Assembly (NCBI GenBank): GCA_964650405.1
Contig: CAZYTO010000001.1
Coordinates: 4,268-68,267 of the forward strand
Length of the DNA stretch: 64,000 nt
Reading direction: 5' to 3'
Source: an uncultured Thermoanaerobaculia bacterium
Lineage (GTDB): Bacteria; Acidobacteriota; Thermoanaerobaculia; Gp7-AA8
In this document: in pieces, positions 1 to 64,000 of the stretch
Numbering within the stretch: position 1 is the first letter of the stretch
Layout: each line of letters begins with the position of its first letter
Made by a program: the position numbers and the translations under genes
Notes under the pieces: generated by a model
Told to the model about the DNA's origin: nothing
The model's input: only the letters and a program-made list of their open reading frames with translations
Database searches by the model: none

Positions 1-1053
1 AAGATCGCCTCGGCCGGGGCGAACGTGGCCGAACTGGAAGAGACCGTGGGCGGGCAAGCGTCGCCGCAGGATCTGGAGACCATGTTTCAACTGCTCTACC
101 TGCGGTTCACGGCGCCGCGGGCAGACGCAAAGGCGTTTGAATCGTGGAAGGCGCGCACCAAGGCATCCATCGAGAACCGCCAGGCACGTCCGGAGACCGT
201 CTTCGGCGACACGGTGCAGGTGACCATGTCCCAGGGCCACTTCCGCCGCCGGCCGATCAGTCCGGAGATCCTCGATGAAATCGATCTGGCCACGGCCGAG
301 GCGGTCTGGCGTGACCGCTTCGCCGACGCGGGCAACTTCACCTTCGGGATGGTGGGAGCGATGAAGATCGACGAGGTCCGCCCTCTCGTGCTGCAGTACC
401 TCGGCGGGCTGCCATCGGCCGGCCGGAAGGAGAACTGGAAGGACGTCGGCGTGCGCCCTCCCGGCGGCGTGGTCAACTTCGGAGTGAAGAAGGGACTCGA
501 GCCGAAGAGCCAGGTGCACATCGAGTTCACCGGCCCGGCATCGTGGTCGCGCGAGAACAGCCATCTCGCCACCTCGCTGGCCAGCGCGCTGCGCATTCGC
601 ATGCGCGAGGTCCTGCGCGAGGATTTGGGCGGAGTCTACGGCGTCGGCGTCTCCGGCGGAATCTCGCGGCGCCCTGTCGAACAAGTGTCCTTCACCATCT
701 CGTTCGGCTGCGCGCCGGAGCGCGTAGCCGAGCTGCAGAAGGCCACCCTCGACCTCATCGAATCGGTGAAGAAGGACGGCTTCAGCGACGACATCGCCGC
801 TAAAGTTCGCGAGCAGCAGGTCCGCGCACAGGAGACGGCGCTCCGGGAGAACGGCTACTGGCTCAGCGTCCTGCTGGGGTCCGCGCGCTTCGGCGACGAC
901 CCGAAGCTGGTGCTTCATTACGACGAACTGGTCAAGCTCGTGACCGCCGACTCCCTGCGCGACACCGCCCGAAAGTACTTCGATCCTCAACGCGTGGTGA
1001 CCGGCGTCCTTGAACCGGAGGTGGCACCGTCACCGGCGTCCGAGAAGCACTGA
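1..1053 (+). CDS. 5'-truncated (window edge) M16/insulinase-family peptidase, C-terminal domain
   Basis: ORF in frame 1 runs from the window start to the stop at 1053. The translation (..FTFGMVGAMKIDEVRPLVLQYLGGLP.., ..ISFGCAPERVAELQKATLDLIESV..) resembles the non-catalytic C-terminal half of M16 (pitrilysin/insulinase-like) zinc peptidases. Confidence 0.5.
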   Translation, partial: KIASAGANVAELEETVGGQASPQDLETMFQLLYLRFTAPRADAKAFESWKARTKASIENRQARPETVFGDTVQVTMSQGHFRRRPISPEILDEIDLATAEAVWRDRFADAGNFTFGMVGAMKIDEVRPLVLQYLGGLPSAGRKENWKDVGVRPPGGVVNFGVKKGLEPKSQVHIEFTGPASWSRENSHLATSLASALRIRMREVLREDLGGVYGVGVSGGISRRPVEQVSFTISFGCAPERVAELQKATLDLIESVKKDGFSDDIAAKVREQQVRAQETALRENGYWLSVLLGSARFGDDPKLVLHYDELVKLVTADSLRDTARKYFDPQRVVTGVLEPEVAPSPASEKH

Positions 1054-1150
1054 GATTCGGGGACATACGAGTGGCACGACGGAATAGATGTCCCCGAGTC
1101 CGGCCGGCTTGAAGGAAGCGCGCCCACGGTCCGGTCACCGTTGCGGACAG

Positions 1151-1968
1151 TCACCGGCTGACGCGCGCCGTGCCGCCTTTCATGACCCGCTCGAAGGGAA
1201 AGCCCGCGCGCACGCTCTCGATCATCGCCTTGAACGAGTCCGCAGGCAGAGCCGAATGGTGCGCATCGATGTTCTCGATGCCGTCGACGTTGAAGCCGAG
1301 GCGGTGCTGAAGTCTTCTTCGTTGCCGAAGAGGACGTCGGCAAGGGAGACCAGCCTGCGATTGACCTCCCGAGCCCGCTCCGGACCACCGATGCCCTTCC
1401 TTAGAGACGGACGGTAATTGAGGTCGTACGACACGATGACGCCGCGGCGGCGCGCTGCCTCCATCGCTTCGTTTGCCACGAGCGGCGTCGTCTCGGAGAG
1501 CGCAGCGAAAATACCGCCGGTGTGGAACCAGCGGACGCCGCCGGCGAAGACGGCATCCCAATCCACGTCGCCCGGCTTCAATTGGGCCACGCCCGTGTGG
1601 CCGCGATCGGAGCACCCAAGCGCGGCGCGCACGCCGAAGCCGCGCTCGGTGAAGTTGAGGCCATTGTGGGCGCGCCGCCCGACGCCGTCGTCCCCTGCCC
1701 AGCGAAGCCACGAAAGGTCGACGCCGCCCTGCAGCATGAGATCCTCGACGAGCCGGCCCACGGCATTGTCGACGAGTGCCGTCACGATCGCCGTGCGAAG
1801 GCCGAAGCAGCGGCGGAGGCCGCGAGCCACGTTGTACTCGCCGCCTCCTTCCCATACCTGAAACGAGCGCGCCGTGGCCACGCGCCCCTCACCCGGATCG
1901 AGCCGCAGCATGACCTCGCCAAGGCTGACGAGGTCGAATCGGCAGCCGGAGGGATCGTTAATCTTCAT
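1151..1968 (-). pseudogene. kdgK: 2-dehydro-3-deoxygluconokinase (PfkB family), interrupted by an apparent -1 frameshift near 1300-1310
   Basis: N-terminal 248-aa ORF (1222..1968) is a typical ribokinase/PfkB sugar kinase (MKINDPSGCRFDLVSLGEVMLRLDPGEG...NYRPSLRKG...VLFGNEEDFSTA). The conserved C-terminus (LGFNVDGIENIDAHHSALPADSFKAMIESVRAGFPFERVMKGGTARVSR) continues in another frame (ORF 1151..1855). Restoring one C in the run GCC(C)TCGGCTTC joins both frames into ...EEDFSTALGFNVDG... Confidence 0.6.
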
Positions 1969-4900
1969 TCAGAACGTGAACTTCGCGCCGAGCTGCACGA
2001 TGCGCGGCGGCTCGATCTCCGTCACGGCGCCGAACGTGGCGCTGGTCATGTTCGTGTCGATGGTGCGGTAATTCTTCTTGTTGAACACGTTGAAGACCTC
2101 GACGCGGATCTGCATCTTGGTCCGGTCGGCGAAGCGGACGTCCTTGAAGGCGGAGAGGTCGGTGTCGAAATAGCTCGGCCCCACCAGGCCGTTGCGCGGC
2201 TCCGTGCCGAGCTGTCCCGCGGCCGGGCGGGCGAATGCGGCCGTATTGAGCCAGTGGCTTTGCGTTCTGCCGCCGGCAGGCGGCCCGTTCGGATCCTGGC
2301 CGGGGACGTAATTGGCGCGCAAGGTGACCTGATCGCCGAAAATCGTGGTGTTCGTTCCGGCGGTGACGGTGAGGCGGCGGCCGGTCGAGTACTTCGTCAC
2401 GCCGGAGACCTCCCACCCGCCGAAAAGCCGGCCGCGCAGTCCCTGGTCCTCGCGGAAGAACGGCAGCCGGTAGATGTAGTTGACGGCCAGCACGTGCTTG
2501 CGGTCGAAGTCCTGATAGCCGTACTCGGCGGCGGGATTGCGTGGGTCCTGGGGCAGGCTGGCGGAGGACGTCGAGTCTTCGCTCTCGGCGTCGCCGCGCG
2601 CGCGGGAGAGCGTGTAGGCGATGCCGAAGGAGAAGTCGGTCGTCGAGCGGCGGTCGATGGCCACCTGCAGCGAGTCGTAGTCGGATCGCCCGGTTGTTTC
2701 GTTGATGACGATGCGGCCGAAGCCGCGGTACGGGCGGTTGGCGTTGATGGGCGTCGGCGCGAGGCCGGTCGTCGTGCTCGGCGTGACGAAGTTGAGCTCG
2801 CGCACCCGGAGCAGGTGGCGGGCCTTGTTGCCGACATAGGCCACGTCGGCGGCGATGTTCCAGGGCAATTCGCGCTGGAAGCCGAAGCTGTACGCGGTCA
2901 CCTTCGGCATCGGGAAGTTCGTGGCCACGGCTTCGAAGCCGCCCGGCGGCGCGCTGCTGGCCACGCCTCCGCCGGGATTGTCGACGGAGCCGTTGGTCAG
3001 CTCGAGGGTGCGCACGAACGGAGGCGAGGCTCCCTGGTCGCGCGTGCTGTTCGTCACGGGACGGTCATAGAAGATACCGAAACCGCCGCGCACCATCGTC
3101 CGTCCCGTATTGAACGGGTCCCAGTTGAAGCCGAGGCGGGGGCCGAGGTTGTTGCCCGGCGTGTGATAGAGACTGCGGGGGATGCCGTTCTGGCCGGCCA
3201 CCAGGATGCCGACGGCCGGCAGTCCGTTGACAATCACTCCCGTGCCGGGGACGAGATTCCCCTTGGAGTCGATCTGTGGGGCCAATGCGGGGTCGTAATG
3301 GTTCGGATCGAACGTGGCGATCCGATCGTGCCGTTCATAGACGCCAGGCATGTACTGATAGCGCAGGCCATAGCTCACGCTCAGGTTCGGCCGCAGTTGC
3401 CAGTGGTCCTGCGCATACGCCTCGGCCTGGTTGTACCGCATGTCCACGAACGGCGCGGCATCCGATTCCGTGTAGCGGTCATAGAGGCCGAGCAGGGCGT
3501 CGGCGAGCGCTACGCCGGTCCCCTTGGCGCGCGTGTCGGAGAAGGTGAATGCACCGGCGTCGGGAGTACGAAGCTCTTCCCCTTTTCGGAATTGCCCGAT
3601 GTACGTGCCGAACTTCAGCTCGTGATTCCCCTGCAGCGAGGTCATGTTGTTCTTGATCGTGTAGTAGTTGCCGATGATCTTCGTCGGATAGTCACTCCCC
3701 AGCAGGCCAGTGCCGAGCGTATAGCCGGTCATGGAACGGACGTTCGGGGCGCGATCGCCCCGGTTGCTCGGGAAGATCTCGGGGATGTTGAGAGCGCTGC
3801 GCGAGAAAAGATCGCCGGTCTGGATGAGGTACTGGTCATTGCGCACGGCGCTTACGGTCATGTCGTGCAGCACATGCGCACCGAAGGTCTGCGTCAGATT
3901 GCTGACGAAGCTGTCGCTGAAGCGATGGTGGCTGGTGGGCACCTGGGCGAAGCCGGAGCTGCCGCCGAACGAGCCGTACGGCTCGAGCTGCTGGACGTTG
4001 TCGCGGAGATAGCGCCCAGAGAGCGACGACGACGGGCTCAATGCCGTGTCCATGCGGATGATGTCCTCGCGGATCTCGCGATTCTGCGTCGGGGTGAGCG
4101 TGGCGATGGCGCGCAGGTTGGCGTCGGGATCGGGAAACAGCGCCACCAGCGCCGATCCATTCTTGGAGATCAGCTCGGGCGGGATGATCCCGCCCGGGAA
4201 CGGTTTGCCGGTCGACGGATCGATGGGCTGCTTCGGCGACTGCGAGAAATCGCCCATGCGCTCGCGCAGGCTCGGCACGGCGGCAATCATCGTCAGGCCG
4301 ACCTGGCTGTTGAGGTGCTTGTACTCCTGGCCGGCGAAGAAGAAGAAGCGCGCGTCGTCCGATACATGCGTCGCCACGGGGCCGCCGAAGTTCCAGCCGT
4401 AGTCCTTGAGATTGAGGTGGTCCTTCTGATGGGTGCGGAGATTCTTCGCGTCGAAGCGGTCGTCGCGGAGAAAGTCGTAGGCCGTGCCGTGAAACTCCTT
4501 CGTCCCGCGCTTGGTCACGACGTTGATCTGTGCGCCGCCGGCCTTGCCGTACTCGGCGTCGTACGGGTTGGAGATCACCTTGAACTCTTCGACGGAGTCG
4601 ATGCTGACGTTGTGCACCTGCGTGGCATTCGAGCCGACGTCGAGATTCTCGGCGCCGTCGAGGGTGAGGCTGGCGAAGTTCTTCCGCAGTCCGTTGATCT
4701 GCTGGCCGTCGGCGCGGAAGCTCGTGCCCGACTCGTAGCTCCCTTCATTGCGCGATACGCCGGGGACCAGCGTGACGAGCTGCATGTACGTGCGGCCGTC
4801 GATGGCCAGCTCCTTCGTCTGATCGCCGCTGATGAGGTGCGCGACGTTGGGACTGGAGGAGACCAGCGGCTCCTTTCCCCGCACCTCCATCACTTCGCTG

Positions 4901-5250
4901 AGCGGTCCGAGCTGGAGCGTGATGTCGACGCGCAGGCGCGCGTTCAGCTCGACCTTCATGTCCTTGCGGATGAACTTCTGGAAGCCGGAGAGCTCGGCGG
5001 TCAGGTTGGCCCGGCCGTACGGAAGGCTGGCCAGGAGGAAGAAGCCGGCCGCGTTGGTCTGCGTGCTTCGCTCGACGCCGATGTCCGGAAAGGCGAGGCG
5101 TACGTCGACGCCGGGGAGCGCGCCGCCGGCGGAGTCGCGGACGAAGCCGGAGACTTCGCCGACGATGTTCTGGGCCGTGGCGGGGAGGGCAGCCAGCAAG
5201 GCGAGGAAGAGCAGCGTCCAGAAAGAGTGGCGAGAGGAGGGGGTCGGCAT
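1969..5250 (-). CDS. TonB-dependent outer-membrane receptor with N-terminal carboxypeptidase-regulatory-like domain
   Basis: 1,093 aa with a signal peptide (MPTPSSRHSFWTLLFLALLAALPATAQ). The N-terminal CarboxypepD_reg-like beta-sandwich (GFVRDSAGGALPGVDVRL...) is followed by a plug and a 22-strand barrel, ending in the aromatic residues FTF. The stop abuts the kdgK start (cat 1966-1968 / tca 1969-1971), so the two are cotranscribed. Confidence 0.85.
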   Translation of the reverse strand: MPTPSSRHSFWTLLFLALLAALPATAQNIVGEVSGFVRDSAGGALPGVDVRLAFPDIGVERSTQTNAAGFFLLASLPYGRANLTAELSGFQKFIRKDMKVELNARLRVDITLQLGPLSEVMEVRGKEPLVSSSPNVAHLISGDQTKELAIDGRTYMQLVTLVPGVSRNEGSYESGTSFRADGQQINGLRKNFASLTLDGAENLDVGSNATQVHNVSIDSVEEFKVISNPYDAEYGKAGGAQINVVTKRGTKEFHGTAYDFLRDDRFDAKNLRTHQKDHLNLKDYGWNFGGPVATHVSDDARFFFFAGQEYKHLNSQVGLTMIAAVPSLRERMGDFSQSPKQPIDPSTGKPFPGGIIPPELISKNGSALVALFPDPDANLRAIATLTPTQNREIREDIIRMDTALSPSSSLSGRYLRDNVQQLEPYGSFGGSSGFAQVPTSHHRFSDSFVSNLTQTFGAHVLHDMTVSAVRNDQYLIQTGDLFSRSALNIPEIFPSNRGDRAPNVRSMTGYTLGTGLLGSDYPTKIIGNYYTIKNNMTSLQGNHELKFGTYIGQFRKGEELRTPDAGAFTFSDTRAKGTGVALADALLGLYDRYTESDAAPFVDMRYNQAEAYAQDHWQLRPNLSVSYGLRYQYMPGVYERHDRIATFDPNHYDPALAPQIDSKGNLVPGTGVIVNGLPAVGILVAGQNGIPRSLYHTPGNNLGPRLGFNWDPFNTGRTMVRGGFGIFYDRPVTNSTRDQGASPPFVRTLELTNGSVDNPGGGVASSAPPGGFEAVATNFPMPKVTAYSFGFQRELPWNIAADVAYVGNKARHLLRVRELNFVTPSTTTGLAPTPINANRPYRGFGRIVINETTGRSDYDSLQVAIDRRSTTDFSFGIAYTLSRARGDAESEDSTSSASLPQDPRNPAAEYGYQDFDRKHVLAVNYIYRLPFFREDQGLRGRLFGGWEVSGVTKYSTGRRLTVTAGTNTTIFGDQVTLRANYVPGQDPNGPPAGGRTQSHWLNTAAFARPAAGQLGTEPRNGLVGPSYFDTDLSAFKDVRFADRTKMQIRVEVFNVFNKKNYRTIDTNMTSATFGAVTEIEPPRIVQLGAKFTF

Positions 5251-5286
5251 CCGTTACCTCCGTCGGCTTCGCAGCCTGATTCTACC

Positions 5287-5397
5287 TAATTTGACCTTTC
5301 AGAAGACAATATGCCGTCCAAGTGGTCGGTGTCAAGCAGCTTTCTCCTTGACTCATGACGTGAGCGCAGGCTAATTTGTCCATGTTCAGGTCAAATG
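5287..5397. promoter_or_regulatory. Divergent promoter/operator region between the TonB-dependent receptor and the ROK regulator, with two palindromes
   Basis: Perfect 9-bp inverted repeat ATTTGACCT (5289-5297) / AGGTCAAAT (5388-5396). A second perfect palindrome GTCAAG-N10-CTTGAC lies at 5331-5352. The region is lower in GC than its surroundings. These are candidate ROK-repressor operators. Confidence 0.3.
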
Positions 5398-5438
5398 TGC
5401 TCCTGCGCACCAGTTTCTGTTACTAGAGTGGCGAAACG

Positions 5439-6653
5439 ATGAGACGGATCGACCCCAACAACTTCCACGTCGCCACCCGCGGCACCCCCCGGCAGATCAA
5501 CCGCCAGATCGCCCTCAATCTCATCCGCACCCGCCAGCCCATCTCCCGCGCCGACCTGGCCCGCTCCATGAACATGCGCCGCGGCGCGGTCAGCCTCCTC
5601 GTCAACGAGCTGATCGAAGAAGGGCTCATCTTCGAGGGCGCCACCGGCGAGACCTCCCGCGGCCGCAAACCGAAGTTCCTCTTCGTCGACACCCGCTCGC
5701 GCTGCGCCGTGGCCGTCGACGTCCGCCCGACGCGCACGTACTTCATGGTCACCGATCTCGTCGGCCGCCCGCTGGTGGGCATCACCAGCTTCGCCACCGA
5801 GCGCGAGCCGGAGCGTTTCGTCAGCGAGTTGACCAAACGCATTCACCGCGCGCTCTCCGATCACGACGAGCTCGGCGAGTGCGCCGGCGTGGGCATCGTC
5901 GTCCCGGGCATGGTCGACAGCACGCGCAGCCGGGTGCTCTTCGCCCCTCGCCTGGGCTGGCACGATCTGCCGCTGCTCGAGCCGCTGGAGAAAGCGCTGG
6001 GGATGCCGGTATCGATCGAGAACTCCGGCCGGGCCTGCGCGCTCGCGCAGTTGTGGGCGACGCGCGGCGGCACCGACACCCCCGACGACTTCGTCTTCGT
6101 CAGCGTCTCCGACGGCCTCGGTGTCGGCGTCATCGTGAAGGGGGAGTTGCTGCGCGGACAGCACAATGTGGCCGGCGAATTCGGCCACATGGCGCTCAGC
6201 ATCGACGGCCCGCGCTGCGCCTGCGGCGTCAACGGCTGCTGGGAGAGCTACGTCTCCAATCTGGCCACGCTCTCGCGCTATTTCGGACGCAACCTCGCCG
6301 ACGATCCACCGGCCGAGTCGATGACCCTGGCCATGGATGACCTCATCGCACTGGCGCACTCCGGCGACGCCAAGGCCCTGAGCGCACTGCAAACCACGGC
6401 CCGCTACCTCGGCTTCGGCCTGGCCTCGGTGGTCAATGCCGTCGATCCGGCCCGCATTTACATCGGCGGCGAGCTGACGGCGGCGTGGGATCTCGTCGAG
6501 GGCACGGTGCGCGGCAGCCTGAAGGAGCGGACCCTGCGTCCGGTCGGCCGCCATGTCGAGATCGTCGTGGTGCCGGCCAGCGACTATCCCCGCCTCAAAG
6601 GAGCCGCCGCCCTCGTTTCCGCCCCCTCGTTCGCCGCGCCGGTCGTCGCATAG
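5439..6653 (+). CDS. ROK-family transcriptional regulator (NagC/XylR-like)
   Basis: 404 aa. N-terminal HTH (INRQIALNLIRTRQPISRADLARSMNMRRGAVSLLVNELIEEGLI), then a ROK sugar-kinase-like fold with the zinc motif CACGVNGCWE and GHM. It is divergent from the receptor/kdgK operon. Confidence 0.85.
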   Translation: MRRIDPNNFHVATRGTPRQINRQIALNLIRTRQPISRADLARSMNMRRGAVSLLVNELIEEGLIFEGATGETSRGRKPKFLFVDTRSRCAVAVDVRPTRTYFMVTDLVGRPLVGITSFATEREPERFVSELTKRIHRALSDHDELGECAGVGIVVPGMVDSTRSRVLFAPRLGWHDLPLLEPLEKALGMPVSIENSGRACALAQLWATRGGTDTPDDFVFVSVSDGLGVGVIVKGELLRGQHNVAGEFGHMALSIDGPRCACGVNGCWESYVSNLATLSRYFGRNLADDPPAESMTLAMDDLIALAHSGDAKALSALQTTARYLGFGLASVVNAVDPARIYIGGELTAAWDLVEGTVRGSLKERTLRPVGRHVEIVVVPASDYPRLKGAAALVSAPSFAAPVVA

Positions 6654-6675
6654 AAATAAGGAGGCCGCCTCGATC

Positions 6676-7425
6676 ATGACGAAGCTCGCACTGGTCACGG
6701 GAGCCGGCAGCGGCATCGGGCGCGCGACGGCAATGGCCCTCGGCGGGCTGGGGATGGACGTGGCCGTGCACTATTTCCGCAACGCCGACGGCGCCAGGGA
6801 GACGGTCGCACAATTGCAGACGCTCGGCCGCAACGCCGATGCATTCCAGGCCGATCTGTCCCAATGGAGCGAAGTGCGCGATGTGGTCCGTGCAGTCGAG
6901 AATCGCTTCGGCGCGATCGACGTCCTGATCAACAACGCCGGCGATCTCGTCGAACGGCGCACCCTGCTCGAGATGACCGAGGCGCTGTGGCACACCATCC
7001 TCGACCTCAACCTGACCAGCGCGTTCTTTTGCACCCGGGCCGTCGTGCCCGGGATGAGGGCCCGCCGCAGCGGCGCGATCGTCAACGTCTCGTCGCTGGC
7101 CGCCCACAATGGGGGCGGGCCGGGCGCGTTCGCCTATGCCGCTGCCAAGGGCGGGCTGATCTCGTTCACCAAGGCCATTGCCAAGGAGCTGGCGCCGAGC
7201 GGCATCCGCGTCAATGCGGTCGCGCCGGCGCTCATCGGCGAGACGCACTTTCACGAGCGTTACACGCCGCGGCAGACCTTCGACAACGTCGTGAAATCGA
7301 TTCCGCTCGGCCGCGCCGGCACGCCTGAAGACGTCGCGCGCGTCATCGCCTTCCTGGCCAGCGAAGACAGCGCTTACCTGGCCGGCGAGACGATCGACAT
7401 CACCGGCGGATTGCACGTGAGGTAA
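6676..7425 (+). CDS. SDR-family oxidoreductase
   Basis: RBS AAGGAGG at 6657-6663, ATG at 6676. Classical SDR motifs: TGAGSGIGRA, NNAG, YAAAKGG, and C-terminal IDITGG. It sits in a hexuronate locus, so it is possibly a mannonate/altronate oxidoreductase. That assignment is an inference only. Confidence 0.8.
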   Translation: MTKLALVTGAGSGIGRATAMALGGLGMDVAVHYFRNADGARETVAQLQTLGRNADAFQADLSQWSEVRDVVRAVENRFGAIDVLINNAGDLVERRTLLEMTEALWHTILDLNLTSAFFCTRAVVPGMRARRSGAIVNVSSLAAHNGGGPGAFAYAAAKGGLISFTKAIAKELAPSGIRVNAVAPALIGETHFHERYTPRQTFDNVVKSIPLGRAGTPEDVARVIAFLASEDSAYLAGETIDITGGLHVR

Positions 7426-9359
7426 TGATGATGAAGAAATGCGTGCTGCTGCTCGCGCTCTGCGCCGTTCCCGCTCATGCCGAGGAGATTCCGACGTATG
7501 CGGCGCTCCTGGCGCGGCCGGTTCATTTGAAGCCGGAGTTGGAGGGCGTCCACCCGCGGGTCTTCGTCACGGCGGAGGAGATCGCGGCGCTGCGCGAGCG
7601 CGCGCGGACGACCCATCGTGAAGAGTGGGCGGGCGTCCTAGCCAACCTCGCCGCGCTCAAGGGGGATCCGCCCAAACCGCCGGGCCCGCAGGAGCGGCGC
7701 GCCCAGAACACGATCGCCTATGCCATCGCCGAGGTGAGCCTCGCCTATGCCATAGAGAAGAAGCCGGAGTACCTCGAGGCGGCGCGCAAGTGGACGCTCG
7801 CGGCCATCGACTACGAGCCGTGGGGATACACGTACAACCTCCCGAACGTCGACCTTGCCGCCGCGCATCTGCTCTATGCCATCGGCTGGTCGTACGACCT
7901 TCTCTATCACGACCTGCCGGACGCGGAGCGGCAGCGGATCCGGGCCTCGCTCGAGCGCCACGCCGATCTCGTCTACGACTATTTCGCATCGAAGAAGAAG
8001 CTCAACTTCACGCAGAACCACGACTTCATCACCACGTCCGGACTGGGCATCGTGGCGCTGACGCTCCTGGGCGAGTCGCCGAACGCGCCGAAGTGGGCGG
8101 CCCTGGCCCGCGCGCATCACGACCGCGCCGGGTATCTGCTCAGCCCTGACGGCCATTACTTCGAAGGCTTCGAGTATTGGACGTTTTCCGCGCCGTGGCT
8201 CGTGCACTTCCTCGACGCCTGGGAGCACTCCACGGGCGAGAGCCTGTGGGATCGCGACCTCTTCCGCAACTGGAAGCTCTACGTCGCGCACTCGGTCCTC
8301 CCCGACGGAAAGACCGTGACCGACTTCGGCGACATATGGGAAGGTCCTGTCACGCGCGCCCACAAGGGCGCCGATTACCCGCGCGTCTATCCCGGCGGAA
8401 CGCTGCGCAGCAACTACAACATCCTCTATCGCGTCGCGGCCCGATTGCACGATCCGGAAACGCAGGCCGTGGCCGAGCGCATGCGCGGCTTCGGGCAGAG
8501 CAATCACGAGGAGTATTGGACGTTGATCTGGCGCGATCCGTCTCTGGAGGCAGCGCCGATGTCGCACATTCCCTTGCGCCATCACTTCGCGGATTCCGGC
8601 TACGTCTACGTACGGACGTCGTGGGAAGGGGATGCGACCGTCCTCGCGTTCAAAGCCGGCCCGCCGGAAGGGCATCGTGCACTGGCATTGGAGGCGAAGA
8701 TTCCGGAGTGTACGCCCAGCGACGGCCACGCCCACCCGGACGCCAACAGCTTCATCTTCTATGCCCGCGGCCGCTACCTCACCGGCGACACCGGCTACGC
8801 GGGCCAGCCGCGCTCACGCAACCACAACACCATTTCCGTCGGCGGGATCGGGCAGGGGAGAGAGGGCAATCACGACGTCTGGGCCGGCATGGCGCGCGCG
8901 TCGCTGGACGGGATCCGCATCGTCGACGCGCAGTTGAGCGCCGGCAAGCCTCGCATCGTCGGCGAAGCGGCCGGCGCCTACACGAAGGATGCCGCGCTCG
9001 CGCGCTTCGAGCGCGAGGTCATTCTCGATCCGCAGCAGGTCACGCTCCAGGTCCGCGACCGCATCGAAACGCGCGAGCCGAAGACGGTGGAGTGGACGCT
9101 CAATGGCGACACGCCCTTCGTGAAGCGGGCCGGCGCCTTCGGCGACGGGGCAGTGGACGTCATCCCCAATCCTCCCAGCGGTGCGAAATTCGAGCTGCGC
9201 CCGACGGAGGTCAGTGCTCCCGGCCCTCCCGGCTCGCTCACGAAAGGACCGGTGGAATCGCGCGGCGACCAGATCGCGATCACCGCGCCGCCGGCGACGA
9301 AGTTCGTCTTCGAAGCGACTCTGCGGCCGGCGACGAACGCCGCGGCGGTGGGGCGGTGA
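7425..9359 (+). CDS. Heparinase II/III-like (polysaccharide lyase-like) secreted protein
   Basis: 644 aa with a signal peptide (MMMKKCVLLLALCAVPAHA). N-terminal alpha/alpha toroid-like region, and a C-terminal region with the HAHPDANSF motif characteristic of heparinase II/III-like proteins. The start overlaps the SDR stop (TAATGATGATG). Confidence 0.6.
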   Translation: MMMKKCVLLLALCAVPAHAEEIPTYAALLARPVHLKPELEGVHPRVFVTAEEIAALRERARTTHREEWAGVLANLAALKGDPPKPPGPQERRAQNTIAYAIAEVSLAYAIEKKPEYLEAARKWTLAAIDYEPWGYTYNLPNVDLAAAHLLYAIGWSYDLLYHDLPDAERQRIRASLERHADLVYDYFASKKKLNFTQNHDFITTSGLGIVALTLLGESPNAPKWAALARAHHDRAGYLLSPDGHYFEGFEYWTFSAPWLVHFLDAWEHSTGESLWDRDLFRNWKLYVAHSVLPDGKTVTDFGDIWEGPVTRAHKGADYPRVYPGGTLRSNYNILYRVAARLHDPETQAVAERMRGFGQSNHEEYWTLIWRDPSLEAAPMSHIPLRHHFADSGYVYVRTSWEGDATVLAFKAGPPEGHRALALEAKIPECTPSDGHAHPDANSFIFYARGRYLTGDTGYAGQPRSRNHNTISVGGIGQGREGNHDVWAGMARASLDGIRIVDAQLSAGKPRIVGEAAGAYTKDAALARFEREVILDPQQVTLQVRDRIETREPKTVEWTLNGDTPFVKRAGAFGDGAVDVIPNPPSGAKFELRPTEVSAPGPPGSLTKGPVESRGDQIAITAPPATKFVFEATLRPATNAAAVGR

Positions 9360-10639
9360 CGGTCGTCGAAGGACAGGCGGCGCGCTTCGCGCCCGCGGAG
9401 AGCGTTGCCACGCACGTGCGTTGGGTGGTCTGCGCGCTCCTCTTCTTCGCCACGACGATCAACTACATCGACCGCCAGATCCTCGCCCTCATCAAGGAGT
9501 TCATCGATCGCGACCTGGGATGGACGAACGCGCAGTTCGGCCTCGCCAACTCCGCCTTTCAGGGCGCCTATGCCGCCGGCCTGCTGCTGTTCGGCTGGTT
9601 CGTCGATCGCCATGGCCCGAAGCTCGGCCTCGCCGTCTCCATCGTGGCCTGGAGCCTCTCGGCGATGGCGCACTCGTTGTCGGGCTCCATCGGCGGCTTC
9701 TTCACCGCCCGCGTAGCGCTCGGCGCCAGTGAAGGGGGCAACTTCCCCTCGGCCATCAAGGCGGTCGCGCATTGGTTTCCGCAGCGCGAGCGCGCCTTTG
9801 CCACCGCCATCTTCAATTCCGGCGCAAACGTCGGCGCCATCATCGCCCCGGCCACCATCCCCATCATCGCCTACAGCCTCGGCTGGCGCTGGGCGTTCGT
9901 CTTCGCCGGGCTGGCGGGGTTTCTCTGGCTTCCTTTCTGGCTGACGCTCTACCGCTCGCCGCCCAACGACGTGGACGAGCCCAGGGAAACGCAAGGCCGC
10001 CCCATGGGATGGCTTCGCGCACTACGCCATCGCCAGACGTGGTCCTTCGTCGTGGCGAAGTTCATCACCGATCCCGTGTGGTGGTTCTTCCTCATCTGGC
10101 TGCCTGACTACTTCAAGGCACCGCGCGGCCTAAAAATCAAGAAGAGCTGGGTGCACCTCGTCACGATCTACGCCATCGGGAGGTGCTTCAGCATCTTCGG
10201 CGGCTGGGTGACGGGATACCTCACCCGCCGGGGATGGAGCGTGACGCGCGCGCGCAAGACGGGGATGTTTCTCTTCGCCCTGTGCGTCGTGCCCATCATC
10301 GCCGCGACGCGCGTGGGCGACTGGCCCGCCGTATTGCTCATCGGCCTGGCCGCCTCCGCCCATCAGGCCTTCTCGGCCAACCTCTTCACGACCGTCTCCG
10401 ACATGTTCGCCAGGAAAGACGTGGCCACGATCATCGGCCTGGGCGGGATGACCGGCTCGATCGGCGGCATCCTTTTCCCCTGGTTTTCCGGCCGCATTCT
10501 CGATCGCTACCACGCCCTCGGCAACGTCACGGCCGGCTATCAGATCCTGTTCGCCATCTGCGCGTCGGCGTATGTCGTCGCCTTCGCCATCCATCACGTG
10601 CTCGCCCCCAAATTCGAACGAGTTGAGGAGTTGCCATGA
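9356..10639 (+). CDS. exuT: MFS transporter, hexuronate transporter ExuT-like (ACS family)
   Basis: About 12 TM segments. Motifs INYIDRQ and GASEGGNFPSAIKAV are typical of ExuT/ACS-family sugar-acid porters. Putative GTG start at 9356 overlaps the previous stop (GTGA). The stop overlaps the uxaC start (ATGA). Confidence 0.75.
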   Translation: MTVVEGQAARFAPAESVATHVRWVVCALLFFATTINYIDRQILALIKEFIDRDLGWTNAQFGLANSAFQGAYAAGLLLFGWFVDRHGPKLGLAVSIVAWSLSAMAHSLSGSIGGFFTARVALGASEGGNFPSAIKAVAHWFPQRERAFATAIFNSGANVGAIIAPATIPIIAYSLGWRWAFVFAGLAGFLWLPFWLTLYRSPPNDVDEPRETQGRPMGWLRALRHRQTWSFVVAKFITDPVWWFFLIWLPDYFKAPRGLKIKKSWVHLVTIYAIGRCFSIFGGWVTGYLTRRGWSVTRARKTGMFLFALCVVPIIAATRVGDWPAVLLIGLAASAHQAFSANLFTTVSDMFARKDVATIIGLGGMTGSIGGILFPWFSGRILDRYHALGNVTAGYQILFAICASAYVVAFAIHHVLAPKFERVEELP

Positions 10640-12078
10640 AGCCGTTCATTCACGAGGACTTCCTGCTGGAGACCGACGTGGCCCGGGATCTCTACCACCG
10701 CTGTGTGAAGCACCTGCCCATCATCGACTATCACTGTCACCTGCCGGTGGAGCACATCGCGCGCAATCACCAGTTCCGCTCCATCGCCGAGGCCTGGCTG
10801 GAGGGCGATCACTACAAGTGGCGGGCCATGCGCACGAACGGCGTCGACGAACGCTATTGCACGGGCGATGGGTCCGACTGGGAGAAATTCGAGGCCTGGG
10901 CGAATACGGTCCCGGCCACGATGCGCAATCCGCTCTATCACTGGACGCACATCGAGCTGAAGAGCCCCTTCGGCATCACCGACCGCCTCTCCGGCCGCAA
11001 TGCGCGGGCCGTCTTCGACCGCTGCAATGAGCTCCTCCGCCAGCCGGAGTTCTCGACGCAGGGTCTGCTCCGCCAGGCGAACGTTACGTTGGTCGGCACG
11101 ACCGACGATCCGGCGGATTCGCTCGAGTTCCACGAGGCACTGGCCAACGATGACGCCGACTTCCGCGTCGTCCCGACGTGGCGCCCCGACGCCGCGCTGG
11201 CCGTCGACGATCCGCCTTCCTTCAATGCGTGGATTGCACGGCTGGAGGCGGCGGCCGGAATGTCGATCGGCAATTTCGCACAGTTGATGGAAGCGCTCGA
11301 GCGACGGCATGGGGCCTTCCACGAGGCCGGCTGCCGGATGTCGGATCACGGCCTGGAAGAGATCTATGCCGACGAATGGTCGGACGCCGAGGTGGTCTTG
11401 ACGTTCGATCGCGTCCGGACCGGCAAGGTCATCGAGGCGGATGCCGTGCGGCGCTGGAAATCGGCGCTGCTCCATCGCTTCGCGGTCATGGACCACGGCC
11501 GGGGCTGGGTCCAGCAGTTCCACCTCGGCGCGATGCGCAACAACAACGCCCGCAAGCTGCGCGCCATCGGCCGTGACTCCGGCTTCGACTCCATCGGCGA
11601 CTTCGAAATGGGACGCCCGCTGTCGCGCTTCTTCGACCGCCTCGAGCAGGGCGGCCTGGTGGCGAAGACCATCCTCTACAACCTCAATCCCCGCGACAAC
11701 GAGCTGATGGCCACGATGATCGGCAATTTCCAGGACGGCTCCGTGCCGGGCAAGATGCAATACGGCTCGGGATGGTGGTTCCTCGACCAGCTCGACGGCA
11801 TGACTGCGCAGATGACGGCCCTGTCGAACCTGAGCCTCTTCTCGCGCTTCATCGGCATGATCACCGACTCGCGGTGTTTCCTGTCGTACTCGCGGCACGA
11901 CTATTTCCGCCGCCTCGTGTGCAATCTCCTCGGCGAGGACGTTCGGCGCGGCCTTCTCCCCGACGACCGCGAAGCACTGGCCCTCATGGCCCAGGACGTC
12001 TCGTTCTTCAATGCCCGGGACTATCTCGGCCTGGAGCTCGGCCGCTCTGCGCGCGACGTCGTTCGCGCCGCGGCATGA
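10636..12078 (+). CDS. uxaC: Glucuronate isomerase
   Basis: 480 aa with high-confidence family signatures throughout: MKPFIHEDFLLETDVARDLYH...IIDYHCHL...HYKWRAMR...WTHIELK...YNLNPRDNE...GSGWWF. Confidence 0.92.
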   Translation: MKPFIHEDFLLETDVARDLYHRCVKHLPIIDYHCHLPVEHIARNHQFRSIAEAWLEGDHYKWRAMRTNGVDERYCTGDGSDWEKFEAWANTVPATMRNPLYHWTHIELKSPFGITDRLSGRNARAVFDRCNELLRQPEFSTQGLLRQANVTLVGTTDDPADSLEFHEALANDDADFRVVPTWRPDAALAVDDPPSFNAWIARLEAAAGMSIGNFAQLMEALERRHGAFHEAGCRMSDHGLEEIYADEWSDAEVVLTFDRVRTGKVIEADAVRRWKSALLHRFAVMDHGRGWVQQFHLGAMRNNNARKLRAIGRDSGFDSIGDFEMGRPLSRFFDRLEQGGLVAKTILYNLNPRDNELMATMIGNFQDGSVPGKMQYGSGWWFLDQLDGMTAQMTALSNLSLFSRFIGMITDSRCFLSYSRHDYFRRLVCNLLGEDVRRGLLPDDREALALMAQDVSFFNARDYLGLELGRSARDVVRAAA

Positions 12079-12770
12079 GCGGGCTCGAGCTCTTCCGTCT
12101 CGACGGCCGGCGTGCCGTCGTGACCGGCGCCGGGCGCGGCCTCGGCGCCGCGATGGCGGACGCATTGGAGGAGGCCGGCGCGGCGGTCGCTCGCGTGACG
12201 CGCAGGGAAGCGGAGCTCAGCGACCGCAAGTCCGTGACCTCGCTCTTCGACCGCATCGGCGAGGCCGACATCCTCGTCAACAACGCCGGCATCGTCCGCC
12301 GCGCACCGGCCATCGAATACTCGGACGACGATTGGGACGCCGTCATCGAGGTCAACCTTCGATCAGTCTTCGTCCTCTCGCGGGACTTCGCGCGGCGCCT
12401 CGCCGCGCGCAAGAGCGGCGGGCGGATCATCAACATCGCATCCATGCTGTCGTTTCAGGGCGGCATCCGCGTGCCCGCCTATGCGGCCGCGAAGAGCGGC
12501 CTGCTCGGCCTGACGCGCGCGCTGGCCAACGAGCTCGCGCCGCTCGGCATCAACGTCAATGCCATTGCGCCAGGCTACATGGCCACCGACAACACGCAGG
12601 CGCTGCGCGACGATCCGGAACGCAGCCGCCAGATCGTGGAGCGCATTCCCGCCGGGCGGTGGGGCACGCCCGGCGATCTCAAGGGTGCGGTAGTATTTCT
12701 GGCCTCGGCCGCGTCGGCGTACGTGCACGGCACGACGCTCGCCGTCGACGGCGGCTGGCTGTCACGATGA
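12075..12770 (+). CDS. kduD: 2-dehydro-3-deoxy-D-gluconate 5-dehydrogenase-like SDR
   Basis: ATG at 12075 overlaps the uxaC stop (ATGA). SDR motifs [21 protein letters not shown]. The call rests on family resemblance plus its position in the uronate operon. Confidence 0.7.
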
Positions 12771-12846
12771 CCGCGCCGCCTTCACCCCTCACCGCTGCGA
12801 CGTACGGGCGCGCCTTCGCCGTGATCGGCTCGCCAGCCGGAATGCC

Positions 12847-14055
12847 ATGAAGATCGTCGACGCCAAGGTGATTGTCTGTTCCCCGGGCCGCAATTTCGTG
12901 ACGCTCAAGCTCGTCACCGAAGACGGCATCCACGGCCTCGGCGACGCAACGCTGAACGGGCGCGAGCTGGCCGTTGCTTCGTACCTGAGCGACCACGTCC
13001 TCCCCCTCCTCATCGGCCGCGACGCGCGCAAGATCGAAGACACGTGGCACTATCTCTACAAGGGCGCCTACTGGCGCCGCGGACCGGTGACGATGACGGC
13101 CATAGCCGCCGTCGACTGCGCCTTGTGGGACATCCGCGGCAAGGCCCTGCAGACGCCGCTGTATCAACTGCTCGGCGGCGCGTCGCGCGATGGCGTGCTC
13201 GTCTACGGCCACGCCAACGGCGACACGATCGAAGCCACCGTCGACGCCGTCCGCCACTACCTCGGCCTGGGTTACAAGGCTGTCCGCGCGCAATGCGGCA
13301 TTCCCGGCCTCCCCAATGCCTACGGTGTCGGCCGCGGTGCGATGTTCTATGAGCCGGCGGAGAAGGGGAAACCGCTGGAGACGCGTTGGGACACGGCCGC
13401 ATATCTCGACCTCGTCCCGAAACTGTTCGAGCGCCTGCGCAACGAGGTCGGCGCCGACCCCCTGCTGCTGCACGACGCCCATCACCGCCTCACGCCCATC
13501 GAGGCCGCCCGCCTCGGCAAGAGCCTCGAGCCGTATCACCTCTTCTGGCTCGAGGATCCCACCGAGGCCGAGGCGCAGGAGGCGTTTCGCCTGATCCGCC
13601 GGCACACGACCACGCCGCTCGCCGTCGGCGAAGTCTTCAACACCATCTACGACTGCCATCAGCTCATTCAGGAGCAGTTGATCGACTACATCCGCGCCAC
13701 GGTCGTCCACGCCGGCGGCATCACGCACCTGCGCAAGATCGCCGCGCTGGCGGAGCTCCATCAGGTCCGCACCGGCTCGCACGGCGCGACGGACCTCAGC
13801 CCGGTCTGCATGGCCGCCGCCCTCCACTTCGATCTCAGCGTTCACAACTTCGGCATCCAGGAGTACATGCGCCACACCGCGGAGTGCGATCGCGTGTTTC
13901 CGCACAGCTACACGTTCGAGGGCGGCTTCATGCATCCCGGCGACGCTCCCGGCCTCGGCGTCGACATCGACGAAGCGTTGGCCGCGCAGTATCCGTACGA
14001 GCGCGCCTATCTCCCCGTCAACCGGCGCACCGACGGCACCGTGCACAGTTGGTAG
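12847..14055 (+). CDS. manD: D-mannonate dehydratase, enolase-superfamily type (ManD)
   Basis: 402 aa. [21 protein letters not shown]... is the typical ManD/GalD-subgroup N-terminus, followed by TIM-barrel metal ligands (D...E..D, HGATD). Confidence 0.85.
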
Positions 14056-14559
14056 CGCGCCGGCAGGCCCCGATGCAGTGAACGGCCCCGCAGGCGAACG
14101 ACATGGCCGAGGCGTCGCGCCGCTCGACCGGTACATCCGCCACACGTGCCGATTCCGTTCTGAACCGCTTCCCCAACGTCGCGGAGGTGTCGGGGAGGTG
14201 AAGTGCTGGTTCTTGCGGCCCCGACGGGAGGGGCGGCATCGCCCTCCTGGCCGCATGGTTTTCATGTGGCTCTACCTCGCCCAACTTCGCGTCGTGCCCT
14301 CCACTAGTCTTAGAGGCACGTGGCGACGTTTCCTGGATGCACCTCCGGAGTGGTTACATTCGACGCGTGGACGCGCTACATATGCCGTCTTGGGTATCCC
14401 GATTCACGCGCCACGTGTGCGGGCTTGATCGTGCGGAGTCCCCTGCTCGGTGCTTGGCCAAGAGAGACGTCGTTGGTGGATGCCGTGGGGTGTGGTACAG
14501 CCAAGTAGGCCTTTGCACCTGCGCGGTCCGCCCGCGGTGAAGCGTGGTGGAAGTGATCG

Positions 14560-15230
14560 GTTCAGTTGGAGTTGAGTCATGATGGCGTGGCGCTGATCAA
14601 AGTCGAACCGACGACCTCCTTGAGGTGCGACTCAGGCGACGGATCGCGTACTGCGCGGCGGGTTGGGCGGCCAAGCACGCGTTGACCCTGGAAGGGAAAG
14701 CTCTGCGTCTTGGTCGCGATCTCCTTACAAGGTCGGCGTTGGGTCTCGAGTCCAAAATAGTGACTCGCGAGTCCGTGATTCGGTGGCGCGAGTCAAAGTT
14801 AGGGACTCAGGGGTCAAACATTGAGACTCATGAGACTCTGGGTGTGGCTATTATGGGCTGATATTTAGACTGTTGAGTCAAATGTCTTGACTCATGGGTC
14901 TGAAATCAGGACTATTGAGTCTCTTATATTGTGTCTTTGACCCAATACATCACCTCGTGAGTCGTTAGTTGAGGCTCACGCGTCTTAATATAAGACTCAG
15001 AAGTCTGAAATAATGGCTATGATGGCCTAAACATCTGACTCGCGAGTCTCTTTGTTGGACTCCACCCCGCGTGCGGGAGACTGCGTTGCCGGATCTGCTC
15101 GGTCGTGAGGCAATGCCGGAGGCCCGCGACCCTGGAAATGAGACTCGAGACCTCCGCCGGCATGCTCGCGAGCTTGCGATCTTCGATGAACAGCCAGATA
15201 TCGAGACTCGCGAGCTCGCGTTCTTGACCG
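14560..15230. repeat. Low-GC, GAGTC/GACTC-dense noncoding island with palindromes (GACTCGCGAGTC twice; TGAGTCA-N8-TGACTCA)
   Basis: About 19 occurrences of GAGTC or its complement in ~650 bp, where chance predicts about 1.3. Local GC is about 40-45% against a ~66% background. There is no credible ORF. The island lies inside a 1.34-kb gap between the 3' ends of the convergent genes manD and alpha-2-macroglobulin. Confidence 0.5.
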
Positions 15231-15395
15231 TGCAGCCGGTGCGCCTGCCTGTGGACCCAGGGAATCGGACTGGCGAGCGACCGGCGGAGCCTGCGGAGTC
15301 GCGCGGGCTGGCTGAAGAGCGAGGAGGCGTCACTCGGGGCCCTGTCCCTGGCGGTCCATCGAGTGCGCCGCCCCGTCTTCAGCAACCGCCTGCTC

Positions 15396-18300
15396 TCACT
15401 TCTTCCCCGTCACCTCGATTCGTACCTCGTCCCCGTTCGCGCGGATCTCGGGGACGTACATTGCCTGCGCCAGCAGGGGCAGGGCGTGGAAGGCGCCGGG
15501 GACTTCGGCGCGCAGGGTGTAGCGGATCTCCCAGATGCCCTGGGGGAGGTGGTCGAGGAACATGGCCACTTTCCGGTCGCGCAGTTCCTGGTAGATCCAG
15601 GCCGTGCGGCCGGTGAGATCGGCGGAGGCATCGCGTTGCGTGACGGTGGGCTGCTCGCCGGGCGGCGTGGGGGAGTCGACGAACTTGCGGGTGACGGTGC
15701 CGCTGCGGAGCTCCCGCGCGTCCAGCGGCTCGCCGCTCTGGAGGGCGATGGCTTCGAGTCCGGCCGGCTTGAGGTCCTCGAAGAGCAGGTAGTCGTAGTC
15801 GTTCTTCGACTCGACGGTGAGGACGACCTCCACGCGGTCTCCGCTCTCGACCGAGCCGCCGTCGGGCAGGGGCACAGTCTCGTACACGATGCCTTTCAGC
15901 AGGGTGGGATGGGGGACGAGCTTGAAGTAGTCGCGGCGCACGTAGATCTCGTTCCCGGCCGCCTTCACCGGTTCTTCGAGTGAGACGAAGCGCGCCTCGG
16001 CCGAGAAGTAGAGGGGCGCATCGCCGTTCCCGCGGGTGCGGCGGATGGTGATCTCGTTGACGCCGTCGTGGGTGAAGGCGGGGTCGATGACGAAGCGGCT
16101 CGGCGCGCCGAGGATGCCGGCGGGAGTGACGGTCTTCGACGCGATGGCATGGCCGTTCACCGAGAGCTCGTAGCCGATGTCGCCCTTCAGCTCGCCGCTG
16201 GTGCGCATGTAGTCGTTGAGGCCGAGGAGGGCGATGGCCGTGTCGCGGGTATTGTTCCACTGCGCGCCGCGGCGGTTCTTCACCAGCCAGTTCATCACCG
16301 GCTCGATGAGGGCATTCTTCGGATCGACCGCCACCAGCGCCTGCAGGGCGAAGGACGTCGTCTCCACGGGACCGTCGTACCAATGCCACCAGAAGCGATC
16401 CTCACCCCAGTGCGCGGTGGCCATCGTCTCGGTAGCCGACGAACCGCCGCGCACAAGCACGGATTGATCGGGAGTGCGGTCGATCTGCACGCCGTCTTCG
16501 AGATTGCGCACGAGCACCTGGGCGCTCGCGGCATCGCCGAGATCATGCGCGGCCAGCGCCAGCAACGCGCGTGAGTAGGCCGTCAGCCGCTCGCGATTCG
16601 CATAGGCGTCGTCGAAGGCCTTCGTCATGGCCTTGCTGTGAGTCATGATTCTGTTTGCGCGGTTCCAGGCGGCCAGCGCATGGAGGATCCATGCCTCGTT
16701 GGCGTGATCTCCATGGATTGCCGGAAGTTGATCGTCGAGATACTTCGCAGCCCTCCCGACGGCCTCGTCCTCCACCGCCAGTCCCCCCTCTTTGGCGACG
16801 GCGAAGCCCCAGACGACATAGCCGGTCATGAAGAGGTCGCTGTTGCCCTCTTTCCACCATCCCCAGCCGCCGTCGCTGTGCTGGAAGTCGTACAGGCGGT
16901 CCATCGACGCGGTGGTGATGGCCTCGAGCTGGTGCAGGTCCTTCTTTCCCTTGGGATGTGTGGCGGCGGCGGAGCCGGACTCGATGCCGCCAAACACCCG
17001 CCCTTCGATGTCCGCAGGATCGAGACCGTTCGTCTTCAACGTGCGCGCCACGATGGCCGCGGGCAGAAAGCGGCTCATCGTCTGTTCCGTGCAGCCGTAC
17101 GGATAGTCGATGAGGTAGGGGAGTGCGTCGAGCATCGTCACGGCCAGGCTGGGGGAGATCTGTACGCTGAGCGTGGTGGCGCGGCGCGCAGAGGGGAGGT
17201 CGAGGCGGACCAGCGCCTCCGTTCCGCGCAACTTGCCGGAGCGGGCCACGAGCTTGTCGATGCCATGCTCGTAGACGGTGAACGACTTCTCCATTGCGTC
17301 GTTGTGCGCCCCGCCGCGGCCGGTGACGCGCAGCATGGCCGGGCCGGCATGTTCGGCCACGACTGCCCAGTCGACGCGCGTCTCGCCGTTGGCCGGAACG
17401 TCGACGGTCGTGGCATCGCCGTTCACGCGGCCGGACAAGGTCAGTCCTTCCACATCGAGGGACGGCCTGACGTGCTGGACGTCGGCGGTGTTGTTGTTGA
17501 GGACGGCCGAGACGACGGTGTGGTCGCCGGTCACGAAGAAGCGCGGCCCTTCCAGCCGGACGAGGAGCGGCAGGTTCGTTCGGGCCGTGGCGGAGGCCAT
17601 GCCGAACTGCGAGCCGGCGGTGACGGCACGCGCGGTCGTGCGCCACGTGGTCAGGGCCTCGGGATAGTCGAAGCTGACGGTGGCCTTGCCGTCAGCACCG
17701 GTGATGACGTCCGGCCTCCAGAACGCCGTGGAGCGGAAGTCGTGACGCACCTGGACCGCAGCCGCGGACTGGATCCCGGTGGGCTCGGTATCCCGTTTCG
17801 TGACCATATTCAGTCGCACAGACATCGACGGCTTTGCGACCGTGATGGCTTCCAGAAGCGGCGCTTCGGTGGTGACGGTGATGGCGTCCGCGACCGGCTT
17901 CGGAGGCGGAGGAGCGGGGAGCGTCTGGACGCCGCCCACTACGCCACCCACGACTCCGCGGCCCCCGAAAGCAAAGCCTGTCTGGTTTGCTCCGTCGACC
18001 TCGTAATAGGGCAGGAGAAGAGACGAGTCTGGTGCGGCAGCGTTCGTCGCGGTCTTCGTGGCCTGCTCATCGACCAGCGCGCCTTTTCCGTCCTCCACCA
18101 ACCGCACGTAGCGTTGCGACAGGACGCTCGACTCGATCCCCAGGCTCTGCGTGCGGAGGTCGTTGTAGAAGAACTGCCGGGGATCGCCGGCGTAGTCCTG
18201 GGCGATGGCGGTCACGGACGCGTCGGATACGGCCACCGCCACCTCTGCCGGCACGGGTTTGCCGGCGGCATCGCGCGTCGTCACGGTGACGGTGCCCTTC

Positions 18301-21300
18301 TGCCGCGGCTCGTAATCCTCGCGGTCCGTGTGCACCTCGACTTTCACGAACTTCTCGACCGGCGGGACGACGATCTCCTTCGTCTCCGTTGCCACCGCGC
18401 GGTCGAACATCGACGAAGCGGTGATGAAGAAATTCGGTATGTGGTGCCGGTCGATGGGCAGTTCGATCATCTTCACGGTCCCGTCGAGGTGAACGACCTG
18501 GGTCTGGTCGATGTCCAGCGTCGTCGTGGTCACCATCACCCACCGCCCGCTGGACGGCGTGGCGATCATCACCGGCATGGTGGCGCCGGCATGGACCGTG
18601 TCCTGATCGATCACGAGATCGAGGCCGGCGGAGTGGTAACCGACTTCATTGGTGGCGTGCTCGGTGACCCACACCGCCGTCTCCGCCGTGACGAGGTCGC
18701 GCGCCCGCAGCGGCCGGTCGCCGTCGCGGTCCTCGCTCGTCCATTTCGCTACGTAGTATCCGGTGCGCGAGGGCGTGAACGTGAACGTGGCGTTGCCCTT
18801 CACGTCCGTGTTCACCTTCGAGGTCGTGACCTCCTCGTCGTGATACGACGCCACTCTCTGCCGCCATCCCGGAGGCGGGAAGGGAGCCGTGGCCGCCCGT
18901 GCCCGCTCCACTTCGCGGACGGTGACGTCGCGGCCGGCAGGATCGGTCCAGATCTCCTCCCAGGTGCGCCGGAAGACTTTCACGGTGCCTGTCGTCGGGA
19001 CGGGCTCGTCGTTCGCGTCGGCGGCGTTGAAGTCGATCGAGACGCGCTCATTCGGCAGGCGCAGGTAGTGCTGGGGGTGACCGTTGACGGCATACCGCTG
19101 CTTCATCACGGCCACGGTTCCGCTGCCCGTCACCTCGCGCCGCGAGGCGTCCGTCACCTTCACGGCGATGATGTACGCCGTGTCGGGACCGTCGCGGTCG
19201 GTGTCGATGTGCACGACAGCCCGGCCGCTCGCATCCGTCTTCAGCGTCTCGTGATGCAATTCCTCCCCGCTGCCGGAATCATCGGAGCTCGACTGGTCGG
19301 GATAGAACCAGCCGTACTCGTGCCACGGATGCCAGTCGCGATGGTACGGGGCCTTCTCTATGTCCACCTCGACGGTGGCATTGGCGACCGGACCGCCGAA
19401 GTAGTAGGACGCCTCCACGCTGGCCTCGATGGTGTCGCCGAGACGGTATCGCTTCTTCTTCCCGTCCTCCTCGGGCGTCGAGACGGTCACCCGAAACTCC
19501 GGCAGCTTGTATTCCTCGATACTGAACAGCAGGGCGGTGCCGATGTCGTTGTCCTTGTCGGAGGGTTGTCTGAGAATGACCGTGTAGCCGCCGAGCGGCA
19601 TTTCCGCGGTGACCGGCAGCTCGGCCCAGAAACTACCGAAGGCATTCAGCTCGGCCACGCCGGACGCGATCTTGTCGTCCCGCGGTCCGCTGATCTCCCA
19701 CTCCACCTTCCGCCCGGCCGGTGTCGTCCAGTCGCCGCCTTTCCGCGTCCGGGCGATGACCTTCCACTGCACCGTCTCGCCCGGCCGGTAGGCGGGGCGG
19801 TCGGTGAATGCGTAGATGCGCCACTCGTCCGGTTCGGCGCTTGAGCCCGCGCTGTAAAGGTAGCTTGCGTGGTAGGCCTGCCTGCTGCCCTTCGAGGCAG
19901 TGATCAACGTCTGGTCGTGAAGGTTGGCGGCCATTCGGATCTCGGCGACGCCGTTCGCGTTCGTCTCCGCGTCACGAACGCTCAGCGCGGGGTCCGTTCC
20001 CCTCCCGTCCAGGACGCGAACGCGCGCGCCGGCCACCGGCTCGCCGCTCATCACGTCCGCCACGAGGATCTGAAGATGGCCCTCGACGGAGTGCGCGAGG
20101 ATGCCGATGTCGCTGACCAGCAGGAGCTGCCTCGATGACTGCTGGCCGTTAGTCGCGGTGACGACGTAGGCGCCCGGCCCGAGCTTCGGCTCGATGCGCA
20201 CCGCCTTGCTGCCGGGGATGTGCTCTCCCTTGTCGCCGGTCTCGAACGTCCAGCGCCGGAGGACCGGCTCCCGTTCCCGTTGCAGGTGATCGATCCAGTG
20301 GTCCAGGTTTCTCCCCGGTCGCACGTCGCGGGTCAGGTCGACGGCGGCCAGGGTCAGCTCGATCGACGTCACGTTTCGCCAGGTCAGGACCACCTGCTGT
20401 TCCGAGGAGGGGAGGAAAGTCGCCCCGGCGTAGACGCCTACCGCGGGGAGGGTGATCTGGTCGATCTGCGACAGCGCCTGTTCACGGAGAGGGGACTCCC
20501 CGGGCTGGTATTCGGCGACGATGCGGCGAAGGAGTTCCAGCGCCTTGAGGTAGTCCTTCCGGAATCCGCTCTCGCCGTTGTCGAGGACGACGACGCTGCC
20601 GGCGTAGGAGAGCTCGCCGGCATAGGCAAAGAGGGCCTGGTCGTAATACGTGCCCTTGCGGCCCTGGCCGATGAGAATGTCGAGGTGTTCCAGGCCCCGC
20701 TCCACGCTTTCCGGCTTCTGCTCCTGGAGGAGCTTCTGGGCCAGTAGGAACCGGGCATGATCGCGGTCATTCGGAGATTCGGCGACGCTGAGAGCTTTGA
20801 CGAGCAGGTCCTTTGGAGCCAAGTTTCGTTGGGAGAGCCGCCAGACGATGTCCAGGTAACGCCGGCGCGCCAGGGGAAGATCGTCGCTTCCCTCCCACCA
20901 GTCCAGCGCAGCGGTCCAGTACTTCGGCACAGCGGTGTAGTCCTGCAGGTAGGGGTGGAACGCGTGCAGGTCGCCGAGCGACTCATTCGCCTCCGCCCAC
21001 ACCCGATCGTGATCGTCTCCGCTCTTGAGGATCAGTTGTTCGAGCGCCGTCTGCGCTCCGCTGCGCGCCGTCGGATCGGAAAGAGGGCTCGCGGCGTCAT
21101 TGCGCCATGCCGTGTCGGCCAGCCGGAATTCGATCCAACGCCGCTCGTCGGGCGCCAGCGACGGCAGCTTCAAGGCCTGCTCGTAGAACCCGTGAGCGCG
21201 GCCGAAAGACTTTTCCGCGTAGCTCTGTTCCGCCTGTTCCTTCAACTGGCCGTAAGAGGAGGGCGCGGACGGGGCGCCACCCGACGCCGGCAGGAACCTG

Positions 21301-21332
21301 AGCAAGGCAAGCAGGAACGAAATCAGCGACAT
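15396..21332 (-). CDS. Bacterial alpha-2-macroglobulin (thioester-containing protease inhibitor), 1,978 aa
   Basis: Signal peptide. Multiple MG-like beta-sandwich domains. Intact thioester motif GCTEQ (..[26 protein letters not shown]..), a TED alpha/alpha-toroid region, and a receptor-binding-like C-terminus. Confidence 0.9.
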   Translation of the reverse strand: [1978 protein letters not shown]

Positions 21333-21549
21333 GCAAATCCTCCCGGCATGCGTCGTCGCCGCATGCGTTGACGGTTAGACACACCGGCAGCCCGAAAGCT
21401 AAGCCAGTGCGGGCTTTCCGGATGCTGAGTTCGTCACAATTTCAGGTGCAATCGGGGTCGGATCGGAAACTCACCTCGTCCCGCCGCCCGGTCTGTCCTC
21501 TAAACAGACTCCGTACCCAAGGCCGAGTTTGGCCCCGGCGCTTCCCCGC

Positions 21550-22332
21550 CTACCGCGCCAGCGCAGCCCAGATGACGGCCAGTGAGGCCACGTCCGGCGC
21601 GCGCGGCGCGACCTTCGGATGGTCCCACTCGGCGGCGAAGCGCTGGAGGCGCCGCTCGTACTTCGGCGTCGAATACGCGCCGCAGATGTCTCCGGCGACA
21701 ACTTCGGTGCTCTCGCGGAGCGTCCGGATGGCCCATCCCACGTCATCGGCGGTGAAGAGGCCGTTTTCCCAGTTCGTGGCCATGTCCTCGGTGCGCAGGC
21801 AGTCGAGGTCCACCGTGACGTAGACGCTGGTTCCCCGGAGCGACCCGGCGAAGCGGGCGAAGTCGCCGCGCCAGCCGTCGCGGGTGAGGTCGCCCCGCTC
21901 CAGGTACCGCTCCCGCCACCCGTGGACCTGGAGGCGCGGGTCGCGGCTGCCGAAGAGACGCGCCGGCCAGTTGAGCTCGAAATTACCGCAACCCCAGACA
22001 CTGGCTCGGGTTACGTGCGGGAGCTCGAGGGCGCGGTTGATCCAGCCGCCGCAGGCCCAGTGCGGCGGGCGGCGGTCCCAATCGGGGTGGTTGTCGAACG
22101 AGACGAGGTGGATGGGCGTGCGGACGTTGCGGAGAAACGCGGCCGTGAGGTGGTGGAAGTCGCCCGAGCCGCTGAGAACGAAGGGTGGCAACCGGCTGGA
22201 TACCTCGCGGATGAACGCCTCCATCGTGCGGCGGGGGGCGAAGCAGCGGAGCCGCGGTCCCCAGGCCAGGGCGTCGATTCGCGCCATCCCGAGAATTTCC
22301 GGCTCCCACGCCGCGTCAAGGTCCAAGTACAC
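21550..22332 (-). CDS. Arginase/ureohydrolase-fold-like protein (UPF0489-like), hypothetical
   Basis: 260 aa with arginase-family-like metal motifs in the expected order: SGDFHH, FDNHPDW, VTVDLDCL. The start is uncertain. The annotated N-terminus overlaps the divergent desaturase start. Confidence 0.4.
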   Translation of the reverse strand: MYLDLDAAWEPEILGMARIDALAWGPRLRCFAPRRTMEAFIREVSSRLPPFVLSGSGDFHHLTAAFLRNVRTPIHLVSFDNHPDWDRRPPHWACGGWINRALELPHVTRASVWGCGNFELNWPARLFGSRDPRLQVHGWRERYLERGDLTRDGWRGDFARFAGSLRGTSVYVTVDLDCLRTEDMATNWENGLFTADDVGWAIRTLRESTEVVAGDICGAYSTPKYERRLQRFAAEWDHPKVAPRAPDVASLAVIWAALAR

Positions 22333-23239
22333 TGCGCAAGACTATCCGAACGTTAAACGCTCCGAACACTCCCTCCTCTTCCAATACTCCGCGTGGGACG
22401 CCATCCCGGTCGTCGCTGCCCTCGTGCAGTTCGCCTATCTGTTGTTCCTTTTCGTGGCCTTCCCGCGGCTGCCGGGCTGGGCGCTGCTCCCGCTCGGGCT
22501 GATCTGGTCGGTCAGCATCTCCTGGAACATCAACGGCGTGGCCCACAACTTCCTGCACAACGCCTATTTCCGCAGCAACGCCCTGAACCGCGTCTTCAGC
22601 ACCGTCCAGTCGGTCACGCTGGGCTTCTCGCAGGTCTTCTACGAACAGGTGCACAAGGACCATCACAAGGGGAACGCCGACCTCCCCGACACGCACGGCC
22701 GCACGCGCGATCCGCTGTCGATCTACAAGCACGGCCACGACGGACAGCCCGAGAGTCCGTGGACGTACGTGTTCCTCGGCTACTTCCGCGATGACCCGAA
22801 GGCCATCTACCGCTCCCTGCGCCGCAAGGGGCGGGCTCTGGCCTACTGGGGCGTGGCCGAGATCGTGCTCTTCCTCTCGCTCTACGTCGCCGCCGGCATC
22901 GCCAACTGGCGCTTCCTCGTGTTCTTCCTGCCGTTCTATTACTTTGGCCACTGTCTCTCGTACCTCAACGGCTACTACCTCCACTTCGGCGGCAAGCCCG
23001 ACGTGCCGCTGGCGTGGGGCGTCAGCTCGTACCACAAGCTGTACAACTGGACGTGGTTCAACAACGGCTACCACGCCGAGCACCACTACCGCCCGCGCGT
23101 GCACTGGACGGAGATGAAAGCGCTGCACGAACAACTCGCCGAGGAGCAGCAAACGGCGGGCGTGCGCGTGATCACGGTGCCCCACGCCCTCGGTTTTCTG
23201 GCCACGGCGCCCCCTCCGGAGCCGGAACCCGCGGCGTAG
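22211..23239 (+). CDS. Membrane fatty-acid desaturase-family protein (di-iron, three His boxes)
   Basis: His boxes HNFLHN, HKDHHKG and HAEHHYRP, with 4 or more TM segments. The only ATG/GTG start candidates in frame before the first TM are ATG 22211 and GTG 22226. The family includes sphingolipid/carotenoid-type desaturases and hydroxylases. The substrate is unknown. Confidence 0.7.
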   Translation: MNASIVRRGAKQRSRGPQARASIRAIPRISGSHAASRSKYTAQDYPNVKRSEHSLLFQYSAWDAIPVVAALVQFAYLLFLFVAFPRLPGWALLPLGLIWSVSISWNINGVAHNFLHNAYFRSNALNRVFSTVQSVTLGFSQVFYEQVHKDHHKGNADLPDTHGRTRDPLSIYKHGHDGQPESPWTYVFLGYFRDDPKAIYRSLRRKGRALAYWGVAEIVLFLSLYVAAGIANWRFLVFFLPFYYFGHCLSYLNGYYLHFGGKPDVPLAWGVSSYHKLYNWTWFNNGYHAEHHYRPRVHWTEMKALHEQLAEEQQTAGVRVITVPHALGFLATAPPPEPEPAA

Positions 23240-23370
23240 GCTCTCCCGGCAAACCGGGAGATGATTGTGTTATTCTGACTTTGGCCGGCGCGGCCAGACG
23301 ACGACAGACAGCAGCGATAGTGTTCACGGGAGGCGTACCGACGCCTCCCGTTTGCGTTGATGGAGACCTC

Positions 23371-24855
23371 ATGACTCGAAACCGACTTGCAGCCGTGATG
23401 ACTTCGTTGTTCGTACTGCTTCTCGCCGCCGGCGTCTCTGCCGCCCACCGCCGGATCGGTCCGGCGCCGCAAGGGGGCGTGCTGGAAGGCGTCATCCTGA
23501 GGGTCGATGGCGGCAGCGTCACCATCGGCGGCCCCAACATCAATCAGAGCGTCCGGCTCGGCTCGGCCACCGCGGTGACGATCGACGGCCAGCCCTCCGG
23601 ACCCGGCGCCCTGAACGCCGGCGACGATGCCTCCCTGCAGGTTCACGAGGATGCCGGACGGCAGCTCGTTGCCGATGCGGTATCGGTCACGCACGATCAC
23701 GACGTCAGCGGCGTCATCACCACCGTCTCGGCGACGTCGCTGACCATCGACAGCGCCGACGGCTCGCACACATTCGCCATCACCACCGATACAGTGGTCA
23801 TCATCAACGGTCAGAAGGGGACCGCGGCCGGTCTGGCTACGGGAATGCACGTGGACGTGGCCTCGGCGATCCGGAATGGCACGCCGACGGCGCTGCTGAT
23901 CCGCGAAAAGACCGAGACGGCGGAGAGCGAAGGCACGGTGACGGCCGTCAGCGCCACGTCGATCACGGTCCACTCCTCCGACGGCAAGGACACCACCAGT
24001 GCCATCGACAGCCATACCGTGGTGCGCCGCGGCGACGCCGTGGCCAGGGTGGCGGACATCATCGTGGGCGCGCACGTGCACGTGTTCTCCGTGAACGGAA
24101 CGGCCGTGTTCATCCAGATCCAGGATCCGAACCGCCCGCTCGAGGTCCACGGCACGATCTCCGCCCTCGGGGCAAGCTCGATCACCGTGCATCCGAAGTC
24201 GGGCGCCGACGTGACGATCGCCGTCAACAGCGCGACCATCATCCGGCAGGGAAGGAACCAGCTTGCGTTCACCGATCTGAAGGTAGGTGACACCGTCGAC
24301 GTCGAAGCGCAGAAGGCCGCGGGCGGCGCGCTGACGGCGGTGCGCATCCAGGTGGAAGTGGAGGACGAGCGCTTCGTCGAAGTGCGCGGAACGATCACGG
24401 CCGTATCCGGCTCGATGCTCACGGTGAAGACGGCCGACGGCACGAGCGTGACGGTCTCGATCAGCTCCACGACGGTCATCCGTGCCCATGACGGGCACGG
24501 CTCGGTGTCCGACCTCACGGTGGGAGCGTCGGTGGAGATCGAAGCGAAGCGCAACGCCGACAACTCGCTCACGGCGCTCTTCATCGAGGTCAATGGGCCC
24601 ACGTTTGTCGCCACAGTCGAGGTGGAAGGGACGATCAAATCGGTCGGCACCTCGTCGTTGGTCGTGACCGTGCACTCCGGCGAAGTGACCGTCAGCGTCG
24701 ACGCCTCGACGGTGATCACCAACAACGGCCACTCGGCTCACCTGGCGGACCTCACGGCCGGAGAGCGCGTCGAGGTCCACGCGCAGCTCCAGCCCAACGG
24801 CGCACCGCCCCTGGCGAAGACCATCACTGCCATGAGTGCCACAAGCGGGCACTGA
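23371..24855 (+). CDS. Secreted protein built of six tandem ~75-80-aa beta-rich repeats (possibly DUF5666-like)
   Basis: Signal peptide (MTRNRLAAVMTSLFVLLLAAGVSAA). Repeat consensus roughly V.GTITAVS.SS.TV...DG..VT..I.S.T.I....G......DL.VG..V.VEA.....G.LTA..I.V, present six times. Confidence 0.65.
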   Translation: MTRNRLAAVMTSLFVLLLAAGVSAAHRRIGPAPQGGVLEGVILRVDGGSVTIGGPNINQSVRLGSATAVTIDGQPSGPGALNAGDDASLQVHEDAGRQLVADAVSVTHDHDVSGVITTVSATSLTIDSADGSHTFAITTDTVVIINGQKGTAAGLATGMHVDVASAIRNGTPTALLIREKTETAESEGTVTAVSATSITVHSSDGKDTTSAIDSHTVVRRGDAVARVADIIVGAHVHVFSVNGTAVFIQIQDPNRPLEVHGTISALGASSITVHPKSGADVTIAVNSATIIRQGRNQLAFTDLKVGDTVDVEAQKAAGGALTAVRIQVEVEDERFVEVRGTITAVSGSMLTVKTADGTSVTVSISSTTVIRAHDGHGSVSDLTVGASVEIEAKRNADNSLTALFIEVNGPTFVATVEVEGTIKSVGTSSLVVTVHSGEVTVSVDASTVITNNGHSAHLADLTAGERVEVHAQLQPNGAPPLAKTITAMSATSGH

Positions 24856-24872
24856 TGGCACTTGCTGACCTG

Positions 24873-24898
24873 ACGGCCGGCCCGAAGAGGCCGGCCGT
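24873..24898. terminator. Perfect GC hairpin between convergent genes (ACGGCCGGCC-cgaaga-GGCCGGCCGT)
   Basis: 10-bp stem, 6-nt loop, 18 bp after the stop of the repeat protein. There is no obvious U-tract, so it is a candidate bidirectional terminator or RNA-stabilising element. Confidence 0.4.
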
Positions 24899-25022
24899 GT
24901 CCGCACTTCGACGATACGGCTGGATCCCGCCGATCCGCCAGGAGTTTTCTTCGTAGTGGCGGGGTGAGGGGTCACGGCTTTCAACAGAGCCATTCATCGT
25001 GAGGGCGCTCGTTCATCCTAGC

Positions 25023-25325
25023 CTACCGCCGGATGTGACCAAGGCGCTCCCACTGTTCGAGCAGCCACGTCCAGAACGGACGGGACTTGCCGAGATAGCG
25101 CTCGATCGACGGCCAGAGATCGGCAATCTGCTGGGGCGTGATGAATTGCAGGGCGTCGTCGGGCTTGGCTTGCCGCATCAACTTGCCGATGAGATAGGGA
25201 TAGGTCGCCGAGTCGTGATCGGTTAGTGCACGTTCGAACTCATCGAGCGTCCACTCCATATCCCACAGGAAGTAGGGACGCCCCTGGGCGTCCGTGAGCA
25301 GATCGCGTGGTGTCGGGGCAAGCAT
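25023..25325 (-). CDS. Hypothetical small protein (100 aa)
   Basis: Clean ORF with non-repetitive composition (MLAPTPRDLLTDAQGRPYFLWDMEWTLDEFERALTD...). No recognisable family. Confidence 0.4.
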   Translation of the reverse strand: MLAPTPRDLLTDAQGRPYFLWDMEWTLDEFERALTDHDSATYPYLIGKLMRQAKPDDALQFITPQQIADLWPSIERYLGKSRPFWTWLLEQWERLGHIRR

Positions 25326-25382
25326 GATCGGTCCTGCGAAAGGATAGCCGCATTGGACCTAACGGAGAGTGCAGCCTGCGTC

Positions 25383-26348
25383 TTATCCCCCCGCCGCCGC
25401 CGGGCGAGGCTCCAGCCGGTCCAGCTCGTGCGGCAGGGAGAAGTGCACGTCCTCTTTCACCGTCAGCAGCTCTTCCACGTCCGTGACGCCGAGGCGCTCG
25501 CGGGCGAAGCCGATGACCTGCTGCACGAGGATCTCCGGGGCCGAGGCGCTGGCGGTGAGGCCGACCACCCGGGTGTCGTCGATCCACTCCGGCTGGATGT
25601 CGGCGGCGGTCTCGATGAGGTGGGCGCGGAGGTTGCGGGCCTGGGCCACCTCGCAGAGGCGGAGGGAGTTCGAGCTGTTGGGCGCGCCGAGGACGAGCAG
25701 CACGTCGACGTGCTGGGCCAGCGCCTTCACCGCGTCCTGCCGGTTCTGGGTGGCGTAGCAGATGTCGTCTTTCGGCGGCGCCTGCAGGGCGGGGAAGCGC
25801 TCGTGCAGGATCTGCACGATCTCGCGGGTGTCATCGACGCTGAGCGTGGTCTGGGTCAGGTAGACCACCTTGTCCGGCGTGTCGACCACGACGGTGCGCG
25901 CTTCCTCTTTCGAGCCGACGACGCGGATGGCGGCCGGAGCTTCGCCCAGCGTGCCGATGGTCTCGTCGTGCTCCTTGTGGCCCACGAAGAGGATGGTGTA
26001 GCCCTTGCGCGCGAACCCCACCACTTCCAGGTGGACCTTCGTCACCAGCGGGCAGGTGGCGTCGATGGTGAACAGCCGCTTCTGCCGGGCCACCTCGCGC
26101 ACCTCGGGGGAGATGCCGTGCGCGGAGAAGATCACCACGCCGCCGTCCGGCACCTCGTCCAGCTCCTCCACGAAGACCGCGCCGCGGCGGCGCAGCTCTT
26201 CGACGACGTAGCGGTTGTGGATGATCTCCTTGCGGACGTAGACAGTGCCTTCGCAGATCTCCAGCGCCTTCTCGACGACAGAGATGGCCCGCACCACGCC
26301 GGCGCAGAAACCGCGGAGGCCGGCCACCATGAGCTTGCGGCCGCTCAC
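25383..26348 (-). CDS. ispH: 4-hydroxy-3-methylbut-2-enyl diphosphate reductase
   Basis: Strong IspH/LytB signatures: GFCAGVVRAI, SAHGISP, HNRYVV, three Cys ligands. The start is either GTG at 26348 (overlapping the dxs stop) or ATG at 26330. Confidence 0.9.
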   Translation of the reverse strand: MSGRKLMVAGLRGFCAGVVRAISVVEKALEICEGTVYVRKEIIHNRYVVEELRRRGAVFVEELDEVPDGGVVIFSAHGISPEVREVARQKRLFTIDATCPLVTKVHLEVVGFARKGYTILFVGHKEHDETIGTLGEAPAAIRVVGSKEEARTVVVDTPDKVVYLTQTTLSVDDTREIVQILHERFPALQAPPKDDICYATQNRQDAVKALAQHVDVLLVLGAPNSSNSLRLCEVAQARNLRAHLIETAADIQPEWIDDTRVVGLTASASAPEILVQQVIGFARERLGVTDVEELLTVKEDVHFSLPHELDRLEPRPAAAGG

Positions 26349-28246
26349 CAGGTCACCGTCTCTTTCTCCAGCTCGCGGCCGGCGGGGAGGGGTGCGGACT
26401 GGGAAAGGTCCGGATAGAGCTCGAACACGTGCTCGACGATGCCTGCGGCGTCGAGCCGGAACTTGGCCCGCTGCTGGGGCTGCGGCGCGTGCTCGATGAA
26501 GACGTCCGGGATGGCATGGACGCGCACGCCCGTCGCATCGGAGCCGCGCGCCTCGAGCGCTTCGAGAACGGCGCTGCCGAGGCCGCCCGCGGCCAGGTGC
26601 TCCTCCAGGGTCACGAGCCGCGGCGCCAGCTCGAGGGCCTGCTCGATCAGCTCCGTGTCGAGCGGCTTGGCGAAGCGGGCGTTGATGACTCCGCAGTCGA
26701 CGCCGTGGGCGGCCAGCAGCTCCGCCGCTTCCAGCGCGGGCGGGACCATCGAGCCGTACGCGAAGAGCGTGACGTCGATGCCGGCGCGGAGCACTTCGCC
26801 GCGGCCTACGGGAATCTGCTGCAACGCGGCGTCGAGCGGGACGCCGGCGCCGAAGCCGCGCGGATAGCGCACGGCGAACGGCTTGCCGGAGTACACGGCG
26901 GTGAAGAGCAGGTGCTGCAGCTCGTTCTCGTCCTTCGGCGCGGCCACGGTCATGTTCGGGACGACGCGCGTGTAGCCGATGTCGAAGACGCCCTGGTGGG
27001 TCTTGCCGTCGTCGCCCACGAGCCCCGCGCGATCGATGCAGATGGTGACCGGCAGCGACTGCAGGGCAACGTCGTGGATGAGCTGATCGAACGAGCGCTG
27101 GAGGAACGTCGAGTAGATGGAGACGACCGGCCGCAGACCGGCCTTGGCCATTCCCGCCGCCATGATCACGGCGTGCTCCTCGGCGATGCCGACGTCATAG
27201 ACGCGGTCAGGGAAGTGGCGCCGCACCTCGGTCAGGGCCGTCCCTTCGAGCATGGCCGCGCTGATGGCCACCACCTTCGGGTCGTTGCGCATCAGCGTGA
27301 TGAGCGTCTTGGCGAAGACCTGCGAGTACGTGTAGCGGGGCGACGAATCGCTCGAAGCGCTGGGCGTGCCCGGCTGGTGATACTTCGACGGGTTCTCTTC
27401 GGCCGCCGCGTAGCCCCGCCCCTTGTGGGTAAGAACGTGCAGTACGACCGGGCCGTCGTTCGAGGCGTCGCGCGCGGAGCGGAGGGCCTCTTCGAGCGCA
27501 GGCTGGTCATGGCCGTCTACCGTCCCGATGTAGTGGAGGCCGAGCTCTTCCCACACGCGCCCGCTGCGCGGACGGGTGAGCCAGCCGACGTTCTCGGAGA
27601 TCGACCAGCCGTTATCGTTAAAGACCACGACCAGGCGTTTCGCCTTGCAGTGGCCGATGTTGTTGAGCGCTTCGTAGCTCGGTCCGGACGTGAGCGCGCC
27701 GTCGCCCACGACGGCCAGGACGTAAGGAGCCTCACCATCCGAAGATGAGAATTGTCCGTTCCCGTCGTGATCGTGGCCGTTGCCACCATGGCCATTGCCC
27801 GAGGAGGAGGACGGACTGTTGTCCGTCGCGCGAGGCTGCAGGGCGAGCGACATGCCGAGGGCGTAGGAGAGGCCGGTGCCGGCGTGTCCGGCGGCGAGCG
27901 TGTCGTGATCGCTCTCGGCCGGCTCGGCGAATCCGGAGAGCCCGCCCGGCGTGCGGATGGAGGCGAACTGGCGCCGCCGGCCGGTGACGAGCTTGTGGGT
28001 GTAGCACTGGTTGGAGGTATCCCACACGAAGCGGTCGTGCGGGCTGTGGAAGACGCGATGCATGGCCAGGGTGAGCTCCACCGCGCCGAGGTTCGAGGCA
28101 AGATGGCCGCCGCGCCGGGTAATGGTCTCGATGATCAGCGCGCGGCAGTCGGCCGCGAGCTCGGCCACTTCCGCGAAGCTGAGAGCATCGAGGTCGCGCG
28201 GGGAATCGATTCGTTCGAGTATGGTCAAAATCCTCACCTCACCCAT
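26345..28246 (-). CDS. dxs: 1-deoxy-D-xylulose-5-phosphate synthase, with a ~30-aa Ser/Gly/His/Asp-rich low-complexity insertion
   Basis: 633 aa with TPP-binding GDG...N motifs and pyrimidine-binding and transketolase C-terminal domains. The insertion ..PRATDNSPSSSSGNGHGGNGHDHDGNGQFSSSDGEAP.. lies just before the GDGALTSG motif. Confidence 0.9.
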   Translation of the reverse strand: MGEVRILTILERIDSPRDLDALSFAEVAELAADCRALIIETITRRGGHLASNLGAVELTLAMHRVFHSPHDRFVWDTSNQCYTHKLVTGRRRQFASIRTPGGLSGFAEPAESDHDTLAAGHAGTGLSYALGMSLALQPRATDNSPSSSSGNGHGGNGHDHDGNGQFSSSDGEAPYVLAVVGDGALTSGPSYEALNNIGHCKAKRLVVVFNDNGWSISENVGWLTRPRSGRVWEELGLHYIGTVDGHDQPALEEALRSARDASNDGPVVLHVLTHKGRGYAAAEENPSKYHQPGTPSASSDSSPRYTYSQVFAKTLITLMRNDPKVVAISAAMLEGTALTEVRRHFPDRVYDVGIAEEHAVIMAAGMAKAGLRPVVSIYSTFLQRSFDQLIHDVALQSLPVTICIDRAGLVGDDGKTHQGVFDIGYTRVVPNMTVAAPKDENELQHLLFTAVYSGKPFAVRYPRGFGAGVPLDAALQQIPVGRGEVLRAGIDVTLFAYGSMVPPALEAAELLAAHGVDCGVINARFAKPLDTELIEQALELAPRLVTLEEHLAAGGLGSAVLEALEARGSDATGVRVHAIPDVFIEHAPQPQQRAKFRLDAAGIVEHVFELYPDLSQSAPLPAGRELEKETVTW

Positions 28247-29889
28247 GCATTGATTGCGGAAAAGATGGAGCGCATGCGCTGCGTCCGCGGCCGCAGCGGC
28301 GGAACGCCGCGGGCCACGGCCTGATTGACGTGCCGGGAGATGCGGAAGACTTCGGCCCGGCCGATCTTGGCGCCGGCACCGGCGCGGGCGAGCTTGTCCA
28401 GCGTGGCCTCGGCCAGGGCCACGGGCAGGGCCGCGAAGGCCACGATGCCCTGCGGCGCTCCGCCCGACTGCAGGGCCAGCGTGTATTCGGTGGCCGCCTC
28501 GAGATCGGCCTTGGCCAGGGCGATGACGTCGGCCCGGTCGGCATCCGGCGGGATGTAGCTGCGTCCCTCGGAGAAGTCGTCGTTCGTGTCCTTGAGGATG
28601 TTGACGAGCTGCAGCCCCTCGCCGAACGTGGCGGCGCGGGCGCGCAGGTACGGCGCGGCGCTGCGAAGCTGAGGCGCCCGCAGCACGAAGAGCTCGGTCA
28701 ACATCTCGCCGACGATGCCCGCCACCGCGTAGCAGTAGTCGCGCAACTGCTGCATGCCGGTGAGCTGCAGCCGGTCACCGTGCGGCGTGACCTCGGTCAG
28801 GGCCACGAAGTGGGCCATGCCCTGCGCGGAGCGGATGACGTGCTCGCGGATGACGTCGCGCGCCTTTTCCGGCAGCGCCGCAAATGCGCGCATGACCAGG
28901 GGCACGTCGGCGATGAGCCGCGCGTAGCCCGCATGCGGCGACGGTTTCTTCGCGTACCAGGCAGCCGCGACGCGCTCGGCGTCGTGGTCCGTCCGCAACA
29001 GCTCACAGAACTCGTCCAGCGCCGCCAGCCGTTCGGCGACCGGCCAGTGGCTGGCGTCCTCGAACGTGTCTGCGATGCGGAAGAGGAGATAGGCAATCGT
29101 GACCTGCGCGCGCGTGCTGTCGCGGAGGAGGGGAATGCAGAGGGCGAAGGTGCGGCTGGTCTCGGCCAGCAGGGCGTCGAGGTGCGGGTCGCTCCCGTCG
29201 CCCGCTTCCGACGGCAGGCTGCCGGTGAAGCTTGCGAGGAAATCCGCAAGCGCGCCGGAACAGGCACGCAGCCGGTTGCGCATGTTCAGCAATGTCGGAA
29301 TCGCCGACGGCCGCAGCAGCGCGTGGCGGGTGACGGCCATGCGGTCGATCGTGCCGTCCGCGTTCGTGGCCGTGGCGACGAACGGCGGGATGTCGTCGTC
29401 GAGCGTGTCGAAGATCGCACGCACGGCCGTAAACGGCACACCCTTGCGTGCGGCGGCGCGCGCCCATCCCGCCGATTCGGTGTCGATGGCCTGCGCTCCG
29501 TTGTTGGAGAGCGCGTGCTTGTCGCCAACCATCCGCTCCACGGAGCGAAAGACGGCGCTCGCACCTGCCAGCGGCTGGCAGGCCAGCTCCGTGCCGTCGG
29601 GCGCGATGACTTTCTTCGCGACGATCACTTGATTGCGGTGCAGCTCCCCGGCGAGCGCGCCGGCGATGCCGGCGCCGATCAGCAGGGTGAGGTCGAATTC
29701 CTGGAGCAGGGCCGCGGCCGACTCCTCGGCGCGGGCCAGGCCGTCGCCGCCGGCCATGAGGACCACCGGGTGGCCGGAAAGGCGGCCGGCGTGACAACGC
29801 CGTCCGCCGATCCGCATCGTGCGCTCGACGGCCGTGCGGCGCAGCAGCGGCGCCAGCTCTTCCGGCAAGGCTGTGATGATGCCGATCAT
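28234..29889 (-). CDS. Fusion protein: N-terminal MTA/SAH-nucleosidase-family domain (HpnG-like adenosylhopane nucleosidase) plus C-terminal eukaryote-type squalene synthase
   Basis: Residues ~1-225 show a PNP/MTAN fold (MIGIITALPEELAPL...VVLMAGGDG...LLIGAGIAGAL). Residues ~235-551 align motif-for-motif with class-I squalene synthase: SRTFALCIP...YLLFRIADTFED, YCYAVAGIVGEMLTELF, and LQLVNILKDTNDDFSEGRSYIP, which is the second Asp-rich motif. It is a single uninterrupted ORF. Confidence 0.75.
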   Translation of the reverse strand: MIGIITALPEELAPLLRRTAVERTMRIGGRRCHAGRLSGHPVVLMAGGDGLARAEESAAALLQEFDLTLLIGAGIAGALAGELHRNQVIVAKKVIAPDGTELACQPLAGASAVFRSVERMVGDKHALSNNGAQAIDTESAGWARAAARKGVPFTAVRAIFDTLDDDIPPFVATATNADGTIDRMAVTRHALLRPSAIPTLLNMRNRLRACSGALADFLASFTGSLPSEAGDGSDPHLDALLAETSRTFALCIPLLRDSTRAQVTIAYLLFRIADTFEDASHWPVAERLAALDEFCELLRTDHDAERVAAAWYAKKPSPHAGYARLIADVPLVMRAFAALPEKARDVIREHVIRSAQGMAHFVALTEVTPHGDRLQLTGMQQLRDYCYAVAGIVGEMLTELFVLRAPQLRSAAPYLRARAATFGEGLQLVNILKDTNDDFSEGRSYIPPDADRADVIALAKADLEAATEYTLALQSGGAPQGIVAFAALPVALAEATLDKLARAGAGAKIGRAEVFRISRHVNQAVARGVPPLRPRTQRMRSIFSAINAWVR

Positions 29890-29893
29890 GCCG

Positions 29894-30895
29894 TCATCCG
29901 AGGAAGTTCCAGGCCATCATCCGGAACATGTCGCCGGGGTGCTTCGGCAGCTCGCGGACCACCGAGGCCTCGAAACCCGAGTGCATGGCGCAGTTGCGGC
30001 AGAGCGGATCCTCGCGCGACTCCCAGTACTGCCAGTCGGTGCCGTTCCAGAACTCATCCCACGAATCGGAGTAGGTCTTGCCGATCAGGTAGCACGGCCC
30101 CTTCCAGCCGCGGGGCGTGTAGGTGACGGTGCTCCAGGGGGAGCAGTTGTAGTCCCGGAGCCCGGCCGCGAACTCGAGGAACATCGGCGTCGAGGTGAGG
30201 CGGTACTTCTTCGAGATCTCCAGGACGCGGCGGAACTTCTTCTGGATCTCGTCGCGGGTGAGGAAGATGTCGCTCTCGACCGACTCGTAGTGATAGCCGG
30301 GCGAGACGAGCATCCCTTCCACGCCGAGGCCGGTGAGCATGCTGCAAAGCTCCTCGACCTCGGCCACGTCGGTCTCGCGGAAGATCGTCGTGTTGGCCAT
30401 CATGTGGTGGCCGGCGGCCACGCCGCGCTTGACCATCTCGATGGCCTTGTCGAACACGCCGTTGCGCGCGCAGACGCGGTCGTGCGTCTCCCGCATCCCG
30501 TCGAGGTGGACGTTGATCATCAGCCGCTTGTGCGGCTTGATGCGCCCGTAGACCTTTTCGTCGAGCAGTAGCGCGTTGGTGCAGAGGTAGATGTGGCGCT
30601 TGCGCTCGATCAGTCCGGCCACCAGCTCCGGCAGCTCCGGATAGAGCGTAGGCTCGCCGCCGCAGATGGAGATGACCGGTGCCTCGGAAATGTCCGCGGC
30701 CTCCAGGCATGCCTCGAGCGGCAGGCGGTCGGCCAGCTTGCCCGTGTGCCGCTCCAGCGCGCAGCCGATACAGGCCAGGTTGCACGTGTACAGCGGCTCG
30801 AGCATCAGCACGAACGGATAACGGCGGTTGCCCCTCAGTCCGTTGCGGACCTGAAGGCGGATGGTGTCAGTCGTAAGGTGAAGTGGAAACCTCAT
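29894..30895 (-). CDS. hpnH: Hopanoid-biosynthesis radical-SAM protein (adenosylhopane synthase)
   Basis: CNLACIGCA radical-SAM cysteine triad, and an HpnH-like N-terminus (RYPFVLMLEPLYTCNLAC). ATG at 30893-30895 overlaps the shc stop (ATGA). An alternative TTG start lies at 31000. Confidence 0.85.
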   Translation of the reverse strand: MRFPLHLTTDTIRLQVRNGLRGNRRYPFVLMLEPLYTCNLACIGCALERHTGKLADRLPLEACLEAADISEAPVISICGGEPTLYPELPELVAGLIERKRHIYLCTNALLLDEKVYGRIKPHKRLMINVHLDGMRETHDRVCARNGVFDKAIEMVKRGVAAGHHMMANTTIFRETDVAEVEELCSMLTGLGVEGMLVSPGYHYESVESDIFLTRDEIQKKFRRVLEISKKYRLTSTPMFLEFAAGLRDYNCSPWSTVTYTPRGWKGPCYLIGKTYSDSWDEFWNGTDWQYWESREDPLCRNCAMHSGFEASVVRELPKHPGDMFRMMAWNFLG

Positions 30896-32820
30896 CGTGT
30901 CGTTGCGTCCCTGTACTCGCCAAGTGCCCACAGGGGGAAGTACGTGGCGTAGAGGTGATAGCGAAGATAGAAGACCTTGGGGAAACCGGTGGCGGTCCAA
31001 TAGTCATCCCGCCAGGAGCCGTCCTCACGCTGATTGCGGAGCAGGTAGTCGACGCCGCGCCGCGCCTCCTCGGAGTCTCCCGCTCCCGCAGCGAGCAACG
31101 ACAGGAGGCCCCAGGCGGTCTGTGACGGCGTGCTCGGGCCGATACCCTTCTGCGACGGGTCGTCGTACGACGCGGGCAGCTCGCCCCAGCCGCCGTCGGG
31201 ATTCTGATGCTCGTTCATCCAGCGTACCATGCGCTCGAAGCGGTGGGCGTGAGCGGCCGGGTCGACGGCGGCCAGGCCGCGCGCGACGAGGAAGGTTCCG
31301 TAGATGTAGTTGCAGCCCCACCTTCCGTACCAGGTGCCGCTGAAGTCCTGGGTGTCGTGCAGGTAGCGCACGGCGGCCTGCAGGGCCGGGTGGCGCGGAT
31401 CGAAGCCGAGGCCGACCAGGGCTTCGAGGGTGCGGCCGGTGATGTCCTCACAACTGGGGTCGATCATGGCGTTATGGTCGGCAAAGGGGATGAAGGTGAA
31501 GACTTCATTATTGCATTCCTTGTCGAATGCACCCCAGCCGCCGTCGCGGTTCTGCATGGAGAGCTGCCATTGGATGGCCCAGTCCAGGGCCACGCGGCGG
31601 GCGCTCTCCTCCTCGTGGTCGGTGAACCGCACACCGTCGATGGCCAGCAGCACCTCGGAGGTGTCGTCGGTGTCGGGATAGAAGAGGTTGTCGTACTGGA
31701 AGAACCAGCCGCCGCCCTTCCCCTCGGGATTGTTGCGCTTCCAGTCGGCGTCGATGGTGGACTGTTTCGATAGGAGCCAGCGCGCCCCGGCCAGCAGGCG
31801 CGGGTCGTTCGCCGCCGTCCCGGTCTGCCGGAGGATGTGCACCGCCAGGGCCGTGTCCCACACGGCCGAGAAGCACGGCTGCAGGCGCAGCGTCCCGTTC
31901 TCTTCGATCTCGAAGCTCTCCAGCGCGTCGAGCTGGCTCTTGATGACCGGGTGATCGGCGGAATAGCCGAGCGCGCGGAAGGCGAAGATGACATTGATGA
32001 TGGGAGGGAAGATGGCGCCGAGGCCGCCGCTGCCCTCGAGATGCTCGACGATCCACGCGGTGGCCTTCTTCAGCGCGCGGCGGCGCAACGGCTTGAGCGG
32101 AATGGCCTCGGCGATCTTGGCGACGACGTCGGTCACGTTGAAGAACCCGCGCCAGAAACGCTCGCGCCGGGAGCGTTTCACCGGCTCGGCATGCCGCTTC
32201 GCCGCATACAGCTCCTCGATTCCAAGGGGCACTTCGCACGTCGGCTTGTGCGCCCAGATGATCGACAGCGGCACGACGATGCAACGCGACCAGTACGACA
32301 TCTTGTAGATGTTGAAGGCGAACCAGTCCGGGAAGAGGATCAGCTCCGGCGGCACGGCCGGGCACTTGGCCCAGTCGTACTGCCCGAAGATCGAGAGATA
32401 GATCTTCGTGAAAGAATTACAGGCGTCCACGCCTCCGAGGGCGAGGATGCTCTCCCGGGCCCGGACCATGTGCGGCGCGTCGGGCGAGTCACCGGCGAGC
32501 TTGAGCACGAAGTAGGCCTTGACCGAACCGCTCAGCTCCGTCGGACCGCCGGCGTAGATGGGCCACCCGCCGTCGTCGAGCTGCTGCTGGCGCAGGTAGG
32601 CCGCACCCTTGCGGAAGCGCTCGTCGTGAGCCCGGCCAAGGTAGTGCAGGAGAAGGAGATACTCCGACTCGAGGATGGTGTCACCCTCGAGCTCCCCACA
32701 CCAGTGGCCGTCCATGTGCTGGATGGAGAAAAGGCGTTGCCGGGCGGCCTCCATGGCCGCCGCGACCCTGGTTGTCTCTTCAGAGACTTCGTCTACAACT
32801 GGGAACTGGTGAACTGTCAT
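30892..32820 (-). CDS. shc: Squalene-hopene cyclase
   Basis: 642 aa. DTDDTSE catalytic aspartate motif (DxDDTA-type), multiple QW repeats, and the characteristic C-terminus (...GFPKVFYLRYHLYATYFPLWALGEY). Confidence 0.93.
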   Translation of the reverse strand: MTVHQFPVVDEVSEETTRVAAAMEAARQRLFSIQHMDGHWCGELEGDTILESEYLLLLHYLGRAHDERFRKGAAYLRQQQLDDGGWPIYAGGPTELSGSVKAYFVLKLAGDSPDAPHMVRARESILALGGVDACNSFTKIYLSIFGQYDWAKCPAVPPELILFPDWFAFNIYKMSYWSRCIVVPLSIIWAHKPTCEVPLGIEELYAAKRHAEPVKRSRRERFWRGFFNVTDVVAKIAEAIPLKPLRRRALKKATAWIVEHLEGSGGLGAIFPPIINVIFAFRALGYSADHPVIKSQLDALESFEIEENGTLRLQPCFSAVWDTALAVHILRQTGTAANDPRLLAGARWLLSKQSTIDADWKRNNPEGKGGGWFFQYDNLFYPDTDDTSEVLLAIDGVRFTDHEEESARRVALDWAIQWQLSMQNRDGGWGAFDKECNNEVFTFIPFADHNAMIDPSCEDITGRTLEALVGLGFDPRHPALQAAVRYLHDTQDFSGTWYGRWGCNYIYGTFLVARGLAAVDPAAHAHRFERMVRWMNEHQNPDGGWGELPASYDDPSQKGIGPSTPSQTAWGLLSLLAAGAGDSEEARRGVDYLLRNQREDGSWRDDYWTATGFPKVFYLRYHLYATYFPLWALGEYRDATTR

Positions 32821-32887
32821 GTCCAGACCTCGCCGATTCCCGGGCCGAAATCAGACGACTTGTCATCACTGCTCCCCTGGAACCTGA

Positions 32888-34220
32888 TTATATGGGTGGA
32901 TGCGGCAGTTCGCCGCGCAACAATCTAAAACGGGCGACGACAGCCGTTAGATGTGCTGAGGCGCTGGAAGTTTCGTCTTCCGCGTCAGATAGCGCAATCT
33001 CGGCAGTCTCCACATCGTTCGCTTCTCCACGTCCCTCCCGCGCCAGCTCCTCCGCAACGCGCAGGCTCTCCTGGGCCACGGCCAGTGCGCGGCCGGCCAG
33101 ATTGCTCTCCGCCGTCGCCTCGTTCACCTCGGTCACGGCTTCACTCCAGGCGAGCTCGAGTTGCGCGCGGCGCGCCTCGCGCCCGGCCTTGAGCTGTTCG
33201 AGTTGCGCCGCCACGCGCGTAGACGTCGCCGCCCGACGCCCCCCGGTCCACAAGGGGAGAGTCACCGTCGCGCCCACGCTAAGGTCGTTTGGCGTGAAAT
33301 GGTTGTAATAGCGTCCAAAGCGGTCGAAGAGCCGCGAATATTGCACCTGCGCGGCAATGCTCGGTTGCCAGAAAGCGCTGCTCACGACCAGTGCCTTCTG
33401 CAGGGCATCGATGCGCACATCGAATGCGCGCAACTCGGGGTCGGCGGTGAGTGCGGCCTTCACATCGCCGCGCTCGCCCGCGTTTCTCGTTCCCATCTCA
33501 GGCGATTGCGCCTGCGCCGGGGCAGCCCAGACGTCTCCGACCATGCTGCTGAAACGCGCGCGATCGAGGTCGTAACGGGCGCGGGCCTGCGCTTCGCGCC
33601 GCTGGGCCATGGCCACTTGCAGGATGGCGCGGTCGACGTCGAGATCGCGGGCCCGCCCCTCCTTCTGCAGTGCCTGTGTGCGAGCGGCGATCGTCTCGCT
33701 CGCCGCCACGCGCCGCTGCGCCGAGGCGATGAGAGAGGCGCCGCCCACAAGGCGGCCGTAGAGCTCCGCGACGTTCTGGGCCACTTCGCGCCGCCGCGCC
33801 TCCAGCCGCGCCACCGCCGCGTCCACTTCCGACAGTGCGGTCAGTTGCTCCGCATGGGCGGACGCATCGTAGAGGAGCCGGTGTGCCTCGACCGTGCCGA
33901 TGGCCGGCACCTGGCCGAGAACGGCGATGGGCAGGCCGGTGGCGTATCCGGGCGTCGTGGAGATCGAAGCCGCGGGCGCGAACGGATTGGCCAGGGTCGC
34001 GCTCGCCCGCGCCTCCGCCACCCCCGCTTCCAGCACGCGCAGGTCAGGCGCATGCGCAAGGGCATGCGCGATCGCCTCATCGAGCGTCTGGGTCTGGCCG
34101 GCGGTGGCGAACAACAACAGGAGGCCGAATGCCAGAAACCGAACACCGAACCGGACCGCCGCAGGCGGTGTAGGGCACGACCGCGTCGTGCCGAACCCCG
34201 GCGGGCGGGCAGGCGGCGTC
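32888..34220 (-). CDS. TolC-family outer-membrane efflux protein (start uncertain)
   Basis: Two TolC-like repeats with coiled-coil segments; the signal-peptide-like stretch is ..RFLAFGLLLLFATAGQTQT. The annotated upstream extension to 34411 is GC-rich read-through containing tandem hairpin repeats, so the real start probably lies near 34150-34220. A TTG at ~34220 is one candidate. Confidence 0.65.
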
Positions 34221-34269
34221 AAGGGCGCACCGGGGTCAGGGGCCGCGCCGGGGTCAGAGCTTCTGTCTT

Positions 34270-34370
34270 CTCCGGCGTGACCAAAGACCGAAGGTCTGAC
34301 CCCAGCAGTGCCAACCGGACACCGAAGATCTGGCCCCAGCCCTGCCGAAGACCGAAGGTCTGACCCCAAC
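34270..34370. repeat. Tandem ~34-bp repeat (x3) with embedded mini-hairpin AGACC-GAA-GGTCT in the spacer between the FtsX-like permease and TolC genes
   Basis: agaccgaaggtctgacccca occurs twice exactly (about 34278 and 34346), with a degenerate third copy, gacaccgaagatctggcccca, between them. Confidence 0.4.
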
Positions 34371-34403
34371 CTTGTCGCGGGGGCCGCCGAGGCGGCGGGG
34401 TTC

Positions 34404-35612
34404 TTACTCATGCCGCAGGGCCTCGGTGGGATTGAGATTTGCCGCGCGCACGGCGGGGGCTACGCCGAAGAGCAGTGTGACTCCGGCGGAGAAGAGAAAC
34501 GCCAGGATGGCCGAGAGGGGCGAGATCTCGATGGCGACCTGCCTCACGAGCGTGCGCAGCACGAGCGGGACGCCGACGCCGATACCGACGCCGAGGGCCG
34601 AGCCGATGCTGCCCAGCAGCAGCGCTTCGAGGAGGAACTGGGCCAGGATGTCGCGCTGCCGCGCTCCCACCGAGCGCCGGATGCCGATCTCCCGCGTGCG
34701 ATGCTCCACCGAGGCCAGGAGGATGTTCATGATCCCCACGCCGCCGACGATCACCGAAACCGATGCGGCCAGGATGAAGACGACGATGAGCCCGGCCGAG
34801 ATCGTCTTGGCCACAGTGACCACCTGGGTCATGTTCTCGACGTTGAACACGGCGCCCGGGCGGTGGCGGTCGTGCAGGGTCTCTTCGACGACCTTCTGGG
34901 CGCGGGGGATGGCGTTGAAATCGCGCACGTCGGCGAAGAGGGTGTCGACGCGGTGCGCCGGCGCCGTGAAGAACCAGGCCACGGTGATAGGGATGAAGAG
35001 CGTGTCGGCGCGCATCTCGCCGTTGCCCATCGTATCGACGGGATTTTCGAACTCGCCGATGACGAGAAACGTCATGCCCAGCGTGCGGACCGTCTTCTCC
35101 GCGGCCTCGTCGTTGCGGAAGAGCTTCTCGTAGAGCTCCCTGCTGACCACGCAGACTTTGGAGCGCTGCGTGAGGTCGTCGTCGTCGAGGAAGCGCCCGC
35201 GCAGGAGGTGCACGTTGCGGCGGACGTCGACATAGCTGGGCGAGGTGCCGAGGACGGCGACGGTTACCGAGCGCGCCTCGACCGCGACGCTTCCCTTCAT
35301 CTCCACGAGCGGCGTGACGCCGGAGAAGAGGTCCGTCCGTGCCGTGACGGCCTGCGCGTCGCCTTCGTTGATGCGGTCGTCGACGGCGTGGGAGACGCCC
35401 GCGGTGATGTTGCCTTCGTACGTCGCCCACACGACATGCGAGCCGACGGCCTCAATCTGGGCCATGACGAAGGCGCGCCCGCTCAGTCCGAGCGAGACGA
35501 TGATGATGATCGCGGCCGTGCCGACGATGAGCCCCGCCAGGGTCAGCCATGTCTGCAGCGGGTGCGTGCGGAAGCGGTGCAGCGCGGTGGAGAGGACTTC
35601 GCGGCCGATCAT
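34404..35612 (-). CDS. ABC-transporter permease, FtsX/MacB-like (permease only, no ATPase domain)
   Basis: 402 aa. N-terminal TM, large periplasmic domain, and a C-terminal 3-TM FtsX domain (..GIMNILLASVEHRTREIGIRRSVGA..). Confidence 0.8.
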   Translation of the reverse strand: MIGREVLSTALHRFRTHPLQTWLTLAGLIVGTAAIIIIVSLGLSGRAFVMAQIEAVGSHVVWATYEGNITAGVSHAVDDRINEGDAQAVTARTDLFSGVTPLVEMKGSVAVEARSVTVAVLGTSPSYVDVRRNVHLLRGRFLDDDDLTQRSKVCVVSRELYEKLFRNDEAAEKTVRTLGMTFLVIGEFENPVDTMGNGEMRADTLFIPITVAWFFTAPAHRVDTLFADVRDFNAIPRAQKVVEETLHDRHRPGAVFNVENMTQVVTVAKTISAGLIVVFILAASVSVIVGGVGIMNILLASVEHRTREIGIRRSVGARQRDILAQFLLEALLLGSIGSALGVGIGVGVPLVLRTLVRQVAIEISPLSAILAFLFSAGVTLLFGVAPAVRAANLNPTEALRHE

Positions 35613-35822
35613 TCGCCCGCCCCGGCATTGCGATTCGCTTTGCTCTGTCGCAGATTGGAGCCTGGGAGAAACCCCTCACCCCGGCCCTTCCGCGCTGAGG
35701 GTAGCGAAGCCGATTCCGCCCGCGTGGAAGTGCGCGCTCCAGGGCCGACCCTCTCCCGCCGGGAGAGGGTGGCCTTGTCTCGCTTTCCGTCTTCGACAGT
35801 CATTTCGTCTCAGTCCGATTCG

Positions 35823-36983
35823 TCACGAGCCGGTTGCCGTCTTCGCCGGCGCTGCCTCGACAGTCTGGCCGTCTTTCAGCGGCGCGGCGCTCGGCAGGAT
35901 CACCAGGTCGCCTTCGCGCAGACCGCTGACGACCTCCACGTCATTCGGGCCGATCAGGCCGACTTCGACCGGCGTTCGGGAGGCCTTGCCGCCGAGCAGG
36001 CGGTAGACGATGCGGGCCGTTCCTTCGCGCTGCAGGGCGCCGCGGGGAATGACCAGCGCCGATGGTTTCTCGCCGGCCACGATCTCGACGTTGACCGACG
36101 CATTGGAGGGGAGGGCGCCGGCATCGCCGGAAAGCTCGCCGAGGACTTCCCCGACCTCCCGCCCGCCTGCGTCGCGCAACCCGGGCGGCACGAGGACGAC
36201 GCTGCCGTCCCATCTGCCGCCGCGTGCGCCGTCGAACGTGACGACGAGACGCTGGCCGGCGCGGACGCGGGGGAGGTCGGGTGCATCGACGCGTGCACGG
36301 ACCCGCACGTGCAGCGGGTCGGTCACCGTGGCCAGGAGCTGGCCGGGGGCGACGCTTTCGCCGGCGGCGCGGGGGAGGTTGTAGACGATACCTGCGGCCG
36401 GCGCGCGCAGGAGCCGCGACGTCGCGCGGCGCTCCAGCTCCCGCGTCGATTGCTCGAGGAGCTGCCTCCGTTTCGCGACGTCGGCGGCATGTGCGGCGGC
36501 CTGGCGCACCTTTTCCTCCGCCTGACGCCAGGCACCTTCGTCCATGCTCTGCTGCTGCGCGGTGATGGCTCCGGTTTTCACGAGTCGGGCATCACCTTCG
36601 ACGATGCTCTTCAGATGCTGCGCCTCCTGCTCAGCGGCCGTACGCTCGATGGCGTTGCTCTCGGCCTCGGCAGCAAGCTGCGCCGCCTCCTGGCGGCTTG
36701 CGAGGAGTCGTTGATCGAGCTCGGGGTTTTCCAGTCGCACCAGCGCCGCGCCGGGAGCCACGCGATCGCCTTCGCGTACGAGCACTGCCCCGACGATTCC
36801 TCCCTCGGCGGCGCGGACTTCGCCGCCGGCCGGCGATTCGAGTGAGCCGTCAGCCAGGATGGGCACGACGAGCGCCCGCCGCGCGACCGGCGCTGTTTCC
36901 ACGAGTGGTGTTTCATGGCAGGCCAGCGTGAGCAGCGCAACGGCTGCTGCCCCCACCACCCGGCCTTTTGCCCTGTCCGTCAT
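35823..36983 (-). CDS. HlyD/MacA-family periplasmic adaptor subunit
   Basis: Membrane anchor, coiled-coil hairpin (..LDQRLLASRQEAAQLAAEAESNAIERTAAEQEAQ..), and beta-barrel/lipoyl-like regions. ATG start at ~36983 (MTDRAKGRVV...). Confidence 0.8.
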   Translation of the reverse strand: MTDRAKGRVVGAAAVALLTLACHETPLVETAPVARRALVVPILADGSLESPAGGEVRAAEGGIVGAVLVREGDRVAPGAALVRLENPELDQRLLASRQEAAQLAAEAESNAIERTAAEQEAQHLKSIVEGDARLVKTGAITAQQQSMDEGAWRQAEEKVRQAAAHAADVAKRRQLLEQSTRELERRATSRLLRAPAAGIVYNLPRAAGESVAPGQLLATVTDPLHVRVRARVDAPDLPRVRAGQRLVVTFDGARGGRWDGSVVLVPPGLRDAGGREVGEVLGELSGDAGALPSNASVNVEIVAGEKPSALVIPRGALQREGTARIVYRLLGGKASRTPVEVGLIGPNDVEVVSGLREGDLVILPSAAPLKDGQTVEAAPAKTATGS

Positions 36984-37221
36984 CGACTCTTCACTCCCGC
37001 CCTTCTTGCAGAGAGACGTACGCGCCGGGGTCCGGTTTTGCTCACGATTCGCCATCAGCCGCACGCCAATTCCGCCGGATTTGCCTCTCGTAGCCCTATC
37101 CTGCCCTTCTCCGGACGGTTCCCAGATCCTATCAGGTTGAAAGTCTCCAATGATTTACATGGTTCAGCTTGCGAAAGTGTGAGTTACGACAAACAATCCT
37201 AGTCCCATAGGAGGTTTTTCT

Positions 37222-38763
37222 ATGACTCGGCGTTGTCTCTTCGTGATTCTTGCCCTGACGATCGGACTCCTTGCCATATCCATCTCCGGCCAGACGGTGG
37301 GAGCGGTGTTGACCGGCTCCCAGGAAGTGCCGGCGACGGCATCCCCCGGCTGGGGGAACTTCACCGGAACGTTCGACTCCACGCACTCGAACCTGACCAT
37401 CACCTGGACGGTAGCAAATCTCGGCGCCCCGATCACCGGGTTCCACATCCACCAGAAAGCCGCCGGGCAGCAGACGGGCGGCATCGTCTTCAATGTCCAG
37501 GGCCTCGGCGGGACGTTCGTAAACGGCAAGCTGACCGGAACGTTCCCGATCACGCCAACCCTGGCTACGCAGATCCTTACGAGCCCCTCGGATTTCTACG
37601 TCAACGTTCACACGAGTCAGTTCCCGGGCGGCGCGGTGCGCGGCGACCTGGCCATCAACAGCGGCGGAATGATTACGTATGCCGCAGATCTCCGCGGGAC
37701 GAACGAAGTGCCGGCCAACTCGAGCACCGCGTACGGCTCGGCGTTCGTGACGATCAATCCGAACAACAACCAACTGTCTTGGGAAGTGGCCACGACGGGT
37801 CTTTCGCCCACCCTGTCGCATATCCACGGGCCGGCGGCCGCGGGCGTGAATGGGTCGGTGATCATCAGCTTCGCCACGAACGCTTCGGCGTTTACGAACG
37901 GGCGGACGAACGGCTCCATCGACATCAGCTCGCTCAATCCCACGACGCTGGCGACACTGCTGTCCGATCCCACGCAGTTCTATGTAAACGTCCACTCGGC
38001 GGCGTTCCCCGGAGGCGAGATTCGCGGGCAGCTCACGAACGCGAACGAGTACGACGTCGCCGTGGCCGGCCACGTAACGAACGCCCTCGGGCAGACGTTC
38101 GTGACGGACGTCCGCGTGTTCAACCCGTCCTATGACACGCCGGCGGACGCGCTGCTCGAGTATTTCCAGAGCGGAACGACGGCGAACGCGACGCAGTCGA
38201 TGGCCGTGAGCATTCCGGCGCGCGGCACCGCCGCGCTGGACGACGCCACGGGATCCTCGGGTCTCAACGTCAGCGGCATCGGCGCGATTCGCGTCTCGGG
38301 CGCGTCGAAGCTGGCGGTGACCTCGCGCATCTTCGCCGACCTCCGCAGCAGCGGGAAGGGAACGTTCGGCCAGTTCGCGCCGGGGTTCGCCCGCAGCGCC
38401 GCGCTGCGCCGGGGAACGCTGCCTCAGTTGTCGAACCGCTCCGATCTCTCGGCCGGCTACCGCACGAACATCGGTTTCTTCAACCCCGTGAACCAGACGG
38501 CCACCCTTCGCCTCGAGCTGCGCGACGCCACCGGCGCGCTGGTCGGGTCGAACCTGCTCACGTTGCAGGCGCTCTCGCAGCAGCAGAACGCGATCGGCGT
38601 GTACTTCCCCGGCGTCGATCTCTCGAACGCCACGAACCTGACCCTGACGTTCGATTCGAGCGTCGGCATCGTGACCTATGCCTCGGTCGTCGACAACGTC
38701 TCGACCGATCAGATCTTCGTCTTCGCGCAGGAGGATACCGGCACGGCGACGAACAGTAATTGA
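37222..38763 (+). CDS. Secreted protein with two tandem CHRD domains plus a C-terminal beta-rich domain
   Basis: RBS AGGAGG at 37209-37214. Signal peptide. Two copies of the CHRD pattern: GSQEVP..SPGWG...HIH......FYVNVHTSQFPGGAVRGDL, then EVPANSSTAYGSAF...HIHGP...FYVNVHSAAFPGGEIRGQL. Confidence 0.8.
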   Translation: MTRRCLFVILALTIGLLAISISGQTVGAVLTGSQEVPATASPGWGNFTGTFDSTHSNLTITWTVANLGAPITGFHIHQKAAGQQTGGIVFNVQGLGGTFVNGKLTGTFPITPTLATQILTSPSDFYVNVHTSQFPGGAVRGDLAINSGGMITYAADLRGTNEVPANSSTAYGSAFVTINPNNNQLSWEVATTGLSPTLSHIHGPAAAGVNGSVIISFATNASAFTNGRTNGSIDISSLNPTTLATLLSDPTQFYVNVHSAAFPGGEIRGQLTNANEYDVAVAGHVTNALGQTFVTDVRVFNPSYDTPADALLEYFQSGTTANATQSMAVSIPARGTAALDDATGSSGLNVSGIGAIRVSGASKLAVTSRIFADLRSSGKGTFGQFAPGFARSAALRRGTLPQLSNRSDLSAGYRTNIGFFNPVNQTATLRLELRDATGALVGSNLLTLQALSQQQNAIGVYFPGVDLSNATNLTLTFDSSVGIVTYASVVDNVSTDQIFVFAQEDTGTATNSN

Positions 38764-38778
38764 GGAAGCCCCGTTTAC

Positions 38779-38807
38779 GTGGAGGCCGCCGCGCCGGCGG
38801 CCTCCAC
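38779..38807. terminator. Perfect 13-bp-stem GC hairpin between convergent genes (GTGGAGGCCGCCG-cgc-CGGCGGCCTCCAC)
   Basis: Lies between the stop of the CHRD protein (38763) and the stop of the MmgE/PrpD gene (38817). Candidate bidirectional terminator. Confidence 0.45.
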
Positions 38808-38816
38808 ACGGAACGG

Positions 38817-40379
38817 CTACGCCCGCTTCTGTACTGCCATCCGCTGTTGTGCTGCCGTCGTCACTAGTGAGAGAAACCGCTCCACCTCCGCGCGCGAAAG
38901 GGTAGGGAGGTGCTCGAGGAGGCCGAGGAGTTGTGTCGCCTCGTAGTTACCGACGGCGGCGGCGAGCTTTTGTCTCATCAGTGCACGCACTTCGTCGCCG
39001 CCCCCTGCGAAGCCGCGTGGGATGGAGATCGCGCGTTGAACGACGTGGCCGTTTGTGAGGCGGATCTCCACGCGTGCACCGATGGGCTTGGTCGATTCGC
39101 GAAAATCCAACGGTCGCCGGTCGCCGGCGGCACGCGCCAGCGCCGCCACGAGCCGCGCGACCTGCCACGCATTGCGCAGGCGCGCCGTCTTTGCGAGGGT
39201 CAGGGCGAAGAGCGCGGCCTTCCAGCGGGGGATGCGGCGCAGCGCGGCGCCGATGGGAATGTCGGCCGTGAGCGCATTGACGGTCAACGGCACGTCATGA
39301 CGCGTCCGCACCCGTGCCGCCAGCGCCCAGACGTCGGGTCTGGCAATCCAGTCGCGCTTCAACTGGGCGGGCGTGAATTCGCGGGCCAGGATCGCCGAGG
39401 CGAGGACGAAGGGCGTGGAGAACGTGAGCGTGGAGATGCACGAGCGGGGTCCGTCGAGATACGGCGCGGAGTGTGCGTCCATCCCCACGGTGAAGATCGA
39501 GGCTCGGACGGCGACGGCCGCGATGTCGTCAGGCGATAGGTTGTGAGTGCGGACGAGGTCGAGCGTGGCATCGAGCGCGGCACAGAGATAGCCGCAAACG
39601 GGATAGAGCTTGTAACTGTTCGTCTCCGTATGCCATCGCTCGCCGAGGCCGTCGAGGAAGTCGCGCACCGGCAGGCGAGTGGCCCTGGCGAAGAAACCGC
39701 CGGAATCGTCGAGCGGATCGCGCGGTGCACGAAGGCCGGCGCGCACGGCGTCGATTGCTTCCATGCCGGTTCGCACCGGCAGCGCCGCACACAGCACCTT
39801 GGCATCGGAGCCGAGGAACGCGGGATAGAGCGCGTGGCCCGGGTACGACAGCGCGATGGCCAGCGCCTCGGCGAACTGTGTCTCGTTCAGCCCTTCGAGC
39901 CTGGCCCGTGCCGCGGCGGCCGCGACGAGGTGGAGGTGCGTCGCCATCTGACCGCGCGTGGAGCCGACCGCACAGACCATGTTGATGCGCGCCGCGAGCT
40001 CGTTGGCGATGAGCTGGGCGAGGAGCATCTCGGCGCCCGAGCGGCCATCGGCCAGTGCCAGGGGCACGATCACCGACGAGTGGCCGGTATGACCGCCGAG
40101 CATCACGTCGTCGAAGTCGACGACCATCGACCATGCCGCCATGAGCATGGCTGCATGCGCCGGCGGTGCGCTCTCGCCGGTCGGAACGATCCGCGCCGCG
40201 CCGGGACCGGGCGAGGGAAAGGCCGCGGCGATTTGCGCTCCGAGGTCGCTGTCGAAACCGGTGAAGACCGCGGCGAGCATCGACAGCCACTGGTTGACGG
40301 CCTGCTCGCGTACGTGCCGCGGCACGTCGTCGAGGGTGAGCCGGCACGCCCAGCGCGCCATGCGTTGGAGCGTGGTCAC
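38817..40379 (-). CDS. MmgE/PrpD-family protein (2-methylcitrate-dehydratase fold)
   Basis: 520 aa with an N-terminus typical of the family (..LTLDDVPRHVREQAVNQWLSMLAAVFTG..). GTG start at 40379. It lies downstream, on the same strand, of the FAAL-ACP-aminotransferase megaenzyme gene. Confidence 0.85.
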   Translation of the reverse strand: MTTLQRMARWACRLTLDDVPRHVREQAVNQWLSMLAAVFTGFDSDLGAQIAAAFPSPGPGAARIVPTGESAPPAHAAMLMAAWSMVVDFDDVMLGGHTGHSSVIVPLALADGRSGAEMLLAQLIANELAARINMVCAVGSTRGQMATHLHLVAAAAARARLEGLNETQFAEALAIALSYPGHALYPAFLGSDAKVLCAALPVRTGMEAIDAVRAGLRAPRDPLDDSGGFFARATRLPVRDFLDGLGERWHTETNSYKLYPVCGYLCAALDATLDLVRTHNLSPDDIAAVAVRASIFTVGMDAHSAPYLDGPRSCISTLTFSTPFVLASAILAREFTPAQLKRDWIARPDVWALAARVRTRHDVPLTVNALTADIPIGAALRRIPRWKAALFALTLAKTARLRNAWQVARLVAALARAAGDRRPLDFRESTKPIGARVEIRLTNGHVVQRAISIPRGFAGGGDEVRALMRQKLAAAVGNYEATQLLGLLEHLPTLSRAEVERFLSLVTTAAQQRMAVQKRA

Positions 40380-40410
40380 GCGGTGCTCGCAATCGGAGGA
40401 AGGCCCTCAG

Positions 40411-40520
40411 GAACGAGCGACGAGCGACCAGCGGCCAGCGAGACGCGATCAGCGGCCAGCGGAGCGCAACCAGCGAAGTGCGACCAGCGAACAGCGATCA
40501 GCGACCAGCGAATTGGAGCC
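40411..40520. repeat. Degenerate tandem repeat: nine CAGCG units (GACCAGCG / GATCAGCG / GGCCAGCG) in ~100 bp, in the spacer between the megaenzyme and MmgE/PrpD genes
   Basis: Sequence: acgagcgaccagcggccagcgagacgcgatcagcggccagcggagcgcaaccagcgaagtgcgaccagcgaacagcgatcagcgaccagcgaattgg. A near-palindrome CCTCCCTACGTAGGAGG follows at ~40536-40555. Confidence 0.4.
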
Positions 40521-40592
40521 CCCTCGAGGAGTCGCACCTCGTTCCCCTCCCTACGTAGGAGGTGCATCACTGTCAATGCTTCGGGGGCCGGA

Positions 40593-43500
40593 TCACGCAC
40601 GCACACCGGCCAGCCGCTCGTAGCCGGCTTCGTCCTCCCTCTTCTCGAGCCTGTGGTCGAGCAGGACGCGGAATCCCAGCTCGTCCGCGAGCCGCTCCAT
40701 CTCCAGCACCTGCTGGAGTGAAAGGTCATATCCGAGACCGCTGTCCTGGTAGCGCTGGTCCATGGCCAGCATCATCGTCTCGGCCATGCAGGCGTAGGCG
40801 CTGCCGCGGGCCAGCGAGGCGTTGAACCCGAGCGAGGCGTCGCCGGGCATCCGCACCACGCCGCCGTCTATGACCAGGACGTCGGGACGGGCCGCGCGCA
40901 CCGCGGCGTCGACGTTCGACGGCCGCGAGATGTCGCAGACGATGGCGCGCTTGCGCAGGTTCTCGTCGCGCACCATCCGCTCGGTCGTGCTCGTACAGCA
41001 GACGACGAGATCGACGTCCGGCAGCGTTCCGGCGGCGTCGACGGAGATCTCGAGCGCATGCGTCCGCCGGATCAGCTCCTCGCCGATGCGTACCAGCGCG
41101 GCACGGTCGGGCGTCGGCGGAAGGGTGAAGTCGAGCTCCTCGACCCAGCTTGCGACGGAGCCCGGGGTGAGGTCAGACCCGCTCCGCAGCTCGTCGAGGG
41201 ACCAGACGATCCGGCCGGCGACCTGCAGCAGGCGCTCGCGCGTCTCGTTCGGATGGGCGGGATTGCCGATGAGCACGAGCCGCCCCGCATCGCGCGAGAG
41301 GAGGATCGACAGCGCGGACCCGATGGCCCCGCCGGCACCGACGATGCCGACCGTGCGGCGGGCCAGGTTGAGGCTCCGCTCCGCCGCGGCCAGGCGGATG
41401 GTCTGCCGCGCCGCGACGGCCGTGAACGAGTTCCCGGTCGTCAGCGGCGGCAGTCCGTTGCCCTTGAGCGACAGGCCGCCCTGCGTGACCACGGAGGTGT
41501 AGGCGCCGAGGCCGATGATCTTCGCGCCGCGCTTCTGGGCCAGCTTCGCCGCGTCGTAGATCTCGGCCACGGCCCGGTCGTGCTTCATGGCCCGCAGTTC
41601 CTCGGCGCGCCGCGGCACGAGGATGAACTCCCCGTATGCCGACTTGTGATTGTCGCCGGTGACACGCGTCTCGCCGATGACCAGCGGGTCGAAGTTGTCG
41701 CCGAGGGCGTTCGAAAGCGCGGAGAGCTGCGCCTCGTCGAGCGGCGCGAGGCTGCCGTCGATATCGCCGTAGTCCTTCCACGCCAGCGGATGCACGAGGA
41801 AGGCGAAGCGCCCTTCGTTCCGGCGCGGCTCGAAGCGGTGGGCACGCGCCTCGGCGCGAGGGCGGTGGATCTCGACCGTGGCGCTGAAGCCGGTGACCTG
41901 CGAGGTGAGCGCAGCGAGGTTACGCCGGTCGATCCGTTGCAGCACGCGCTCCAGCGCGTGGAGGAAGAACTGGCACTCGTCCCACGTGGCCGTCAGCGGC
42001 GGCTCGATGCGCAGCACGCCCCCCTGGTTGAGCGTGTAGCCGACGCGTACGCCTTCGACGTGGAGGAGGTGGCTGACCACGAGGGCTGTCAGCGCTTCCT
42101 GCTCGCCGAGGTACCCGAGCAGGCCGTCGCCGGCATTGTGGCGAGTGAGACCAAAGCGGAGACCGAGGAGGTAGCCGCGCCCGCGGACTTCGCCGATGAG
42201 GCCCGGATAGCTGCGATCGAGCGCCAGCAGGCCGTCCTTGAGCCGGGCGCCGTTCGCGGCCACCTGGCCGATCAGCGCGCCTTTGTTCTCTTCGAGGAGA
42301 TCGAGGGTGGCCAGGCCGGCGCGGCAGGCCAGCGTATTACCTGCGAAGGTCGACGTGTGTTTCAGCGCGAACTCGTCGTTGTAGGCGGCGGCCGTGCAGA
42401 GACACGCGCCGATGGGAACGAGCCCGCCGCCAAGCGCCTTGGCCACGGTCATCACGTCGGGGGTGATGCCGAGATCGCGGCAGACGAACATCGCGCCGGT
42501 CCGGCCCAGCCCCGTCTGGATCTCGTCGGCGACGAAGAGCGTGCCGGTCTCGCGGCAGATCTTGCGCGCCTGGCGGAGATACCCCGCCGGCGGCTCCACG
42601 ATGCCGCCCTCTCCCTGGATCGGCTCGACGACGAATGCCGCGTGCCGGCCGCCGGAGAGGATCCGGCGTAGCGCGTCGAGATCGCCGTACGGAACGTACT
42701 CGAAGCCGGGCACCGGCGCTCCGAACGGTTTCTGGTACTTCTCCTTGTCCGTCGCGGAGAGCGCGCCGAGCGTCTTGCCGTGGAAACCGTTGTTCGCGGC
42801 GAGGACGGCGTGGCGTCCGGTCGTGGAGCGGCAAAGCTTGATGGCCGCCTCGATGGCTTCCGCGCCGCTGTTGGCGAACGTGACATACGCCATGCCCGGC
42901 GGCGCCACGGCGAGCAGCCGCTCCGCCAGCTCTCCGGCGGCGTTGAGCAGCGACGGCTGGACGAAGCTCGGCTCGCCGCGCTCGCGCACGGCCTGCAGCG
43001 CAGCCCAGATGCGGGGTGGATTGAAGCCGAACGGGAGGGCACCGTATTGCGCGAGAAAGTCGAGATACCGCCGGCCGTTCTCGTCCCACAGCCAGCTTCC
43101 CTCGCCGCGCACGAACGACTTGTCCATGCCCATTTGTGTCAGGAGACGCCCGAGCTCGGGGTTCACGGACGTTTCGAAGGGATGCGGGCGGCGAGCGGCG
43201 AGCGGCGAGCGGGGAGACGCTGGAGTCGAACGGGAGTCGGCCAGCGGGGGACGTTGCATGGCGACCGACGGCTGAAGCTGGGGCGGTGCGGACGGGATTG
43301 CCGCGGCCTGCGGAGTTAGACGCACCGGCAAGGGAGGTGGCGGCGGGCTGGTCGTTTTCTTCGTGTGCGGCGGAACGAGCGGCGTGACGTTGGCCGGAGA
43401 GGCCGGCTCGCGCGGCGTTTCCTGAATGCGGCGGACGGGCTGGCGGGGGCGCGGCCGCCCCTCGAAGAGGCTCCCCGCGTCCAGGTGGAGCGCGAACGTC

Positions 43501-45395
43501 TCCTCGATCTCGCCGACGAGGGTGACGACGACGAGGGAGTCGAGGCCGAACGCCACGAGCGGCAGGTCGCGGTCGAGGAGTGCAGCCGGCTGTCGCGTTC
43601 GTGCGGCGATGCCCTCGACCAGCCACGACTCCAGGCGGTCGAGGCCACGTCCCCGCTTCGGGGCAGTTGGTTCGTCCAGTCGGGCGAACAGCGCCTCGTC
43701 CCTCCAAGCGGTGATGGGGTCCAGGTTGCCAGCCAGGAACTCGTTCCGGATCAGCGCGCGCTGCGTCTTGCCGCTGGTCGTCTTCGGCAGGCTGTTCGGG
43801 CGGAGGAGGGAGACGGCGGAGACCTCGACCGTGAGCTCGGCGGCGACGGCGCTGCGGATGCGTGCCATGAGCGCATTCGTGTCGAGATCGCGCCGCGCCT
43901 CGCGGCGGACCTCGGCGACGATGACCAGTCTCTCCGCACCGGCCACGTCGGCCGAGACCGCCGCGACGAACGAGGCGTGAATGGCCGGATCGCACTGCTC
44001 GACGACCTGCTCGATGTCCTGGGGCGCGAGGTTGCGGCCGCGGATGATGATCAGGTCCTTGATGCGGCCGGTGACGAACAGCTCCCCATCGTGCAGGAAG
44101 CCGAGGTCGCCGGTGCGCATGAACGGACCGTCGCCATCGGCGAGATGCGCAGCAAACGTCTCCGCGGAGAGCTCCGGCTGATGCCAGTAGCCTTGCGCCA
44201 CGCTCGGGCTGCCGAGCCAGATCTCGCCCACTTCGTCCTCGTTGCAGCGGCGTCCCGAGCCGGATTCGACGATCACCACGCGCGAGTCGAGCAGGGGAGC
44301 CCCGCAACTGACGAGGCTCGCGCACGGCGCCGTGGCCGCCGGGCGCGGCCGATGCGACTCCAGGCTGGCGCGCGAGAACGACGTCGTGCCGCGGTGGTAG
44401 CGGCCGGTGGCAAAGAGCGTGTTCTCGGCGAGACCATAGCAGGGGAAGAACGCCTCGCGCCGGAAGCCGCACGGGGCGAACGCTTCGGCAAACGCATCGA
44501 GCGTGGCGGCGCGGATCGGCTCCGCGCCGTTGAAGGCGGTGCGCCACCGTGAGAGATCGAGTCCCTCCCGCTCCTCCGCAGAGATGCGCTCGACGCACAG
44601 CCCATAGCCGAAGTCGGGGGCGCCGCTGAACGTCCCGCCGTAACGGCTGACGGCGTCGAGCCAGAGGCGCGGCTTCTTGAGGAAATCGACCGGTGCGAGC
44701 AGGTAACACGGCACGCCGTTATAGAGCGACGACAAGACGATGCTGATCAGGCCCATGTCGTGGAAGAGCGGCAGCCACGACACGATGACCGTGTCGGGGC
44801 CGTGATGGACGGCCTCCTTCGCCAGGGCCTGATTGTGAATGATGTTGCCGTGGCTGACCATCACGCCTTTCGGCGCGGAAGTCGACGCTGACGTGTATTG
44901 CAGGAAGGCCAGAGTATCGGGTCCGGCATTGGGATCGACCCACGCCGAAGCTTCGTCGAGGGACACCTCGCTGGTGATCAGCCACTCGACGGCGGCCAGG
45001 CCGGGGGCTTCGTCGAAGCGCGCCGCCAACTGGCGATGGACGACGTCGGTGGTCATGGCCACTTTGGGCCGGGCGTCGTCGAGGATGGCCGCCAGGCGCT
45101 TGAGGTTGTGATTGGCCCGCGGCGGATAGCCGGGAACAGCCACGGCGCCGGCGGCCAGACATCCATAGAAGGCGGCGATGTACTCGGTCCCGCTGGGATA
45201 GAGGAGCAGGACGCGCTCGCCCCGCGCGCCGAGCCGTTGCAGCCGGGCGGCCAGGGCCCGTACGCGCCGGTCCAACTGGCCGAAGGAGAGGGTCTCCGAC
45301 TCGTCGCCTCCGCTGAGGAACGTATAGGAGCGCGCGCCCGGCCGGGTCTGGGCGCGGTCGCGAAGCAGGTGAATGAGCGAAGCAGGCGATGCCAT
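40593..45395 (-). CDS. Four-domain biosynthetic enzyme: fatty acyl-AMP ligase (FAAL) - ACP - Pro-rich linker - class-III (PLP) aminotransferase - C-terminal Rossmann-fold NAD(P)-binding dehydrogenase-like domain
   Basis: 1,600 aa. The N-terminal ~580 aa is an adenylation/FAAL fold (..YTFLSGGDESETLSFGQLDRRVRALAARL..). The carrier domain has a GLDSL phosphopantetheine site. The linker is PPPPPLPVRLTPQAAAIPSAPPQLQPS. The aminotransferase motifs are ..ANSGAEAIEAAIKL.., ..FHGKTLGA.., and ..VADEIQTGLGRTGAMF... The C-terminal ~450 aa contains GIVGAGGAIGSALSILL but no family that can be confidently assigned. Confidence 0.85.
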   Translation of the reverse strand: MASPASLIHLLRDRAQTRPGARSYTFLSGGDESETLSFGQLDRRVRALAARLQRLGARGERVLLLYPSGTEYIAAFYGCLAAGAVAVPGYPPRANHNLKRLAAILDDARPKVAMTTDVVHRQLAARFDEAPGLAAVEWLITSEVSLDEASAWVDPNAGPDTLAFLQYTSASTSAPKGVMVSHGNIIHNQALAKEAVHHGPDTVIVSWLPLFHDMGLISIVLSSLYNGVPCYLLAPVDFLKKPRLWLDAVSRYGGTFSGAPDFGYGLCVERISAEEREGLDLSRWRTAFNGAEPIRAATLDAFAEAFAPCGFRREAFFPCYGLAENTLFATGRYHRGTTSFSRASLESHRPRPAATAPCASLVSCGAPLLDSRVVIVESGSGRRCNEDEVGEIWLGSPSVAQGYWHQPELSAETFAAHLADGDGPFMRTGDLGFLHDGELFVTGRIKDLIIIRGRNLAPQDIEQVVEQCDPAIHASFVAAVSADVAGAERLVIVAEVRREARRDLDTNALMARIRSAVAAELTVEVSAVSLLRPNSLPKTTSGKTQRALIRNEFLAGNLDPITAWRDEALFARLDEPTAPKRGRGLDRLESWLVEGIAARTRQPAALLDRDLPLVAFGLDSLVVVTLVGEIEETFALHLDAGSLFEGRPRPRQPVRRIQETPREPASPANVTPLVPPHTKKTTSPPPPPLPVRLTPQAAAIPSAPPQLQPSVAMQRPPLADSRSTPASPRSPLAARRPHPFETSVNPELGRLLTQMGMDKSFVRGEGSWLWDENGRRYLDFLAQYGALPFGFNPPRIWAALQAVRERGEPSFVQPSLLNAAGELAERLLAVAPPGMAYVTFANSGAEAIEAAIKLCRSTTGRHAVLAANNGFHGKTLGALSATDKEKYQKPFGAPVPGFEYVPYGDLDALRRILSGGRHAAFVVEPIQGEGGIVEPPAGYLRQARKICRETGTLFVADEIQTGLGRTGAMFVCRDLGITPDVMTVAKALGGGLVPIGACLCTAAAYNDEFALKHTSTFAGNTLACRAGLATLDLLEENKGALIGQVAANGARLKDGLLALDRSYPGLIGEVRGRGYLLGLRFGLTRHNAGDGLLGYLGEQEALTALVVSHLLHVEGVRVGYTLNQGGVLRIEPPLTATWDECQFFLHALERVLQRIDRRNLAALTSQVTGFSATVEIHRPRAEARAHRFEPRRNEGRFAFLVHPLAWKDYGDIDGSLAPLDEAQLSALSNALGDNFDPLVIGETRVTGDNHKSAYGEFILVPRRAEELRAMKHDRAVAEIYDAAKLAQKRGAKIIGLGAYTSVVTQGGLSLKGNGLPPLTTGNSFTAVAARQTIRLAAAERSLNLARRTVGIVGAGGAIGSALSILLSRDAGRLVLIGNPAHPNETRERLLQVAGRIVWSLDELRSGSDLTPGSVASWVEELDFTLPPTPDRAALVRIGEELIRRTHALEISVDAAGTLPDVDLVVCCTSTTERMVRDENLRKRAIVCDISRPSNVDAAVRAARPDVLVIDGGVVRMPGDASLGFNASLARGSAYACMAETMMLAMDQRYQDSGLGYDLSLQQVLEMERLADELGFRVLLDHRLEKREDEAGYERLAGVRA

Positions 45396-45576
45396 GACTG
45401 TTCGATATCGATTCGATGACGGTCCGATTCGTGTGACTCGTTGCTGACGGCGCGGGGATTTGTGACGGCAATGTAGATCGGAATACGGAAGTTGTCAATT
45501 CCATGAAGAAAGAATTGCGTCATGCCGTTATTTAATGTATAACGCGGCCATCCACTATTGCGGGCCGGAGGATCTG
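45396..45576. promoter_or_regulatory. AT-richer divergent promoter region of the biosynthetic cluster
   Basis: Candidate sigma70-like elements for the plus operon: TTGCGT-N17-TATAAC (about 45517-45545). RBS GGAGG at about 45566-45570, then ATG at 45577. Repeated TGTGAC motifs lie upstream. Confidence 0.35.
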
Positions 45577-46707
45577 ATGAATTTCCTGAAACGGGATCGG
45601 GAGACGCTGGAGAGATTTCTGCCGGGGCTCGACGCCCGCCTGCTGAACATCCCCCTCATGGACATCGAACAGCCGGGAAACCCCGGCCTCACCTTCCTGC
45701 GCGAGCTGGAAGGCGCCGCCCTGCTGGTTCCTGCCCAGCACGGCGGTAAGGGAGCCTCGGCCGCGGAAGCCATCCAGATTCACCGCGCCGTGGCCACCCG
45801 GTCGCCCTCCCTGGCCATCGCCATGACCATGCATAATTTTTCCGTCGCCACCCTGGTCGAGTACCTCTTCTATGGCGACTACACGGTGGAGCTGCTGCAG
45901 CAGATCGCCGGCGGCCAGTTGCTGGTGGCCTCGGGGTTCGCCGAGGGGCGGGCGGGCACGAGCATTCTCGATCCGGCCATGAAGGCTACGCCGCTGGAGG
46001 GCGGCGGCTACCTCCTCAACGGCAGCAAGAAGCCCTGCAGCCTCCCGAATTCGATGCACATTCCTACGGCCAGCGGGGCGGTGCCGTCCAAAAGCGGCAA
46101 CGGCGGTCATCGCCGGGCCGTTGCCGTTGTTCCGGCTGATGCCGAGGGGATCGATCGGAGGCCGTTCTGGAGCAGCAACGTTCTACGGGGCGCGGAGAGC
46201 GAAGAGCTCTGCCTGACCAACGTGGCCATCACCGACGCGCAGCTCTTCTTCCCGGAAGTGGAGGAGAGCCTCGATGCCGTCGAGGCGGGCGGGTTTCTCT
46301 GGTTCGAGCTGCTCGTCTCGGCCTCGTATCTCGGCGTGGCCTCGGCCCTCGTGGAGAAGGTGCTCACCAGCAACCGTGGCGACGCCAATGAACGGATGCA
46401 ACTGGCCATCGAATGCGAAGGGGCCATGGCCGCGCTGGAAGGCGTCGCGCGCGCCATGCAGACGGGCGAGCGGGGCGAGGCCATCCTCGTACAGTCGCTC
46501 CTCGTCCGCTTCTCCGTGCAGCAGGCCATCGAGCGGATCACCGCTCGGGCGGCCGAGCTCCTCGGCGGCATGGCCTTCATCAAGTCGCCCGACGTCGGCT
46601 ACCTCTACGCGGCCAGCCGGGCCCTGGCCTTCCATCCGCCGTCGCGGCTCAGCGTGAGTGCGGCCGTCGACGGCTACCTGCACGGCCAGCCGATGCAGGT
46701 GGCGTAA
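45577..46707 (+). CDS. Acyl-CoA-dehydrogenase-fold flavoenzyme (candidate amine N-hydroxylase / acyl-ACP dehydrogenase)
   Basis: ACAD middle-domain pattern (..GRAGTSILDPAMKATPLEGGGYLLNGSKKPCS..) and a C-terminal helical domain. The RBS-supported start is at 45577. The listed upstream ATG at 45535 would overlap the putative -10 box. Confidence 0.7.
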   Translation: MNFLKRDRETLERFLPGLDARLLNIPLMDIEQPGNPGLTFLRELEGAALLVPAQHGGKGASAAEAIQIHRAVATRSPSLAIAMTMHNFSVATLVEYLFYGDYTVELLQQIAGGQLLVASGFAEGRAGTSILDPAMKATPLEGGGYLLNGSKKPCSLPNSMHIPTASGAVPSKSGNGGHRRAVAVVPADAEGIDRRPFWSSNVLRGAESEELCLTNVAITDAQLFFPEVEESLDAVEAGGFLWFELLVSASYLGVASALVEKVLTSNRGDANERMQLAIECEGAMAALEGVARAMQTGERGEAILVQSLLVRFSVQQAIERITARAAELLGGMAFIKSPDVGYLYAASRALAFHPPSRLSVSAAVDGYLHGQPMQVA

Positions 46708-46716
46708 ACGGAGGCG

Positions 46717-47187
46717 GTGATCATGGACAAGCACAACCGCTTCCATACGCCGGCGATCTACAACCTCGAGCGGCTGGACTGGCTGGTAATCGGTGCCGTA
46801 GCCCTCATCCTGCTGTGCGTGGAGCGGCATGAGGTGCGGTGGTGGCCTTTCGTCATTGCCTTCGCGTTTCCCGACGTCATCGGGACGTTCCCCGGCCTCT
46901 ACTGCTATTACGGGCGGCGCAACGGCGCGCATCGCTCCATTCCCGGCGTCATTCACCAGCTCTACAACTTCGGACACTCGTTCGCCACGCTCGGCCTGTT
47001 CTGTGCCGGCTGGTTCCTGGTGACGCGCCGCTTCGAATGGTGGATGCTGGCGTTCCCCATCCATCTCGCGGGCGACCGGTCGATCTTCGGCAACATCTAC
47101 AAGCCATTCGGCACGGCCTTCGAGCCGGTGCCCCACGACGCCTTCGTCCGCTTCGAGCGCGAGTACCGCGCCGCCGGCACCTGGTGA
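46717..47187 (+). CDS. Small integral membrane protein (156 aa, ~4 TM), hypothetical
   Basis: Hydrophobic segments WLVIGAVALILLCV, WWPFVIAFAFPDVIGTF, FATLGLFCAGWFLV, WWMLAFPIHLAG. Tightly spaced within the operon. Confidence 0.5.
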   Translation: MIMDKHNRFHTPAIYNLERLDWLVIGAVALILLCVERHEVRWWPFVIAFAFPDVIGTFPGLYCYYGRRNGAHRSIPGVIHQLYNFGHSFATLGLFCAGWFLVTRRFEWWMLAFPIHLAGDRSIFGNIYKPFGTAFEPVPHDAFVRFEREYRAAGTW

Positions 47188-47198
47188 GGAGGACGCTC

Positions 47199-48155
47199 AT
47201 GACTGCCATCCCGAAGGAAGCGGACTGGAACGAGGCGCCCGGCCTGATCGAAGGCGCCAGCCGCCTCGAGCTGACCGCGCGCGATTGCCATCTCGACTAT
47301 TGGCTGACGGCCGTGCCGCAGGGCACGCTGCGCGGAACCGTTCACGGGCACTCGCCGCAGGCGCGCATCCCCGACTACATGCTGCGCGAAGGGCCGCTGC
47401 GGGCAGCCATCATGAACGAGTTCGCCTTCCGGGCCATCGCCGAGGAGAAGGCCACACGCGCCATCACCTACATCGTGGCCAGCGCGCCCGACGTCTGGTC
47501 CATGGAGTTCTTCGTCACCCAGCTCGTTGACGAGGCACGCCACTCGCGCGTGCTCCGCGACCACCTCGTGGAACCCGGCGTAACGGAGGACGAGCTGTTC
47601 CCGCCGAACGAGCGCATTGCTGGCGACGACGTCCGCGCCACCCTGGCGCCGCTCGAAGACTTCGCCCTGCCGATGATCCGCGACGATCGCGACTTCATCG
47701 CCGGAGTGGTCATCCTGACCATTCTCGTGGAAGGCGTTCTGGCACCGGCCGCGGAGCTGTCGCACTGCAAGTGGCGGCTCCTCGATCCCGCCGCGGCGGA
47801 GATCGAACGGGGAGCCAACATCGACGAGATCCGCCACCTCACGGTGGGCAGCGCGATCGTCCGCGAGTACCTGCTTGCGCATCCCGGCGAGAAGGCGCAC
47901 GTCCTCGAGATCATCACGCGGGGGCGGGCTCTGTGGGCCGCCCTCCCGGCCTCGGAGGTGATCTTCAAACGCGAGATCCTCTTCCAGCAGGGACTGGAGG
48001 AGCACGCTGCCGTAGCCGGCGACTACGAGGTCTGGCCGGGGCGGCGCCTCGTGGATACTACGCCGGAAGAGCGCCTGATGACCGCGCACACGTGGTCGGC
48101 GGAGATGCAGAACAGCCGCCTGCGCTATATGGGATTGCCGGAGGCCATTCCGTGA
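47199..48155 (+). CDS. Ferritin-like non-haem di-iron carboxylate protein (putative oxygenase/oxidase)
   Basis: RBS GAGGAGG precedes ATG 47199. Two E...ExxH pairs: EFAFRAIAEE / QLVDEARH, and ILVEGVLAPAAE / NIDEIRH. This is the 4-helix-bundle di-iron ligand pattern found in AurF-, ADO- and UndA-like enzymes. Confidence 0.6.
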   Translation: MTAIPKEADWNEAPGLIEGASRLELTARDCHLDYWLTAVPQGTLRGTVHGHSPQARIPDYMLREGPLRAAIMNEFAFRAIAEEKATRAITYIVASAPDVWSMEFFVTQLVDEARHSRVLRDHLVEPGVTEDELFPPNERIAGDDVRATLAPLEDFALPMIRDDRDFIAGVVILTILVEGVLAPAAELSHCKWRLLDPAAAEIERGANIDEIRHLTVGSAIVREYLLAHPGEKAHVLEIITRGRALWAALPASEVIFKREILFQQGLEEHAAVAGDYEVWPGRRLVDTTPEERLMTAHTWSAEMQNSRLRYMGLPEAIP

Positions 48156-49186
48156 TGCCGGCGAGCGATGCACCGGCTTCCGAGCGCCTGGCCGCGGTCG
48201 TGCGCCGCGGGCTGCGGCTCGACGAAGGCGCGGCCGTATCTCTACGGGAGGTCGGAGAGCTCGCCAACATCAATTACGTCTATCGCGTCGAAGTGCCGGG
48301 CCGCAGCCTCTACCTCAAGGTCGTGCCCGAAAAGCCGAAGCGTCTTCCGGTACGCCTCCCGCGGGAGCGTGTCTTTTCCGAGGCGGAGGCCATCCGCCGT
48401 TTCGGCGCACTGGCGGGAGGGCGCGTTCGCATCCCCGAGGTGCTGTTCGTCGACGAAGAGGAGATGGCCCTCGGCATGACCGACGTGGGCGAAGGGCGGC
48501 ACGTGCTCTTCGAGGTGTTGCCCGACGGCTTCGAGCTGCTGAGCGAAGCCGCGGAAGCGCTGGGACTGGCTCTCGGGACGATTCATCGCGGCACGCGGGC
48601 AGGCGGCAGCCTGAGGCCCGCTGCGGAAGAGGCGGTGATTCGCAGGATCGTCTTCGACGGTCTGCTCGCGCCGGGTGCCATGCACATCTTTCCCGAGGCG
48701 TGGCCCGACGTGCTGGCCGAGATGCAGGCCTTTCGCGAGTGCCTCATCCACGCCGACCTCTGGAGTAAGAACCTCCTCGTCCGCGCGGGCGAGCCCGTGG
48801 CCATCGTCGATTTCGAAGGTGTCTGCTACGGCGATCCCGCTTTCGACCTCGGCACGCTGACGGCGGTGGCGGTGTTGCCGGCACTGGAACGGCCGGCGTT
48901 GGCAGGAGAGGCGCTGGGGTTTGTGACGCGCCTGCTGCGGAGCTGGGCGATGACCGCCGGCGCCGACGCCTGGTACCCGGCCGTGCAGCGGCGGACGTTC
49001 CGCGCCACGGCGACGTTCCTCGCCGCTCGGGGCTTCGGTCCGTTCGCCTACGACCTGAGCGACGAGGCAAAGCAGCGGATCGCCCAGCTCGGGCGCGCGC
49101 TGGCCACGAGCCCGCCGCCGGACTTCGCCGGCTTTCGCGATCTCGTCCTCCGGTATGCAGCCGTGACCGCCGAGGCGCGCTCGTGA
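48155..49186 (+). CDS. Aminoglycoside-phosphotransferase/choline-kinase-like (APH-fold) kinase
   Basis: Catalytic-loop HADLWSKNLL and metal-binding IVDFE motifs. ATG overlaps the previous stop (TGATG). Confidence 0.75.
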   Translation: MPASDAPASERLAAVVRRGLRLDEGAAVSLREVGELANINYVYRVEVPGRSLYLKVVPEKPKRLPVRLPRERVFSEAEAIRRFGALAGGRVRIPEVLFVDEEEMALGMTDVGEGRHVLFEVLPDGFELLSEAAEALGLALGTIHRGTRAGGSLRPAAEEAVIRRIVFDGLLAPGAMHIFPEAWPDVLAEMQAFRECLIHADLWSKNLLVRAGEPVAIVDFEGVCYGDPAFDLGTLTAVAVLPALERPALAGEALGFVTRLLRSWAMTAGADAWYPAVQRRTFRATATFLAARGFGPFAYDLSDEAKQRIAQLGRALATSPPPDFAGFRDLVLRYAAVTAEARS

Positions 49187-50331
49187 TGCGCAGCCGGGTC
49201 TACGACTCGATCGACGACATCGGCGCGGCCCGGCTTGCGCCGCTGTCCACCGGCCTCGATTTCTCCTACGGCCTGCTGCGGGCTATGGAGCGCTCGATCT
49301 GGGGCGACCTCGCCGTCCGCTACCTGGCCGTCGAGGATGACGACGGCACCCTGCTCCTCTTCACGCCCGTCTATGCCGGCAGTAATCTCAATTTCAACGC
49401 GCTGCTGCCGAAGGCCATCCAGAAGGGGTATGGCGCGCTTGTTCGCGCGGTGGGGCAGGCCATGGCCACCCGCGTGGCCGTCGTCGGCTGCCTCATCTCC
49501 GATCGAGGCTGGATCCCGATGCATCCGGAGCTGCGGGATCGCGCCGCGGCATTGCGCCTGATGTTGCAGGACCTCGACGTCGTGGCGAAGCAGCACCATG
49601 CCCAACTGGCCATGCTCAAGGACATCCATCGCGACTTTCCGGAGGAAGACCGCGCCGTCCTGCGCGCCGGCGGATACCTGGAGGGCTTCTCCCTCCCCAC
49701 CATCCGCATCAACACGGCCTATCCGTCGTTCGAGGACTTCCTGGCGAAGCAGTTGACGAAGAACGGCCGCAAACATGCGCGCAAGCAGTTTCACCGGGCC
49801 GAGGGCGTCTTCGAGCTGCGGGCCATCGCCGATTTCGAGGAGATGGTGCCCCGCGTCTTTCCGCTGCACCGGGCGGTGTTCCTGAAGGCGAAGTACCAGT
49901 TCGAGGAGCTGCCGCCGCGCTTCTTCGTCGAGTGCGCCCGGTCGCAGACTCCGAAGACGGAGCTGATCGTCTGCGAGCGGGTGGCTGACCGGCGCATTGT
50001 CGGTTCGCTGATGATCTTCTACGACGACCACGAACAGCAGAACAAGCGGATCGGCATCGACTACAGCATCGAAGAGAGTGGTCTGGTCTACAACCTGCTC
50101 AACTACACCGGCATCCAGCGCGCCATCGCCCGCGGCATCCGGACGCTCTGGCTCGGCCAGAGCTCCTACGTCCCCAAGACGCGCCTCGGCGGTGAGCTCG
50201 ACGACCAGTACCTGCTGATCAAGGCGTACGACCCGCTCCTGAAGCCGACCCTGCCGCTGCAGAAGTGGTGGATGTCCCGCTACTCCGCGGCCAACATCCT
50301 CGCCGGCGTCGAACAAGGGGTGTCGCTGTGA
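49183..50331 (+). CDS. FemXAB/BioF2-like GNAT-fold acyl/aminoacyl transferase
   Basis: 382 aa with two tandem GNAT-like halves. It resembles the Acetyltransf_6 / FemAB family that includes tRNA-dependent aminoacyl transferases. ATGA overlap with the kinase gene. Confidence 0.6.
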   Translation: MMRSRVYDSIDDIGAARLAPLSTGLDFSYGLLRAMERSIWGDLAVRYLAVEDDDGTLLLFTPVYAGSNLNFNALLPKAIQKGYGALVRAVGQAMATRVAVVGCLISDRGWIPMHPELRDRAAALRLMLQDLDVVAKQHHAQLAMLKDIHRDFPEEDRAVLRAGGYLEGFSLPTIRINTAYPSFEDFLAKQLTKNGRKHARKQFHRAEGVFELRAIADFEEMVPRVFPLHRAVFLKAKYQFEELPPRFFVECARSQTPKTELIVCERVADRRIVGSLMIFYDDHEQQNKRIGIDYSIEESGLVYNLLNYTGIQRAIARGIRTLWLGQSSYVPKTRLGGELDDQYLLIKAYDPLLKPTLPLQKWWMSRYSAANILAGVEQGVSL

Positions 50332-51374
50332 CCCGGGTCGTGCTGACGGGCGCCGCGACGATGACGGGCTTCGAGGTGCTGAAGTCGCTGCTCGAGTGCC
50401 ACGAGGTGACGTCCATCCGGCTGCTGCTGCCGGCAGGAGCATCCGGCCGCGTCGGCACGCTCCTCGGAGGGCTCCCTGCCTCGGTGCAGGTCACGGAGGC
50501 GCGGATTGATCTGCTGCAGTTCGGGTTGCCGCTCGCGGCGCTGGAGGAGCTTGCCGCGTCGTCGGACGTGGCCGTTCACTGTGCACAGCGCGAGAGGCCC
50601 GATCAGGATCTCGAACGGGCGCGGGAGGTGAACGTCCTGCCGGTCGTTACGTGGATCGCGCTGCTGGAGCGGCACCCGGCCTTGCGCCTGCACCACCTCT
50701 CGTCGGCGCTCGTCGGCGGCGACCGGAAAGGCCTCTTCACGGAGTTCGACCTCGACTGCGGCCAGGGTTTTCACAATGCCTGGGAGCGCAGCAAGTTCGA
50801 GGCTGAGGTGCGGCTGCGCGGATCGAGCGTGAGCGACCGGGTGACGATGTATCGCCCCAGCCATACGCTGGCCCGGCTGCCGGCCATGGAGCTCGGCGGC
50901 GCCTCACCGCTGCTGGCGACGCTCGCCGCGGCCTCGCTGCTGCCCGGAGACCCCAAAGCACGGCTCGACTTCGTCCCTGCCGACTACGTGGCCGGCGCGA
51001 TGGTGGCGCTGCTGCGCAAGGAAGCGGAAGGAACGTTCCACATCGCCTGCGGCTGGAACGATTCGCTGCCGGTGACGCAGGCCGCCGCGCTGGCCGCTCA
51101 AGGCCGCGGGCGGGCCCGGGGCGCGTTCGTGCTGCCGCGCATCGCTTCCTGGCCGCAGAGCGTGTTCGGAGCGGCCGCGCCGAACGGGCTGTCGACGCGG
51201 CGCCTGGCGTTCGCCACGGCACGCGACCTCCTCCACCAGGGGCCGGTATTCGACACGTTCCGCGCGGAGGGCGCGCTCGACATCCCCTGCCCGGCGCCCG
51301 AAAGCTGGCTCGCCGATGCGGTCCGCCTCGGCGAATCGCAGCACTGGCACAGAGCCAGTCGCGTCGTTCGCTGA
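50328..51374 (+). CDS. Stand-alone thioester reductase (NRPS R-domain-like extended SDR, NAD_binding_4)
   Basis: GTG start overlapping the previous stop (GTGA). TGAATMTGFEV nucleotide-binding loop and catalytic Y..SK (HNAWERSKFEAE), as in carboxylic-acid reductase / NRPS terminal reductase domains that release aldehydes from carrier proteins. Confidence 0.75.
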   Translation: MTRVVLTGAATMTGFEVLKSLLECHEVTSIRLLLPAGASGRVGTLLGGLPASVQVTEARIDLLQFGLPLAALEELAASSDVAVHCAQRERPDQDLERAREVNVLPVVTWIALLERHPALRLHHLSSALVGGDRKGLFTEFDLDCGQGFHNAWERSKFEAEVRLRGSSVSDRVTMYRPSHTLARLPAMELGGASPLLATLAAASLLPGDPKARLDFVPADYVAGAMVALLRKEAEGTFHIACGWNDSLPVTQAAALAAQGRGRARGAFVLPRIASWPQSVFGAAAPNGLSTRRLAFATARDLLHQGPVFDTFRAEGALDIPCPAPESWLADAVRLGESQHWHRASRVVR

Positions 51375-51434
51375 ATCTTTTATCCGCTTGTTTGCTGTCC
51401 GCAAACAACGAACAACGGACAACGAACAACGGAG

Positions 51435-52076
51435 TCACCAGAGCAACGGCACCAGCGCCCGCACCTCGCGCCGGTAGGTTGTGTACGCGTCGCCGAGGCG
51501 GCCGATCATCTCAGCTTCTTCATAGCGGATGCGGCGGACGTAGGCGAAGAGCTGGAAGACCAGCGAGAGCGCGGCCCCGATCCAGGCGTGGAGAAACAGC
51601 AGCGTCCCCACGAACAGCAGCAGCGCGCCGCCGTACGCGGGGTGGCGGATGAAGCGGAACGGCCCTGTGCGGATGACCTGGTGGTCGTCGTACACAGTGA
51701 TGAACCAGGTGAAGTAGCGGCCGAGCGTGCGCACGGCCCAAACGCGCAGACTGAGACCGGCCAGCATCAGGGCGGCCGCGATCGTGGTGACAGCGTCCCA
51801 GTCGAAGCTGGCGGGGTAGCGCAGGTACAGCGCCTCCAGCACGCCGGCGAGCTGGGTGAGGTAGACGGACCAGACGATCTGCGCGGCCGTGCCGCGGTCG
51901 CGGGGAGGGGCAGCCGCGTCGATCGGCTTGTAGACCGGCTGGAAGATGGAGATGGCCATGGCCACGGCCACCAGGATCCAGAGCTGCGGATGGAGCAGCG
52001 CCCGCGGCTGTCCCGCGGCGGGCAGGATGTAGAACGCGGCCGCGGCGATGAGCGCCGTGAGGACCTTGCGGATCAT
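51435..52076 (-). CDS. Isoprenylcysteine carboxyl methyltransferase / phospholipid methyltransferase-family membrane protein
   Basis: 213 aa, multi-TM, with RHPAYGG and EE...L motifs. ATG at 52074-52076. The longer listed ORF upstream is Arg/Pro-rich read-through. Confidence 0.8.
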   Translation of the reverse strand: MIRKVLTALIAAAAFYILPAAGQPRALLHPQLWILVAVAMAISIFQPVYKPIDAAAPPRDRGTAAQIVWSVYLTQLAGVLEALYLRYPASFDWDAVTTIAAALMLAGLSLRVWAVRTLGRYFTWFITVYDDHQVIRTGPFRFIRHPAYGGALLLFVGTLLFLHAWIGAALSLVFQLFAYVRRIRYEEAEMIGRLGDAYTTYRREVRALVPLLW

Positions 52077-52651
52077 CCGTGACCCGGGTCCGCGAGCTCC
52101 ACGAGCCCCTTCGACTGCCGGGCCGCGGCCTTCTGGATGTCGCGGAGGATGCGCAGGTGGTGGCGATGGTGGATGTCGAGGAAGAAGAACCACTGGCGCG
52201 AGGTGAGGTACTTCATCCGCGGGTGCATGCTCTTGCCGGTTGCCGCGCGGACGCGGCCGAGGTCCCAGTCGTTGTCGGCGAGCCGGCGGTGCAGCCGCGT
52301 CTTCAGCGGCTGGATCTCGACCAGGGAGCCCGTTCCCGGGACGAGGGGCGGAATGGTCGGGAACAGCTTGCGGGGGATGCGGCCCGTCACCATGAGACTG
52401 CGGCCGAGGAAGCTCGGCTGGTCGCGCTCGTGCCCGCCGCCGAGCGACTCGTCGAGGCGGTCGAAGACCCAGTGCGTAGCGAGGTAGAGGTGCTCGAGCT
52501 GCTGGCCATACGTCCAGTGACTGACCTCGGGAACGTGCAGGGTGAGGTCGCGCCGGCAATGCTCGGCCAGCTCCGCCGCGAAGCGGGGAGCGGCATGGAG
52601 CCGGCCCTCGCCGTCGAGCGATCCCCACAGCCGGTGCACTGCTCGTGTCAT
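52073..52651 (-). CDS. DinB/YfiT-like putative metalloenzyme
   Basis: 192 aa, with RBS AGGAGAG upstream of ATG 52651. Motifs WTYGQQLEHLYLATHWVFDRL and FLDIHHRHHLRILRDI fit the DinB_2 His-triad pattern. Its stop overlaps the ICMT start (ATGA). Confidence 0.5.
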   Translation of the reverse strand: MTRAVHRLWGSLDGEGRLHAAPRFAAELAEHCRRDLTLHVPEVSHWTYGQQLEHLYLATHWVFDRLDESLGGGHERDQPSFLGRSLMVTGRIPRKLFPTIPPLVPGTGSLVEIQPLKTRLHRRLADNDWDLGRVRAATGKSMHPRMKYLTSRQWFFFLDIHHRHHLRILRDIQKAAARQSKGLVELADPGHG

Positions 52652-52821
52652 GCGATCCACGGTTGTCTCTCCTGACTTAGGGCTCGGGTTAGTGGCGCGA
52701 GCGGGTGATGGCGAGCGGTGAACGGAAAGGGCGAGCGGCGAGCGGGAGTGCGCCGGCGAACGGAACGTAGGGGTATCCCGCTCGCCGTTGCCGCCTCCCG
52801 CTCGCCCTCGGACCAACTGAA

Positions 52822-53295
52822 TCAACGCCCAAACGAGAATGGATTGAAGATCACCCGGAAGCCTCGCCGCACGTTCTTCGTGCCGATCTGGCGGGCGAAT
52901 GCTCTCGGCGCTTTGCCGGCCTTGCGGGCGGCATCACTGAAGCCGCGGGCGGCATTGCGGAGGGAATCGCGGACCAGTCCGTCGCGCCGCTTGCGGGCGG
53001 AGCGTTTGCTGCGCTTCCTGAAGGTGTCGAAGCCTTCGGCGAACGAATTCGCGGCCCGGTAAACAGCGCGCGACGCGCCGAGGACCAGCTTCTGGAATGG
53101 CTTCGTACCCTTCGTGTAGCGGCGTTTCTTGCCCTTCTTCTTCGTGCGGCTGAAGTAGACCGGAGCGCCGGCCTGCTGCTGCGTCTCCTGGGCGGTGTAG
53201 CTCACGGGCGGTGTTCCTTCGCTTCCTGTGGCGCTGGTCCTGGTCTCGGGCTGGTCGGTGCCGCCCTTGGTGCCTCGTGTGGTGTCAGTTGCCAT
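52822..53295 (-). CDS. Hypothetical Lys/Arg-rich protein (157 aa)
   Basis: RBS AGGAGG then ATG at 53293-53295 (MATDTTRGTKGG...). Contains ..PVYFSRTKKKGKKRRYTKG.. Confidence 0.45.
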   Translation of the reverse strand: MATDTTRGTKGGTDQPETRTSATGSEGTPPVSYTAQETQQQAGAPVYFSRTKKKGKKRRYTKGTKPFQKLVLGASRAVYRAANSFAEGFDTFRKRSKRSARKRRDGLVRDSLRNAARGFSDAARKAGKAPRAFARQIGTKNVRRGFRVIFNPFSFGR

Positions 53296-53360
53296 GTCCT
53301 GCCTCCTCGTTGTCCGGCTTGGGGTTGTCCGGCTCCTGGGGGTTCGCGTGTCGGTGACGG

Positions 53361-53603
53361 TCAGAAGATCGATGGAAGGATGCCGCTGCTTCGCTTTCCG
53401 CGTCTGCGCTTCTTGCGGTAGACGAGGACGACCGGGACGAACTGTTTGCCTTCGGCCTGGTCGCCGAGCGACGTCGTCACTTCGGCCACGGCGTCCTGGA
53501 CGTCCGTCACGATCGGTCCGCATCCCTTCTCGAGATCGCGGAGCTTTCTCCGGGTGGTCTTGCCGGCGTCGATGACGATCGGCGCGCTCACGATTGCTCC
53601 CAT
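53361..53603 (-). CDS. Hypothetical small basic protein (80 aa)
   Basis: RBS GAGGAGG upstream. MGAIVSAPIVIDAGKTTRRKLRDLEKG...VPVVLVYRKKRRRGKRSSGILPSIF. Shares a V-x-V/F-Y/S-R-K/T-K-K/R-R/K-GK-R/K motif with the adjacent 157-aa protein. Confidence 0.45.
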   Translation of the reverse strand: MGAIVSAPIVIDAGKTTRRKLRDLEKGCGPIVTDVQDAVAEVTTSLGDQAEGKQFVPVVLVYRKKRRRGKRSSGILPSIF

Positions 53604-53689
53604 GCCTTGCCTCCTCGATTGCGTCAGTGTTCCGTCTCTTCACGTATGGATAGAAGGAAAGCTATACCAAAGGACGGCGATATGTCAAT

Positions 53690-55684
53690 ATGACTGAAAT
53701 CATGAAGCACGACGACGGCGAGCGGAACGGGCGGGCCAGGAGCCTGCGGCGGGAGAAGATCCAGCGCGCCGCCGCGGGCGCAACCCGCCGCTGGCGGAAG
53801 CTCCACAGCGATGTCGCGGCCGCGCCCGCTGCCGCGGACCGGCTCCCCCTGTATCAATCGCTGCCCCGGCCGCCCCACCTCGGCGTCACCCGGTCGAAGG
53901 ATCCGGCCCTTCCGCCGCGGCGCCCGGACCTGCAATTCCACGCCGGCAGAATGCGCACGGCGTGGCGATTGCTGCGCTGGTTCTACGCCGCGGCCTGGTT
54001 CGGATGCGGCGTCCTGCTGGACAAGCTGCGGCACCGGGACAGCGAAGCGTCCCGGGCCGAGCGTCTCCGCCGGACCTTCGAGTCGATGGGGACGACGTTT
54101 ATCAAGCTGGGCCAGCAGCTATCGATGCGGCTCGATCTCCTGCCGTACGCCTATACGCGCGAGCTGGAGAACATGCTCGACGACGTCAGGGCCATGGACA
54201 CGGACGTGGCGGTGAAGGTCATCGAGCGGACGTCCGGGCGCCGGATCGAGAAGATCTTCGCCGTGTTCGATCCGAAACCGATCGGGTCCGCCTCGGTGGC
54301 CTGTGTCTACCAGGCCGTGCTGAAGAGCGGGGAGCGGGTGGCGGTGAAGGTGCGGCGGCCGGGCATCGGGGAGCTCCTCATGGCCGACATGCGCGCCCTC
54401 GGCTGGCTCATGACCATCGGTGAGCTGTTCATCATGCGTCCCGGCTTCACGGCCAACTTCCTCTACGAGCTGCAGACGATGCTGCTGGAGGAGCTCGACT
54501 TCATCCGCGAGGCGCGCTTCAACGAGCTGTTCCGGCGGCGCACGCGCAAGGCGCGCCTCCGCTTTGCCTCGGCGCCGAAGATCTTCTTCGAGCACTCGAA
54601 CGCCGAGGTTCTCGTGGCGGAGCTCCTGGAAGGGGTATGGCTGACGGATGTGCTGGCCGCCCTCGAGCACGACGACCGGGCCGCGCAGCACCGCCTCGAG
54701 GAGATGGGCATCGACCCGATCATCCTGGCCCGGCGCATCCAGACCATCGCCCGCTTCAACAACTTCGAGAACATCTTCTTTCACGCCGACCTGCACCCGG
54801 CCAACGTGCTGGTCCGCCCCGGAAACGAGATCGTCCTGATCGATTTCGGCTCCTGCGGCTCATTCAGCCGGAGGGAGCTGAATTCCTGGCGGCGCTGGTT
54901 CGACGCCCAGAGCGTGAACGACGTGCAGGGGATGGTGCAGGCGGCGCTGGCGATCATCGAGCCGCTGCCGCCGATCGACAAGGACTCGTTCGGGCTGCGC
55001 CTGGAGACGGTGTTCTGGAACGATCTCTACGCCATCAAGAGCAAGCACTCGGAATGGCACGAGCGCATCTCGGCCCGGATGTGGATCGGCTTCCTGAAGC
55101 TCTCCCGCGAGTTCGGCGTGCCGATGCGCCTCAACACGCTGCGCATGATCCGAGCCTCGATGCTCGCAGACACGCTGGCGGCGCGCCTCGATCACGACCA
55201 GGACCCGTACGGGGAGTACCGCCACTACGAGCGCGGCGCGGGAAAGCGGGCCAAGCGGCGGGTCGTGAAACGGTTGCGCCGCCTCTTCGGACCGGGCAAG
55301 TGGGTGCGGCTGGAGCAGGGGATCGAGTCGGGCGTGAAGCTCTTCTACGGCGTCCAGCGCACGGTCGACTCCCTCGCCTCCATCGGCATCATTCCCCTCA
55401 TCGGCAAGGCCGCGGAGGTGGTGGCTATCGCCGTCAAGTCGCTCTTCTACGCGGGCGCCCTGGCGGGAGTCTGGGCCATGGTGAACCTGATTTGCAACGT
55501 CGCTACCGGAGCGCGGCCGGAGGAGCGGATCTACCTGCATCTCCTCTATCACGTCATCGTGAACAATGGCTGGTACCAGATCGCGGCCATGCTGCCGCTG
55601 CTCCTGGTGGGGCGGCGCATCCTCATCCGCCTGCGGGACCGCGACTACTCGGCGCCGCAGGGCTCTTCGGGACGGCTGCTGTAA
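53690..55684 (+). CDS. ABC1/UbiB-family atypical kinase
   Basis: ABC1 signatures: AVKVRRPGI, DFIREARF, and HADLHPANVL..IDFG. C-terminal TM segments. Confidence 0.85.
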   Translation: MTEIMKHDDGERNGRARSLRREKIQRAAAGATRRWRKLHSDVAAAPAAADRLPLYQSLPRPPHLGVTRSKDPALPPRRPDLQFHAGRMRTAWRLLRWFYAAAWFGCGVLLDKLRHRDSEASRAERLRRTFESMGTTFIKLGQQLSMRLDLLPYAYTRELENMLDDVRAMDTDVAVKVIERTSGRRIEKIFAVFDPKPIGSASVACVYQAVLKSGERVAVKVRRPGIGELLMADMRALGWLMTIGELFIMRPGFTANFLYELQTMLLEELDFIREARFNELFRRRTRKARLRFASAPKIFFEHSNAEVLVAELLEGVWLTDVLAALEHDDRAAQHRLEEMGIDPIILARRIQTIARFNNFENIFFHADLHPANVLVRPGNEIVLIDFGSCGSFSRRELNSWRRWFDAQSVNDVQGMVQAALAIIEPLPPIDKDSFGLRLETVFWNDLYAIKSKHSEWHERISARMWIGFLKLSREFGVPMRLNTLRMIRASMLADTLAARLDHDQDPYGEYRHYERGAGKRAKRRVVKRLRRLFGPGKWVRLEQGIESGVKLFYGVQRTVDSLASIGIIPLIGKAAEVVAIAVKSLFYAGALAGVWAMVNLICNVATGARPEERIYLHLLYHVIVNNGWYQIAAMLPLLLVGRRILIRLRDRDYSAPQGSSGRLL

Positions 55685-55831
55685 CGCAGTACGATGGCTG
55701 CGATGTCCGACGGCACGTACGACCTCTTCGCGATCCTGGGATCGATCGCCGCGATCCTCGTGCTCTGGATCCGCTTTCGTCAGGGGCGGATGGTACGGCG
55801 GCTGCACGACCTGACGATGGGAGCAGGGATG

Positions 55832-56230
55832 ATGAAAATCTCGAATGCGTTTGCCAGTTACTCCGTCGACGACCTGCAGCGGGCCAAGGCCTTTTACGGA
55901 GACCTGCTTGGACTCTCGGTGAAGGAAACACCGCAGGGGCTCAGCCTGCAGTTTCAGAGCTCGATCGTTTATCTGTATCCGAAGCCGAATCACCAGCCGG
56001 CCACGTTCACGGTGCTCAACTTTCCGGTGGTGAGCGTCGACGGGGCGGTGACGGAGCTAACCGGGCGCGGCATCCAGTTCGAGCATTACGACATGCCGGA
56101 GCTGAAGACCGACGCGCGCGGCATCGCCCGCGGCCGCGGTCCGACCATCGCCTGGTTCAAGGACCCGGCCGGCAACATCCTTTCGGTCGTCGATGCCGGG
56201 GACTCGCCGAGTCAGGTTGGCAAAGCCTGA
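55832..56230 (+). CDS. VOC (glyoxalase/bleomycin-resistance fold) family protein
   Basis: [30 protein letters not shown]...[17 protein letters not shown]. Two beta-alpha-beta-beta-beta modules. The upstream in-frame extension from 55694 is hydrophobic, so it is uncertain whether it belongs to the gene. Confidence 0.65.
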
Positions 56231-56335
56231 ACGGCGGCTTGAAGGCTGAACGGCTCAAAGGCTGAAGGGGGTTGAACAGGGCATTGTTCTCCCTTTCAGC
56301 CTTCCAACCTTCCAGCCTTTCAGTCTTCATTCGCA
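56231..56335. repeat. GC-rich palindromic intergenic element (direct units AAGGCTGAA, then complementary TTCAGCCTT units)
   Basis: Direct units ttGAAGGCTGAAcgg and caAAGGCTGAAggg, then ccCTTTCAGCCTTcc and cCAGCCTTTCAG. Lies between the convergent VOC and FAD-oxidoreductase genes. Related in sequence to the element at 63008-63068. Confidence 0.45.
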
Positions 56336-56347
56336 GTGACGTGGGCC

Positions 56348-57739
56348 TCAGATGCAGGCCGGCTGATGGTCCAGGTGCGTCTCGTCGACGATGGCCTTTT
56401 CCGTGAGGCGCGGGCGCAGGTTCTGGCGCCGCCGGCCGAGCTCTTCGCGGACGAGGCGCAGCGTCTCCGGTAGCGCGCCCCGGCGCTTGCGGGCGTCGAG
56501 CAGCATGCGGATCGTCGCGGCGGTGAGCGAAGTGAGGCCGAAGAGGTCGCGGGGACGGCGGCGGTGGATGAAGATGTCGAGAAAATCCTTGCGGAGCTCC
56601 TCGTCGCGCGCCACGCCGCGGAGGATCTCCAGCAGGACGGGCGAGATCGGGCCGCGCTTGCCGATGTCGTTGGCGAACCAGTAGTGCTGGAAGGCGTCGG
56701 CGTCGCGCCACCGCCACCAGCGGCGGAGCTCCTCATCGCGATCGCGTGGCCTGCGGAAGCCAGCCAGGATGGCTTCGGAGAGACGCTCGATCTGGCGGAG
56801 AGCGTCGGAAATGCCCTGCCCGGGCGTCGGATCCTTGAAGTGTCCGGAGTCGCCTGCGAGCACCCAACCGGGACCCGCCGCCTCGCGGAAGAAGCCTTCG
56901 AATCGGGTAAGACCGCGGAACTTCGTCACGCGTTCGGCTCCCTCGAGCAGCGCGGCGACGGGCGGGCATCCATTTATGGCGCGCTGGAACGAGCCTTCGC
57001 TGTCCGCGCGGACTTCGTCGAGCGTCTCCAGCGGCGGGCAGGAGATGGCGATGAAGTGACCGTGATCGGCCGGTGCGGCCACCACGAAGTCGTCACCCAG
57101 CCGGTGGTAATAGACCCTGGCCACCGGTTGCGCCTTCACGCCACGGAAGTAGGCCCAGGTGCTCATCCGCTCGCTGGAGGTGACGTGGTACCGGCGCGCG
57201 CCGGTGAGCCGGGCGATCGTGGAGAGGCGGCCGTCCGCACCGACGACGAGATCGGCCTCCAGGCTGGACACACGTCCGTCGCGTCCGGTGACCCGCACGC
57301 CGCGCACGCGCCCGCCCCTCTCCAGCAGGCCCGTGACCCGCGTGTGGAGGCGCAGATCGACGCCCGCCTCGCGGGCCGCCTCGACGAGGTGAATGTCGAG
57401 GGTGATGCGCCGTACGCAGAGCATCGGCACGGGCGGATCCATGGCCCGGAGGCGCGGCGGACCGGAGAGGTCGACGTCTTCGAACTTCATGTAGCAATCG
57501 GTGATGGGAGGGGAGCCCGACGAGGCCAGCACACGGTCGAAGATGCCGAGCTTCTGCAGGACCTCGATCCCGCTCAACTGGAACATGTGCGTCGACAGCG
57601 TATCGCTGGGGAATTCGGCCTGGTCGACGACGCAGACCGATAGTCCGGCCCGCCGCAGGAAGACCGCCAGCGGCGAGCCGGCGCACCGCGCGCCGACGAT
57701 CACCACGTCGAAGCGGTCCTTCGTTCCGTTCCCGTTCAC
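56348..57739 (-). CDS. FAD-dependent oxidoreductase (geranylgeranyl-reductase / PHBH-fold monooxygenase-like)
   Basis: DVVIVGARCAGSPLA dinucleotide-binding motif and GWVLAGDSGHFKDPTPGQG FAD-fold motif. GTG at 57739 avoids overlap with the upstream membrane-protein gene. An alternative start lies at 57820. Confidence 0.7.
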   Translation of the reverse strand: MNGNGTKDRFDVVIVGARCAGSPLAVFLRRAGLSVCVVDQAEFPSDTLSTHMFQLSGIEVLQKLGIFDRVLASSGSPPITDCYMKFEDVDLSGPPRLRAMDPPVPMLCVRRITLDIHLVEAAREAGVDLRLHTRVTGLLERGGRVRGVRVTGRDGRVSSLEADLVVGADGRLSTIARLTGARRYHVTSSERMSTWAYFRGVKAQPVARVYYHRLGDDFVVAAPADHGHFIAISCPPLETLDEVRADSEGSFQRAINGCPPVAALLEGAERVTKFRGLTRFEGFFREAAGPGWVLAGDSGHFKDPTPGQGISDALRQIERLSEAILAGFRRPRDRDEELRRWWRWRDADAFQHYWFANDIGKRGPISPVLLEILRGVARDEELRKDFLDIFIHRRRPRDLFGLTSLTAATIRMLLDARKRRGALPETLRLVREELGRRRQNLRPRLTEKAIVDETHLDHQPACI

Positions 57740-57773
57740 GGCTTCCGGCTCTCCTCGCTCGGGGCGTATGGCG

Positions 57774-58271
57774 CTACCGCGACGTCGCCGCGACCGGCGG
57801 ACAATCGACGGGGGGTACACCCTCGAACACGGCCATGTTGTTCAGCCGCCCGCCGATGGCGGCGGCCACTGCGAAGATCACGAAGCCCGTGCCCGGCACG
57901 GCCAGCGTCGCCACCAGCGCGAGAAGGAGATAGACGTACGGGATCTTCACCTGCGCGGCGCGGCGTGCCATCCAGGCCCCGGCGATGAGCGGCATGACCA
58001 GCAGATCGATCCAGCCGGCCAGCAGCAGGCCGTCGTTGGCGAAGAGGCCGTAGAGACCCCCGAGTGAGAAGAACCCTTTCGGGTCGCCCGGATGCGGTCC
58101 CTCGTTCCAACTGAGCAGCAGCACGAGCGTGTAGCCGATGCCCAGGATGAGGGGGACGATGATGCCGGCGAACCAGAAGTTCGCCCAGGGCCGCCGCGGG
58201 AAGAGGATCAGCGACGCCCAACCGGCGCCGGCGAGGGCGAGAGCAACGTAGAAGAGGGCTTCGTTCGTCAT
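57774..58271 (-). CDS. Small 4-5-TM membrane protein (possibly DUF4281/ABA4-like), hypothetical
   Basis: 165 aa, highly hydrophobic (MTNEALFYVALALAGAGWASLILF...). Confidence 0.5.
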   Translation of the reverse strand: MTNEALFYVALALAGAGWASLILFPRRPWANFWFAGIIVPLILGIGYTLVLLLSWNEGPHPGDPKGFFSLGGLYGLFANDGLLLAGWIDLLVMPLIAGAWMARRAAQVKIPYVYLLLALVATLAVPGTGFVIFAVAAAIGGRLNNMAVFEGVPPVDCPPVAATSR

Positions 58272-58295
58272 GGCGTATCTCCTCGTGTCCGTCGT

Positions 58296-59138
58296 TCAAA
58301 CGGGATTGGTGGCCACCACGTAGTAGTACCGGGTGCCGGACTGCGCGGTGCGATCGACGTAGCTCGTCGTCTCGACCTTCGGTGCAATCCAGCCGAAGGG
58401 TCCCTGCGGCGTCGGGCCGCGCTTGACCTTGTAGGATTTCGCCCCGGCCACGGCGTTCCACCGCAGCAAGACGCCGCCCTCCGGCGCGGACGTGGCCGTC
58501 AGGCCCGCCGGCGGATAGAAGGGGACCGGAGTCCAGAGGAAGGCCCCCTGGATCAAGGCCAGGATGAGCTTCGGCGCGTAGAGCAGGCCGCCCTTCCCGG
58601 TGGTCTGGCGCGCGAAGCGGTCCAGGAAGTAGTCGGTCATCGGGCCGGAGCCGTAGTTCTCGCAGAGGTAAGCCAGCAGGGTGGTGGAGTCGAAGTAGGC
58701 CAGGCGGAAGCTCACCAGTCCGTCCACGAAGCAGAACTTGTCTACGACGGGCACGGTGAGGCCGTTCGAGACGACGAACCGCCAGTTGATCAGGATCTCT
58801 GTGTCGTTGTTCGCCCAACTGATCACCTCTCCGCGGAGATCGGGGAAGTACTTGAAGAGCAGGAGGAAGTCGGAGGCGGCCTTCTCGGCGCCGGTCGACG
58901 TGCCTGCGGAGTCGATCATCACCGCGCCGTCGGTGAAGACGGACGGTCCCCACTGCGAGGGATCGCCGGTGTGCCAGATGTGGTTGAACCAGTTGACGTA
59001 GTCGAGGGGCGTGGTGCCCCAGATGGCGGGATTGGGAAGGTTGTCCTTCAGGGGCGGCGCCAGGGCCGGCGTCGGGGTGAACGGATCGGTGACGTCGAAG
59101 TGGTAATCGGAGCCGTTGCCGAGATTTCTCTGAGCCAT
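58296..59138 (-). CDS. NTF2/SnoaL-like domain protein with a C-terminal fibronectin type III domain
   Basis: ATG at 59136-59138 (MAQRNLGNGSDYHF...). The C-terminus has an FN3 pattern: ..PAGLTATSAPEGGVLLRWNAVAGAKSYKVKRG...TRYYYVVATN. Confidence 0.5.
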   Translation of the reverse strand: MAQRNLGNGSDYHFDVTDPFTPTPALAPPLKDNLPNPAIWGTTPLDYVNWFNHIWHTGDPSQWGPSVFTDGAVMIDSAGTSTGAEKAASDFLLLFKYFPDLRGEVISWANNDTEILINWRFVVSNGLTVPVVDKFCFVDGLVSFRLAYFDSTTLLAYLCENYGSGPMTDYFLDRFARQTTGKGGLLYAPKLILALIQGAFLWTPVPFYPPAGLTATSAPEGGVLLRWNAVAGAKSYKVKRGPTPQGPFGWIAPKVETTSYVDRTAQSGTRYYYVVATNPV

Positions 59139-59287
59139 ACGCTTGCCCCCCGTCCGTCGCGCCAAGGCCGTGGTCAGGGCCGTGGCAACGACGCGTCTGT
59201 ATCTCCGCCGGAAGCACGCGGTCGAGCGCGTCGAACCGGTCATCGTGACCCTCGCCGGTGATTTGTAGCGATTTATACGGAGTTATA

Positions 59288-60682
59288 TCATGCCACCGCT
59301 ACGGACGTCAAGCGCGCCGCTGCGATGCGCGCGGCCAGACGATCCAGCAGGGGTGTGGTCATGGCCGTCGTCACCAGGGCCATGAGCACGATCATGGTGA
59401 ACAGCGTGCGGGAGATCACGCCGATATCCAGTCCGATGTTGAGGACCACCATCTCCATCAGTCCGCGCGTGTTCATCAGCACGCCGATGGCCGCCGACTC
59501 GCGCCAGGAGAAGCCGGCCACGCGCGCGCTGAGCAGCGCTCCGCCCAGCTTTCCGGCGATGGCCACGGCCAGGACCAGCGCGCAGAGCAGCCAGGGGCCG
59601 GCGCCGTCGAGCAGGCCGACGTTCGTGCGCAGTCCGGTCACGGCGAAGAACAGGGGCAGAAAGACGATGCACGTCAGCGTCCGCACGTGCCCCACCAGCA
59701 CTTCCGGCAGGCGCGTCTCCCGCGGAATGATCGTCCCGGCCAGGAAGGCGCCGAACAGTGCGTGGATGCCCAGCATCTCCGTGATGCATGACGACGCCAG
59801 CACGAGGAGGATGATGCCGGCCAGGACGCGCTCGCCCGGCGGGCCGTTCGCCCGGCGGACCAGCACCTCGAGCAGCAGCGGCCGCACCGCGGTGATCATG
59901 ACCGCGACGTAGACGGCCATGAGGACGATCCGGACGGCCAGCGTGGCCGGGTCGGTGGCCCGCACGATCATGACCACCAGGGCCAGGATGCACCAGGCCG
60001 AGACGTCGTCGACGGCCGCGCAGGCGATGGCGGTGTTGCCCATCTTCGTGCGCAGGAGGTGCCGCTCCTCCAGAATGCGGGCCAGCACGGGGAAGGCGGT
60101 GATGCTCATCGACGTGCCGAGGAAGAGGGCGAAGCCGCGAAAGCTCACGCCCTGCTCAGCCAGGCGCGGATAGAGGTAGAGGGCCAGCGCCGAGCCGAGG
60201 ACGAACGGAACGACGATGCTGACGTGGCTGATGAGGACGATGCTGTCGCGCCGCTCCCGCATCAGCTCCGGCGCGAACTCGAGGCCGACCAGGAACATGA
60301 AGAAGATCAGTCCGATCTGGCTCAGCGACGTCAGCGTGCCGATGCTCGGGACCGGGAACGTGGCCGCGAACAGGTGAGGTGCCACCCGGCCGAACAGCGA
60401 CGGTCCGAGCAGGATGCCTGCCGCCACTTCGCCAATGACGGGGGGCTGGCGGATGACGCGCAGAAGCGCGCCGGCGGCCCGGCTTGCCACGATCATGGCG
60501 ATGATCTGCAGGAGGGTCAGGGCCAGATCGGGGAGCAGTCCCGGCCCGGCGGCACTCGGTACGGCCGGGGCGGAGGTATGAGCCTGCGCGCCGGCGTGCA
60601 GTCCCGCGCCGGCGCGCAGCAACAGCACCTCGAGCGCCACGCCGCCGGCGAGCAGGGCCAGGTAGAGCGCAGGGCGCCTCAT
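59288..60682 (-). CDS. Cation:proton antiporter, CPA2 (Kef/NapA-type) membrane domain
   Basis: 464 aa, ~12 TM, with typical Na_H_Exchanger motifs (..GEVAAGILLGPSLFG.., ..FFAVTGLRT..). Confidence 0.85.
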   Translation of the reverse strand: MRRPALYLALLAGGVALEVLLLRAGAGLHAGAQAHTSAPAVPSAAGPGLLPDLALTLLQIIAMIVASRAAGALLRVIRQPPVIGEVAAGILLGPSLFGRVAPHLFAATFPVPSIGTLTSLSQIGLIFFMFLVGLEFAPELMRERRDSIVLISHVSIVVPFVLGSALALYLYPRLAEQGVSFRGFALFLGTSMSITAFPVLARILEERHLLRTKMGNTAIACAAVDDVSAWCILALVVMIVRATDPATLAVRIVLMAVYVAVMITAVRPLLLEVLVRRANGPPGERVLAGIILLVLASSCITEMLGIHALFGAFLAGTIIPRETRLPEVLVGHVRTLTCIVFLPLFFAVTGLRTNVGLLDGAGPWLLCALVLAVAIAGKLGGALLSARVAGFSWRESAAIGVLMNTRGLMEMVVLNIGLDIGVISRTLFTMIVLMALVTTAMTTPLLDRLAARIAAARLTSVAVA

Positions 60683-60736
60683 GACGTTAGGACGTCATTA
60701 TATCTCTGCATTCAAAAACCAGCGGCGCGGCGGCGG

Positions 60737-61120
60737 CTACATGAGGTCGACCGGCGGCTGCGGCTCCGCCTTCTCCGGCGGGGTCTGCGGCTCGCGCATG
60801 CGCTGCCGGGCGCGGCTGAAGGCCCGCTCGAGCTCGTCCCAGGCCCTCTCGAAGCCGTCCTTCAGCTCTGCCGCCACCGGCCTGCGCGTGCGGTGCAGGT
60901 CGAGCAGCACCTGCTTCGCCTCGCCGGCGGCGTGACGCAGGGTGGCCGTGACTTCGCCCAGATCGCCGCGCGCCGCATCGAGCGATACCTTGGCCCGGCT
61001 GCGGAACTGGTCGACGTCGAAGCCCCACTCGCGCAGCACGCGCGCACCGCGGCGCGGCTCCTGTTGCGGCTCTCCCTGCGGCGTTTCCGGTTCGGGGGCG
61101 GGATTCTCGTTTGTGTCCAT
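60737..61120 (-). CDS. Hypothetical protein (127 aa), Pro/Glu-rich termini
   Basis: Clean ORF, with no family recognised. Confidence 0.35.
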   Translation of the reverse strand: MDTNENPAPEPETPQGEPQQEPRRGARVLREWGFDVDQFRSRAKVSLDAARGDLGEVTATLRHAAGEAKQVLLDLHRTRRPVAAELKDGFERAWDELERAFSRARQRMREPQTPPEKAEPQPPVDLM

Positions 61121-61191
61121 GAGTCTCTCCTGGCATCACGATACGCCTACTCGCGCCGCGTGTTGCATTCCAGGCAAACGCGGCCGCAGTC

Positions 61192-62967
61192 CTAATTCGA
61201 CGCCGTGGCCGCCTGCTTTCCGATCCACTGATTAACATTCATCTCCAGCACGCCCAGGGGCACCGCGCCGCTGCCCAGCACCACGTCGTGGAACTCGCGG
61301 ACGTCGAAGCGCGGGCCGAGCGCCTGCTCGGCGCGCTTGCGCAGCTCCTTGATCTTCAGCTCCCCGAGCTTGTAAGCGAGCGCCTGGCCCGGCCAGGAGA
61401 TGTAACGGTCCACCTCTGTCTCGCACTCGTGCAGGGGAAGAGCCGTATGCGTGGCCAGGTAGTCGATGGCCTGCTGCCGCGTCCATCCCATCGAATGGAC
61501 GCCCGTATCGACGACCAGGCGGCAGGCCCGCCACATCTCGTAGGTCAGCCGGCCGAAGTTGCTGTATGGATCGGTGTAGAAGCCCGCCTCCAGCCCGAGC
61601 CATTCGCAGTACAGTCCCCATCCCTCGGAGAACGCGGAGTTGCCGGAGAAACGCCGGAAGTACGGCAGCTCGGCCAGCTCCCGGCTGAGGGCGATCTGCA
61701 GGTGATGGCCGGGAACGGCCTCGTGCAGCGTCAGGGCCTCGAGGTTGTACAGCGGCCGGCTGTCGAGCATGTACGTGTTCACCCAGTACGTGCCCGGCTG
61801 CGTGCCGCCCAGCGGCGCGCCGACGTAGCGGCCGCTGGTGTACTTCGGGGCGATGTCATCGGGGACGGGGGCCACGGTATAGGGAAGGCGGGGCAGCGTC
61901 TTGAAGAGCGACGGCAGCTTACCGTCCATCCGCTTGGCGATCCAGGCCGCGCGGGACAGCAGCTCTTCCGGGGTCTTCGCGTAGAACCGCGGGTCGGTGC
62001 GCAGGAACTTCAGGAAGGCCGCGAAGTCGCCCTGGAAGTGCACCTGCTGGATCACGGCGTTCATCTCCGCGGAGATGCGGTCGACCTCCGAGAGACCGAG
62101 CTTGTGGATCTCCTCGGCGGTGAGGTCGAGCGTCGTGAACTCGCGGATCTTCAGTGCGTAATACTCCCGCCCGTTGGGCAAGTCGTAGGCGCCGAGGGTC
62201 GTGCGGGCGCCGGGGAGGTACTCGTTGTCGAAGAAGTCGAGGAACTCGCGGTAACCCTTCACCGCGCCGTCCATGATGGCCGAGCGCCCTGCGCTGCGCA
62301 GCCGCTCACGCTCCGACTCGGGCACGGCGTTGGGGAAGTGCTCGAACGGCTTCCAGAAGACGCTCCTGGCCGGATCGTCGACCACGTGGGCCGAGATGGT
62401 CTTGTCGTAGCCGGTGAGCGTGGCGCGCGGCACGGTCATACCGCGTTTCAGGCCGATGCGCATGAGGGCGATCTGCTCCTGAACGTAGCGCGGCCAGGCC
62501 CGGAGGCGGCTGATGTAGTTCTCGTAGTCCTTCACCGTCTTCAGCGGCATTTCCTCGGCGAGGCGGGAGAAGCCGGTGTGGAAGCCGGAGTCGGCGTTGA
62601 AGGGCATCTGGTAGTCGCCGAGGTCGTACGACTGGAGGCCGATCTCGAGCTGGCGTTTGAAAATGTCGTAGTTGACCCGGTCGTCCTGCGGCAACTTCGA
62701 CCGGTCGATCTCCGTGAGCTCGGCCAGCGCGGCCTTCGAGGCATTGTGCCGGCGCTCGAGGTCCGCCGGCGTGGCGGACGGCATCAGGTCGTCGTGCTCA
62801 TGCCGGTTGACGGACGTGGCGAAGAGCGGATTCTCCTGCATCCGCGTCTCCCACACGCGATTGAAGAGCGCGTGCAGCCGGGTCACTTCATTGTCGGCGT
62901 GGAGGGGGAGGGCGAGGAAGGCGACGACGACGGCGGCGAGGATCGCGATTTGTCGTTTCACATGCAA
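61192..62967 (-). CDS. DUF885-family secreted protein (HExxGHH metallopeptidase-like)
   Basis: Signal peptide (MHVKRQIAILAAVVVAFLALPLHA). HEAVPGHHLQ motif. TTG start. Confidence 0.8.
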   Translation of the reverse strand: MHVKRQIAILAAVVVAFLALPLHADNEVTRLHALFNRVWETRMQENPLFATSVNRHEHDDLMPSATPADLERRHNASKAALAELTEIDRSKLPQDDRVNYDIFKRQLEIGLQSYDLGDYQMPFNADSGFHTGFSRLAEEMPLKTVKDYENYISRLRAWPRYVQEQIALMRIGLKRGMTVPRATLTGYDKTISAHVVDDPARSVFWKPFEHFPNAVPESERERLRSAGRSAIMDGAVKGYREFLDFFDNEYLPGARTTLGAYDLPNGREYYALKIREFTTLDLTAEEIHKLGLSEVDRISAEMNAVIQQVHFQGDFAAFLKFLRTDPRFYAKTPEELLSRAAWIAKRMDGKLPSLFKTLPRLPYTVAPVPDDIAPKYTSGRYVGAPLGGTQPGTYWVNTYMLDSRPLYNLEALTLHEAVPGHHLQIALSRELAELPYFRRFSGNSAFSEGWGLYCEWLGLEAGFYTDPYSNFGRLTYEMWRACRLVVDTGVHSMGWTRQQAIDYLATHTALPLHECETEVDRYISWPGQALAYKLGELKIKELRKRAEQALGPRFDVREFHDVVLGSGAVPLGVLEMNVNQWIGKQAATASN

Positions 62968-63007
62968 AGCTTAGTACAGCGGCGGCCGGGGGGAAGGCGC
63001 TGTAACA

Positions 63008-63068
63008 AGAGGCTGGAAGGCTGAGAAGGCTGGAAGGTGTCAGCGAGCCGGCTCAGCCTTCCAGCCTT
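63008..63068. repeat. GC-rich palindromic intergenic element (perfect 15-bp inverted repeat GGCTGGAAGGCTGAG / CTCAGCCTTCCAGCC)
   Basis: Arms at 63011-63025 and 63052-63066, plus an extra direct unit AAGGCTGGAAGG. The unit sequence is related to the element at 56231-56335. Confidence 0.45.
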
Positions 63069-63073
63069 CGTTG

Positions 63074-63985
63074 TCAGTCCGCCAGTGCCTCCGCCAGTGT
63101 CGCCGCGAAGGCGTCCGCGGCTCCGTCGCTGCTCAGACCGACGGGGATGTTGTAGCGGAAGATGACGCGGCCGTTCTTGGTGATGGTCGCGCTGCCGCCA
63201 CCGTTGAGATCCTGGCTGTAACGGGAGCCGAAGCGGTTCGAGATCGACGAGGTCGACTCCCACCGGATGGCCACCGGCGCCTCGATGTTGCTGAAGTCGA
63301 CATCGGGGAGGTAACGATGCAGAGCGCGGTAGACCACCAGGTGATCGCCGCCGCCGATGAGGGCCATTTCCTTCACGCCGCGAAGCTCGTTGTGCAGGCG
63401 ATCCAGGGCGCGCTCGTTCCCGCGATAGTGTCCGGGAGTCTCGACGTACACCGGTGCCCGGCGTGGGACCGTCTCCACCGGCACATCCGCTCGCGGTTGC
63501 GCGTCGGTCTGCGACGACTGCGATGACGGTTGCGGCTGCAACTGGGCAACCTGCGGCGGCCGATTCTGCCCGCGCGATACCGGCTGCGGTTGTACCTGCG
63601 CCGGGTTCTGAGGCTTCGTCGTCTGCGGCTGCGAGAGAAGCTGCGGCTGCCCTTGCTGCCCCGGCGGGTTCGAGATTTCGGCGGTCAGTTTCGGCGCGGT
63701 GTCCGTCTTCTGCGGCGTGACGTTCACCGTCGTCTGCGACGGTTTGGACGGGCCGGGCGTCGTCCCTTCGGCGGTGACTTTCGACGAGCTGACCTTCGTG
63801 AACGGCGAGACGATCTCGGAAATCTTCGGCCACAGCGCGTAGGCCGCGCCGCCGATCAACAGCACGACGATGGCCAGGACCGCCATGACCGGCCCGGCGC
63901 TGCTCCGGCGCCGCGGGCCTCCCTGCGGCAGAGGCGTGAGCACGGTCGCCTGCGCGCCGGCTGGTACCGGTACCGGCGGAGGCAC
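63074..63985 (-). CDS. Membrane-anchored hypothetical protein with a Pro/Gln-rich linker and a C-terminal globular domain (start may lie beyond the window end)
   Basis: TM segment VMAVLAIVVLLIGGAAYALW. Long low-complexity PQ-rich linker. C-terminal ~110-aa domain (..HYRGNERALDRLHNELRGVKEMALIGGGDHLVVY..). Confidence 0.4.
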   Translation of the reverse strand: MPPPVPVPAGAQATVLTPLPQGGPRRRSSAGPVMAVLAIVVLLIGGAAYALWPKISEIVSPFTKVSSSKVTAEGTTPGPSKPSQTTVNVTPQKTDTAPKLTAEISNPPGQQGQPQLLSQPQTTKPQNPAQVQPQPVSRGQNRPPQVAQLQPQPSSQSSQTDAQPRADVPVETVPRRAPVYVETPGHYRGNERALDRLHNELRGVKEMALIGGGDHLVVYRALHRYLPDVDFSNIEAPVAIRWESTSSISNRFGSRYSQDLNGGGSATITKNGRVIFRYNIPVGLSSDGAADAFAATLAEALAD

Positions 63986-64000
63986 CGCCGGTTGCGGCGT

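Follow-up and report, generated by a model that had tools for sequence, protein, structure and literature searches.

The repeats most similar to the array described here are short intergenic elements built on a seven-base unit. [quoted passage not shown] 2015; PMC4692102). They occur at many loci per genome, often as inverted pairs and with no established function, and positions 1-4 and 6 of GGGANTN are the conserved ones in the sequence logo (PMC4692102). The heptanucleotide elements of Geobacter metallireducens (e.g. MTYCTGA x5 and GGGACCG x4) are annotated as putative binding sites for a global regulator or for IHF/HU; these too occur in many copies, largely between genes and frequently as inverted pairs, and they have been read as protein-binding arrays without experiment (PMC2700814). 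Heptamer intergenic repeats are also reported in Beggiatoaceae and cyanobacteria, and the guesses as to the role of such repeats contradict one another, with no experiment that decides between them.

There are also characterized systems with comparable layouts. F sopC consists of 12 units of 43 bp, each containing a 16-bp palindrome that is bound by SopB, and pSM19035 has (WATCACW)n heptads for the omega repressor. REP elements are hairpin palindromes of 20-40 nt with a GTAG motif that are mobilised by RAYT transposases, and the BIMEs bind both IHF and gyrase.

The locus reported here is in a 64-kb stretch of Thermoanaerobaculia DNA with 66% GC, which we refer to as the window. It lies in a gap (14056-15395) between two converging genes, whose 3' ends bound it on both sides as the preliminary description of this DNA had stated; these encode a ManD-like dehydratase and a bacterial alpha-2-macroglobulin (A2M), for which there is an identical protein (P0001) on an NCBI contig. 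The edge of the array is 58 nt past the A2M stop codon, and the setting is as follows.

12847-14055, forward strand: MR/MLE (ManD-like) enolase-superfamily dehydratase, the last gene of a hexuronate operon (Pfam MR_MLE_N, MR_MLE_C)
14056-14747, no strand: non-repetitive noncoding DNA, GC 0.64, running from the ManD-like stop codon to where the array sharply begins on the left; the internal control for noncoding composition
15396-21332, reverse strand: bacterial A2M, 1978 aa (Pfam bMG10, MG2, A2M, TED, BRD)

The gap was thought to contain no plausible ORF, and this is borne out by both codon usage and Pfam. Codon-usage scores in 14056-15395 are all ≤-0.19 per codon, compared with +0.35 to +0.80 for real genes, and there are no Pfam matches among its ORFs. 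A minus-strand ORF at 15017-15385, picked up in a plot of GC by codon position, was ruled out by Pfam and the codon-usage model; the signal is an artefact that arises because the 21-bp period of the array (see below) is a multiple of 3. No comparable gap is present downstream of the gene in the nearest A2M relatives (68% and 60% identity), and an exact 26-mer taken from the array is matched nowhere in the metagenome collection.

GAGTC and its complement GACTC are greatly over-represented in this gap. The earlier estimate was about 19 copies and a ~15-fold enrichment; there are 19 sites in the 671 bp from 14560 to 15230 against 0.86 expected from the density in the rest of the window (1.28 per kb), which is a 22-fold excess (Poisson P=2e-19). 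The next densest 670-bp stretch in the window has five sites. GACTC is the most enriched 5-mer of the island core, with 15 copies against 0.58 expected from the island's own composition. Outside the island, GAGTC/GACTC is at Markov expectation (80 compared to 83.5) and neither avoided nor enriched, so the genome-wide GAGTC bias that had been named as something that would refute a local feature is absent there. The low GC content is also as described, at 0.37-0.45 over 14800-15000, and it is specific to the array; spacers in its AT-rich half have a GC of 0.30, compared to 0.64-0.69 in noncoding DNA of the same gap.

The preliminary description presented these sites as an enrichment within an island at 14560-15230. 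The excess of sites stands, but they form no loose cluster; they are organized as an ordered array that begins at 14748 and extends to ~15337, past the right edge originally noted, and two sites further left, at 14574 and 14629, are out of register and do not belong to it. The array spans ~590 bp and has ~28 head-to-tail 21-bp units of the form GAGTC-N9-GACTC-N2, each corresponding to three 7-bp slots, two of which contain GASTC and one of which is a spacer. There are only two departures from register along this entire length, each a shift of 1 bp. Tandem Repeats Finder does not call the array and reports only an 8-bp, 2.2-copy fragment at 15202-15220, and the period is therefore derived from the phasing of the sites. 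Spacings between sites are multiples of 7, and in the AT-rich half the phase coherence at period 7 is R=0.74 (equalled or exceeded in 0 of 100,000 random draws) and ≤0.43 at any other period. The features of the array are listed here.

14748-15064, no strand: AT-rich half, 15 units of 21 bp, with +1 shifts near 14832-14854 and 15022-15044
14748-14773 and 15037-15062, no strand: arms of a 26-nt inverted repeat bounding the AT-rich half, 88% complementary
14762-14773, no strand: perfect 12-bp palindrome GACTCGCGAGTC at the junction of units 1/2
14790-14959, no strand: 85-bp higher-order repeat, two copies of four units each, the first 50 nt 70% identical
14874-14894, no strand: best-preserved single unit, TGAGTCA-N7-TGACTCA (7-7-7)
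15037-15048, no strand: second copy of the perfect 12-bp palindrome GACTCGCGAGTC, at the junction of units 14/15
15065-15337, no strand: GC-rich and more decayed half in the same register, 13 units, variant consensus GAGCc-N9-GaCTg

Several of these were seen previously. The two copies of GACTCGCGAGTC are where they were reported and nowhere else in the window, and a tandem GAGACTCATGAGACTC is at 14823-14838; the heptads TGAGTCA (14874-14880) and TGACTCA (14888-14894) are both present, but the gap between them is 7 nt and not 8.

The AT-rich half has the consensus GAGTC-tnAnATtnn-GaCTC-nt, and the orientation of the sites follows a strict grammar. From 14748 to 15296, an exact GAGTC is always at unit position 1 and an exact GACTC always at position 15, with one exception at a register shift. 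The rule is palindromic and strand-symmetric, generating GACTC-N2-GAGTC where the spacing is 7 bp and GAGTC-N9-GACTC where it is 14 bp, and the reverse arrangement is never seen. Nine of 15 unit junctions have no more than one mismatch per half-palindrome, and the pentamer variants that remain in register are GGGTC, AAGTC, GCGTC and GACTA/G. In the GC-rich half there are on average 6.15 matches out of 10 per unit, compared with a background of 2.67; the A at position 2 of the unit and the T at position 18 each persist in 11 of 13 units, and the exact sites at 15142, 15205 and 15296 conform to the orientation grammar. Register-aware scoring gives the array 61/80, compared to 21.4 +/- 4.2 in the remaining window, and reveals no second array copy within the 64 kb.

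These features place the array close to the heptamer repeats. When cyclically permuted, the Xanthomonas repeat becomes GA-N-T-C-GG and, like the window array, has a GANTC core, a 7-bp period and a variable central base; the intergenic location just past the 3' end of an ORF is also common to both. However, the window array is not a homogeneous simple 7-mer. Its 21-bp unit has two filled heptads with every third heptad an AT-rich, non-motif spacer, its central base is G or C only, in a fixed alternating order that creates the palindromes, and it is old and degenerate with its phase kept. Because of the AT-rich third heptad, a spacer identity of only 32% (see below) and the lack of a Tandem Repeats Finder call, we regard it as a variant of the heptamer repeats and not a plain member. 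There are no G-tracts in the array, and the G-quadruplex idea is thus inapplicable. Three acidobacterial arrays (L094, L121 and L081) have the unit GACTCCT, which gives the Geobacter-type CTCCTGA when cyclically permuted, although the Geobacter elements are short (4-5 heptads) and homogeneous, have no 21-bp higher order and are from another phylum.

The likeness to sopC and the omega heptads is in the tandem arrangement of short palindromes or heptads, which in those systems are the sole functional part of the unit and are bound cooperatively by dimers, and where the orientation of adjacent heptads matters; moreover, the 42-bp units at three related loci (L046, L047 and L137) nearly have the sopC period. 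The window array differs in being chromosomal among housekeeping genes, in having relatives at several unrelated loci per genome, and in its unrelated sequence; there is no parA/parB or delta/omega operon in the 64 kb or beside the related arrays. The REP/BIME elements of enterobacteria and the NIME/dRS3 elements of Neisseria are similarly intergenic arrays of short palindromes past 3' gene ends or between convergent genes, and the binding of IHF and gyrase by BIMEs is a model for a topological or barrier role. In contrast to REP, the window array has arms of 5 bp, no hairpin requirement, no GTAG, and strict 21-bp phasing, and there is no RAYT or other transposase in the window.

The two components of the unit have not decayed equally. 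Identity between units in the AT-rich half is 63% in pentamer columns but 32% in spacer columns, where 29% is expected by chance (Mann-Whitney p=3e-4), and alignment of the two 85-bp copies gives matches at 26 of 40 pentamer columns and 19 of 45 spacer columns. The pentamers, the register and the spacing have been selectively retained while the spacers were randomised; the spacers are saturated with substitutions, yet the only register shifts are the two of 1 bp. We note that this evidence for constraint derives from a single decayed array that was picked out because it is motif-rich. The right half has drifted to GAGCc/GaCTg, and constraint is therefore not uniform along the array. Five orthologous arrays at a peptidase-dGTPase locus were also compared for constraint, but their genomes are too closely related for the comparison to decide the matter; orthologous arrays vary in the number of copies and in details of the unit.

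The same core and phasing recur, with unrelated spacers, in at least four other Thermoanaerobaculia genomes (loci L046, L047, L087, L115 and L137) and in other phyla. Relatives have at least two loci (L046 and L047; two at L224), and the two L224 arrays are within 6.5 kb of each other and have unrelated spacers. The arrays at L224 (25 units) and L087 are perfect and recently expanded, the 21-bp unit of L087 being GACTCGG, GAGTCGT and a drifted heptad. Pure (GANTCGG)n runs, in which only the central N of GANTC varies, are found in an acidobacterium (L135) and a betaproteobacterium (L113), and there is a continuum from pure (GANTCnn)n heptamer runs through 21-bp units with one drifted heptad to 42-bp units. 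The histogram of gaps between sites in the genome scan has peaks at 2 and 22-23, corresponding to periods of 21 and 41-42 bp. Replication in the metagenomes is partial, as the gaps of 2 and 21-23 are seen again but the histogram is dominated by two repeat families, each from a single sample, with gaps of 11 and 19.

Related arrays start 19-60 nt past the upstream stop codon and have unrelated housekeeping genes as neighbors. The stop-free-frame test used for the coding status of genome-scan arrays over-calls coding in high-GC DNA and was given no weight. Array copies within a genome have only the array in common and never the flanks. A blastn search of the gap against the related arrays gave no match because the array is too degenerate. 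Some of the arrays in MAGs are at contig ends, and a phage contig (L026) has three perfect 21-bp CGGACTCACGAGTCCG units just upstream of terL; the link to phages that this suggested was abandoned, as a second viral scan yielded only 12 matches, with no preference for 21 or 42 bp. No candidate binder gene was found beside this array or the related arrays. The ROK/MarR-type regulator encoded at 5439-6653 was considered as a binder and rejected on context, the array being downstream of the operon and having 28 sites. A literature search found no description of GAGTC/GACTC arrays; GAGTC repeats are reportedly made in vitro by nickase-driven synthesis.

The preliminary description offered four options for the island, and of these the best supported is an array bound by a regulator or nucleoid protein, on account of the 7/21-bp register, the orientation grammar and the conserved pentamers, although the periodicity had been missed. 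We tentatively favor, as quite possible, a reading in which the array is a higher-order derivative of a GANTC heptamer repeat that is kept as a helically phased, multi-site dsDNA platform for a putative dimeric or methylation-linked protein. A sequence-specific protein, most simply a homodimer, would read the 12-bp palindrome GACTC-NN-GAGTC at each unit junction; an equivalent alternative would be two small dimers on adjacent heptads in the style of ribbon-helix-helix proteins. The putative binder may be a GANTC/GAGTC methyltransferase or a methylation-sensitive protein. Since 21 bp is two helical turns, bound copies would all share one face of the DNA and could bind cooperatively or wrap it, and the AT-rich spacers would ease bending. 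Cooperative binding to tandem short palindromes or heptads is familiar from F sopC/SopB, the omega repressor heptads of pSM19035, ParG boxes, ARG boxes and iterons. Because the array comes at the end of a transcription unit and is not at a promoter, we infer that it would most likely serve as an insulator or barrier, or in organising DNA topology or the nucleoid. A coding ORF, an Rfam family, a tRNA, a terminator and any mobile, plasmid or phage gene are all absent from the gap, so there is no alternative carrier of function. Counting against a platform are the lack of a candidate binder gene beside any array, the perfect, recently expanded arrays (L087 and L224), which show that slippage readily makes such arrays, and the general over-representation of heptamer repeats in bacteria, without proven function (PMC4692102).

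These observations also favor the view, which we consider possible but doubtful, that the array is a neutral or selfish minisatellite, with slippage and unequal exchange having amplified a GANTC-type heptamer to 21-, 42- and 85-bp units that are now decaying and have no host function. Its setting would be a selection-free zone past the end of a gene, and the continuum of heptamer runs, 21-bp and 42-bp units, the perfect many-copy arrays in relatives, the differences among orthologous arrays in copy number and unit details, and the lack of a cis partner gene all fit; slippage is the proposed cause of the excess of heptameric SSRs in bacteria, and the Xanthomonas repeats also follow closely (mean 28 nt) on the upstream ORF (PMC4692102). 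However, neutral decay predicts equal loss of pentamers and spacers together with indels, whereas identity here is at chance in the spacers but 63% in the pentamers, with only two 1-bp shifts in 590 bp; the 30% spacer GC is also far under that of the adjacent noncoding DNA. The array could instead be an epigenetic target cluster, as the preliminary description also proposed, concentrating GAGTC (GANTC-class) methylation sites whose state is read out in the way known for the GATC clusters that SeqA binds at oriC and for the methylated iterons of Vibrio chromosome 2, although on balance this is unlikely. GAGTC is recognised by enzymes of the PleI, MlyI and N.BstNBI class and GANTC by CcrM and HinfI, so the conserved word is a known methyltransferase/nickase recognition site, and it is only the central N of GANTC that varies in related heptamer arrays (L113, L135 and Xanthomonas GGGANTN). 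Clustering of methylation sites in phase is also a known arrangement. Nonetheless, there is no DNA methyltransferase gene in the 64-kb window, GAGTC is neither avoided nor enriched elsewhere in it, and methylation alone leaves the phasing and orientation unexplained; fixed spacing and orientation are not something that a methyltransferase requires, so a second, structural reader would still be needed to account for the 21-bp grammar, and a methylation cluster could be combined with a binding-site array.

The proximity to a stop codon (58 nt here, 19-60 nt in other arrays) could also reflect transcription of the array as an A2M 3' UTR or as an sRNA, the latter having been proposed in the preliminary description, with hairpins that act in transcript stability or processing as those of REP/BIME do. 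The array does fold far better than shuffled sequence (z=-9.6 and -7.8 for the plus and minus strands), but any set of inverted pentamers gives such scores, the stems are only 5 bp and are conserved by sequence and not by compensatory change, and GACTC-N2-GAGTC is unable to form a hairpin. Moreover, the motif is strand-symmetric, there is no Rfam match either at gathering score in the window or at E<=1 in 13900-15500, and there is no terminator-like site and only one weak promoter-like site; the Xanthomonas relatives likewise have no strand preference relative to genes (PMC4692102). An element acting at the RNA level is thus distinctly unlikely. The 26-nt inverted arms that bound the AT-rich half, the low GC of the island, the CGGACTCACGAGTCCG units upstream of terL in L026 and the arrays at contig ends in other MAGs would fit a remnant of a mobile element (a MITE, a foldback element or a transposon end bearing several transposase sites) or of a phage site for packaging or attachment, in keeping with the decayed mobile or prophage remnant suggested before. 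This is very improbable, as the arms are simply two array units in mirror order, the 64 kb lacks any transposase, integrase, plasmid or phage gene as well as a second copy, and copies elsewhere within a genome share the array and not its flanks. Searches of phages and plasmids by blastn gave no match, viral contigs have no 21/42-bp peak, and a 10-bp direct repeat GACCCTGGAA (at 14684 and 15128) is no more than chance would give and has no terminal inverted repeats beside it. There is no credible TSD. A replication origin or a plasmid-type centromere (iteron or parS/sopC-like), whether chromosomal or in an integrated replicon, is equally hard to credit. The array resembles F sopC, with its 12 x 43 bp units each containing a short palindrome, as well as iteron arrays of ~22-bp period; it has an AT-rich core, and a local minimum of the cumulative GC skew falls near 14 kb. 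Across the whole window, though, the skew follows gene orientation, so that the minimum reflects the convergent genes, and genes at an origin are expected to diverge from the site and not converge on it as they do here; dnaA, rep, parA and parB are all absent from the window, and related genomes carry several arrays at unrelated housekeeping loci.

Because the array is old and its spacers are randomised, the pentamers, orientation and two-turn spacing that remain show which features are under constraint, and a vague class of simple repeats can be recast as a defined binding-site hypothesis, GACTC-NN-GAGTC every 21 bp. A broader conjecture, which we think rather unlikely, is that heptad-phased GASTC/GANTC arrays are the cognate sites of a putative DNA-binding or methylation-reading system that is widespread across phyla. 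Were this true, such a reader system would account both for the long-noted excess of heptamer repeats in bacteria and for why they lie just past gene ends, and the window array would be an old one that selection for the system has kept in place. The Thermoanaerobaculia, in which the core recurs, are an under-studied class, and a reader of the core, be it a protein or a methylation system, would if found probably prove to be a new factor in chromosome organisation or at transcription boundaries.

The window is ordinary chromosome of a Thermoanaerobaculia (Acidobacteriota) MAG; an identical alpha-2-macroglobulin (A2M) is found on a 71-kb NCBI contig, and annotation places the named relatives in Thermoanaerobaculia or Acidobacteriota. 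The 64 kb lacks integrase, transposase, rep, par and phage genes as well as genes for restriction-modification. The GAGTC/GACTC repeats lie in a 1,340-bp gap with the following surroundings.

Features of the window
ends at 14055, + strand: hexuronate operon (UxaC, SDR and, as its last gene, an MR/MLE ManD-like dehydratase), left of the gap
14056–14747: non-repetitive DNA
14748–15337: GAGTC/GACTC array
ends at 15396, − strand: alpha-2-macroglobulin, right of the gap
elsewhere: housekeeping genes (TonB-dependent receptor, ROK regulator, hopanoid and isoprenoid synthesis, efflux, lipid enzymes)

The gap contains no tRNA, no terminator-like sites, and a single weak promoter-like site, and it has no Rfam match either at the gathering score or at E≤1. 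The judgement of the preliminary description that there is no plausible ORF holds: none of the gap ORFs has a Pfam match, and their codon usage scores are at most −0.19 per codon, as for shadow ORFs, compared with +0.35 to +0.80 for real genes. A small gene, at first read from a codon-like GC periodicity, was rejected, as this periodicity is a by-product of the 21-bp period. We note that the ~690 bp from the end of the ManD-like gene to the array (14056–14747; GC 0.64) is unusually long for bacterial intergenic DNA; it shows neither a coding signal nor an Rfam match, and it resembles none of the comparison loci retrieved. A second, smaller low-GC stretch (37000–37220; 0.58) is a divergent promoter gap between an HlyD-like efflux gene (−) and a CHRD-domain gene (+), and has no ordered GAGTC enrichment.

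The reported excess of GAGTC/GACTC is borne out, with 19 sites in 14560–15230 (671 bp) against 0.86 expected from the density in the rest of the window (1.28 per kb), a 22-fold enrichment (Poisson P=2e-19); the runner-up 670-bp stretch in the whole 64 kb has five. GACTC/GAGTC is also the top-ranked 5-mer of the core in an unbiased k-mer comparison (15 observed, 0.58 expected from the island's own composition). Within the window but outside this island there are 80 occurrences against a Markov expectation of 83.5 (rank 173 of 487 pentamers), and there is therefore neither the genome-wide bias that had been considered nor restriction-type avoidance. The drop in GC is likewise present (0.37–0.45 in the island, 66% window average), as are the tandem GAGACTCATGAGACTC at 14823 and the palindrome GACTCGCGAGTC, which occurs at 14762 and 15037 and nowhere else in the window. 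Both words of the described TGAGTCA-N8-TGACTCA are present (14874 and 14888), although they are 7 nt apart, not 8.

The array is a genuine and strongly non-random feature, with more order in it than previously described. Successive sites are separated by 14, 7, 21, 14, 21, 9, 41, 14, 28, 42, 35, 43, 7, 14, 84, 63 and 91 nt, almost all multiples of 7, and the period-7 phase coherence of 0.74 was matched by none of 100,000 random draws. The core (14748–15064) has 15 head-to-tail GAGTC-N9-GACTC-N2 units in a 21-bp layout, with the information in the two pentamers and an AT-rich spacer; the units differ too much from one another for Tandem Repeats Finder to detect the array. Between 14748 and 15296 exact copies occupy only unit position 1 (GAGTC) or position 15 (GACTC), with the sole exception of the site at the first of only two register shifts, both +1. 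Wherever two units meet, at 21-bp intervals, they therefore form the palindrome GACTC-NN-GAGTC; it is perfect at two junctions (GACTCGCGAGTC), and nine of the 15 junctions have no more than one mismatch per half, taking the 15037 junction, mis-registered by the shift, in its corrected register. Thirteen further GC-rich units (15065–15337) continue in the same register with a variant consensus, GAGCc-N9-GaCTg, keeping A at position 2 and T at position 18 in 11 of 13 each, and averaging 6.15 of 10 matches (background 2.67). The whole array thus spans ~28 units and 590 bp, with a sharp left edge at 14748 and an edge 58 nt past the A2M stop codon. Its register-aware score is 61 of 80, compared with 21.4 ± 4.2 (maximum 39) elsewhere, and there is therefore no second array in the 64 kb.

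The array itself also provides evidence of constraint. When the 15 AT-rich units are compared in pairs, pentamer columns are 63% identical and spacer columns 32%, for which 29% is expected by chance from spacer composition (Mann-Whitney p=3e-4 for the difference in conservation), and two 85-bp higher-order copies are identical at 26 of 40 pentamer columns and 19 of 45 spacer columns. Spacer GC is 0.30, well below the 0.64–0.69 of non-repetitive noncoding DNA in the same gap, and the AT-richness is thus not simply relaxed selection. The spacers appear substitution-saturated yet nearly indel-free, suggesting that unit length itself is conserved.

No gap of this kind is found at the nearest A2M orthologues (68% and 60% identity), and the island is thus lineage-specific. 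Similar arrays are present at other Thermoanaerobaculia loci. When 185,579 species genomes were scanned for paired GAGTC-N9-GACTC units 2–30 nt apart, a pattern that pre-selects the motif, at least 118 stretches were obtained, which are not all one kind of element. Among the matches listed, 28 are at gap 2 and 48 at gaps 22–23, with roughly 1–11 at other gaps, a strongly uneven distribution indicating that 21-bp and 42-bp periods recur in this set. A single Aerococcaceae genome, which has a 41-bp repeat, supplies 15 of the 20 listed gap-22 matches. At least five stretches are from at least four Thermoanaerobaculia genomes (L046, L047, L087, L115, L137).

Related arrays
L087: 14 copies of GACTCggGAGTCgtgcggcga
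L046, L047, L137: 42-bp units, GAGTC-N9-GACTC-t-GAGTC-N10-GACCC-tc
L115: GAGTC-yaaastgy-GACTC-N3
L257, L275, L284 (metagenome scan): further orthologues of the L046/L137 array
L224 (216-kb metagenome contig): arrays at 2682–2812 and 9290–9814, 6.5 kb apart, with unrelated spacers

The second L224 array has 25 copies of GACTCgGAGTCgttcgtaagc (21 bp), with in-register variants GGGTC, AGGTC and GATTC. Related arrays begin 19–60 nt past the upstream stop codon and are flanked by unrelated housekeeping genes; copies within one genome have only the array in common, never the flanks. Similar units of 42 bp are found in one Pirellulales and one Actinomycetales MAG. In an Actinomycetales MAG, La1_metabat2.181, 42-bp GAGTC-N9-GACTC-t-GAGTC arrays are present on four contigs, at the contig end or close to it (L061, L075, L104, L109); they are multicopy and break the assembly, and L109 and L061, whose arrays are 98% identical, may belong to a single locus as its two ends. 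Among the matches listed there are also pure heptamer runs, (GASTCCT)n (S is G or C) in three Acidobacteriota and (GANTCGG)n in one acidobacterium and one betaproteobacterium; the (GANTCGG)n runs at L135 (2811–2936) and L113 (2234–2370) vary only in the central base (C, G or T). Some 21-bp units are visibly three heptads with one drifted (e.g. GAGTCcc-GCGTCtc-GACTCcc), and we infer a continuum from heptamer repeat through 21/42/85-bp higher-order repeats to a decayed, phase-keeping array.

Among the other matches, L056 and L010 are plainly coding repeats; L010, a viral contig, has 20 GAGTC or GACTC sites in perfect 7-bp phase (76–560) within a 271-aa ORF of 21-bp QESGVMT-type coding repeats adjoining a winged-helix (PF14947) gene, and a Methanothrix MAG locus (L042) resembles it. 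In Chloroflexales bacterium ZM16-3 (L063, 4373–4498) ~125 bp of GAGTCAG/GACTCCC heptads lie within a long open frame with a flanking translation that looks like one continuous protein, and may be an in-frame insertion into a gene. On a phage contig (L026, 4834–4895), three perfect units of 21 bp, each with the 16-bp palindrome CGGACTCACGAGTCCG, sit in the gap directly upstream of the large terminase gene, with HNH, capsid, protease and portal genes adjoining; they may serve as an array for terminase or cos recognition. The 41-bp-period repeat with GAGTC-N9-GACTC in Aerococcaceae bacterium DSM 111176 (36% GC), present on two contigs at no fewer than four loci (L038, L068, L103, L130), is probably an unrelated dispersed family, and the metagenome matches L167–L286 are dominated by two single-sample dispersed families, at gap 19 (Ga0081606) and gap 11 (Ga0209782), each seen on at least a dozen short contigs.

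On the most economical reading, the array would act on double-stranded DNA as a multi-site platform in helical phase. The core is palindromic, orientation follows a fixed grammar, the period is two turns and the AT-rich spacers are bendable; exactly these features are selectively retained, and all five points favour this reading. The main rival is a functionless product of slippage, which accounts for how such arrays arise and for the perfect arrays in relatives, but leaves both the differential decay of pentamers and spacers and the preserved spacing without explanation. An RNA-level element is a weaker candidate, since its stems would have to be 5 bp long and invariant in sequence, and since the motif is strand-symmetric. 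The same is true of a mobile-element remnant, given that flanks are not shared and there are no target-site duplications or mobility genes, and of an origin or centromere, as rep and par genes are absent from the window, the genes converge on the array, and relatives hold several arrays at housekeeping loci.

A putative binder of the platform would use tandem short sites as do cooperative binders at F sopC (SopB), omega heptads, ParG boxes, ARG boxes and iterons. There is no candidate binder gene in cis; the binder may be a methyltransferase or a methylation-sensitive reader of GAGTC/GANTC. Since the array lies where a transcription unit ends, a boundary or topological role may be conjectured.

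Heptameric simple sequence repeats are over-represented in bacteria (PMC4692102). Xanthomonas genomes each have ~185 intergenic (GGGAATC)n or (GGGANTN)n repeats without assigned function, ~90% intergenic, at a mean of 28 nt from the upstream ORF and often in convergent pairs (Rehm et al. 2015, PMC4692102). Permuted cyclically, GGGAATC becomes GAATCGG, a GANTC heptad, and L135, with (GANTCGG)n followed by inverted (GAATCCC)n, has the same convergent-pair layout. In Geobacter metallireducens, MTYCTGA, which is GACTCCT permuted, and GGGACCG form tandem heptamers listed as putative global-regulator or IHF/HU binding sites (PMC2700814), and the heptameric TAACTGA repeats of Beggiatoaceae are proposed to be post-transcriptional elements (PMC4679880). 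We found no description of GAGTC/GACTC palindrome arrays in the literature, and the array is a new higher-order palindromic variant of this enigmatic heptamer-repeat class that recurs in Thermoanaerobaculia.

Follow-up and report, generated by a model that had tools for sequence, protein, structure and literature searches.

An HpnG-like Nucleosidase Fused to a Squalene Synthase in a Compact Hopanoid Operon of an Uncultured Acidobacterium

Gene Organization and Occurrence of the Fusion

An uncultured soil acidobacterium of a Thermoanaerobaculia-related Acidobacteriota lineage carries a reading frame that joins a squalene-making enzyme with a later hopanoid side-chain enzyme in one gene. This locus raises the question of whether such a gene is genuine, whether both halves are equipped for catalysis and whether their union couples the two functions. 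We analyzed a stretch of 64 kb, referred to here as the window, against a comparison set of 80 related loci or genomes from Thermoanaerobaculia/Acidobacteriota. No description of the HpnG::Sqs architecture was found in the literature searched. The reading frame lies within the following group of genes:

30892..32820, minus strand: shc, squalene-hopene cyclase (TIGR01507, 691 bits, cut-off 431)
29894..30895, minus strand: hpnH, adenosylhopane synthase, radical SAM (TIGR03470, 362 bits, cut-off 225)
28234..29889, minus strand: hpnG::sqs fusion ORF, ATG to TGA, 551 codons (551 aa) plus stop, two Pfam domains
26345..28246, minus strand: dxs (TIGR00204, 630 bits, cut-off 466)
25383..26348, minus strand: ispH (lytB) (TIGR00216, 327 bits, cut-off 188)

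The junction sequences were read and revealed that the hpnH ATG overlaps the shc stop codon as ATGA and that the dxs start overlaps the final 13 nt of the fusion. The hpnH stop and the fusion start are separated by a 4-nt gap, and the ispH start overlaps the dxs stop by 4 nt. The compact minus-strand operon shc-hpnH-fusion-dxs-ispH proposed in a preliminary description of this DNA was thus confirmed, with gaps or overlaps of 4-13 nt, as were the gene identities (HpnG-like nucleosidase, Sqs, shc, hpnH, dxs and ispH) by Pfam and NCBIfam profiles. All five genes are translationally coupled. The fusion ORF showed a GC3 of 0.89, similar to that of the adjoining genes, and is composed of four parts:

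29218..29889, minus strand, residues 1-224: HpnG-like nucleosidase/phosphorylase domain, MTAN fold (TIGR03468 and structure matches)
29182..29217, minus strand, residues 225-236 approximately: inter-domain linker, variable, low-confidence prediction
28300..29181, minus strand, residues 237-530: squalene synthase (Sqs-type) domain (Pfam SQS_PSY, best NCBIfam family TIGR01559)
28237..28299, minus strand, residues 531-551: basic C-terminal tail, ending in ...RPRTQRMRSIFSAINAWVR

The occurrence of PNP_UDP_1 and SQS_PSY domains within one ORF, which recurs in relatives, agreed with the single-gene fusion described earlier. The preliminary description had also considered that two genes were joined in error, i.e., that sequencing or assembly introduced a frameshift or overlooked a stop codon and so merged two separate genes in the window contig. 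As hpnG and sqs share as few as 1-4 nt in relatives, one indel would suffice to fuse them. The apparent fusion of locus L021 is probably an artifact of this kind, since frameshifts also break the shc, hpnH, dxs and ispH genes of this long-read MAG. However, a search of related genomes recovered the two-domain architecture in 50 protein clusters (90% identity) from independent NCBI, JGI, ENA and Logan assemblies, with 50-81% identity among the fused proteins. This in-frame junction, with neither stop nor frameshift, was present in the clusters from these four data sources and in five species-level MAGs (L001-L005), where the fusion is a single ORF. Different JGI samples contributed L082 and L083, in both of which the fused architecture and its junction also occurred, and the metagenome contig L082 bears the operon shc-hpnH-fusion-dxs-ispH identical to that of the window. 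Moreover, the fused forms are monophyletic and their linker sequences are mutually homologous. Recurrence, monophyly and homologous linkers effectively refute a joining error, to which we give next to no weight; the HpnG::Sqs fusion is genuine and heritable.

The Squalene Synthase Domain

Pfam assigned residues 242-449 to SQS_PSY (PF00494) with an E value of 5e-34 and 118.6 bits, above the gathering threshold of 26. When compared with the paralogue families of NCBIfam, the Sqs domain scored 94 bits with squal_synth, 47 with HpnD, 45 with HpnC and 33 with CrtB, and squal_synth was the strongest family in all 25 relatives tested (best E 1.4e-29). A profile of the domain run against the PDB returned human, fungal and T. 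cruzi SQS at E 3e-25 and CrtM/PSY at E 1e-13. Similarly, Foldseek analysis of the AlphaFold model (pLDDT 94) placed SQS structures at all ranks from 1 to 42 (TM 0.59-0.74), with CrtM-like chains from rank 43 (TM 0.55). Three segments were aligned to motifs of solved enzymes:

29146..29160, minus strand: T244-S-R-T-F248, invariant, aligned to TSRSF of human and fungal SQS
29056..29070, minus strand: first Asp-rich motif D274-T-F-E-D278, aligned to DTLED of human SQS
28576..28590, minus strand: second Asp-rich motif D434-T-N-D-D438, aligned to DYLED of human SQS

As previously proposed, both Asp-rich motifs are conserved; they are invariant across 20 fused homologues as well as in unfused ones, the second at D434 and D438. 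The segments Y385-C-Y387-A-V-A-G, aligned to YCxxVAG of human and fungal SQS, and F485-A-A-L-P489, in a region aligned to the fungal SQS motif FNFCAIPQ, are also invariant. We take the tyrosine of YCxxVAG to correspond to human Y171 and the phenylalanine of F-x-A-L-P to human F288; together with TSRSF these residues are linked to the two half-reactions, F288 being required for the second. K508 and R511 of the segment G-A-K-I-G-R are invariant too, and presumably match the similar V-K-I-R-K segment near the human cofactor site, a correspondence to be read as a lead only. The residue check thus found no catalytic residue lost in this half, which keeps TSRTF, both Asp-rich motifs and the Tyr and Phe regions. 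Its dN/dS was 0.11-0.13 among close fused relatives, indicating purifying selection.

The label "eukaryote-type" given to this domain in the preliminary description proved to be a misnomer. Sqs/FDFT1 (EC 2.5.1.21; human, T. cruzi and A. flavus structures) has the same fold over nearly the full length (TM 0.59-0.74) and shares the TSRSF segment, both Asp-rich motifs, YCxxVAG and the F-x-A-I/L-P region, but identity to the solved eukaryotic SQS is just about 24%. Unlike these enzymes, the window domain is compact (about 300 aa), has no C-terminal membrane anchor and follows an N-terminal HpnG domain. In addition, its TIGR01559 score of 94.3 bits, from an alignment covering just profile positions 9-200 of 337, falls far under the curated cut-off of 286.75. 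This half belongs to a divergent bacterial subfamily without a characterised member. Single-enzyme Sqs is widespread among bacteria, where a bacterial origin has been inferred (PMC7306690), and characterised bacterial examples come from Thermosynechococcus and Methylococcus (cited in PMC5462960).

Judged by its sequence, the compact bacterial Sqs would convert two FPP into presqualene-PP and then into squalene, with Mg2+ and NAD(P)H, and would supply this squalene to Shc. As a single-enzyme Sqs would feed Shc, the HpnC/D/E route would not be needed. The reported lack of hpnCDE holds within the scope covered here, namely the entire window and, in relatives, ±8 kb around 80 related loci. No second SQS_PSY-like ORF was detected in the window (E up to 10) or within ±8 kb in 80/80 related loci, and Pfam scans of the window ORFs returned no amine-oxidase (HpnE-type) domain.

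The HpnG-like Domain

In the N-terminal part, PNP_UDP_1 (PF01048) was identified with an E value of 1e-18 and 68 bits, above the gathering threshold of 25.1, the best stretch covering residues 2-101. The best NCBIfam family was HpnG (TIGR03468), which aligned residues 39-215 to profile positions 19-210 of 212 with 102.2 bits, under the curated cut-off of 187.1. HpnG was also the strongest NCBIfam family among the relatives tested, fused as well as unfused, with matches in 16/16 (best E 2.6e-36). A profile comparison with solved structures returned MTAN at E 4e-28 and DeoD-type PNP at E 4e-12, and each of the best 50 Foldseek matches was an MTAN or a futalosine hydrolase, with a target-based TM of about 0.75. 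No second PNP_UDP-like ORF occurs in the 64-kb window. The conserved positions fall in three segments:

29857..29862, minus strand: E10-E11, aligned to AMEEE/AMPEE of solved MTANs
29473..29484, minus strand: D136-T-E138-S139, aligned to the MTAN motif avEMEata (V-E-M-E-A)
29407..29421, minus strand: R157-A-I-F-D161, aligned to vvRAvSD (RAISD) of MTANs

E10-E11 show no variation among 20 fused proteins or among the 16 HpnG domains taken from fused and unfused relatives. D136, E138 and S139 are invariant in the latter set (alignment A3), E138 being near-invariant in the fused proteins (alignment A1), where Asp replaces it in 1/20; R157 and D161 are invariant in both sets. We take E11, E138 and D161 to be the counterparts of Glu12, Glu174 and Asp197 (the catalytic acid) of E. 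coli MTAN, and R157 that of R193. With the single exception at E138, the acid/base counterparts are thus kept. The dN/dS of this half was 0.22-0.31 among close fused relatives, again indicating purifying selection, and its conservation is lower than that of the Sqs half (25-55% versus 51-72% identity).

The domain shares the MTAN fold and the mapped acid/base residues with HpnG (TIGR03468) and MTAN (MTA/SAH nucleosidase, Pfs), and its neighborhood, with hpnH, shc and, in relatives, hpnA, resembles that of HpnG. It differs from the HpnG family in its score and in being fused to Sqs, and represents a divergent subfamily without a characterised member. Encoded immediately after hpnH in the window, this HpnG-type enzyme would, on the basis of sequence, remove adenine from adenosylhopane, the HpnH product. 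In model organisms, hpnG knockouts accumulate adenosylhopane (PMC13459092, PMC12583986), and even there HpnG may act by either hydrolysis or phosphorolysis (PMC13459092).

These data bear on the alternative that one half is non-catalytic. The HpnG-like domain might be a pseudo-enzyme, acting as a dimerization or binding module, or the C-terminal domain might perform one half-reaction, as an HpnD-like presqualene-PP synthase or another head-to-head synthase, with partners encoded elsewhere. HpnD and Sqs do co-occur in some bacteria (PMC7306690, PMC5462960), providing a precedent. The search for hpnC and hpnE covered the window and ±8 kb of related loci, both domains score far under their family cut-offs (102 versus 187.1 and 94 versus 286.75 bits), and the lower conservation of the HpnG half points in the same direction. 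Nevertheless, we consider this alternative very unlikely. The presumed counterparts of MTAN Glu12, Glu174 and Asp197 show almost no variation in a domain with a dN/dS of 0.22-0.31; the Sqs domain retains TSRSF, the two Asp-rich motifs, the tyrosine of YCxxVAG and F-x-A-L-P, and is nearer to SQS than to HpnD, HpnC or CrtM by both sequence and fold. Furthermore, the adjoining Shc and HpnH require squalene and an adenosylhopane-processing enzyme.

Origin of the Fusion

Separate hpnG and sqs genes are direct neighbors, in this order, in 41 of the 80 related genomes, where the hpnG stop and the sqs start overlap (for example as ATGA in L019, L035 and L031) or lie a few nt apart. In sister Thermoanaerobaculia/Acidobacteriota MAGs (such as L019, L016 and L028) the two genes are orthologous to the halves of the window protein (52-58% identity for Sqs, 31-39% for HpnG) and belong to the same cluster, shc-hpnH-(hpnA)-hpnG-sqs...dxs-ispH, often located after HlyD-MacB-OEP genes. 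These MAGs differ from the window in encoding two polypeptides instead of one, from reading frames that overlap or are spaced by a few nt, in having hpnA between hpnH and hpnG, and in dxs often lying several kb further downstream.

A neighbor-joining tree based on the Sqs domain grouped all fused forms into one clade, sister to the clade with adjacent genes, and a single merger of neighboring genes therefore accounts for the fusion. Two genes with overlapping or nearly touching stop and start became one reading frame in the window lineage. We assign a probability of about 0.8 to this explanation as a whole, i.e., that the fusion is genuine, arose once by merger of two neighboring genes and carries both predicted activities in domains that act independently. 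In 47 loci, among them the basal fused L003 and L005, the hpnA gene (TIGR03466, 481 bits, above cut-off) separates hpnH from hpnG, whereas it is absent from the cluster in the window, L001, L002 and L004; hpnA left the cluster after the fusion. HpnG is thus encoded next after hpnA in those 47 loci, and hpnA after hpnH in every contig long enough to include both.

A fused hpnCD gene occurs in subdivision-2 Acidobacteria, some Actinobacteria and some Alphaproteobacteria (PMC5462960), and is likewise a merger of neighboring squalene/hopanoid-pathway genes within Acidobacteria. However, hpnCD unites two paralogous enzymes catalyzing consecutive steps of the three-enzyme squalene route (PMC5462960), whereas the window fusion combines a single-enzyme Sqs with an unrelated fold acting three steps later.

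Relationship between the Two Domains

The linker corresponds to the former HpnG C-terminus and the former Sqs N-terminus of unfused relatives. Its length and sequence differ among fused homologues, its pLDDT drops below 50 at residues 228-231, and the dN/dS of residues 216-239 was 0.33-0.66 when close relatives (L082 and L083) were compared and 0.77 versus L001. The linker is thus short, flexible and weakly constrained, and the whole fusion model returned a pTM of 0.60 despite a mean pLDDT of 90. The basic C-terminal tail, also predicted with low confidence, contains an R-x-R-S-I/M-F-S segment conserved in many fused homologues but restricted to part of the fused clade; unfused Sqs proteins have no such tail and end near ...ALDRGEPAV.

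The tail gained in part of the fused clade might suggest functional coupling. Fusion would then bring the first committed enzyme together with a late side-chain enzyme in a membrane-associated hopanoid complex, or adenosylhopane or adenine sensed by the HpnG domain would tune Sqs activity as a flux feedback. The fusion has been retained through wide divergence (50-81% identity) with selection on both halves, and the five operon genes are all translationally coupled. Moreover, MTAN-fold enzymes are dimers, so the fusion would dimerize Sqs. We nonetheless regard coupling as unlikely. Shc and HpnH stand between the two reactions, and since the steps are not consecutive the fusion cannot channel an intermediate. 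The short, variable linker and the pTM of 0.60 yield no confident inter-domain packing, no transmembrane segment was predicted in the fusion protein, and the sister clade (41 genomes) operates the same cluster with separate proteins. Further fusions within this Sqs family, with IspH (P0203) and with an NAD_binding_8 protein (P0242), suggest opportunistic mergers with any adjoining gene.

The merging of adjacent, often overlapping, coupled genes fully explains the fusion, and a metabolon is not needed. Most likely, the gene is bifunctional with two independently acting domains; the fusion guarantees their equimolar (1:1) co-synthesis and co-localization, 1:1 co-expression being its sole direct consequence. 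As the fusion has persisted in a clade whose members share as little as about 50% identity, it could confer a benefit that an account by neutral merger misses.

The hpnG-sqs gene and its operon

The fusion gene runs from ATG to TGA through 551 codons with no internal stop, and its GC3 value of 0.89 resembles that of the adjoining genes in a window of 67% GC. Two Pfam domains were recognised in the encoded protein, PNP_UDP_1 in the N-terminal part (E 1e-18, best stretch residues 2-101) and SQS_PSY at residues 242-449 (E 5e-34), thus confirming the single-ORF fusion put forward in the preliminary description. The gene identities given there were also correct, with the flanking shc, hpnH, dxs and ispH each scoring above the NCBIfam cut-off.

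Genes of the hopanoid cluster in the window
30892-32820, minus strand, shc
29894-30895, minus strand, hpnH
28234-29889, minus strand, hpnG-sqs fusion
26345-28246, minus strand, dxs
25383-26348, minus strand, ispH

All five genes lie on one strand and are translationally coupled, in the compact operon originally described: shc and hpnH share an ATGA, 4 nt lie between the hpnH stop and the fusion ATG, the start of dxs lies 13 nt ahead of the fusion stop, and ispH and dxs overlap by 4 nt. A promoter and terminator scan over positions 24800-37400 returned no signal above the shuffled expectation. A low-complexity insert rich in Ser, Gly, His and Asn (SPSSSSGNGHGGNGHDHDGNGQFSSSDGE) was observed at about residues 145-172 of Dxs, where it breaks the DXP_synthase_N match into several stretches.

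Recurrence of the fusion in independent assemblies

The joined reading frame had been regarded as a possible sequencing artefact. When 5.8 billion protein clusters were searched, 50 with both Pfam domains were retrieved, showing 50-81% identity to the window protein and originating from NCBI, JGI, ENA and Logan assemblies; shorter matches (64-71% identity) on contigs of 1-4 kb resembled truncated copies. Scanning GTDB with one genome for each species gave 80 loci, which were sorted by six-frame analysis; nearly all came from MAGs labelled Acidobacteriota, Acidobacteria gp7 or Thermoanaerobaculia, plus seven from Gemmatimonadota/Gemmatimonadales. The HpnG and Sqs domains occur in one ORF in five loci (L001-L005), hpnG is directly followed by a separate sqs in 41, the two genes are about 6.5 kb apart with hpnG upstream in three, and 30 contain only sqs within the analysed stretch. 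Two metagenome contigs from different samples added an 80%-identical fusion within the same five-gene operon (L082, from JGI) and an 81%-identical fusion that overlaps the next gene downstream (L083). When Sqs domains were placed on a neighbour-joining tree, the window protein and L001-L005 formed one clade, sister to a large clade of adjacent-gene forms. Because the fusion recurs in the 50 clusters, the five MAG loci and both metagenome contigs, and the fused forms are monophyletic, an assembly artefact was ruled out. The fusion is genuine and conserved, and selection acts on it.

An apparent second fusion event in L021 was discounted; in this long-read MAG frameshifts also break up shc, hpnH, dxs and ispH. 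The shc and hpnH genes are likewise split over several frames in L059 and L068, which like L021 are long-read MAGs labelled MFD..., and indel errors in such assemblies can make or destroy apparent gene fusions.

The two domains

The Sqs-domain profile matched human, fungal and T. cruzi squalene synthases with an E-value of 3e-25, compared with 1e-13 for CrtM/phytoene synthase. Among NCBIfam families, squal_synth scored 94 bits on the window domain, ahead of HpnD (47) and HpnC (45), and gave the best E-value over all 25 relatives. When the model of this domain (pLDDT 94, pTM 0.91) was compared with known structures, 42 SQS chains (TM 0.59-0.74) preceded the first CrtM-like chain (TM 0.55). The TSRSF segment, the YCxxVAG tyrosine and the F-x-A-L-P region, which aligns with FNFCAIPQ of fungal SQS, are invariant, and so are both Asp-rich motifs, whose conservation had been noted from the start. 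The term "eukaryote-type" used in the preliminary description is a convenience and does not indicate ancestry, since single-enzyme Sqs is well known in bacteria, where it is inferred to have arisen and where it often replaces HpnCDE (PMC7306690). Many fused proteins share a conserved basic C-terminal tail (RPR..Q..R-M-R-S-I-F-S...; residues 531-551, window 28237-28299, minus strand), which is absent from the unfused Sqs proteins that stop at ...ALDRGEPAV. An examination of this tail for a membrane anchor revealed no transmembrane segment and only moderate amphipathicity.

The HpnG-domain profile, built from fused and unfused sequences, matched MTA/SAH nucleosidase (MTAN) structures at E 4e-28 versus 4e-12 for DeoD-type PNP. 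The AlphaFold model of the window protein showed a mean pLDDT of 89.8, and its top 50 Foldseek matches were all MTAN or futalosine hydrolase. Residues E10/E11, D136-x-E138-S139 and R157...D161, which align to AMEEE, VEMEA and RAISD of solved MTANs, are invariant or nearly so. We take E10/E11, E138 and D161 to correspond to Glu12, Glu174 and Asp197 of E. coli MTAN.

The best NCBIfam families for the whole protein were HpnG (TIGR03468, residues 39-215) and squalene synthase (TIGR01559), both below the curated cut-offs, so that neither domain qualifies for its family by threshold. Nevertheless, both are predicted to work like members of these families from their motifs, their fold, their gene context and how they rank against paralogues. 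Surveys that apply the curated HpnG and Sqs cut-offs, or assume separate genes, would probably miss both functions.

Among the window protein and its close fused relatives L082 and L083, dN/dS was 0.11-0.13 for the Sqs half, 0.22-0.31 for the HpnG half and 0.33-0.66 for the linker, whose pLDDT at residues 228-231 falls below 50. Selection therefore maintains the two domains, whereas the linker serves only as a tether. The whole-protein AlphaFold pTM was 0.60, and confident inter-domain packing is therefore not predicted.

Origin of the fusion and loss of hpnA

Where the genes are unfused, the stop codon of hpnG overlaps the start codon of sqs (ATGA in L019, L035 and L031; GTGA in L018) or lies a few nucleotides from it, and a small indel or the loss of a stop codon suffices to fuse such a pair. 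The fused linker (...LADFLASFTGSLPSEAGDGSDPHLDALLAETSRTF...) fits the expectation of an old HpnG C-terminus running into an old Sqs N-terminus. The origin of the fusion is an ordinary one, in which two adjacent, translationally coupled genes merged.

The unfused loci carry a genuine hpnA, the gene for a hopanoid-associated sugar epimerase, between hpnH and hpnG (in L019 at 7001-7987; TIGR03466, 481 bits, cut-off 368). The gene was likewise detected in 46 other loci, the basal fused L003 and L005 included; it is missing in L001, L002 and L004, and no hpnA homologue was found across the 64-kb window. Since L003 and L005 retain hpnA, the fusion came first, and hpnA was lost later from the cluster in the subclade of the window.

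Only four proteins among 1.84 billion 50%-identity representatives span HpnG and Sqs, namely P0027, which represents the main fused cluster, its two fragments, and P0122 (570 aa, 41% identical; locus L081, 404-2116). The linker of P0122 is longer and still holds the old Sqs start MTSLETLL, and its domains are nearest to unfused forms. On the sequence of this single 2.5-kb contig, P0122 is probably, if tentatively, an independent HpnG-Sqs fusion. The same Sqs family is also fused to IspH (LytB) in P0203 (623 aa) and to an NAD_binding_8 protein in P0242 (964 aa); it seems that sqs genes of this kind have often merged with their neighbours.

The preliminary description had suggested a metabolon or coordinated stoichiometry. 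This idea is not needed to explain the fusion and lacks support. The two steps are non-consecutive, a flexible linker joins the domains, and in sister lineages the proteins are separate. A more elaborate coupling, in which Sqs would be dimerised by the HpnG domain and held at the membrane, and which would link the first committed step to the adenosylhopane/adenine level via allosteric feedback or a complex with Shc/HpnH, seems to us improbable. If true, this lineage, which would also do without HpnCDE and HpnA, would have flux control of hopanoid synthesis built into the enzyme. As a merger of neighbouring genes the fusion is a textbook case, with little mechanistic novelty unless coupling can be shown.

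Absence of hpnCDE from the window and comparison with described clusters

The reported lack of hpnCDE holds within the 64-kb window, where no second SQS_PSY-like ORF was found even at E 10 and Pfam scans of the ORFs returned no HpnE-type amine oxidase. A second SQS_PSY-like ORF was also absent within ±8 kb in all 80 related loci. A large uncultured branch of Acidobacteriota, comprising Thermoanaerobaculia-related MAGs, thus has a complete-looking hopanoid cluster based on single-enzyme Sqs and not on HpnCDE.

In Acidobacteria, a fused hpnCD gene is already on record, as are hopanoid clusters with dxs and ispH inside or alongside them, and the one cultured subdivision-23 representative was reported without the genes needed for hopanoid synthesis (PMC5462960). 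The SD22 "Mor1" genome resembles the window in having shc, hpnH and an Sqs-like gene without hpnCDE, but it uses the mevalonate pathway and hence is only a loose parallel (PMC5462960). In the literature searchable as full text, neither an HpnG-Sqs fusion nor hopanoid genes of Thermoanaerobaculia were found, and the fusion is a new arrangement of domains from known enzymes. Knockouts in which adenosylhopane accumulates are the source of what is known of HpnG, whose chemistry may be that of a hydrolase or of a phosphorylase (PMC13459092, PMC12583986). The fused protein offers a convenient single construct for two divergent uncharacterised subfamilies, a bacterial Sqs of about 300 aa and an MTAN-like HpnG.

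Neighbouring genes in the window

Other features of the window
1969-5250, TonB-dependent-receptor-like outer-membrane barrel
10636-12078, glucuronate isomerase
12847-14055, enolase-superfamily dehydratase
15396-21332, minus strand, bacterial alpha-2-macroglobulin of 1978 aa with MG2, bait-region, thioester (TED) and MG10 domains
21884-23239, plus strand, fatty-acid-desaturase-family protein of 451 aa, convergent to ispH
32888-34411, minus strand, TolC-like outer-membrane factor, directly upstream of shc
34404-35612, minus strand, MacB-type FtsX permease without ATPase domain, upstream of shc
35823-37064, minus strand, MacA/HlyD-like adaptor, upstream of shc
40593-45395, minus strand, 1600-aa protein with AMP-binding, carrier (PP-binding) and class-III aminotransferase domains and a C-terminal Rossmann-like region
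45535-46707, plus strand, acyl-CoA-dehydrogenase-like gene
49183-50331, plus strand, FemAB/GNAT-like gene
50265-51374, plus strand, thioester-reductase-like gene

The TolC/MacB/HlyD-like trio (32888-37064) lies on the same strand as shc, and members of it precede shc in at least a dozen related loci (L001-L004, L014, L016, L022, L026, L034, L036, L059 and L068); the trio may export substances in connection with hopanoids, as a system separate from HpnN. The desaturase-family protein is extended at its N-terminus by about 195 aa and has no NCBIfam match. A gene of this family also adjoins the cluster in L001 (9180-10024, minus strand) and L002 (13832-14882, minus strand), and the window protein may be a lipid- or hopanoid-modifying enzyme.

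The region 40593-51374 resembles a gene cluster for an amino-lipid or a small natural product. At 56348-59243 (minus strand), a geranylgeranyl-reductase-family FAD protein (86 bits, below cut-off) stands beside an ABA4-like membrane protein and a SnoaL-like protein, which may constitute a second isoprenoid-related gene group. At the opposite end, positions 1222-14055 form a sugar-acid and polysaccharide utilisation neighbourhood, which also includes a ROK regulator, a short-chain dehydrogenase and a heparinase II/III-like protein.

Follow-up and report, generated by a model that had tools for sequence, protein, structure and literature searches.

Known azoxy pathways and the layout of the locus

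The closest described systems are the azoxy pathways of Streptomyces. In the vlm cluster (Streptomyces viridifaciens/Kitasatospora setae) and in valanimycin-like plasmid clusters (e.g. NZ_CP108116), the amine is derived from valine by the decarboxylase VlmD. VlmA is a PF09924 (MprF C-terminal) protein rather than a FemXAB enzyme, and a VlmJ/VlmK-type pairing has been described for exo-olefin formation (PMC9379638). Azodyrecin (azd/ady) and KA57-A/elaiomycin-type clusters proceed from a fatty acid via an aldehyde to a fatty amine, followed by N-hydroxylation, tRNA-dependent aminoacylation, and the O and B steps (gene letters as in Table 1). These clusters use alanine, without dehydration by a J/K pair.

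We analyzed a window of 64,000 nucleotides from an uncultured Thermoanaerobaculia bacterium. The locus described herein is most likely an azoxy-type cluster of nine to ten genes, kept across genomes, in which a fatty acid would be converted to a fatty amine and joined to an amino acid via an N-N(O) azoxy bond. The bond-forming strategy is most likely that of Streptomyces valanimycin and azodyrecin, with Acidobacteria and some Gammaproteobacteria as hosts. We consider it probable that a long-chain aliphatic azoxy compound is the output of the cluster.

The original prediction described a divergent eight-gene set at 38817-51374. ORF calls and Pfam and NCBIfam matches placed all eight genes where expected, and an ICMT-type methyltransferase gene is assigned as the ninth member (Table 1). 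The plus-strand genes were also expected to overlap by 1-4 bp; this applies to B/J, J/A, and A/R only, whereas H/O and O/B are separated by gaps of 15 and 11 bp, respectively, each with a GGAGG-type ribosome-binding site. The alignments of H homologues begin at residue 15, and, thus, its start is probably at 45577. The ICMT ORF comprises 397 aa; since its first 185 aa are Pro/Arg-rich and unconserved, the start was placed at 52076. One sigma-70-like match (45498-45470, minus strand) was found in the divergent intergenic region, which is weak evidence because 0.8 matches are expected by chance. The window contained no flavin reductase, seryl-tRNA synthetase, or tRNA gene.

Table 1. Genes, megaenzyme domains, and the intergenic region of the putative azoxy cluster
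Feature	Position	Strand	Basis
K, MmgE/PrpD protein	38817-40379	-	Pfam MmgE_PrpD_N + MmgE_PrpD_C
Megaenzyme (MEGA), 1600 aa, AMP-binding/PP-binding/Aminotran_3	40593-45395	-	Pfam, NCBIfam
FAAL domain, aa 1-560	43716-45395	-	AMP-binding E 3e-68 + AMP-dom_DIP2-like
ACP domain, aa 591-648	43452-43625	-	PP-binding; GLDSL phosphopantetheine site
Class III PLP transaminase domain, aa ~732-1157	41925-43202	-	Aminotran_3 E 2e-87
AAR-type thioester reductase domain, aa 1161-1600	40593-41915	-	phmmer
Divergent intergenic region, megaenzyme operon vs H-O-B-J-A-R operon	45396-45576		sequence
H, ACAD-fold protein	45535-46707 as ORF, start probably 45577	+	homologue alignment
O, integral membrane protein, 154 aa	46723-47187	+	VlmO-type match
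B, non-haem di-iron protein	47199-48155	+	VlmB homolog match
J, APH kinase	48152/48155-49186	+	Pfam APH
A, FemAB_like/Acetyltransf_6 protein	49183/49186-50331	+	Pfam
R, NAD_binding_4 protein	50328-51374	+	Pfam
ICMT/PEMT-family membrane methyltransferase, 213 aa	51435-52076	-	Pfam ICMT

A synteny search showed that the gene set (MEGA, K, H, O, B, J, A, R, and ICMT) recurs in at least 11 further loci/genomes, from several classes of Acidobacteriota (Thermoanaerobaculia, Pyrinomonadaceae, Holophagales, Bryobacterales, and Ca. Angelobacter) and from Allohahella and Wenzhouxiangella. K was syntenic in 12 loci, and at most 10 kb separated the ICMT gene from O in L002, L006-L008, L012, L014-L018, and L020. 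Since the cluster genes are co-located in 11 loci from two phyla (L002, L006-L008, L010-L012, L016-L018, and L020), their arrangement exceeds chance by far. An assembly of chance neighbours or decaying remnants without a joint function, for which the missing canonical catalytic motifs of R might speak, is therefore contradicted by synteny and conservation and appears extremely improbable. The nine-gene set recurs in two phyla with 36-86% protein identity and translational coupling, and the catalytic residues of B, O, J, and the ACP, transaminase, and AAR domains are intact.

Proteins shared with the valanimycin machinery

Sequence comparisons identify H, O, B, and K as true homologues of the valanimycin machinery, and each matched its Streptomyces valanimycin-type counterpart in pairwise comparisons. 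H shared 42% identity (E 2e-96) with the ACAD protein of a Streptomyces valanimycin-like cluster. Its closest solved structures were DszC-type flavin monooxygenases and its Pfam ACAD domains were weak; H is predicted to be a VlmH/AzdH-type amine N-hydroxylase, an ACAD-fold flavin monooxygenase. O was 38% identical (E 1e-33) to a Streptomyces VlmO-type protein and had a weak DUF4260 match, similar to Ady6. D51, H85, H114, and D118 of O, invariant in 32 sequences, match D51, H82, H110, and D114, which are essential in VlmO (PMC11705231). We predict that O is a VlmO/AzdO-type N-N bond-forming (hydrazine-forming) enzyme.

B aligned over residues 3-317 of 318 with the 'Putative VlmB homolog' structures 6d9f/8wvr (E 3.9e-100) and was 49-52% identical to PGAP 'VlmB-like' proteins of Streptomyces valanimycin-type clusters. 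All six metal ligands (E82, E112, H115, E178, E210, and H213) are kept and are invariant in 20 sequences. AurF, ADO, and UndA were not among the matches of B to solved structures, and the azoxy reading holds in this respect. B is a predicted VlmB/AzdB-type non-haem di-iron oxygenase that would convert hydrazine to azo and then azoxy. K aligned over 507 aa, with 35% identity (E 6e-69), with its MmgE/PrpD counterpart in a Streptomyces valanimycin-like cluster. Its closest solved relative was IRG1, at only E 4e-13, and K is a putative VlmK-type phospho-serine eliminating dehydratase.

The homology of these four proteins supports, as far as sequence goes, the central claim of the original prediction, namely, a valanimycin/azodyrecin-type azoxy cluster with a fatty-amine module in place of valine decarboxylase. 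The H-O-(R)-B adjacency and order are common to the vlm cluster and the present locus, as is a kinase plus MmgE/PrpD pair. In Streptomyces reference clusters, the H/O/B/K quartet adjoins DUF2156, flavin reductase, SerRS, and decarboxylase genes. In contrast to vlm, the present cluster is without VlmR and VlmL, has an additional ICMT methyltransferase and a degenerate R-like protein, and resides in a Gram-negative Acidobacteriota host.

A predicted megaenzyme for fatty amine formation

A FAAL-ACP-class-III-aminotransferase-Rossmann fusion had been proposed. The first three domains stand, but the 'Rossmann' part matched AAR-type thioester reductases. In phmmer searches, it matched the N-terminal domain of PigE (4ppm, E 9e-20) and an acyl-ACP reductase from cyanobacteria (6jzu, E 1e-14). 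The GAGGAIG motif corresponds to GATGDIG of AAR, and the Cys of 'AYACMAETMML', invariant in 14 homologues, to the catalytic C294 in 'MFACFAEAMLL'. The top NCBIfam ANL matches of the first domain were fatty-acid--AMP ligases (PRK05850, E 2e-128), each of them under its curated cut-off. The ACP D-S pair is invariant in eight aligned homologues. The transaminase domain matched the NCBIfam PigE equivalog model NF053554 (E 9e-153), and K256 (numbering of the aligned transaminase segment), invariant in 15 homologues, is presumably the PLP lysine. The four domains are collinear and kept in L006-L012, L014-L018, and L020.

The domain order FAAL-ACP-class III transaminase-AAR-type thioester reductase identifies the megaenzyme, by homology, as a natural TamA+TamH fusion; therefore, it would make the fatty amine unaided, as a self-contained fatty acid-to-fatty amine synthase. 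In vitro, TamA and TamH turn the C12 acid into the C12 amine (PMC9594044). The megaenzyme shares its domain chemistry with TamA+TamH of the tambjamine YP1 pathway and with PigE of the prodigiosin MAP branch, namely, ANL-ACP loading, Cys-dependent thioester reduction of the AAR type, and class III transamination, and its catalytic Cys and GxxGxxG motif align with theirs. However, the four domains occur here in one 1600-aa chain with a FAAL-like adenylation domain, and the amine is predicted to feed an N-N pathway instead of pyrrole condensation. In azodyrecin-type clusters, the aldehyde and amine steps are split between AzdP/Ady2, a putative fatty-acid reductase/dehydrogenase, and AzdQ/Ady4, a transaminase.

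The aldehyde had been attributed to R as a stand-alone thioester reductase, a role that now falls almost certainly to the AAR-type domain within the megaenzyme. R matched Pfam NAD_binding_4 (E 2e-15), and the top fold match of its AF2 model (pLDDT 92) was the myxalamid terminal R domain. However, TGAATMTG replaces TGxxGxxG and W-E-R-S-K replaces YxxxK; Trp is dominant at this motif in the R clade, and Lys is frequently Met. With degenerate NAD(P) cofactor and catalytic motifs, R is probably not the aldehyde-forming enzyme. At some loci, R is fused with an alpha/beta hydrolase.

Transferase, kinase, and predicted product

Two to three steps, the aminoacyl-transferase and kinase steps being named, are assigned to enzymes unrelated to those of Streptomyces. 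A is a dupli-GNAT transferase of a small PF04339/PF13480 clade. It had been regarded as a FemXAB-like counterpart of VlmA; fold and context agree with this view, whereas A showed no sequence similarity to VlmA, which belongs to PF09924, and did not match Pfam PF02388 or PF09924. The predicted fold is nearest to aminoacyl-tRNA-dependent FemX and MprF enzymes, with only 9-16% identity to Fem and MprF structures. A cell-wall FemX was ruled out by this low identity and because A is always embedded in this cluster, which leaves the azoxy reading standing. FemX/FemA and MprF/L-PGS act in cell wall or lipid modification, whereas A sits in a secondary-metabolite operon and presumably acts on a hydroxylamine oxygen.

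The Pfam matches of A were limited to FemAB_like and Acetyltransf_6, both marginal. Acetyltransf_6 is a GNAT-clan family with CoA-dependent enzymes among its members. A may accordingly use acyl or aminoacyl groups from CoA or ACP to form an O-acyl/N-acyl hydroxylamine (hydroxamate-type) lipid, with O and B performing other oxidations and no N-N bond. The related loci L014 and L015, in which MEGA-H-O-B-J-ICMT is present and no transferase could be recognised within 10 kb, are consistent with this alternative and count against the azoxy pathway proposed below. However, we regard it as quite unlikely: the eight top-ranked structural matches of A all use aminoacyl-tRNA, O retains the four residues VlmO needs for hydrazine formation, and a canonical PF09924 VlmA-type enzyme adjoins the O/B pair in three related loci (L019, L021, and L022). 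Based on the latter, A would fill the functional slot of VlmA. We propose from fold and context that A is an aminoacyl-tRNA-dependent O-aminoacylase of N-alkylhydroxylamine and a functional analogue of VlmA. Azodyrecin-type transferases are also PF09924 proteins.

J matched Pfam APH (E 8e-18), and K55, H199-x-D201-x4-N206, and D219 are invariant, leaving the kinase active site intact. Among solved structures, J is closest to 4-hydroxytryptamine kinase and MTR kinase. The kinase predicted as the VlmJ counterpart is present as an APH-type enzyme, but showed no similarity to DAG-kinase-type VlmJ; we propose by analogy that J is an APH-fold small-molecule kinase and a functional analogue. Because neither A nor J is homologous to VlmA or VlmJ, their substrates are inferred.

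In the proposed pathway, the FAAL domain would adenylate a free fatty acid and load the megaenzyme's own ACP. The acyl group would pass to the Cys of the C-terminal AAR-type domain, undergo NAD(P)H-dependent reduction to the aldehyde, and be transaminated by the megaenzyme to a primary fatty amine, a conversion demonstrated for the split homologues TamA/TamH (PMC9594044) and presumed for the megaenzyme. H would N-hydroxylate the amine using reduced flavin, presumably from a host reductase. A would then use aminoacyl-tRNA to attach an amino acid to the hydroxylamine oxygen as an ester; the amino acid is probably serine, given the fold and context of A and the fact that J and K are present. O would rearrange the O-aminoacyl-hydroxylamine in the membrane to an N-N bonded hydrazine, which B would oxidise to azo and then azoxy. 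These two steps were shown for VlmO/VlmB and AzdB, and are proposed here from homology and the retention of all key residues. J would phosphorylate the serine-derived hydroxyl and K eliminate phosphate to yield 2-(alkyl-ONN-azoxy)acrylate, similar to VlmJ and VlmK. The ICMT-type enzyme (Pfam ICMT, E 9e-19), a proposed carboxyl O-methyltransferase, would methylate the carboxylate; the azodyrecin methyltransferase Ady1 is instead soluble and belongs to PF04072. We predict a valanimycin-like methyl ester with a lipid tail as the product, and azodyrecin also carries a methyl ester.

The same N-N core may lead to another end product, either a hydrazine/azo lipid or an azoxy lipid with an undehydrated or non-serine amino-acid part. 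In that case, J and K would have a different hydroxyl as their target, or J would confer self-resistance, and ICMT would methylate a group other than the carboxylate. J has no relationship to VlmJ, the small-molecule substrates of its family are highly diverse, and the cluster is without SerRS. Moreover, hydrazine and azo compounds build up in azdB mutants, and, thus, these intermediates are stable. However, B retains its complete set of ligands and its identity to VlmB-like proteins, K belongs specifically to the VlmK lineage (E 6e-69 versus 4e-13 for other MmgE/PrpD structures), and the FAAL-type loci that yielded a K homologue within 10 kb also yielded a J homologue, which is the VlmJ/VlmK-type pairing. 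We consider this outcome unlikely, albeit credible, and favour the dehydrated azoxy methyl ester. HlyD/MacB/OEP genes neighbour the cluster and possibly export the product.

Gene set and its occurrence in other genomes

The genes that the original prediction had listed for the 38.8–51.4-kb region were all present according to ORF calls and Pfam matches, and a gene for an ICMT/PEMT-family membrane methyltransferase (ICMT) was the ninth of the set. The tight coupling by 1–4 bp overlaps described previously was found at B/J, J/A, and A/R, but not at H/O or O/B, where gaps of 15 and 11 bp, respectively, each contained a good Shine-Dalgarno sequence. A promoter and terminator scan yielded no signal above chance, and no NCBIfam model matched O, B, A, or K. 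Since the high G+C content of the window (67%) generates many spurious long ORFs, ORF length is by itself an unreliable guide to genes here. Spurious ORFs were noted on both strands (52074–52628 and many overlapping ORFs), one example being the N-terminal 185-aa extension of ICMT. This extension is Pro/Arg-rich and unconserved, which ruled out the reading of the 397-aa ICMT ORF as a DinB-ICMT fusion.

Features of the window, with the gene letters used in the text
Feature	Position	Strand	Remark
Alpha-2-macroglobulin, bacterial	15396-21332		1978 aa; MG, bait-region, and TED domains
Fatty-acid desaturase, membrane	21884-23239		outside conserved set
DXP synthase	26345-28246		
Squalene/phytoene-synthase protein	28234-29889		N-terminal PNP_UDP_1 domain
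Squalene-hopene cyclase	30892-32820		
OEP	32888-34411	-	
MacB-type permease	34404-35612	-	
HlyD	35823-37064	-	
CHRD-domain protein	37222-38763		513 aa
K	38817-40379	-	MmgE/PrpD
MEGA	40593-45395	-	1600-aa multidomain protein
Divergent intergenic region			181 bp, between MEGA and H
H	45577-46707	+	ACAD fold
O	46723-47187	+	154-aa membrane protein
B	47199-48155	+	di-iron protein
J	48155-49186	+	APH kinase
A	49186-50331	+	FemAB_like/Acetyltransf_6
R	50328-51374	+	NAD_binding_4
ICMT	51435-52076	-	ICMT/PEMT-family membrane methyltransferase
ABC1/UbiB-type atypical kinase	53690-55684		1.6 kb past ICMT
FAD_binding_3 monooxygenase	56348-57820		outside conserved set

The cluster is one unit, and a synteny search by tblastn with the window proteins recovered the same gene set from other genomes. 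The search with O identified approximately 100 homologues (50–81% identity), mostly metagenomic, one of which was located in a Bryobacterales MAG with an identical gene order. Scanning with the O alignment (one genome per species) yielded 17 loci. MEGA, K, H, O, B, J, A, and R were co-located in L002/L013, L006–L008, L010–L012, L016–L018, and L020 (tblastn with all window proteins), and ICMT was nearby in all of these full-set loci except L010 and L011, both of which are incomplete. The full-set loci belong to Thermoanaerobaculia, Pyrinomonadaceae, Holophagales, Bryobacterales, Ca. Angelobacter, Allohahella sp. A8, and Wenzhouxiangella. Protein identities between the window and the related loci were 36–86%, varying by protein, and the nearest relatives of the window were Acidobacteriota MAGs. 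The window flanks, with hopanoid genes and an alpha-2-macroglobulin gene, fit a chromosomal acidobacterial context.

The Allohahella sp. A8 locus (L016; NZ_CP172312, about 1357327–1377779) is the only one found in a complete genome rather than a MAG. All genes of the FAAL-type cluster are present there in another order (MEGA-O-B-J-A-R...K-ICMT-H), making this strain a practical organism for a direct test if it is culturable and available. The gene content of two loci from Acidobacteriota MAGs, L014 (1–20450) and L015 (1–18506), is a misfit to our model: MEGA, H, O, B, J, and ICMT were present, while A, any PF09924 protein, and R were absent within 10 kb. In L015, a VlmR-like flavin reductase gene directly followed ICMT.

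Predicted fatty-amine module and azoxy core

The adenylation domain of MEGA (Pfam AMP-binding) is similar to fatty-acid--AMP ligases (FAAL), which were its best NCBIfam ANL matches. It is accompanied by an acyl carrier protein (ACP) domain (PP-binding) with an invariant D-S phosphopantetheine site and by a class III transaminase domain (Aminotran_3), for which the equivalog model of the prodigiosin protein PigE gave E 9e-153. The 440-aa C-terminal domain, described only as Rossmann-like in the original prediction, does contain a nucleotide-binding motif; however, alignments identify it further as a thioester reductase of the acyl-ACP reductase (AAR) type. This C-terminal domain shares homology with both the PigE N-terminal domain (4ppm, E 9e-20) and the cyanobacterial AAR 6jzu (E 1e-14). 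Its GAGGAIG motif aligned with GxxGxxG of AAR and the Cys of its ACMAE motif with the catalytic C294 of AAR (ACFAE); both were invariant. The domain set of MEGA is exactly that of the tambjamine proteins TamA (ANL-ACP) and TamH (transaminase and AAR-type reductase), which together convert a C12 acid to the C12 amine in vitro, only via the ACP-bound thioester (PMC9594044). Because of this equivalence, MEGA is predicted to be a self-sufficient single-chain synthase converting fatty acids to fatty amines, for which an external reductase would be unneeded.

The aldehyde had originally been attributed to the stand-alone thioester reductase, R. We dismissed this assignment because the motifs of R are degenerate and MEGA possesses its own AAR domain; an aldehyde-forming role for R is unlikely. 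Since phmmer searches against PDB sequences were uninformative for A and R, their folds were predicted. The predicted fold of R (pLDDT 92) was that of a terminal R domain, with the myxalamid R domain as the best match. The R protein of the window has TGAATMTG for TGxxGxxG and W-E-R-S-K for Tyr-x3-Lys. An alignment of 45 relatives showed TGAATLxG rather than TGxxGxxG in the clade associated with the cluster. Most members of this clade have Trp at the position of the catalytic Tyr, and about 40% have Met, Leu, Asn, Ala, or Cys in place of Lys, whereas distant outgroup relatives keep TGATGFxG and Y-E-x-S-K. R is nonetheless well conserved and always follows A. In some genomes, it is fused to an alpha/beta hydrolase, which is C-terminal in L002 (13656–15704). 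R-like proteins with a C-terminal extension are 682–720 aa long, and the extension in L016 (13725–15887) had no Pfam match; the R protein of the window (348 aa) has no extension.

Pairwise alignments showed that H, O, B, and K are homologous to the valanimycin (Vlm) machinery, in agreement with the aliphatic azoxy reading and the counterparts originally proposed for these four proteins. The sole PDB match of B was the "Putative VlmB homolog" 6d9f/8wvr (E 3.9e-100, residues 3–317), which ruled out B as AurF, ADO, or UndA. Its ligands E82, E112-x-x-H115, E178, and E210-x-x-H213 were kept in 20/20 sequences. A tblastn search of plasmids with B returned 13 Streptomyces records at 49–52% identity, every one annotated as "VlmB-like protein". 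The two records examined contain valanimycin-type clusters with DUF2156 (VlmA), ACAD (VlmH), a small hypothetical protein (VlmO), flavin reductase (VlmR), a VlmB-like protein, an APC permease, and SerRS. The cluster of one record additionally encodes VlmJ (DAG-kinase family), VlmK (MmgE/PrpD), and a PLP decarboxylase. H showed 42% identity over its full length to the Streptomyces cluster ACAD protein (E 2e-96), and its nearest structures were DszC-like flavin monooxygenases. The identity of K to the cluster MmgE/PrpD protein was 35% over 507 residues (E 6e-69); its best solved relative matched at only E 4e-13. O was 38% identical to a Streptomyces VlmO-type protein (E 1e-33). Its residues D51, H85, H114, and D118, invariant in 32 sequences, are the counterparts of VlmO D51/H82/H110/D114, which are essential according to mutagenesis (PMC11705231). 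VlmO converts the O-aminoacyl-hydroxylamine to a hydrazine, and VlmB/AzdB oxidizes the hydrazine via azo to azoxy (PMC11705231 and the azodyrecin knock-out study).

A tblastn search with a Streptomyces VlmR-like protein gave no match in the window. Since an azdR knock-out retains the product (azodyrecin knock-out study), the flavin reductase partner is not strictly required. SerRS and tRNA genes were also absent from the window; azodyrecin clusters likewise lack a synthetase gene (PMC9379638).

Transferase, kinase, and methyltransferase

PF09924 (LPG_synthase_C), the family of VlmA-type transferases, had no match anywhere in the window, and BLASTP of A against a Streptomyces DUF2156 protein gave E 0.11. 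A showed marginal matches to PF04339/PF13480 and a predicted aminoacyl-tRNA-transferase fold. A cell-wall FemXAB peptidyltransferase was ruled out: A had no match to PF02388, phmmer against PDB returned no Fem protein, and in the related loci the A gene was always within an azoxy-type operon and never in a peptidoglycan-synthesis context. In L019, L021, and L022, a canonical PF09924 protein adjoins the O/B pair in place of A, which supports the view that A occupies the functional slot of VlmA. The FemXAB-like counterpart of VlmA originally proposed holds in terms of this slot, by fold and context, but not in terms of homology to VlmA. When 1.84 billion representatives were searched exhaustively with a profile, only 16 A-family proteins were found at E<1e-30, followed by a broad tail; three of the 16 were full-length at E<1e-100. 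Because the family at this threshold is so small, A is considered a minor, specialised branch of PF04339/PF13480. L019 (4864–11485, a Gammaproteobacteria MAG) is a hybrid cluster, in which O and the VlmA-type transferase are accompanied by an APC permease, an 821-aa TamH-like transaminase-AAR protein that lacks a FAAL domain, and a di-iron protein distantly related to B (27% identity).

The APH-fold kinase J retains all of its active-site motifs (K55, HxDxxxxN, and DFE). It is unrelated to VlmJ, and no homologue of VlmJ (DAG-kinase type, PF19279) was found in the window. J co-occurred with K in the related loci, mirroring the phosphorylation-elimination pair VlmJ/VlmK. Of the VlmJ/VlmK pair, the window contains a VlmK homologue, while the kinase is a putative functional analogue from another family. 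In azodyrecin biosynthesis, the methyl-ester step is performed by Ady1, an unrelated methyltransferase, and the ICMT enzyme would parallel this step (PMC9379638).

Proposed product and genomic surroundings

We propose that MEGA would convert a fatty acid through acyl-AMP, acyl-ACP, and aldehyde to a fatty amine, which H would N-hydroxylate using reduced flavin supplied by the host. A would then O-aminoacylate the hydroxylamine from an aminoacyl-tRNA, probably seryl; O would form the N-N bond, and B would oxidize the product to azoxy. Phosphorylation and elimination by J and K may yield an azoxy-acrylate, with methyl esterification by ICMT as the putative last step and export possibly via the adjoining HlyD/MacB/OEP genes. 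We infer from homology that the chemistry shown elsewhere for TamA/TamH, VlmH, VlmO, VlmB, and VlmK applies here. What A would use as donor and acceptor, J as substrate, and ICMT as target is tentatively proposed from fold and context. The cluster product is probably an N-N bonded azoxy-type lipid; its precise final structure is considerably less certain.

Aliphatic azoxy clusters with an H/A/O/B core are already known, and azodyrecin represents the fatty-amine-fed version. The phyla, the whole amine module in one protein, and the unrelated families replacing VlmA, VlmJ, and the methyltransferase are new. To our knowledge, all characterised aliphatic azoxy clusters are from Streptomyces or Kitasatospora, and very few acidobacterial secondary metabolites are known. 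The published mining consulted here used VlmA (PF09924) and VlmH as keys in Actinobacteria only (PMC9379638), so the present cluster family would be missed. In the literature that we searched, itself incomplete, neither a description of this family nor any report of azoxy clusters from Acidobacteria or from Gammaproteobacteria was found, and the same held for antiSMASH azoxy rule matches. Genes for FAAL/ACP, an acyl-ACP reductase, an aminotransferase, and an N-monooxygenase also occur in the nocuolin A (noc) cluster; however, its description includes AurF/ColD-like proteins and PKS/NRPS genes and no VlmO/VlmB-type genes, and we set this cluster aside.

We regard as evenly balanced a broader proposition, in which production of lipid-tailed azoxy (valanimycin-like) electrophiles is common in Acidobacteriota and in some marine/saline Gammaproteobacteria. 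The aminoacyl-tRNA-dependent transferases acting on the hydroxylamine oxygen would form an unrecognised family, the APH-fold kinase would have converged with VlmJ, and one chain of four domains would serve as the fatty-amine synthase; genome mining keyed to VlmA (PF09924) would have overlooked this pathway. If true, Acidobacteriota and Gammaproteobacteria would thereby gain their first natural-product pathway with N-N bond formation. The cluster variant itself indicates that VlmH/O/B/K chemistry extends to Gammaproteobacteria and to abundant, mostly uncultured soil Acidobacteriota, with non-orthologous replacement at the transferase, kinase, and methyltransferase steps. The cluster may also offer a candidate new tRNA-dependent transferase family, a compact one-protein route from fatty acid to fatty amine of biocatalytic interest, and a tangible entry point to the secondary metabolism of acidobacteria.

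An OEP/MacB/HlyD block (32888–37064) is located just upstream of the cluster and may encode an exporter. In L014, L015, and L020, the cluster likewise has HlyD next to it, and in L014 there is a MacB-type permease gene as well. Next to the window block, no gene for an ABC ATPase was noted. A CHRD-domain protein is encoded between the efflux genes and K and was not found beside the cluster in other loci. In L002, L006, L007, L008, and L012, a homologue of the ABC1/UbiB-type kinase (44–62% identity) was encoded no more than 10 kb from the cluster; gammaproteobacterial loci had none at this distance. The window further contains an isoprenoid/hopanoid block (26345–32820), the large alpha-2-macroglobulin, and, outside the conserved set, a membrane fatty-acid desaturase and an FAD_binding_3 monooxygenase.
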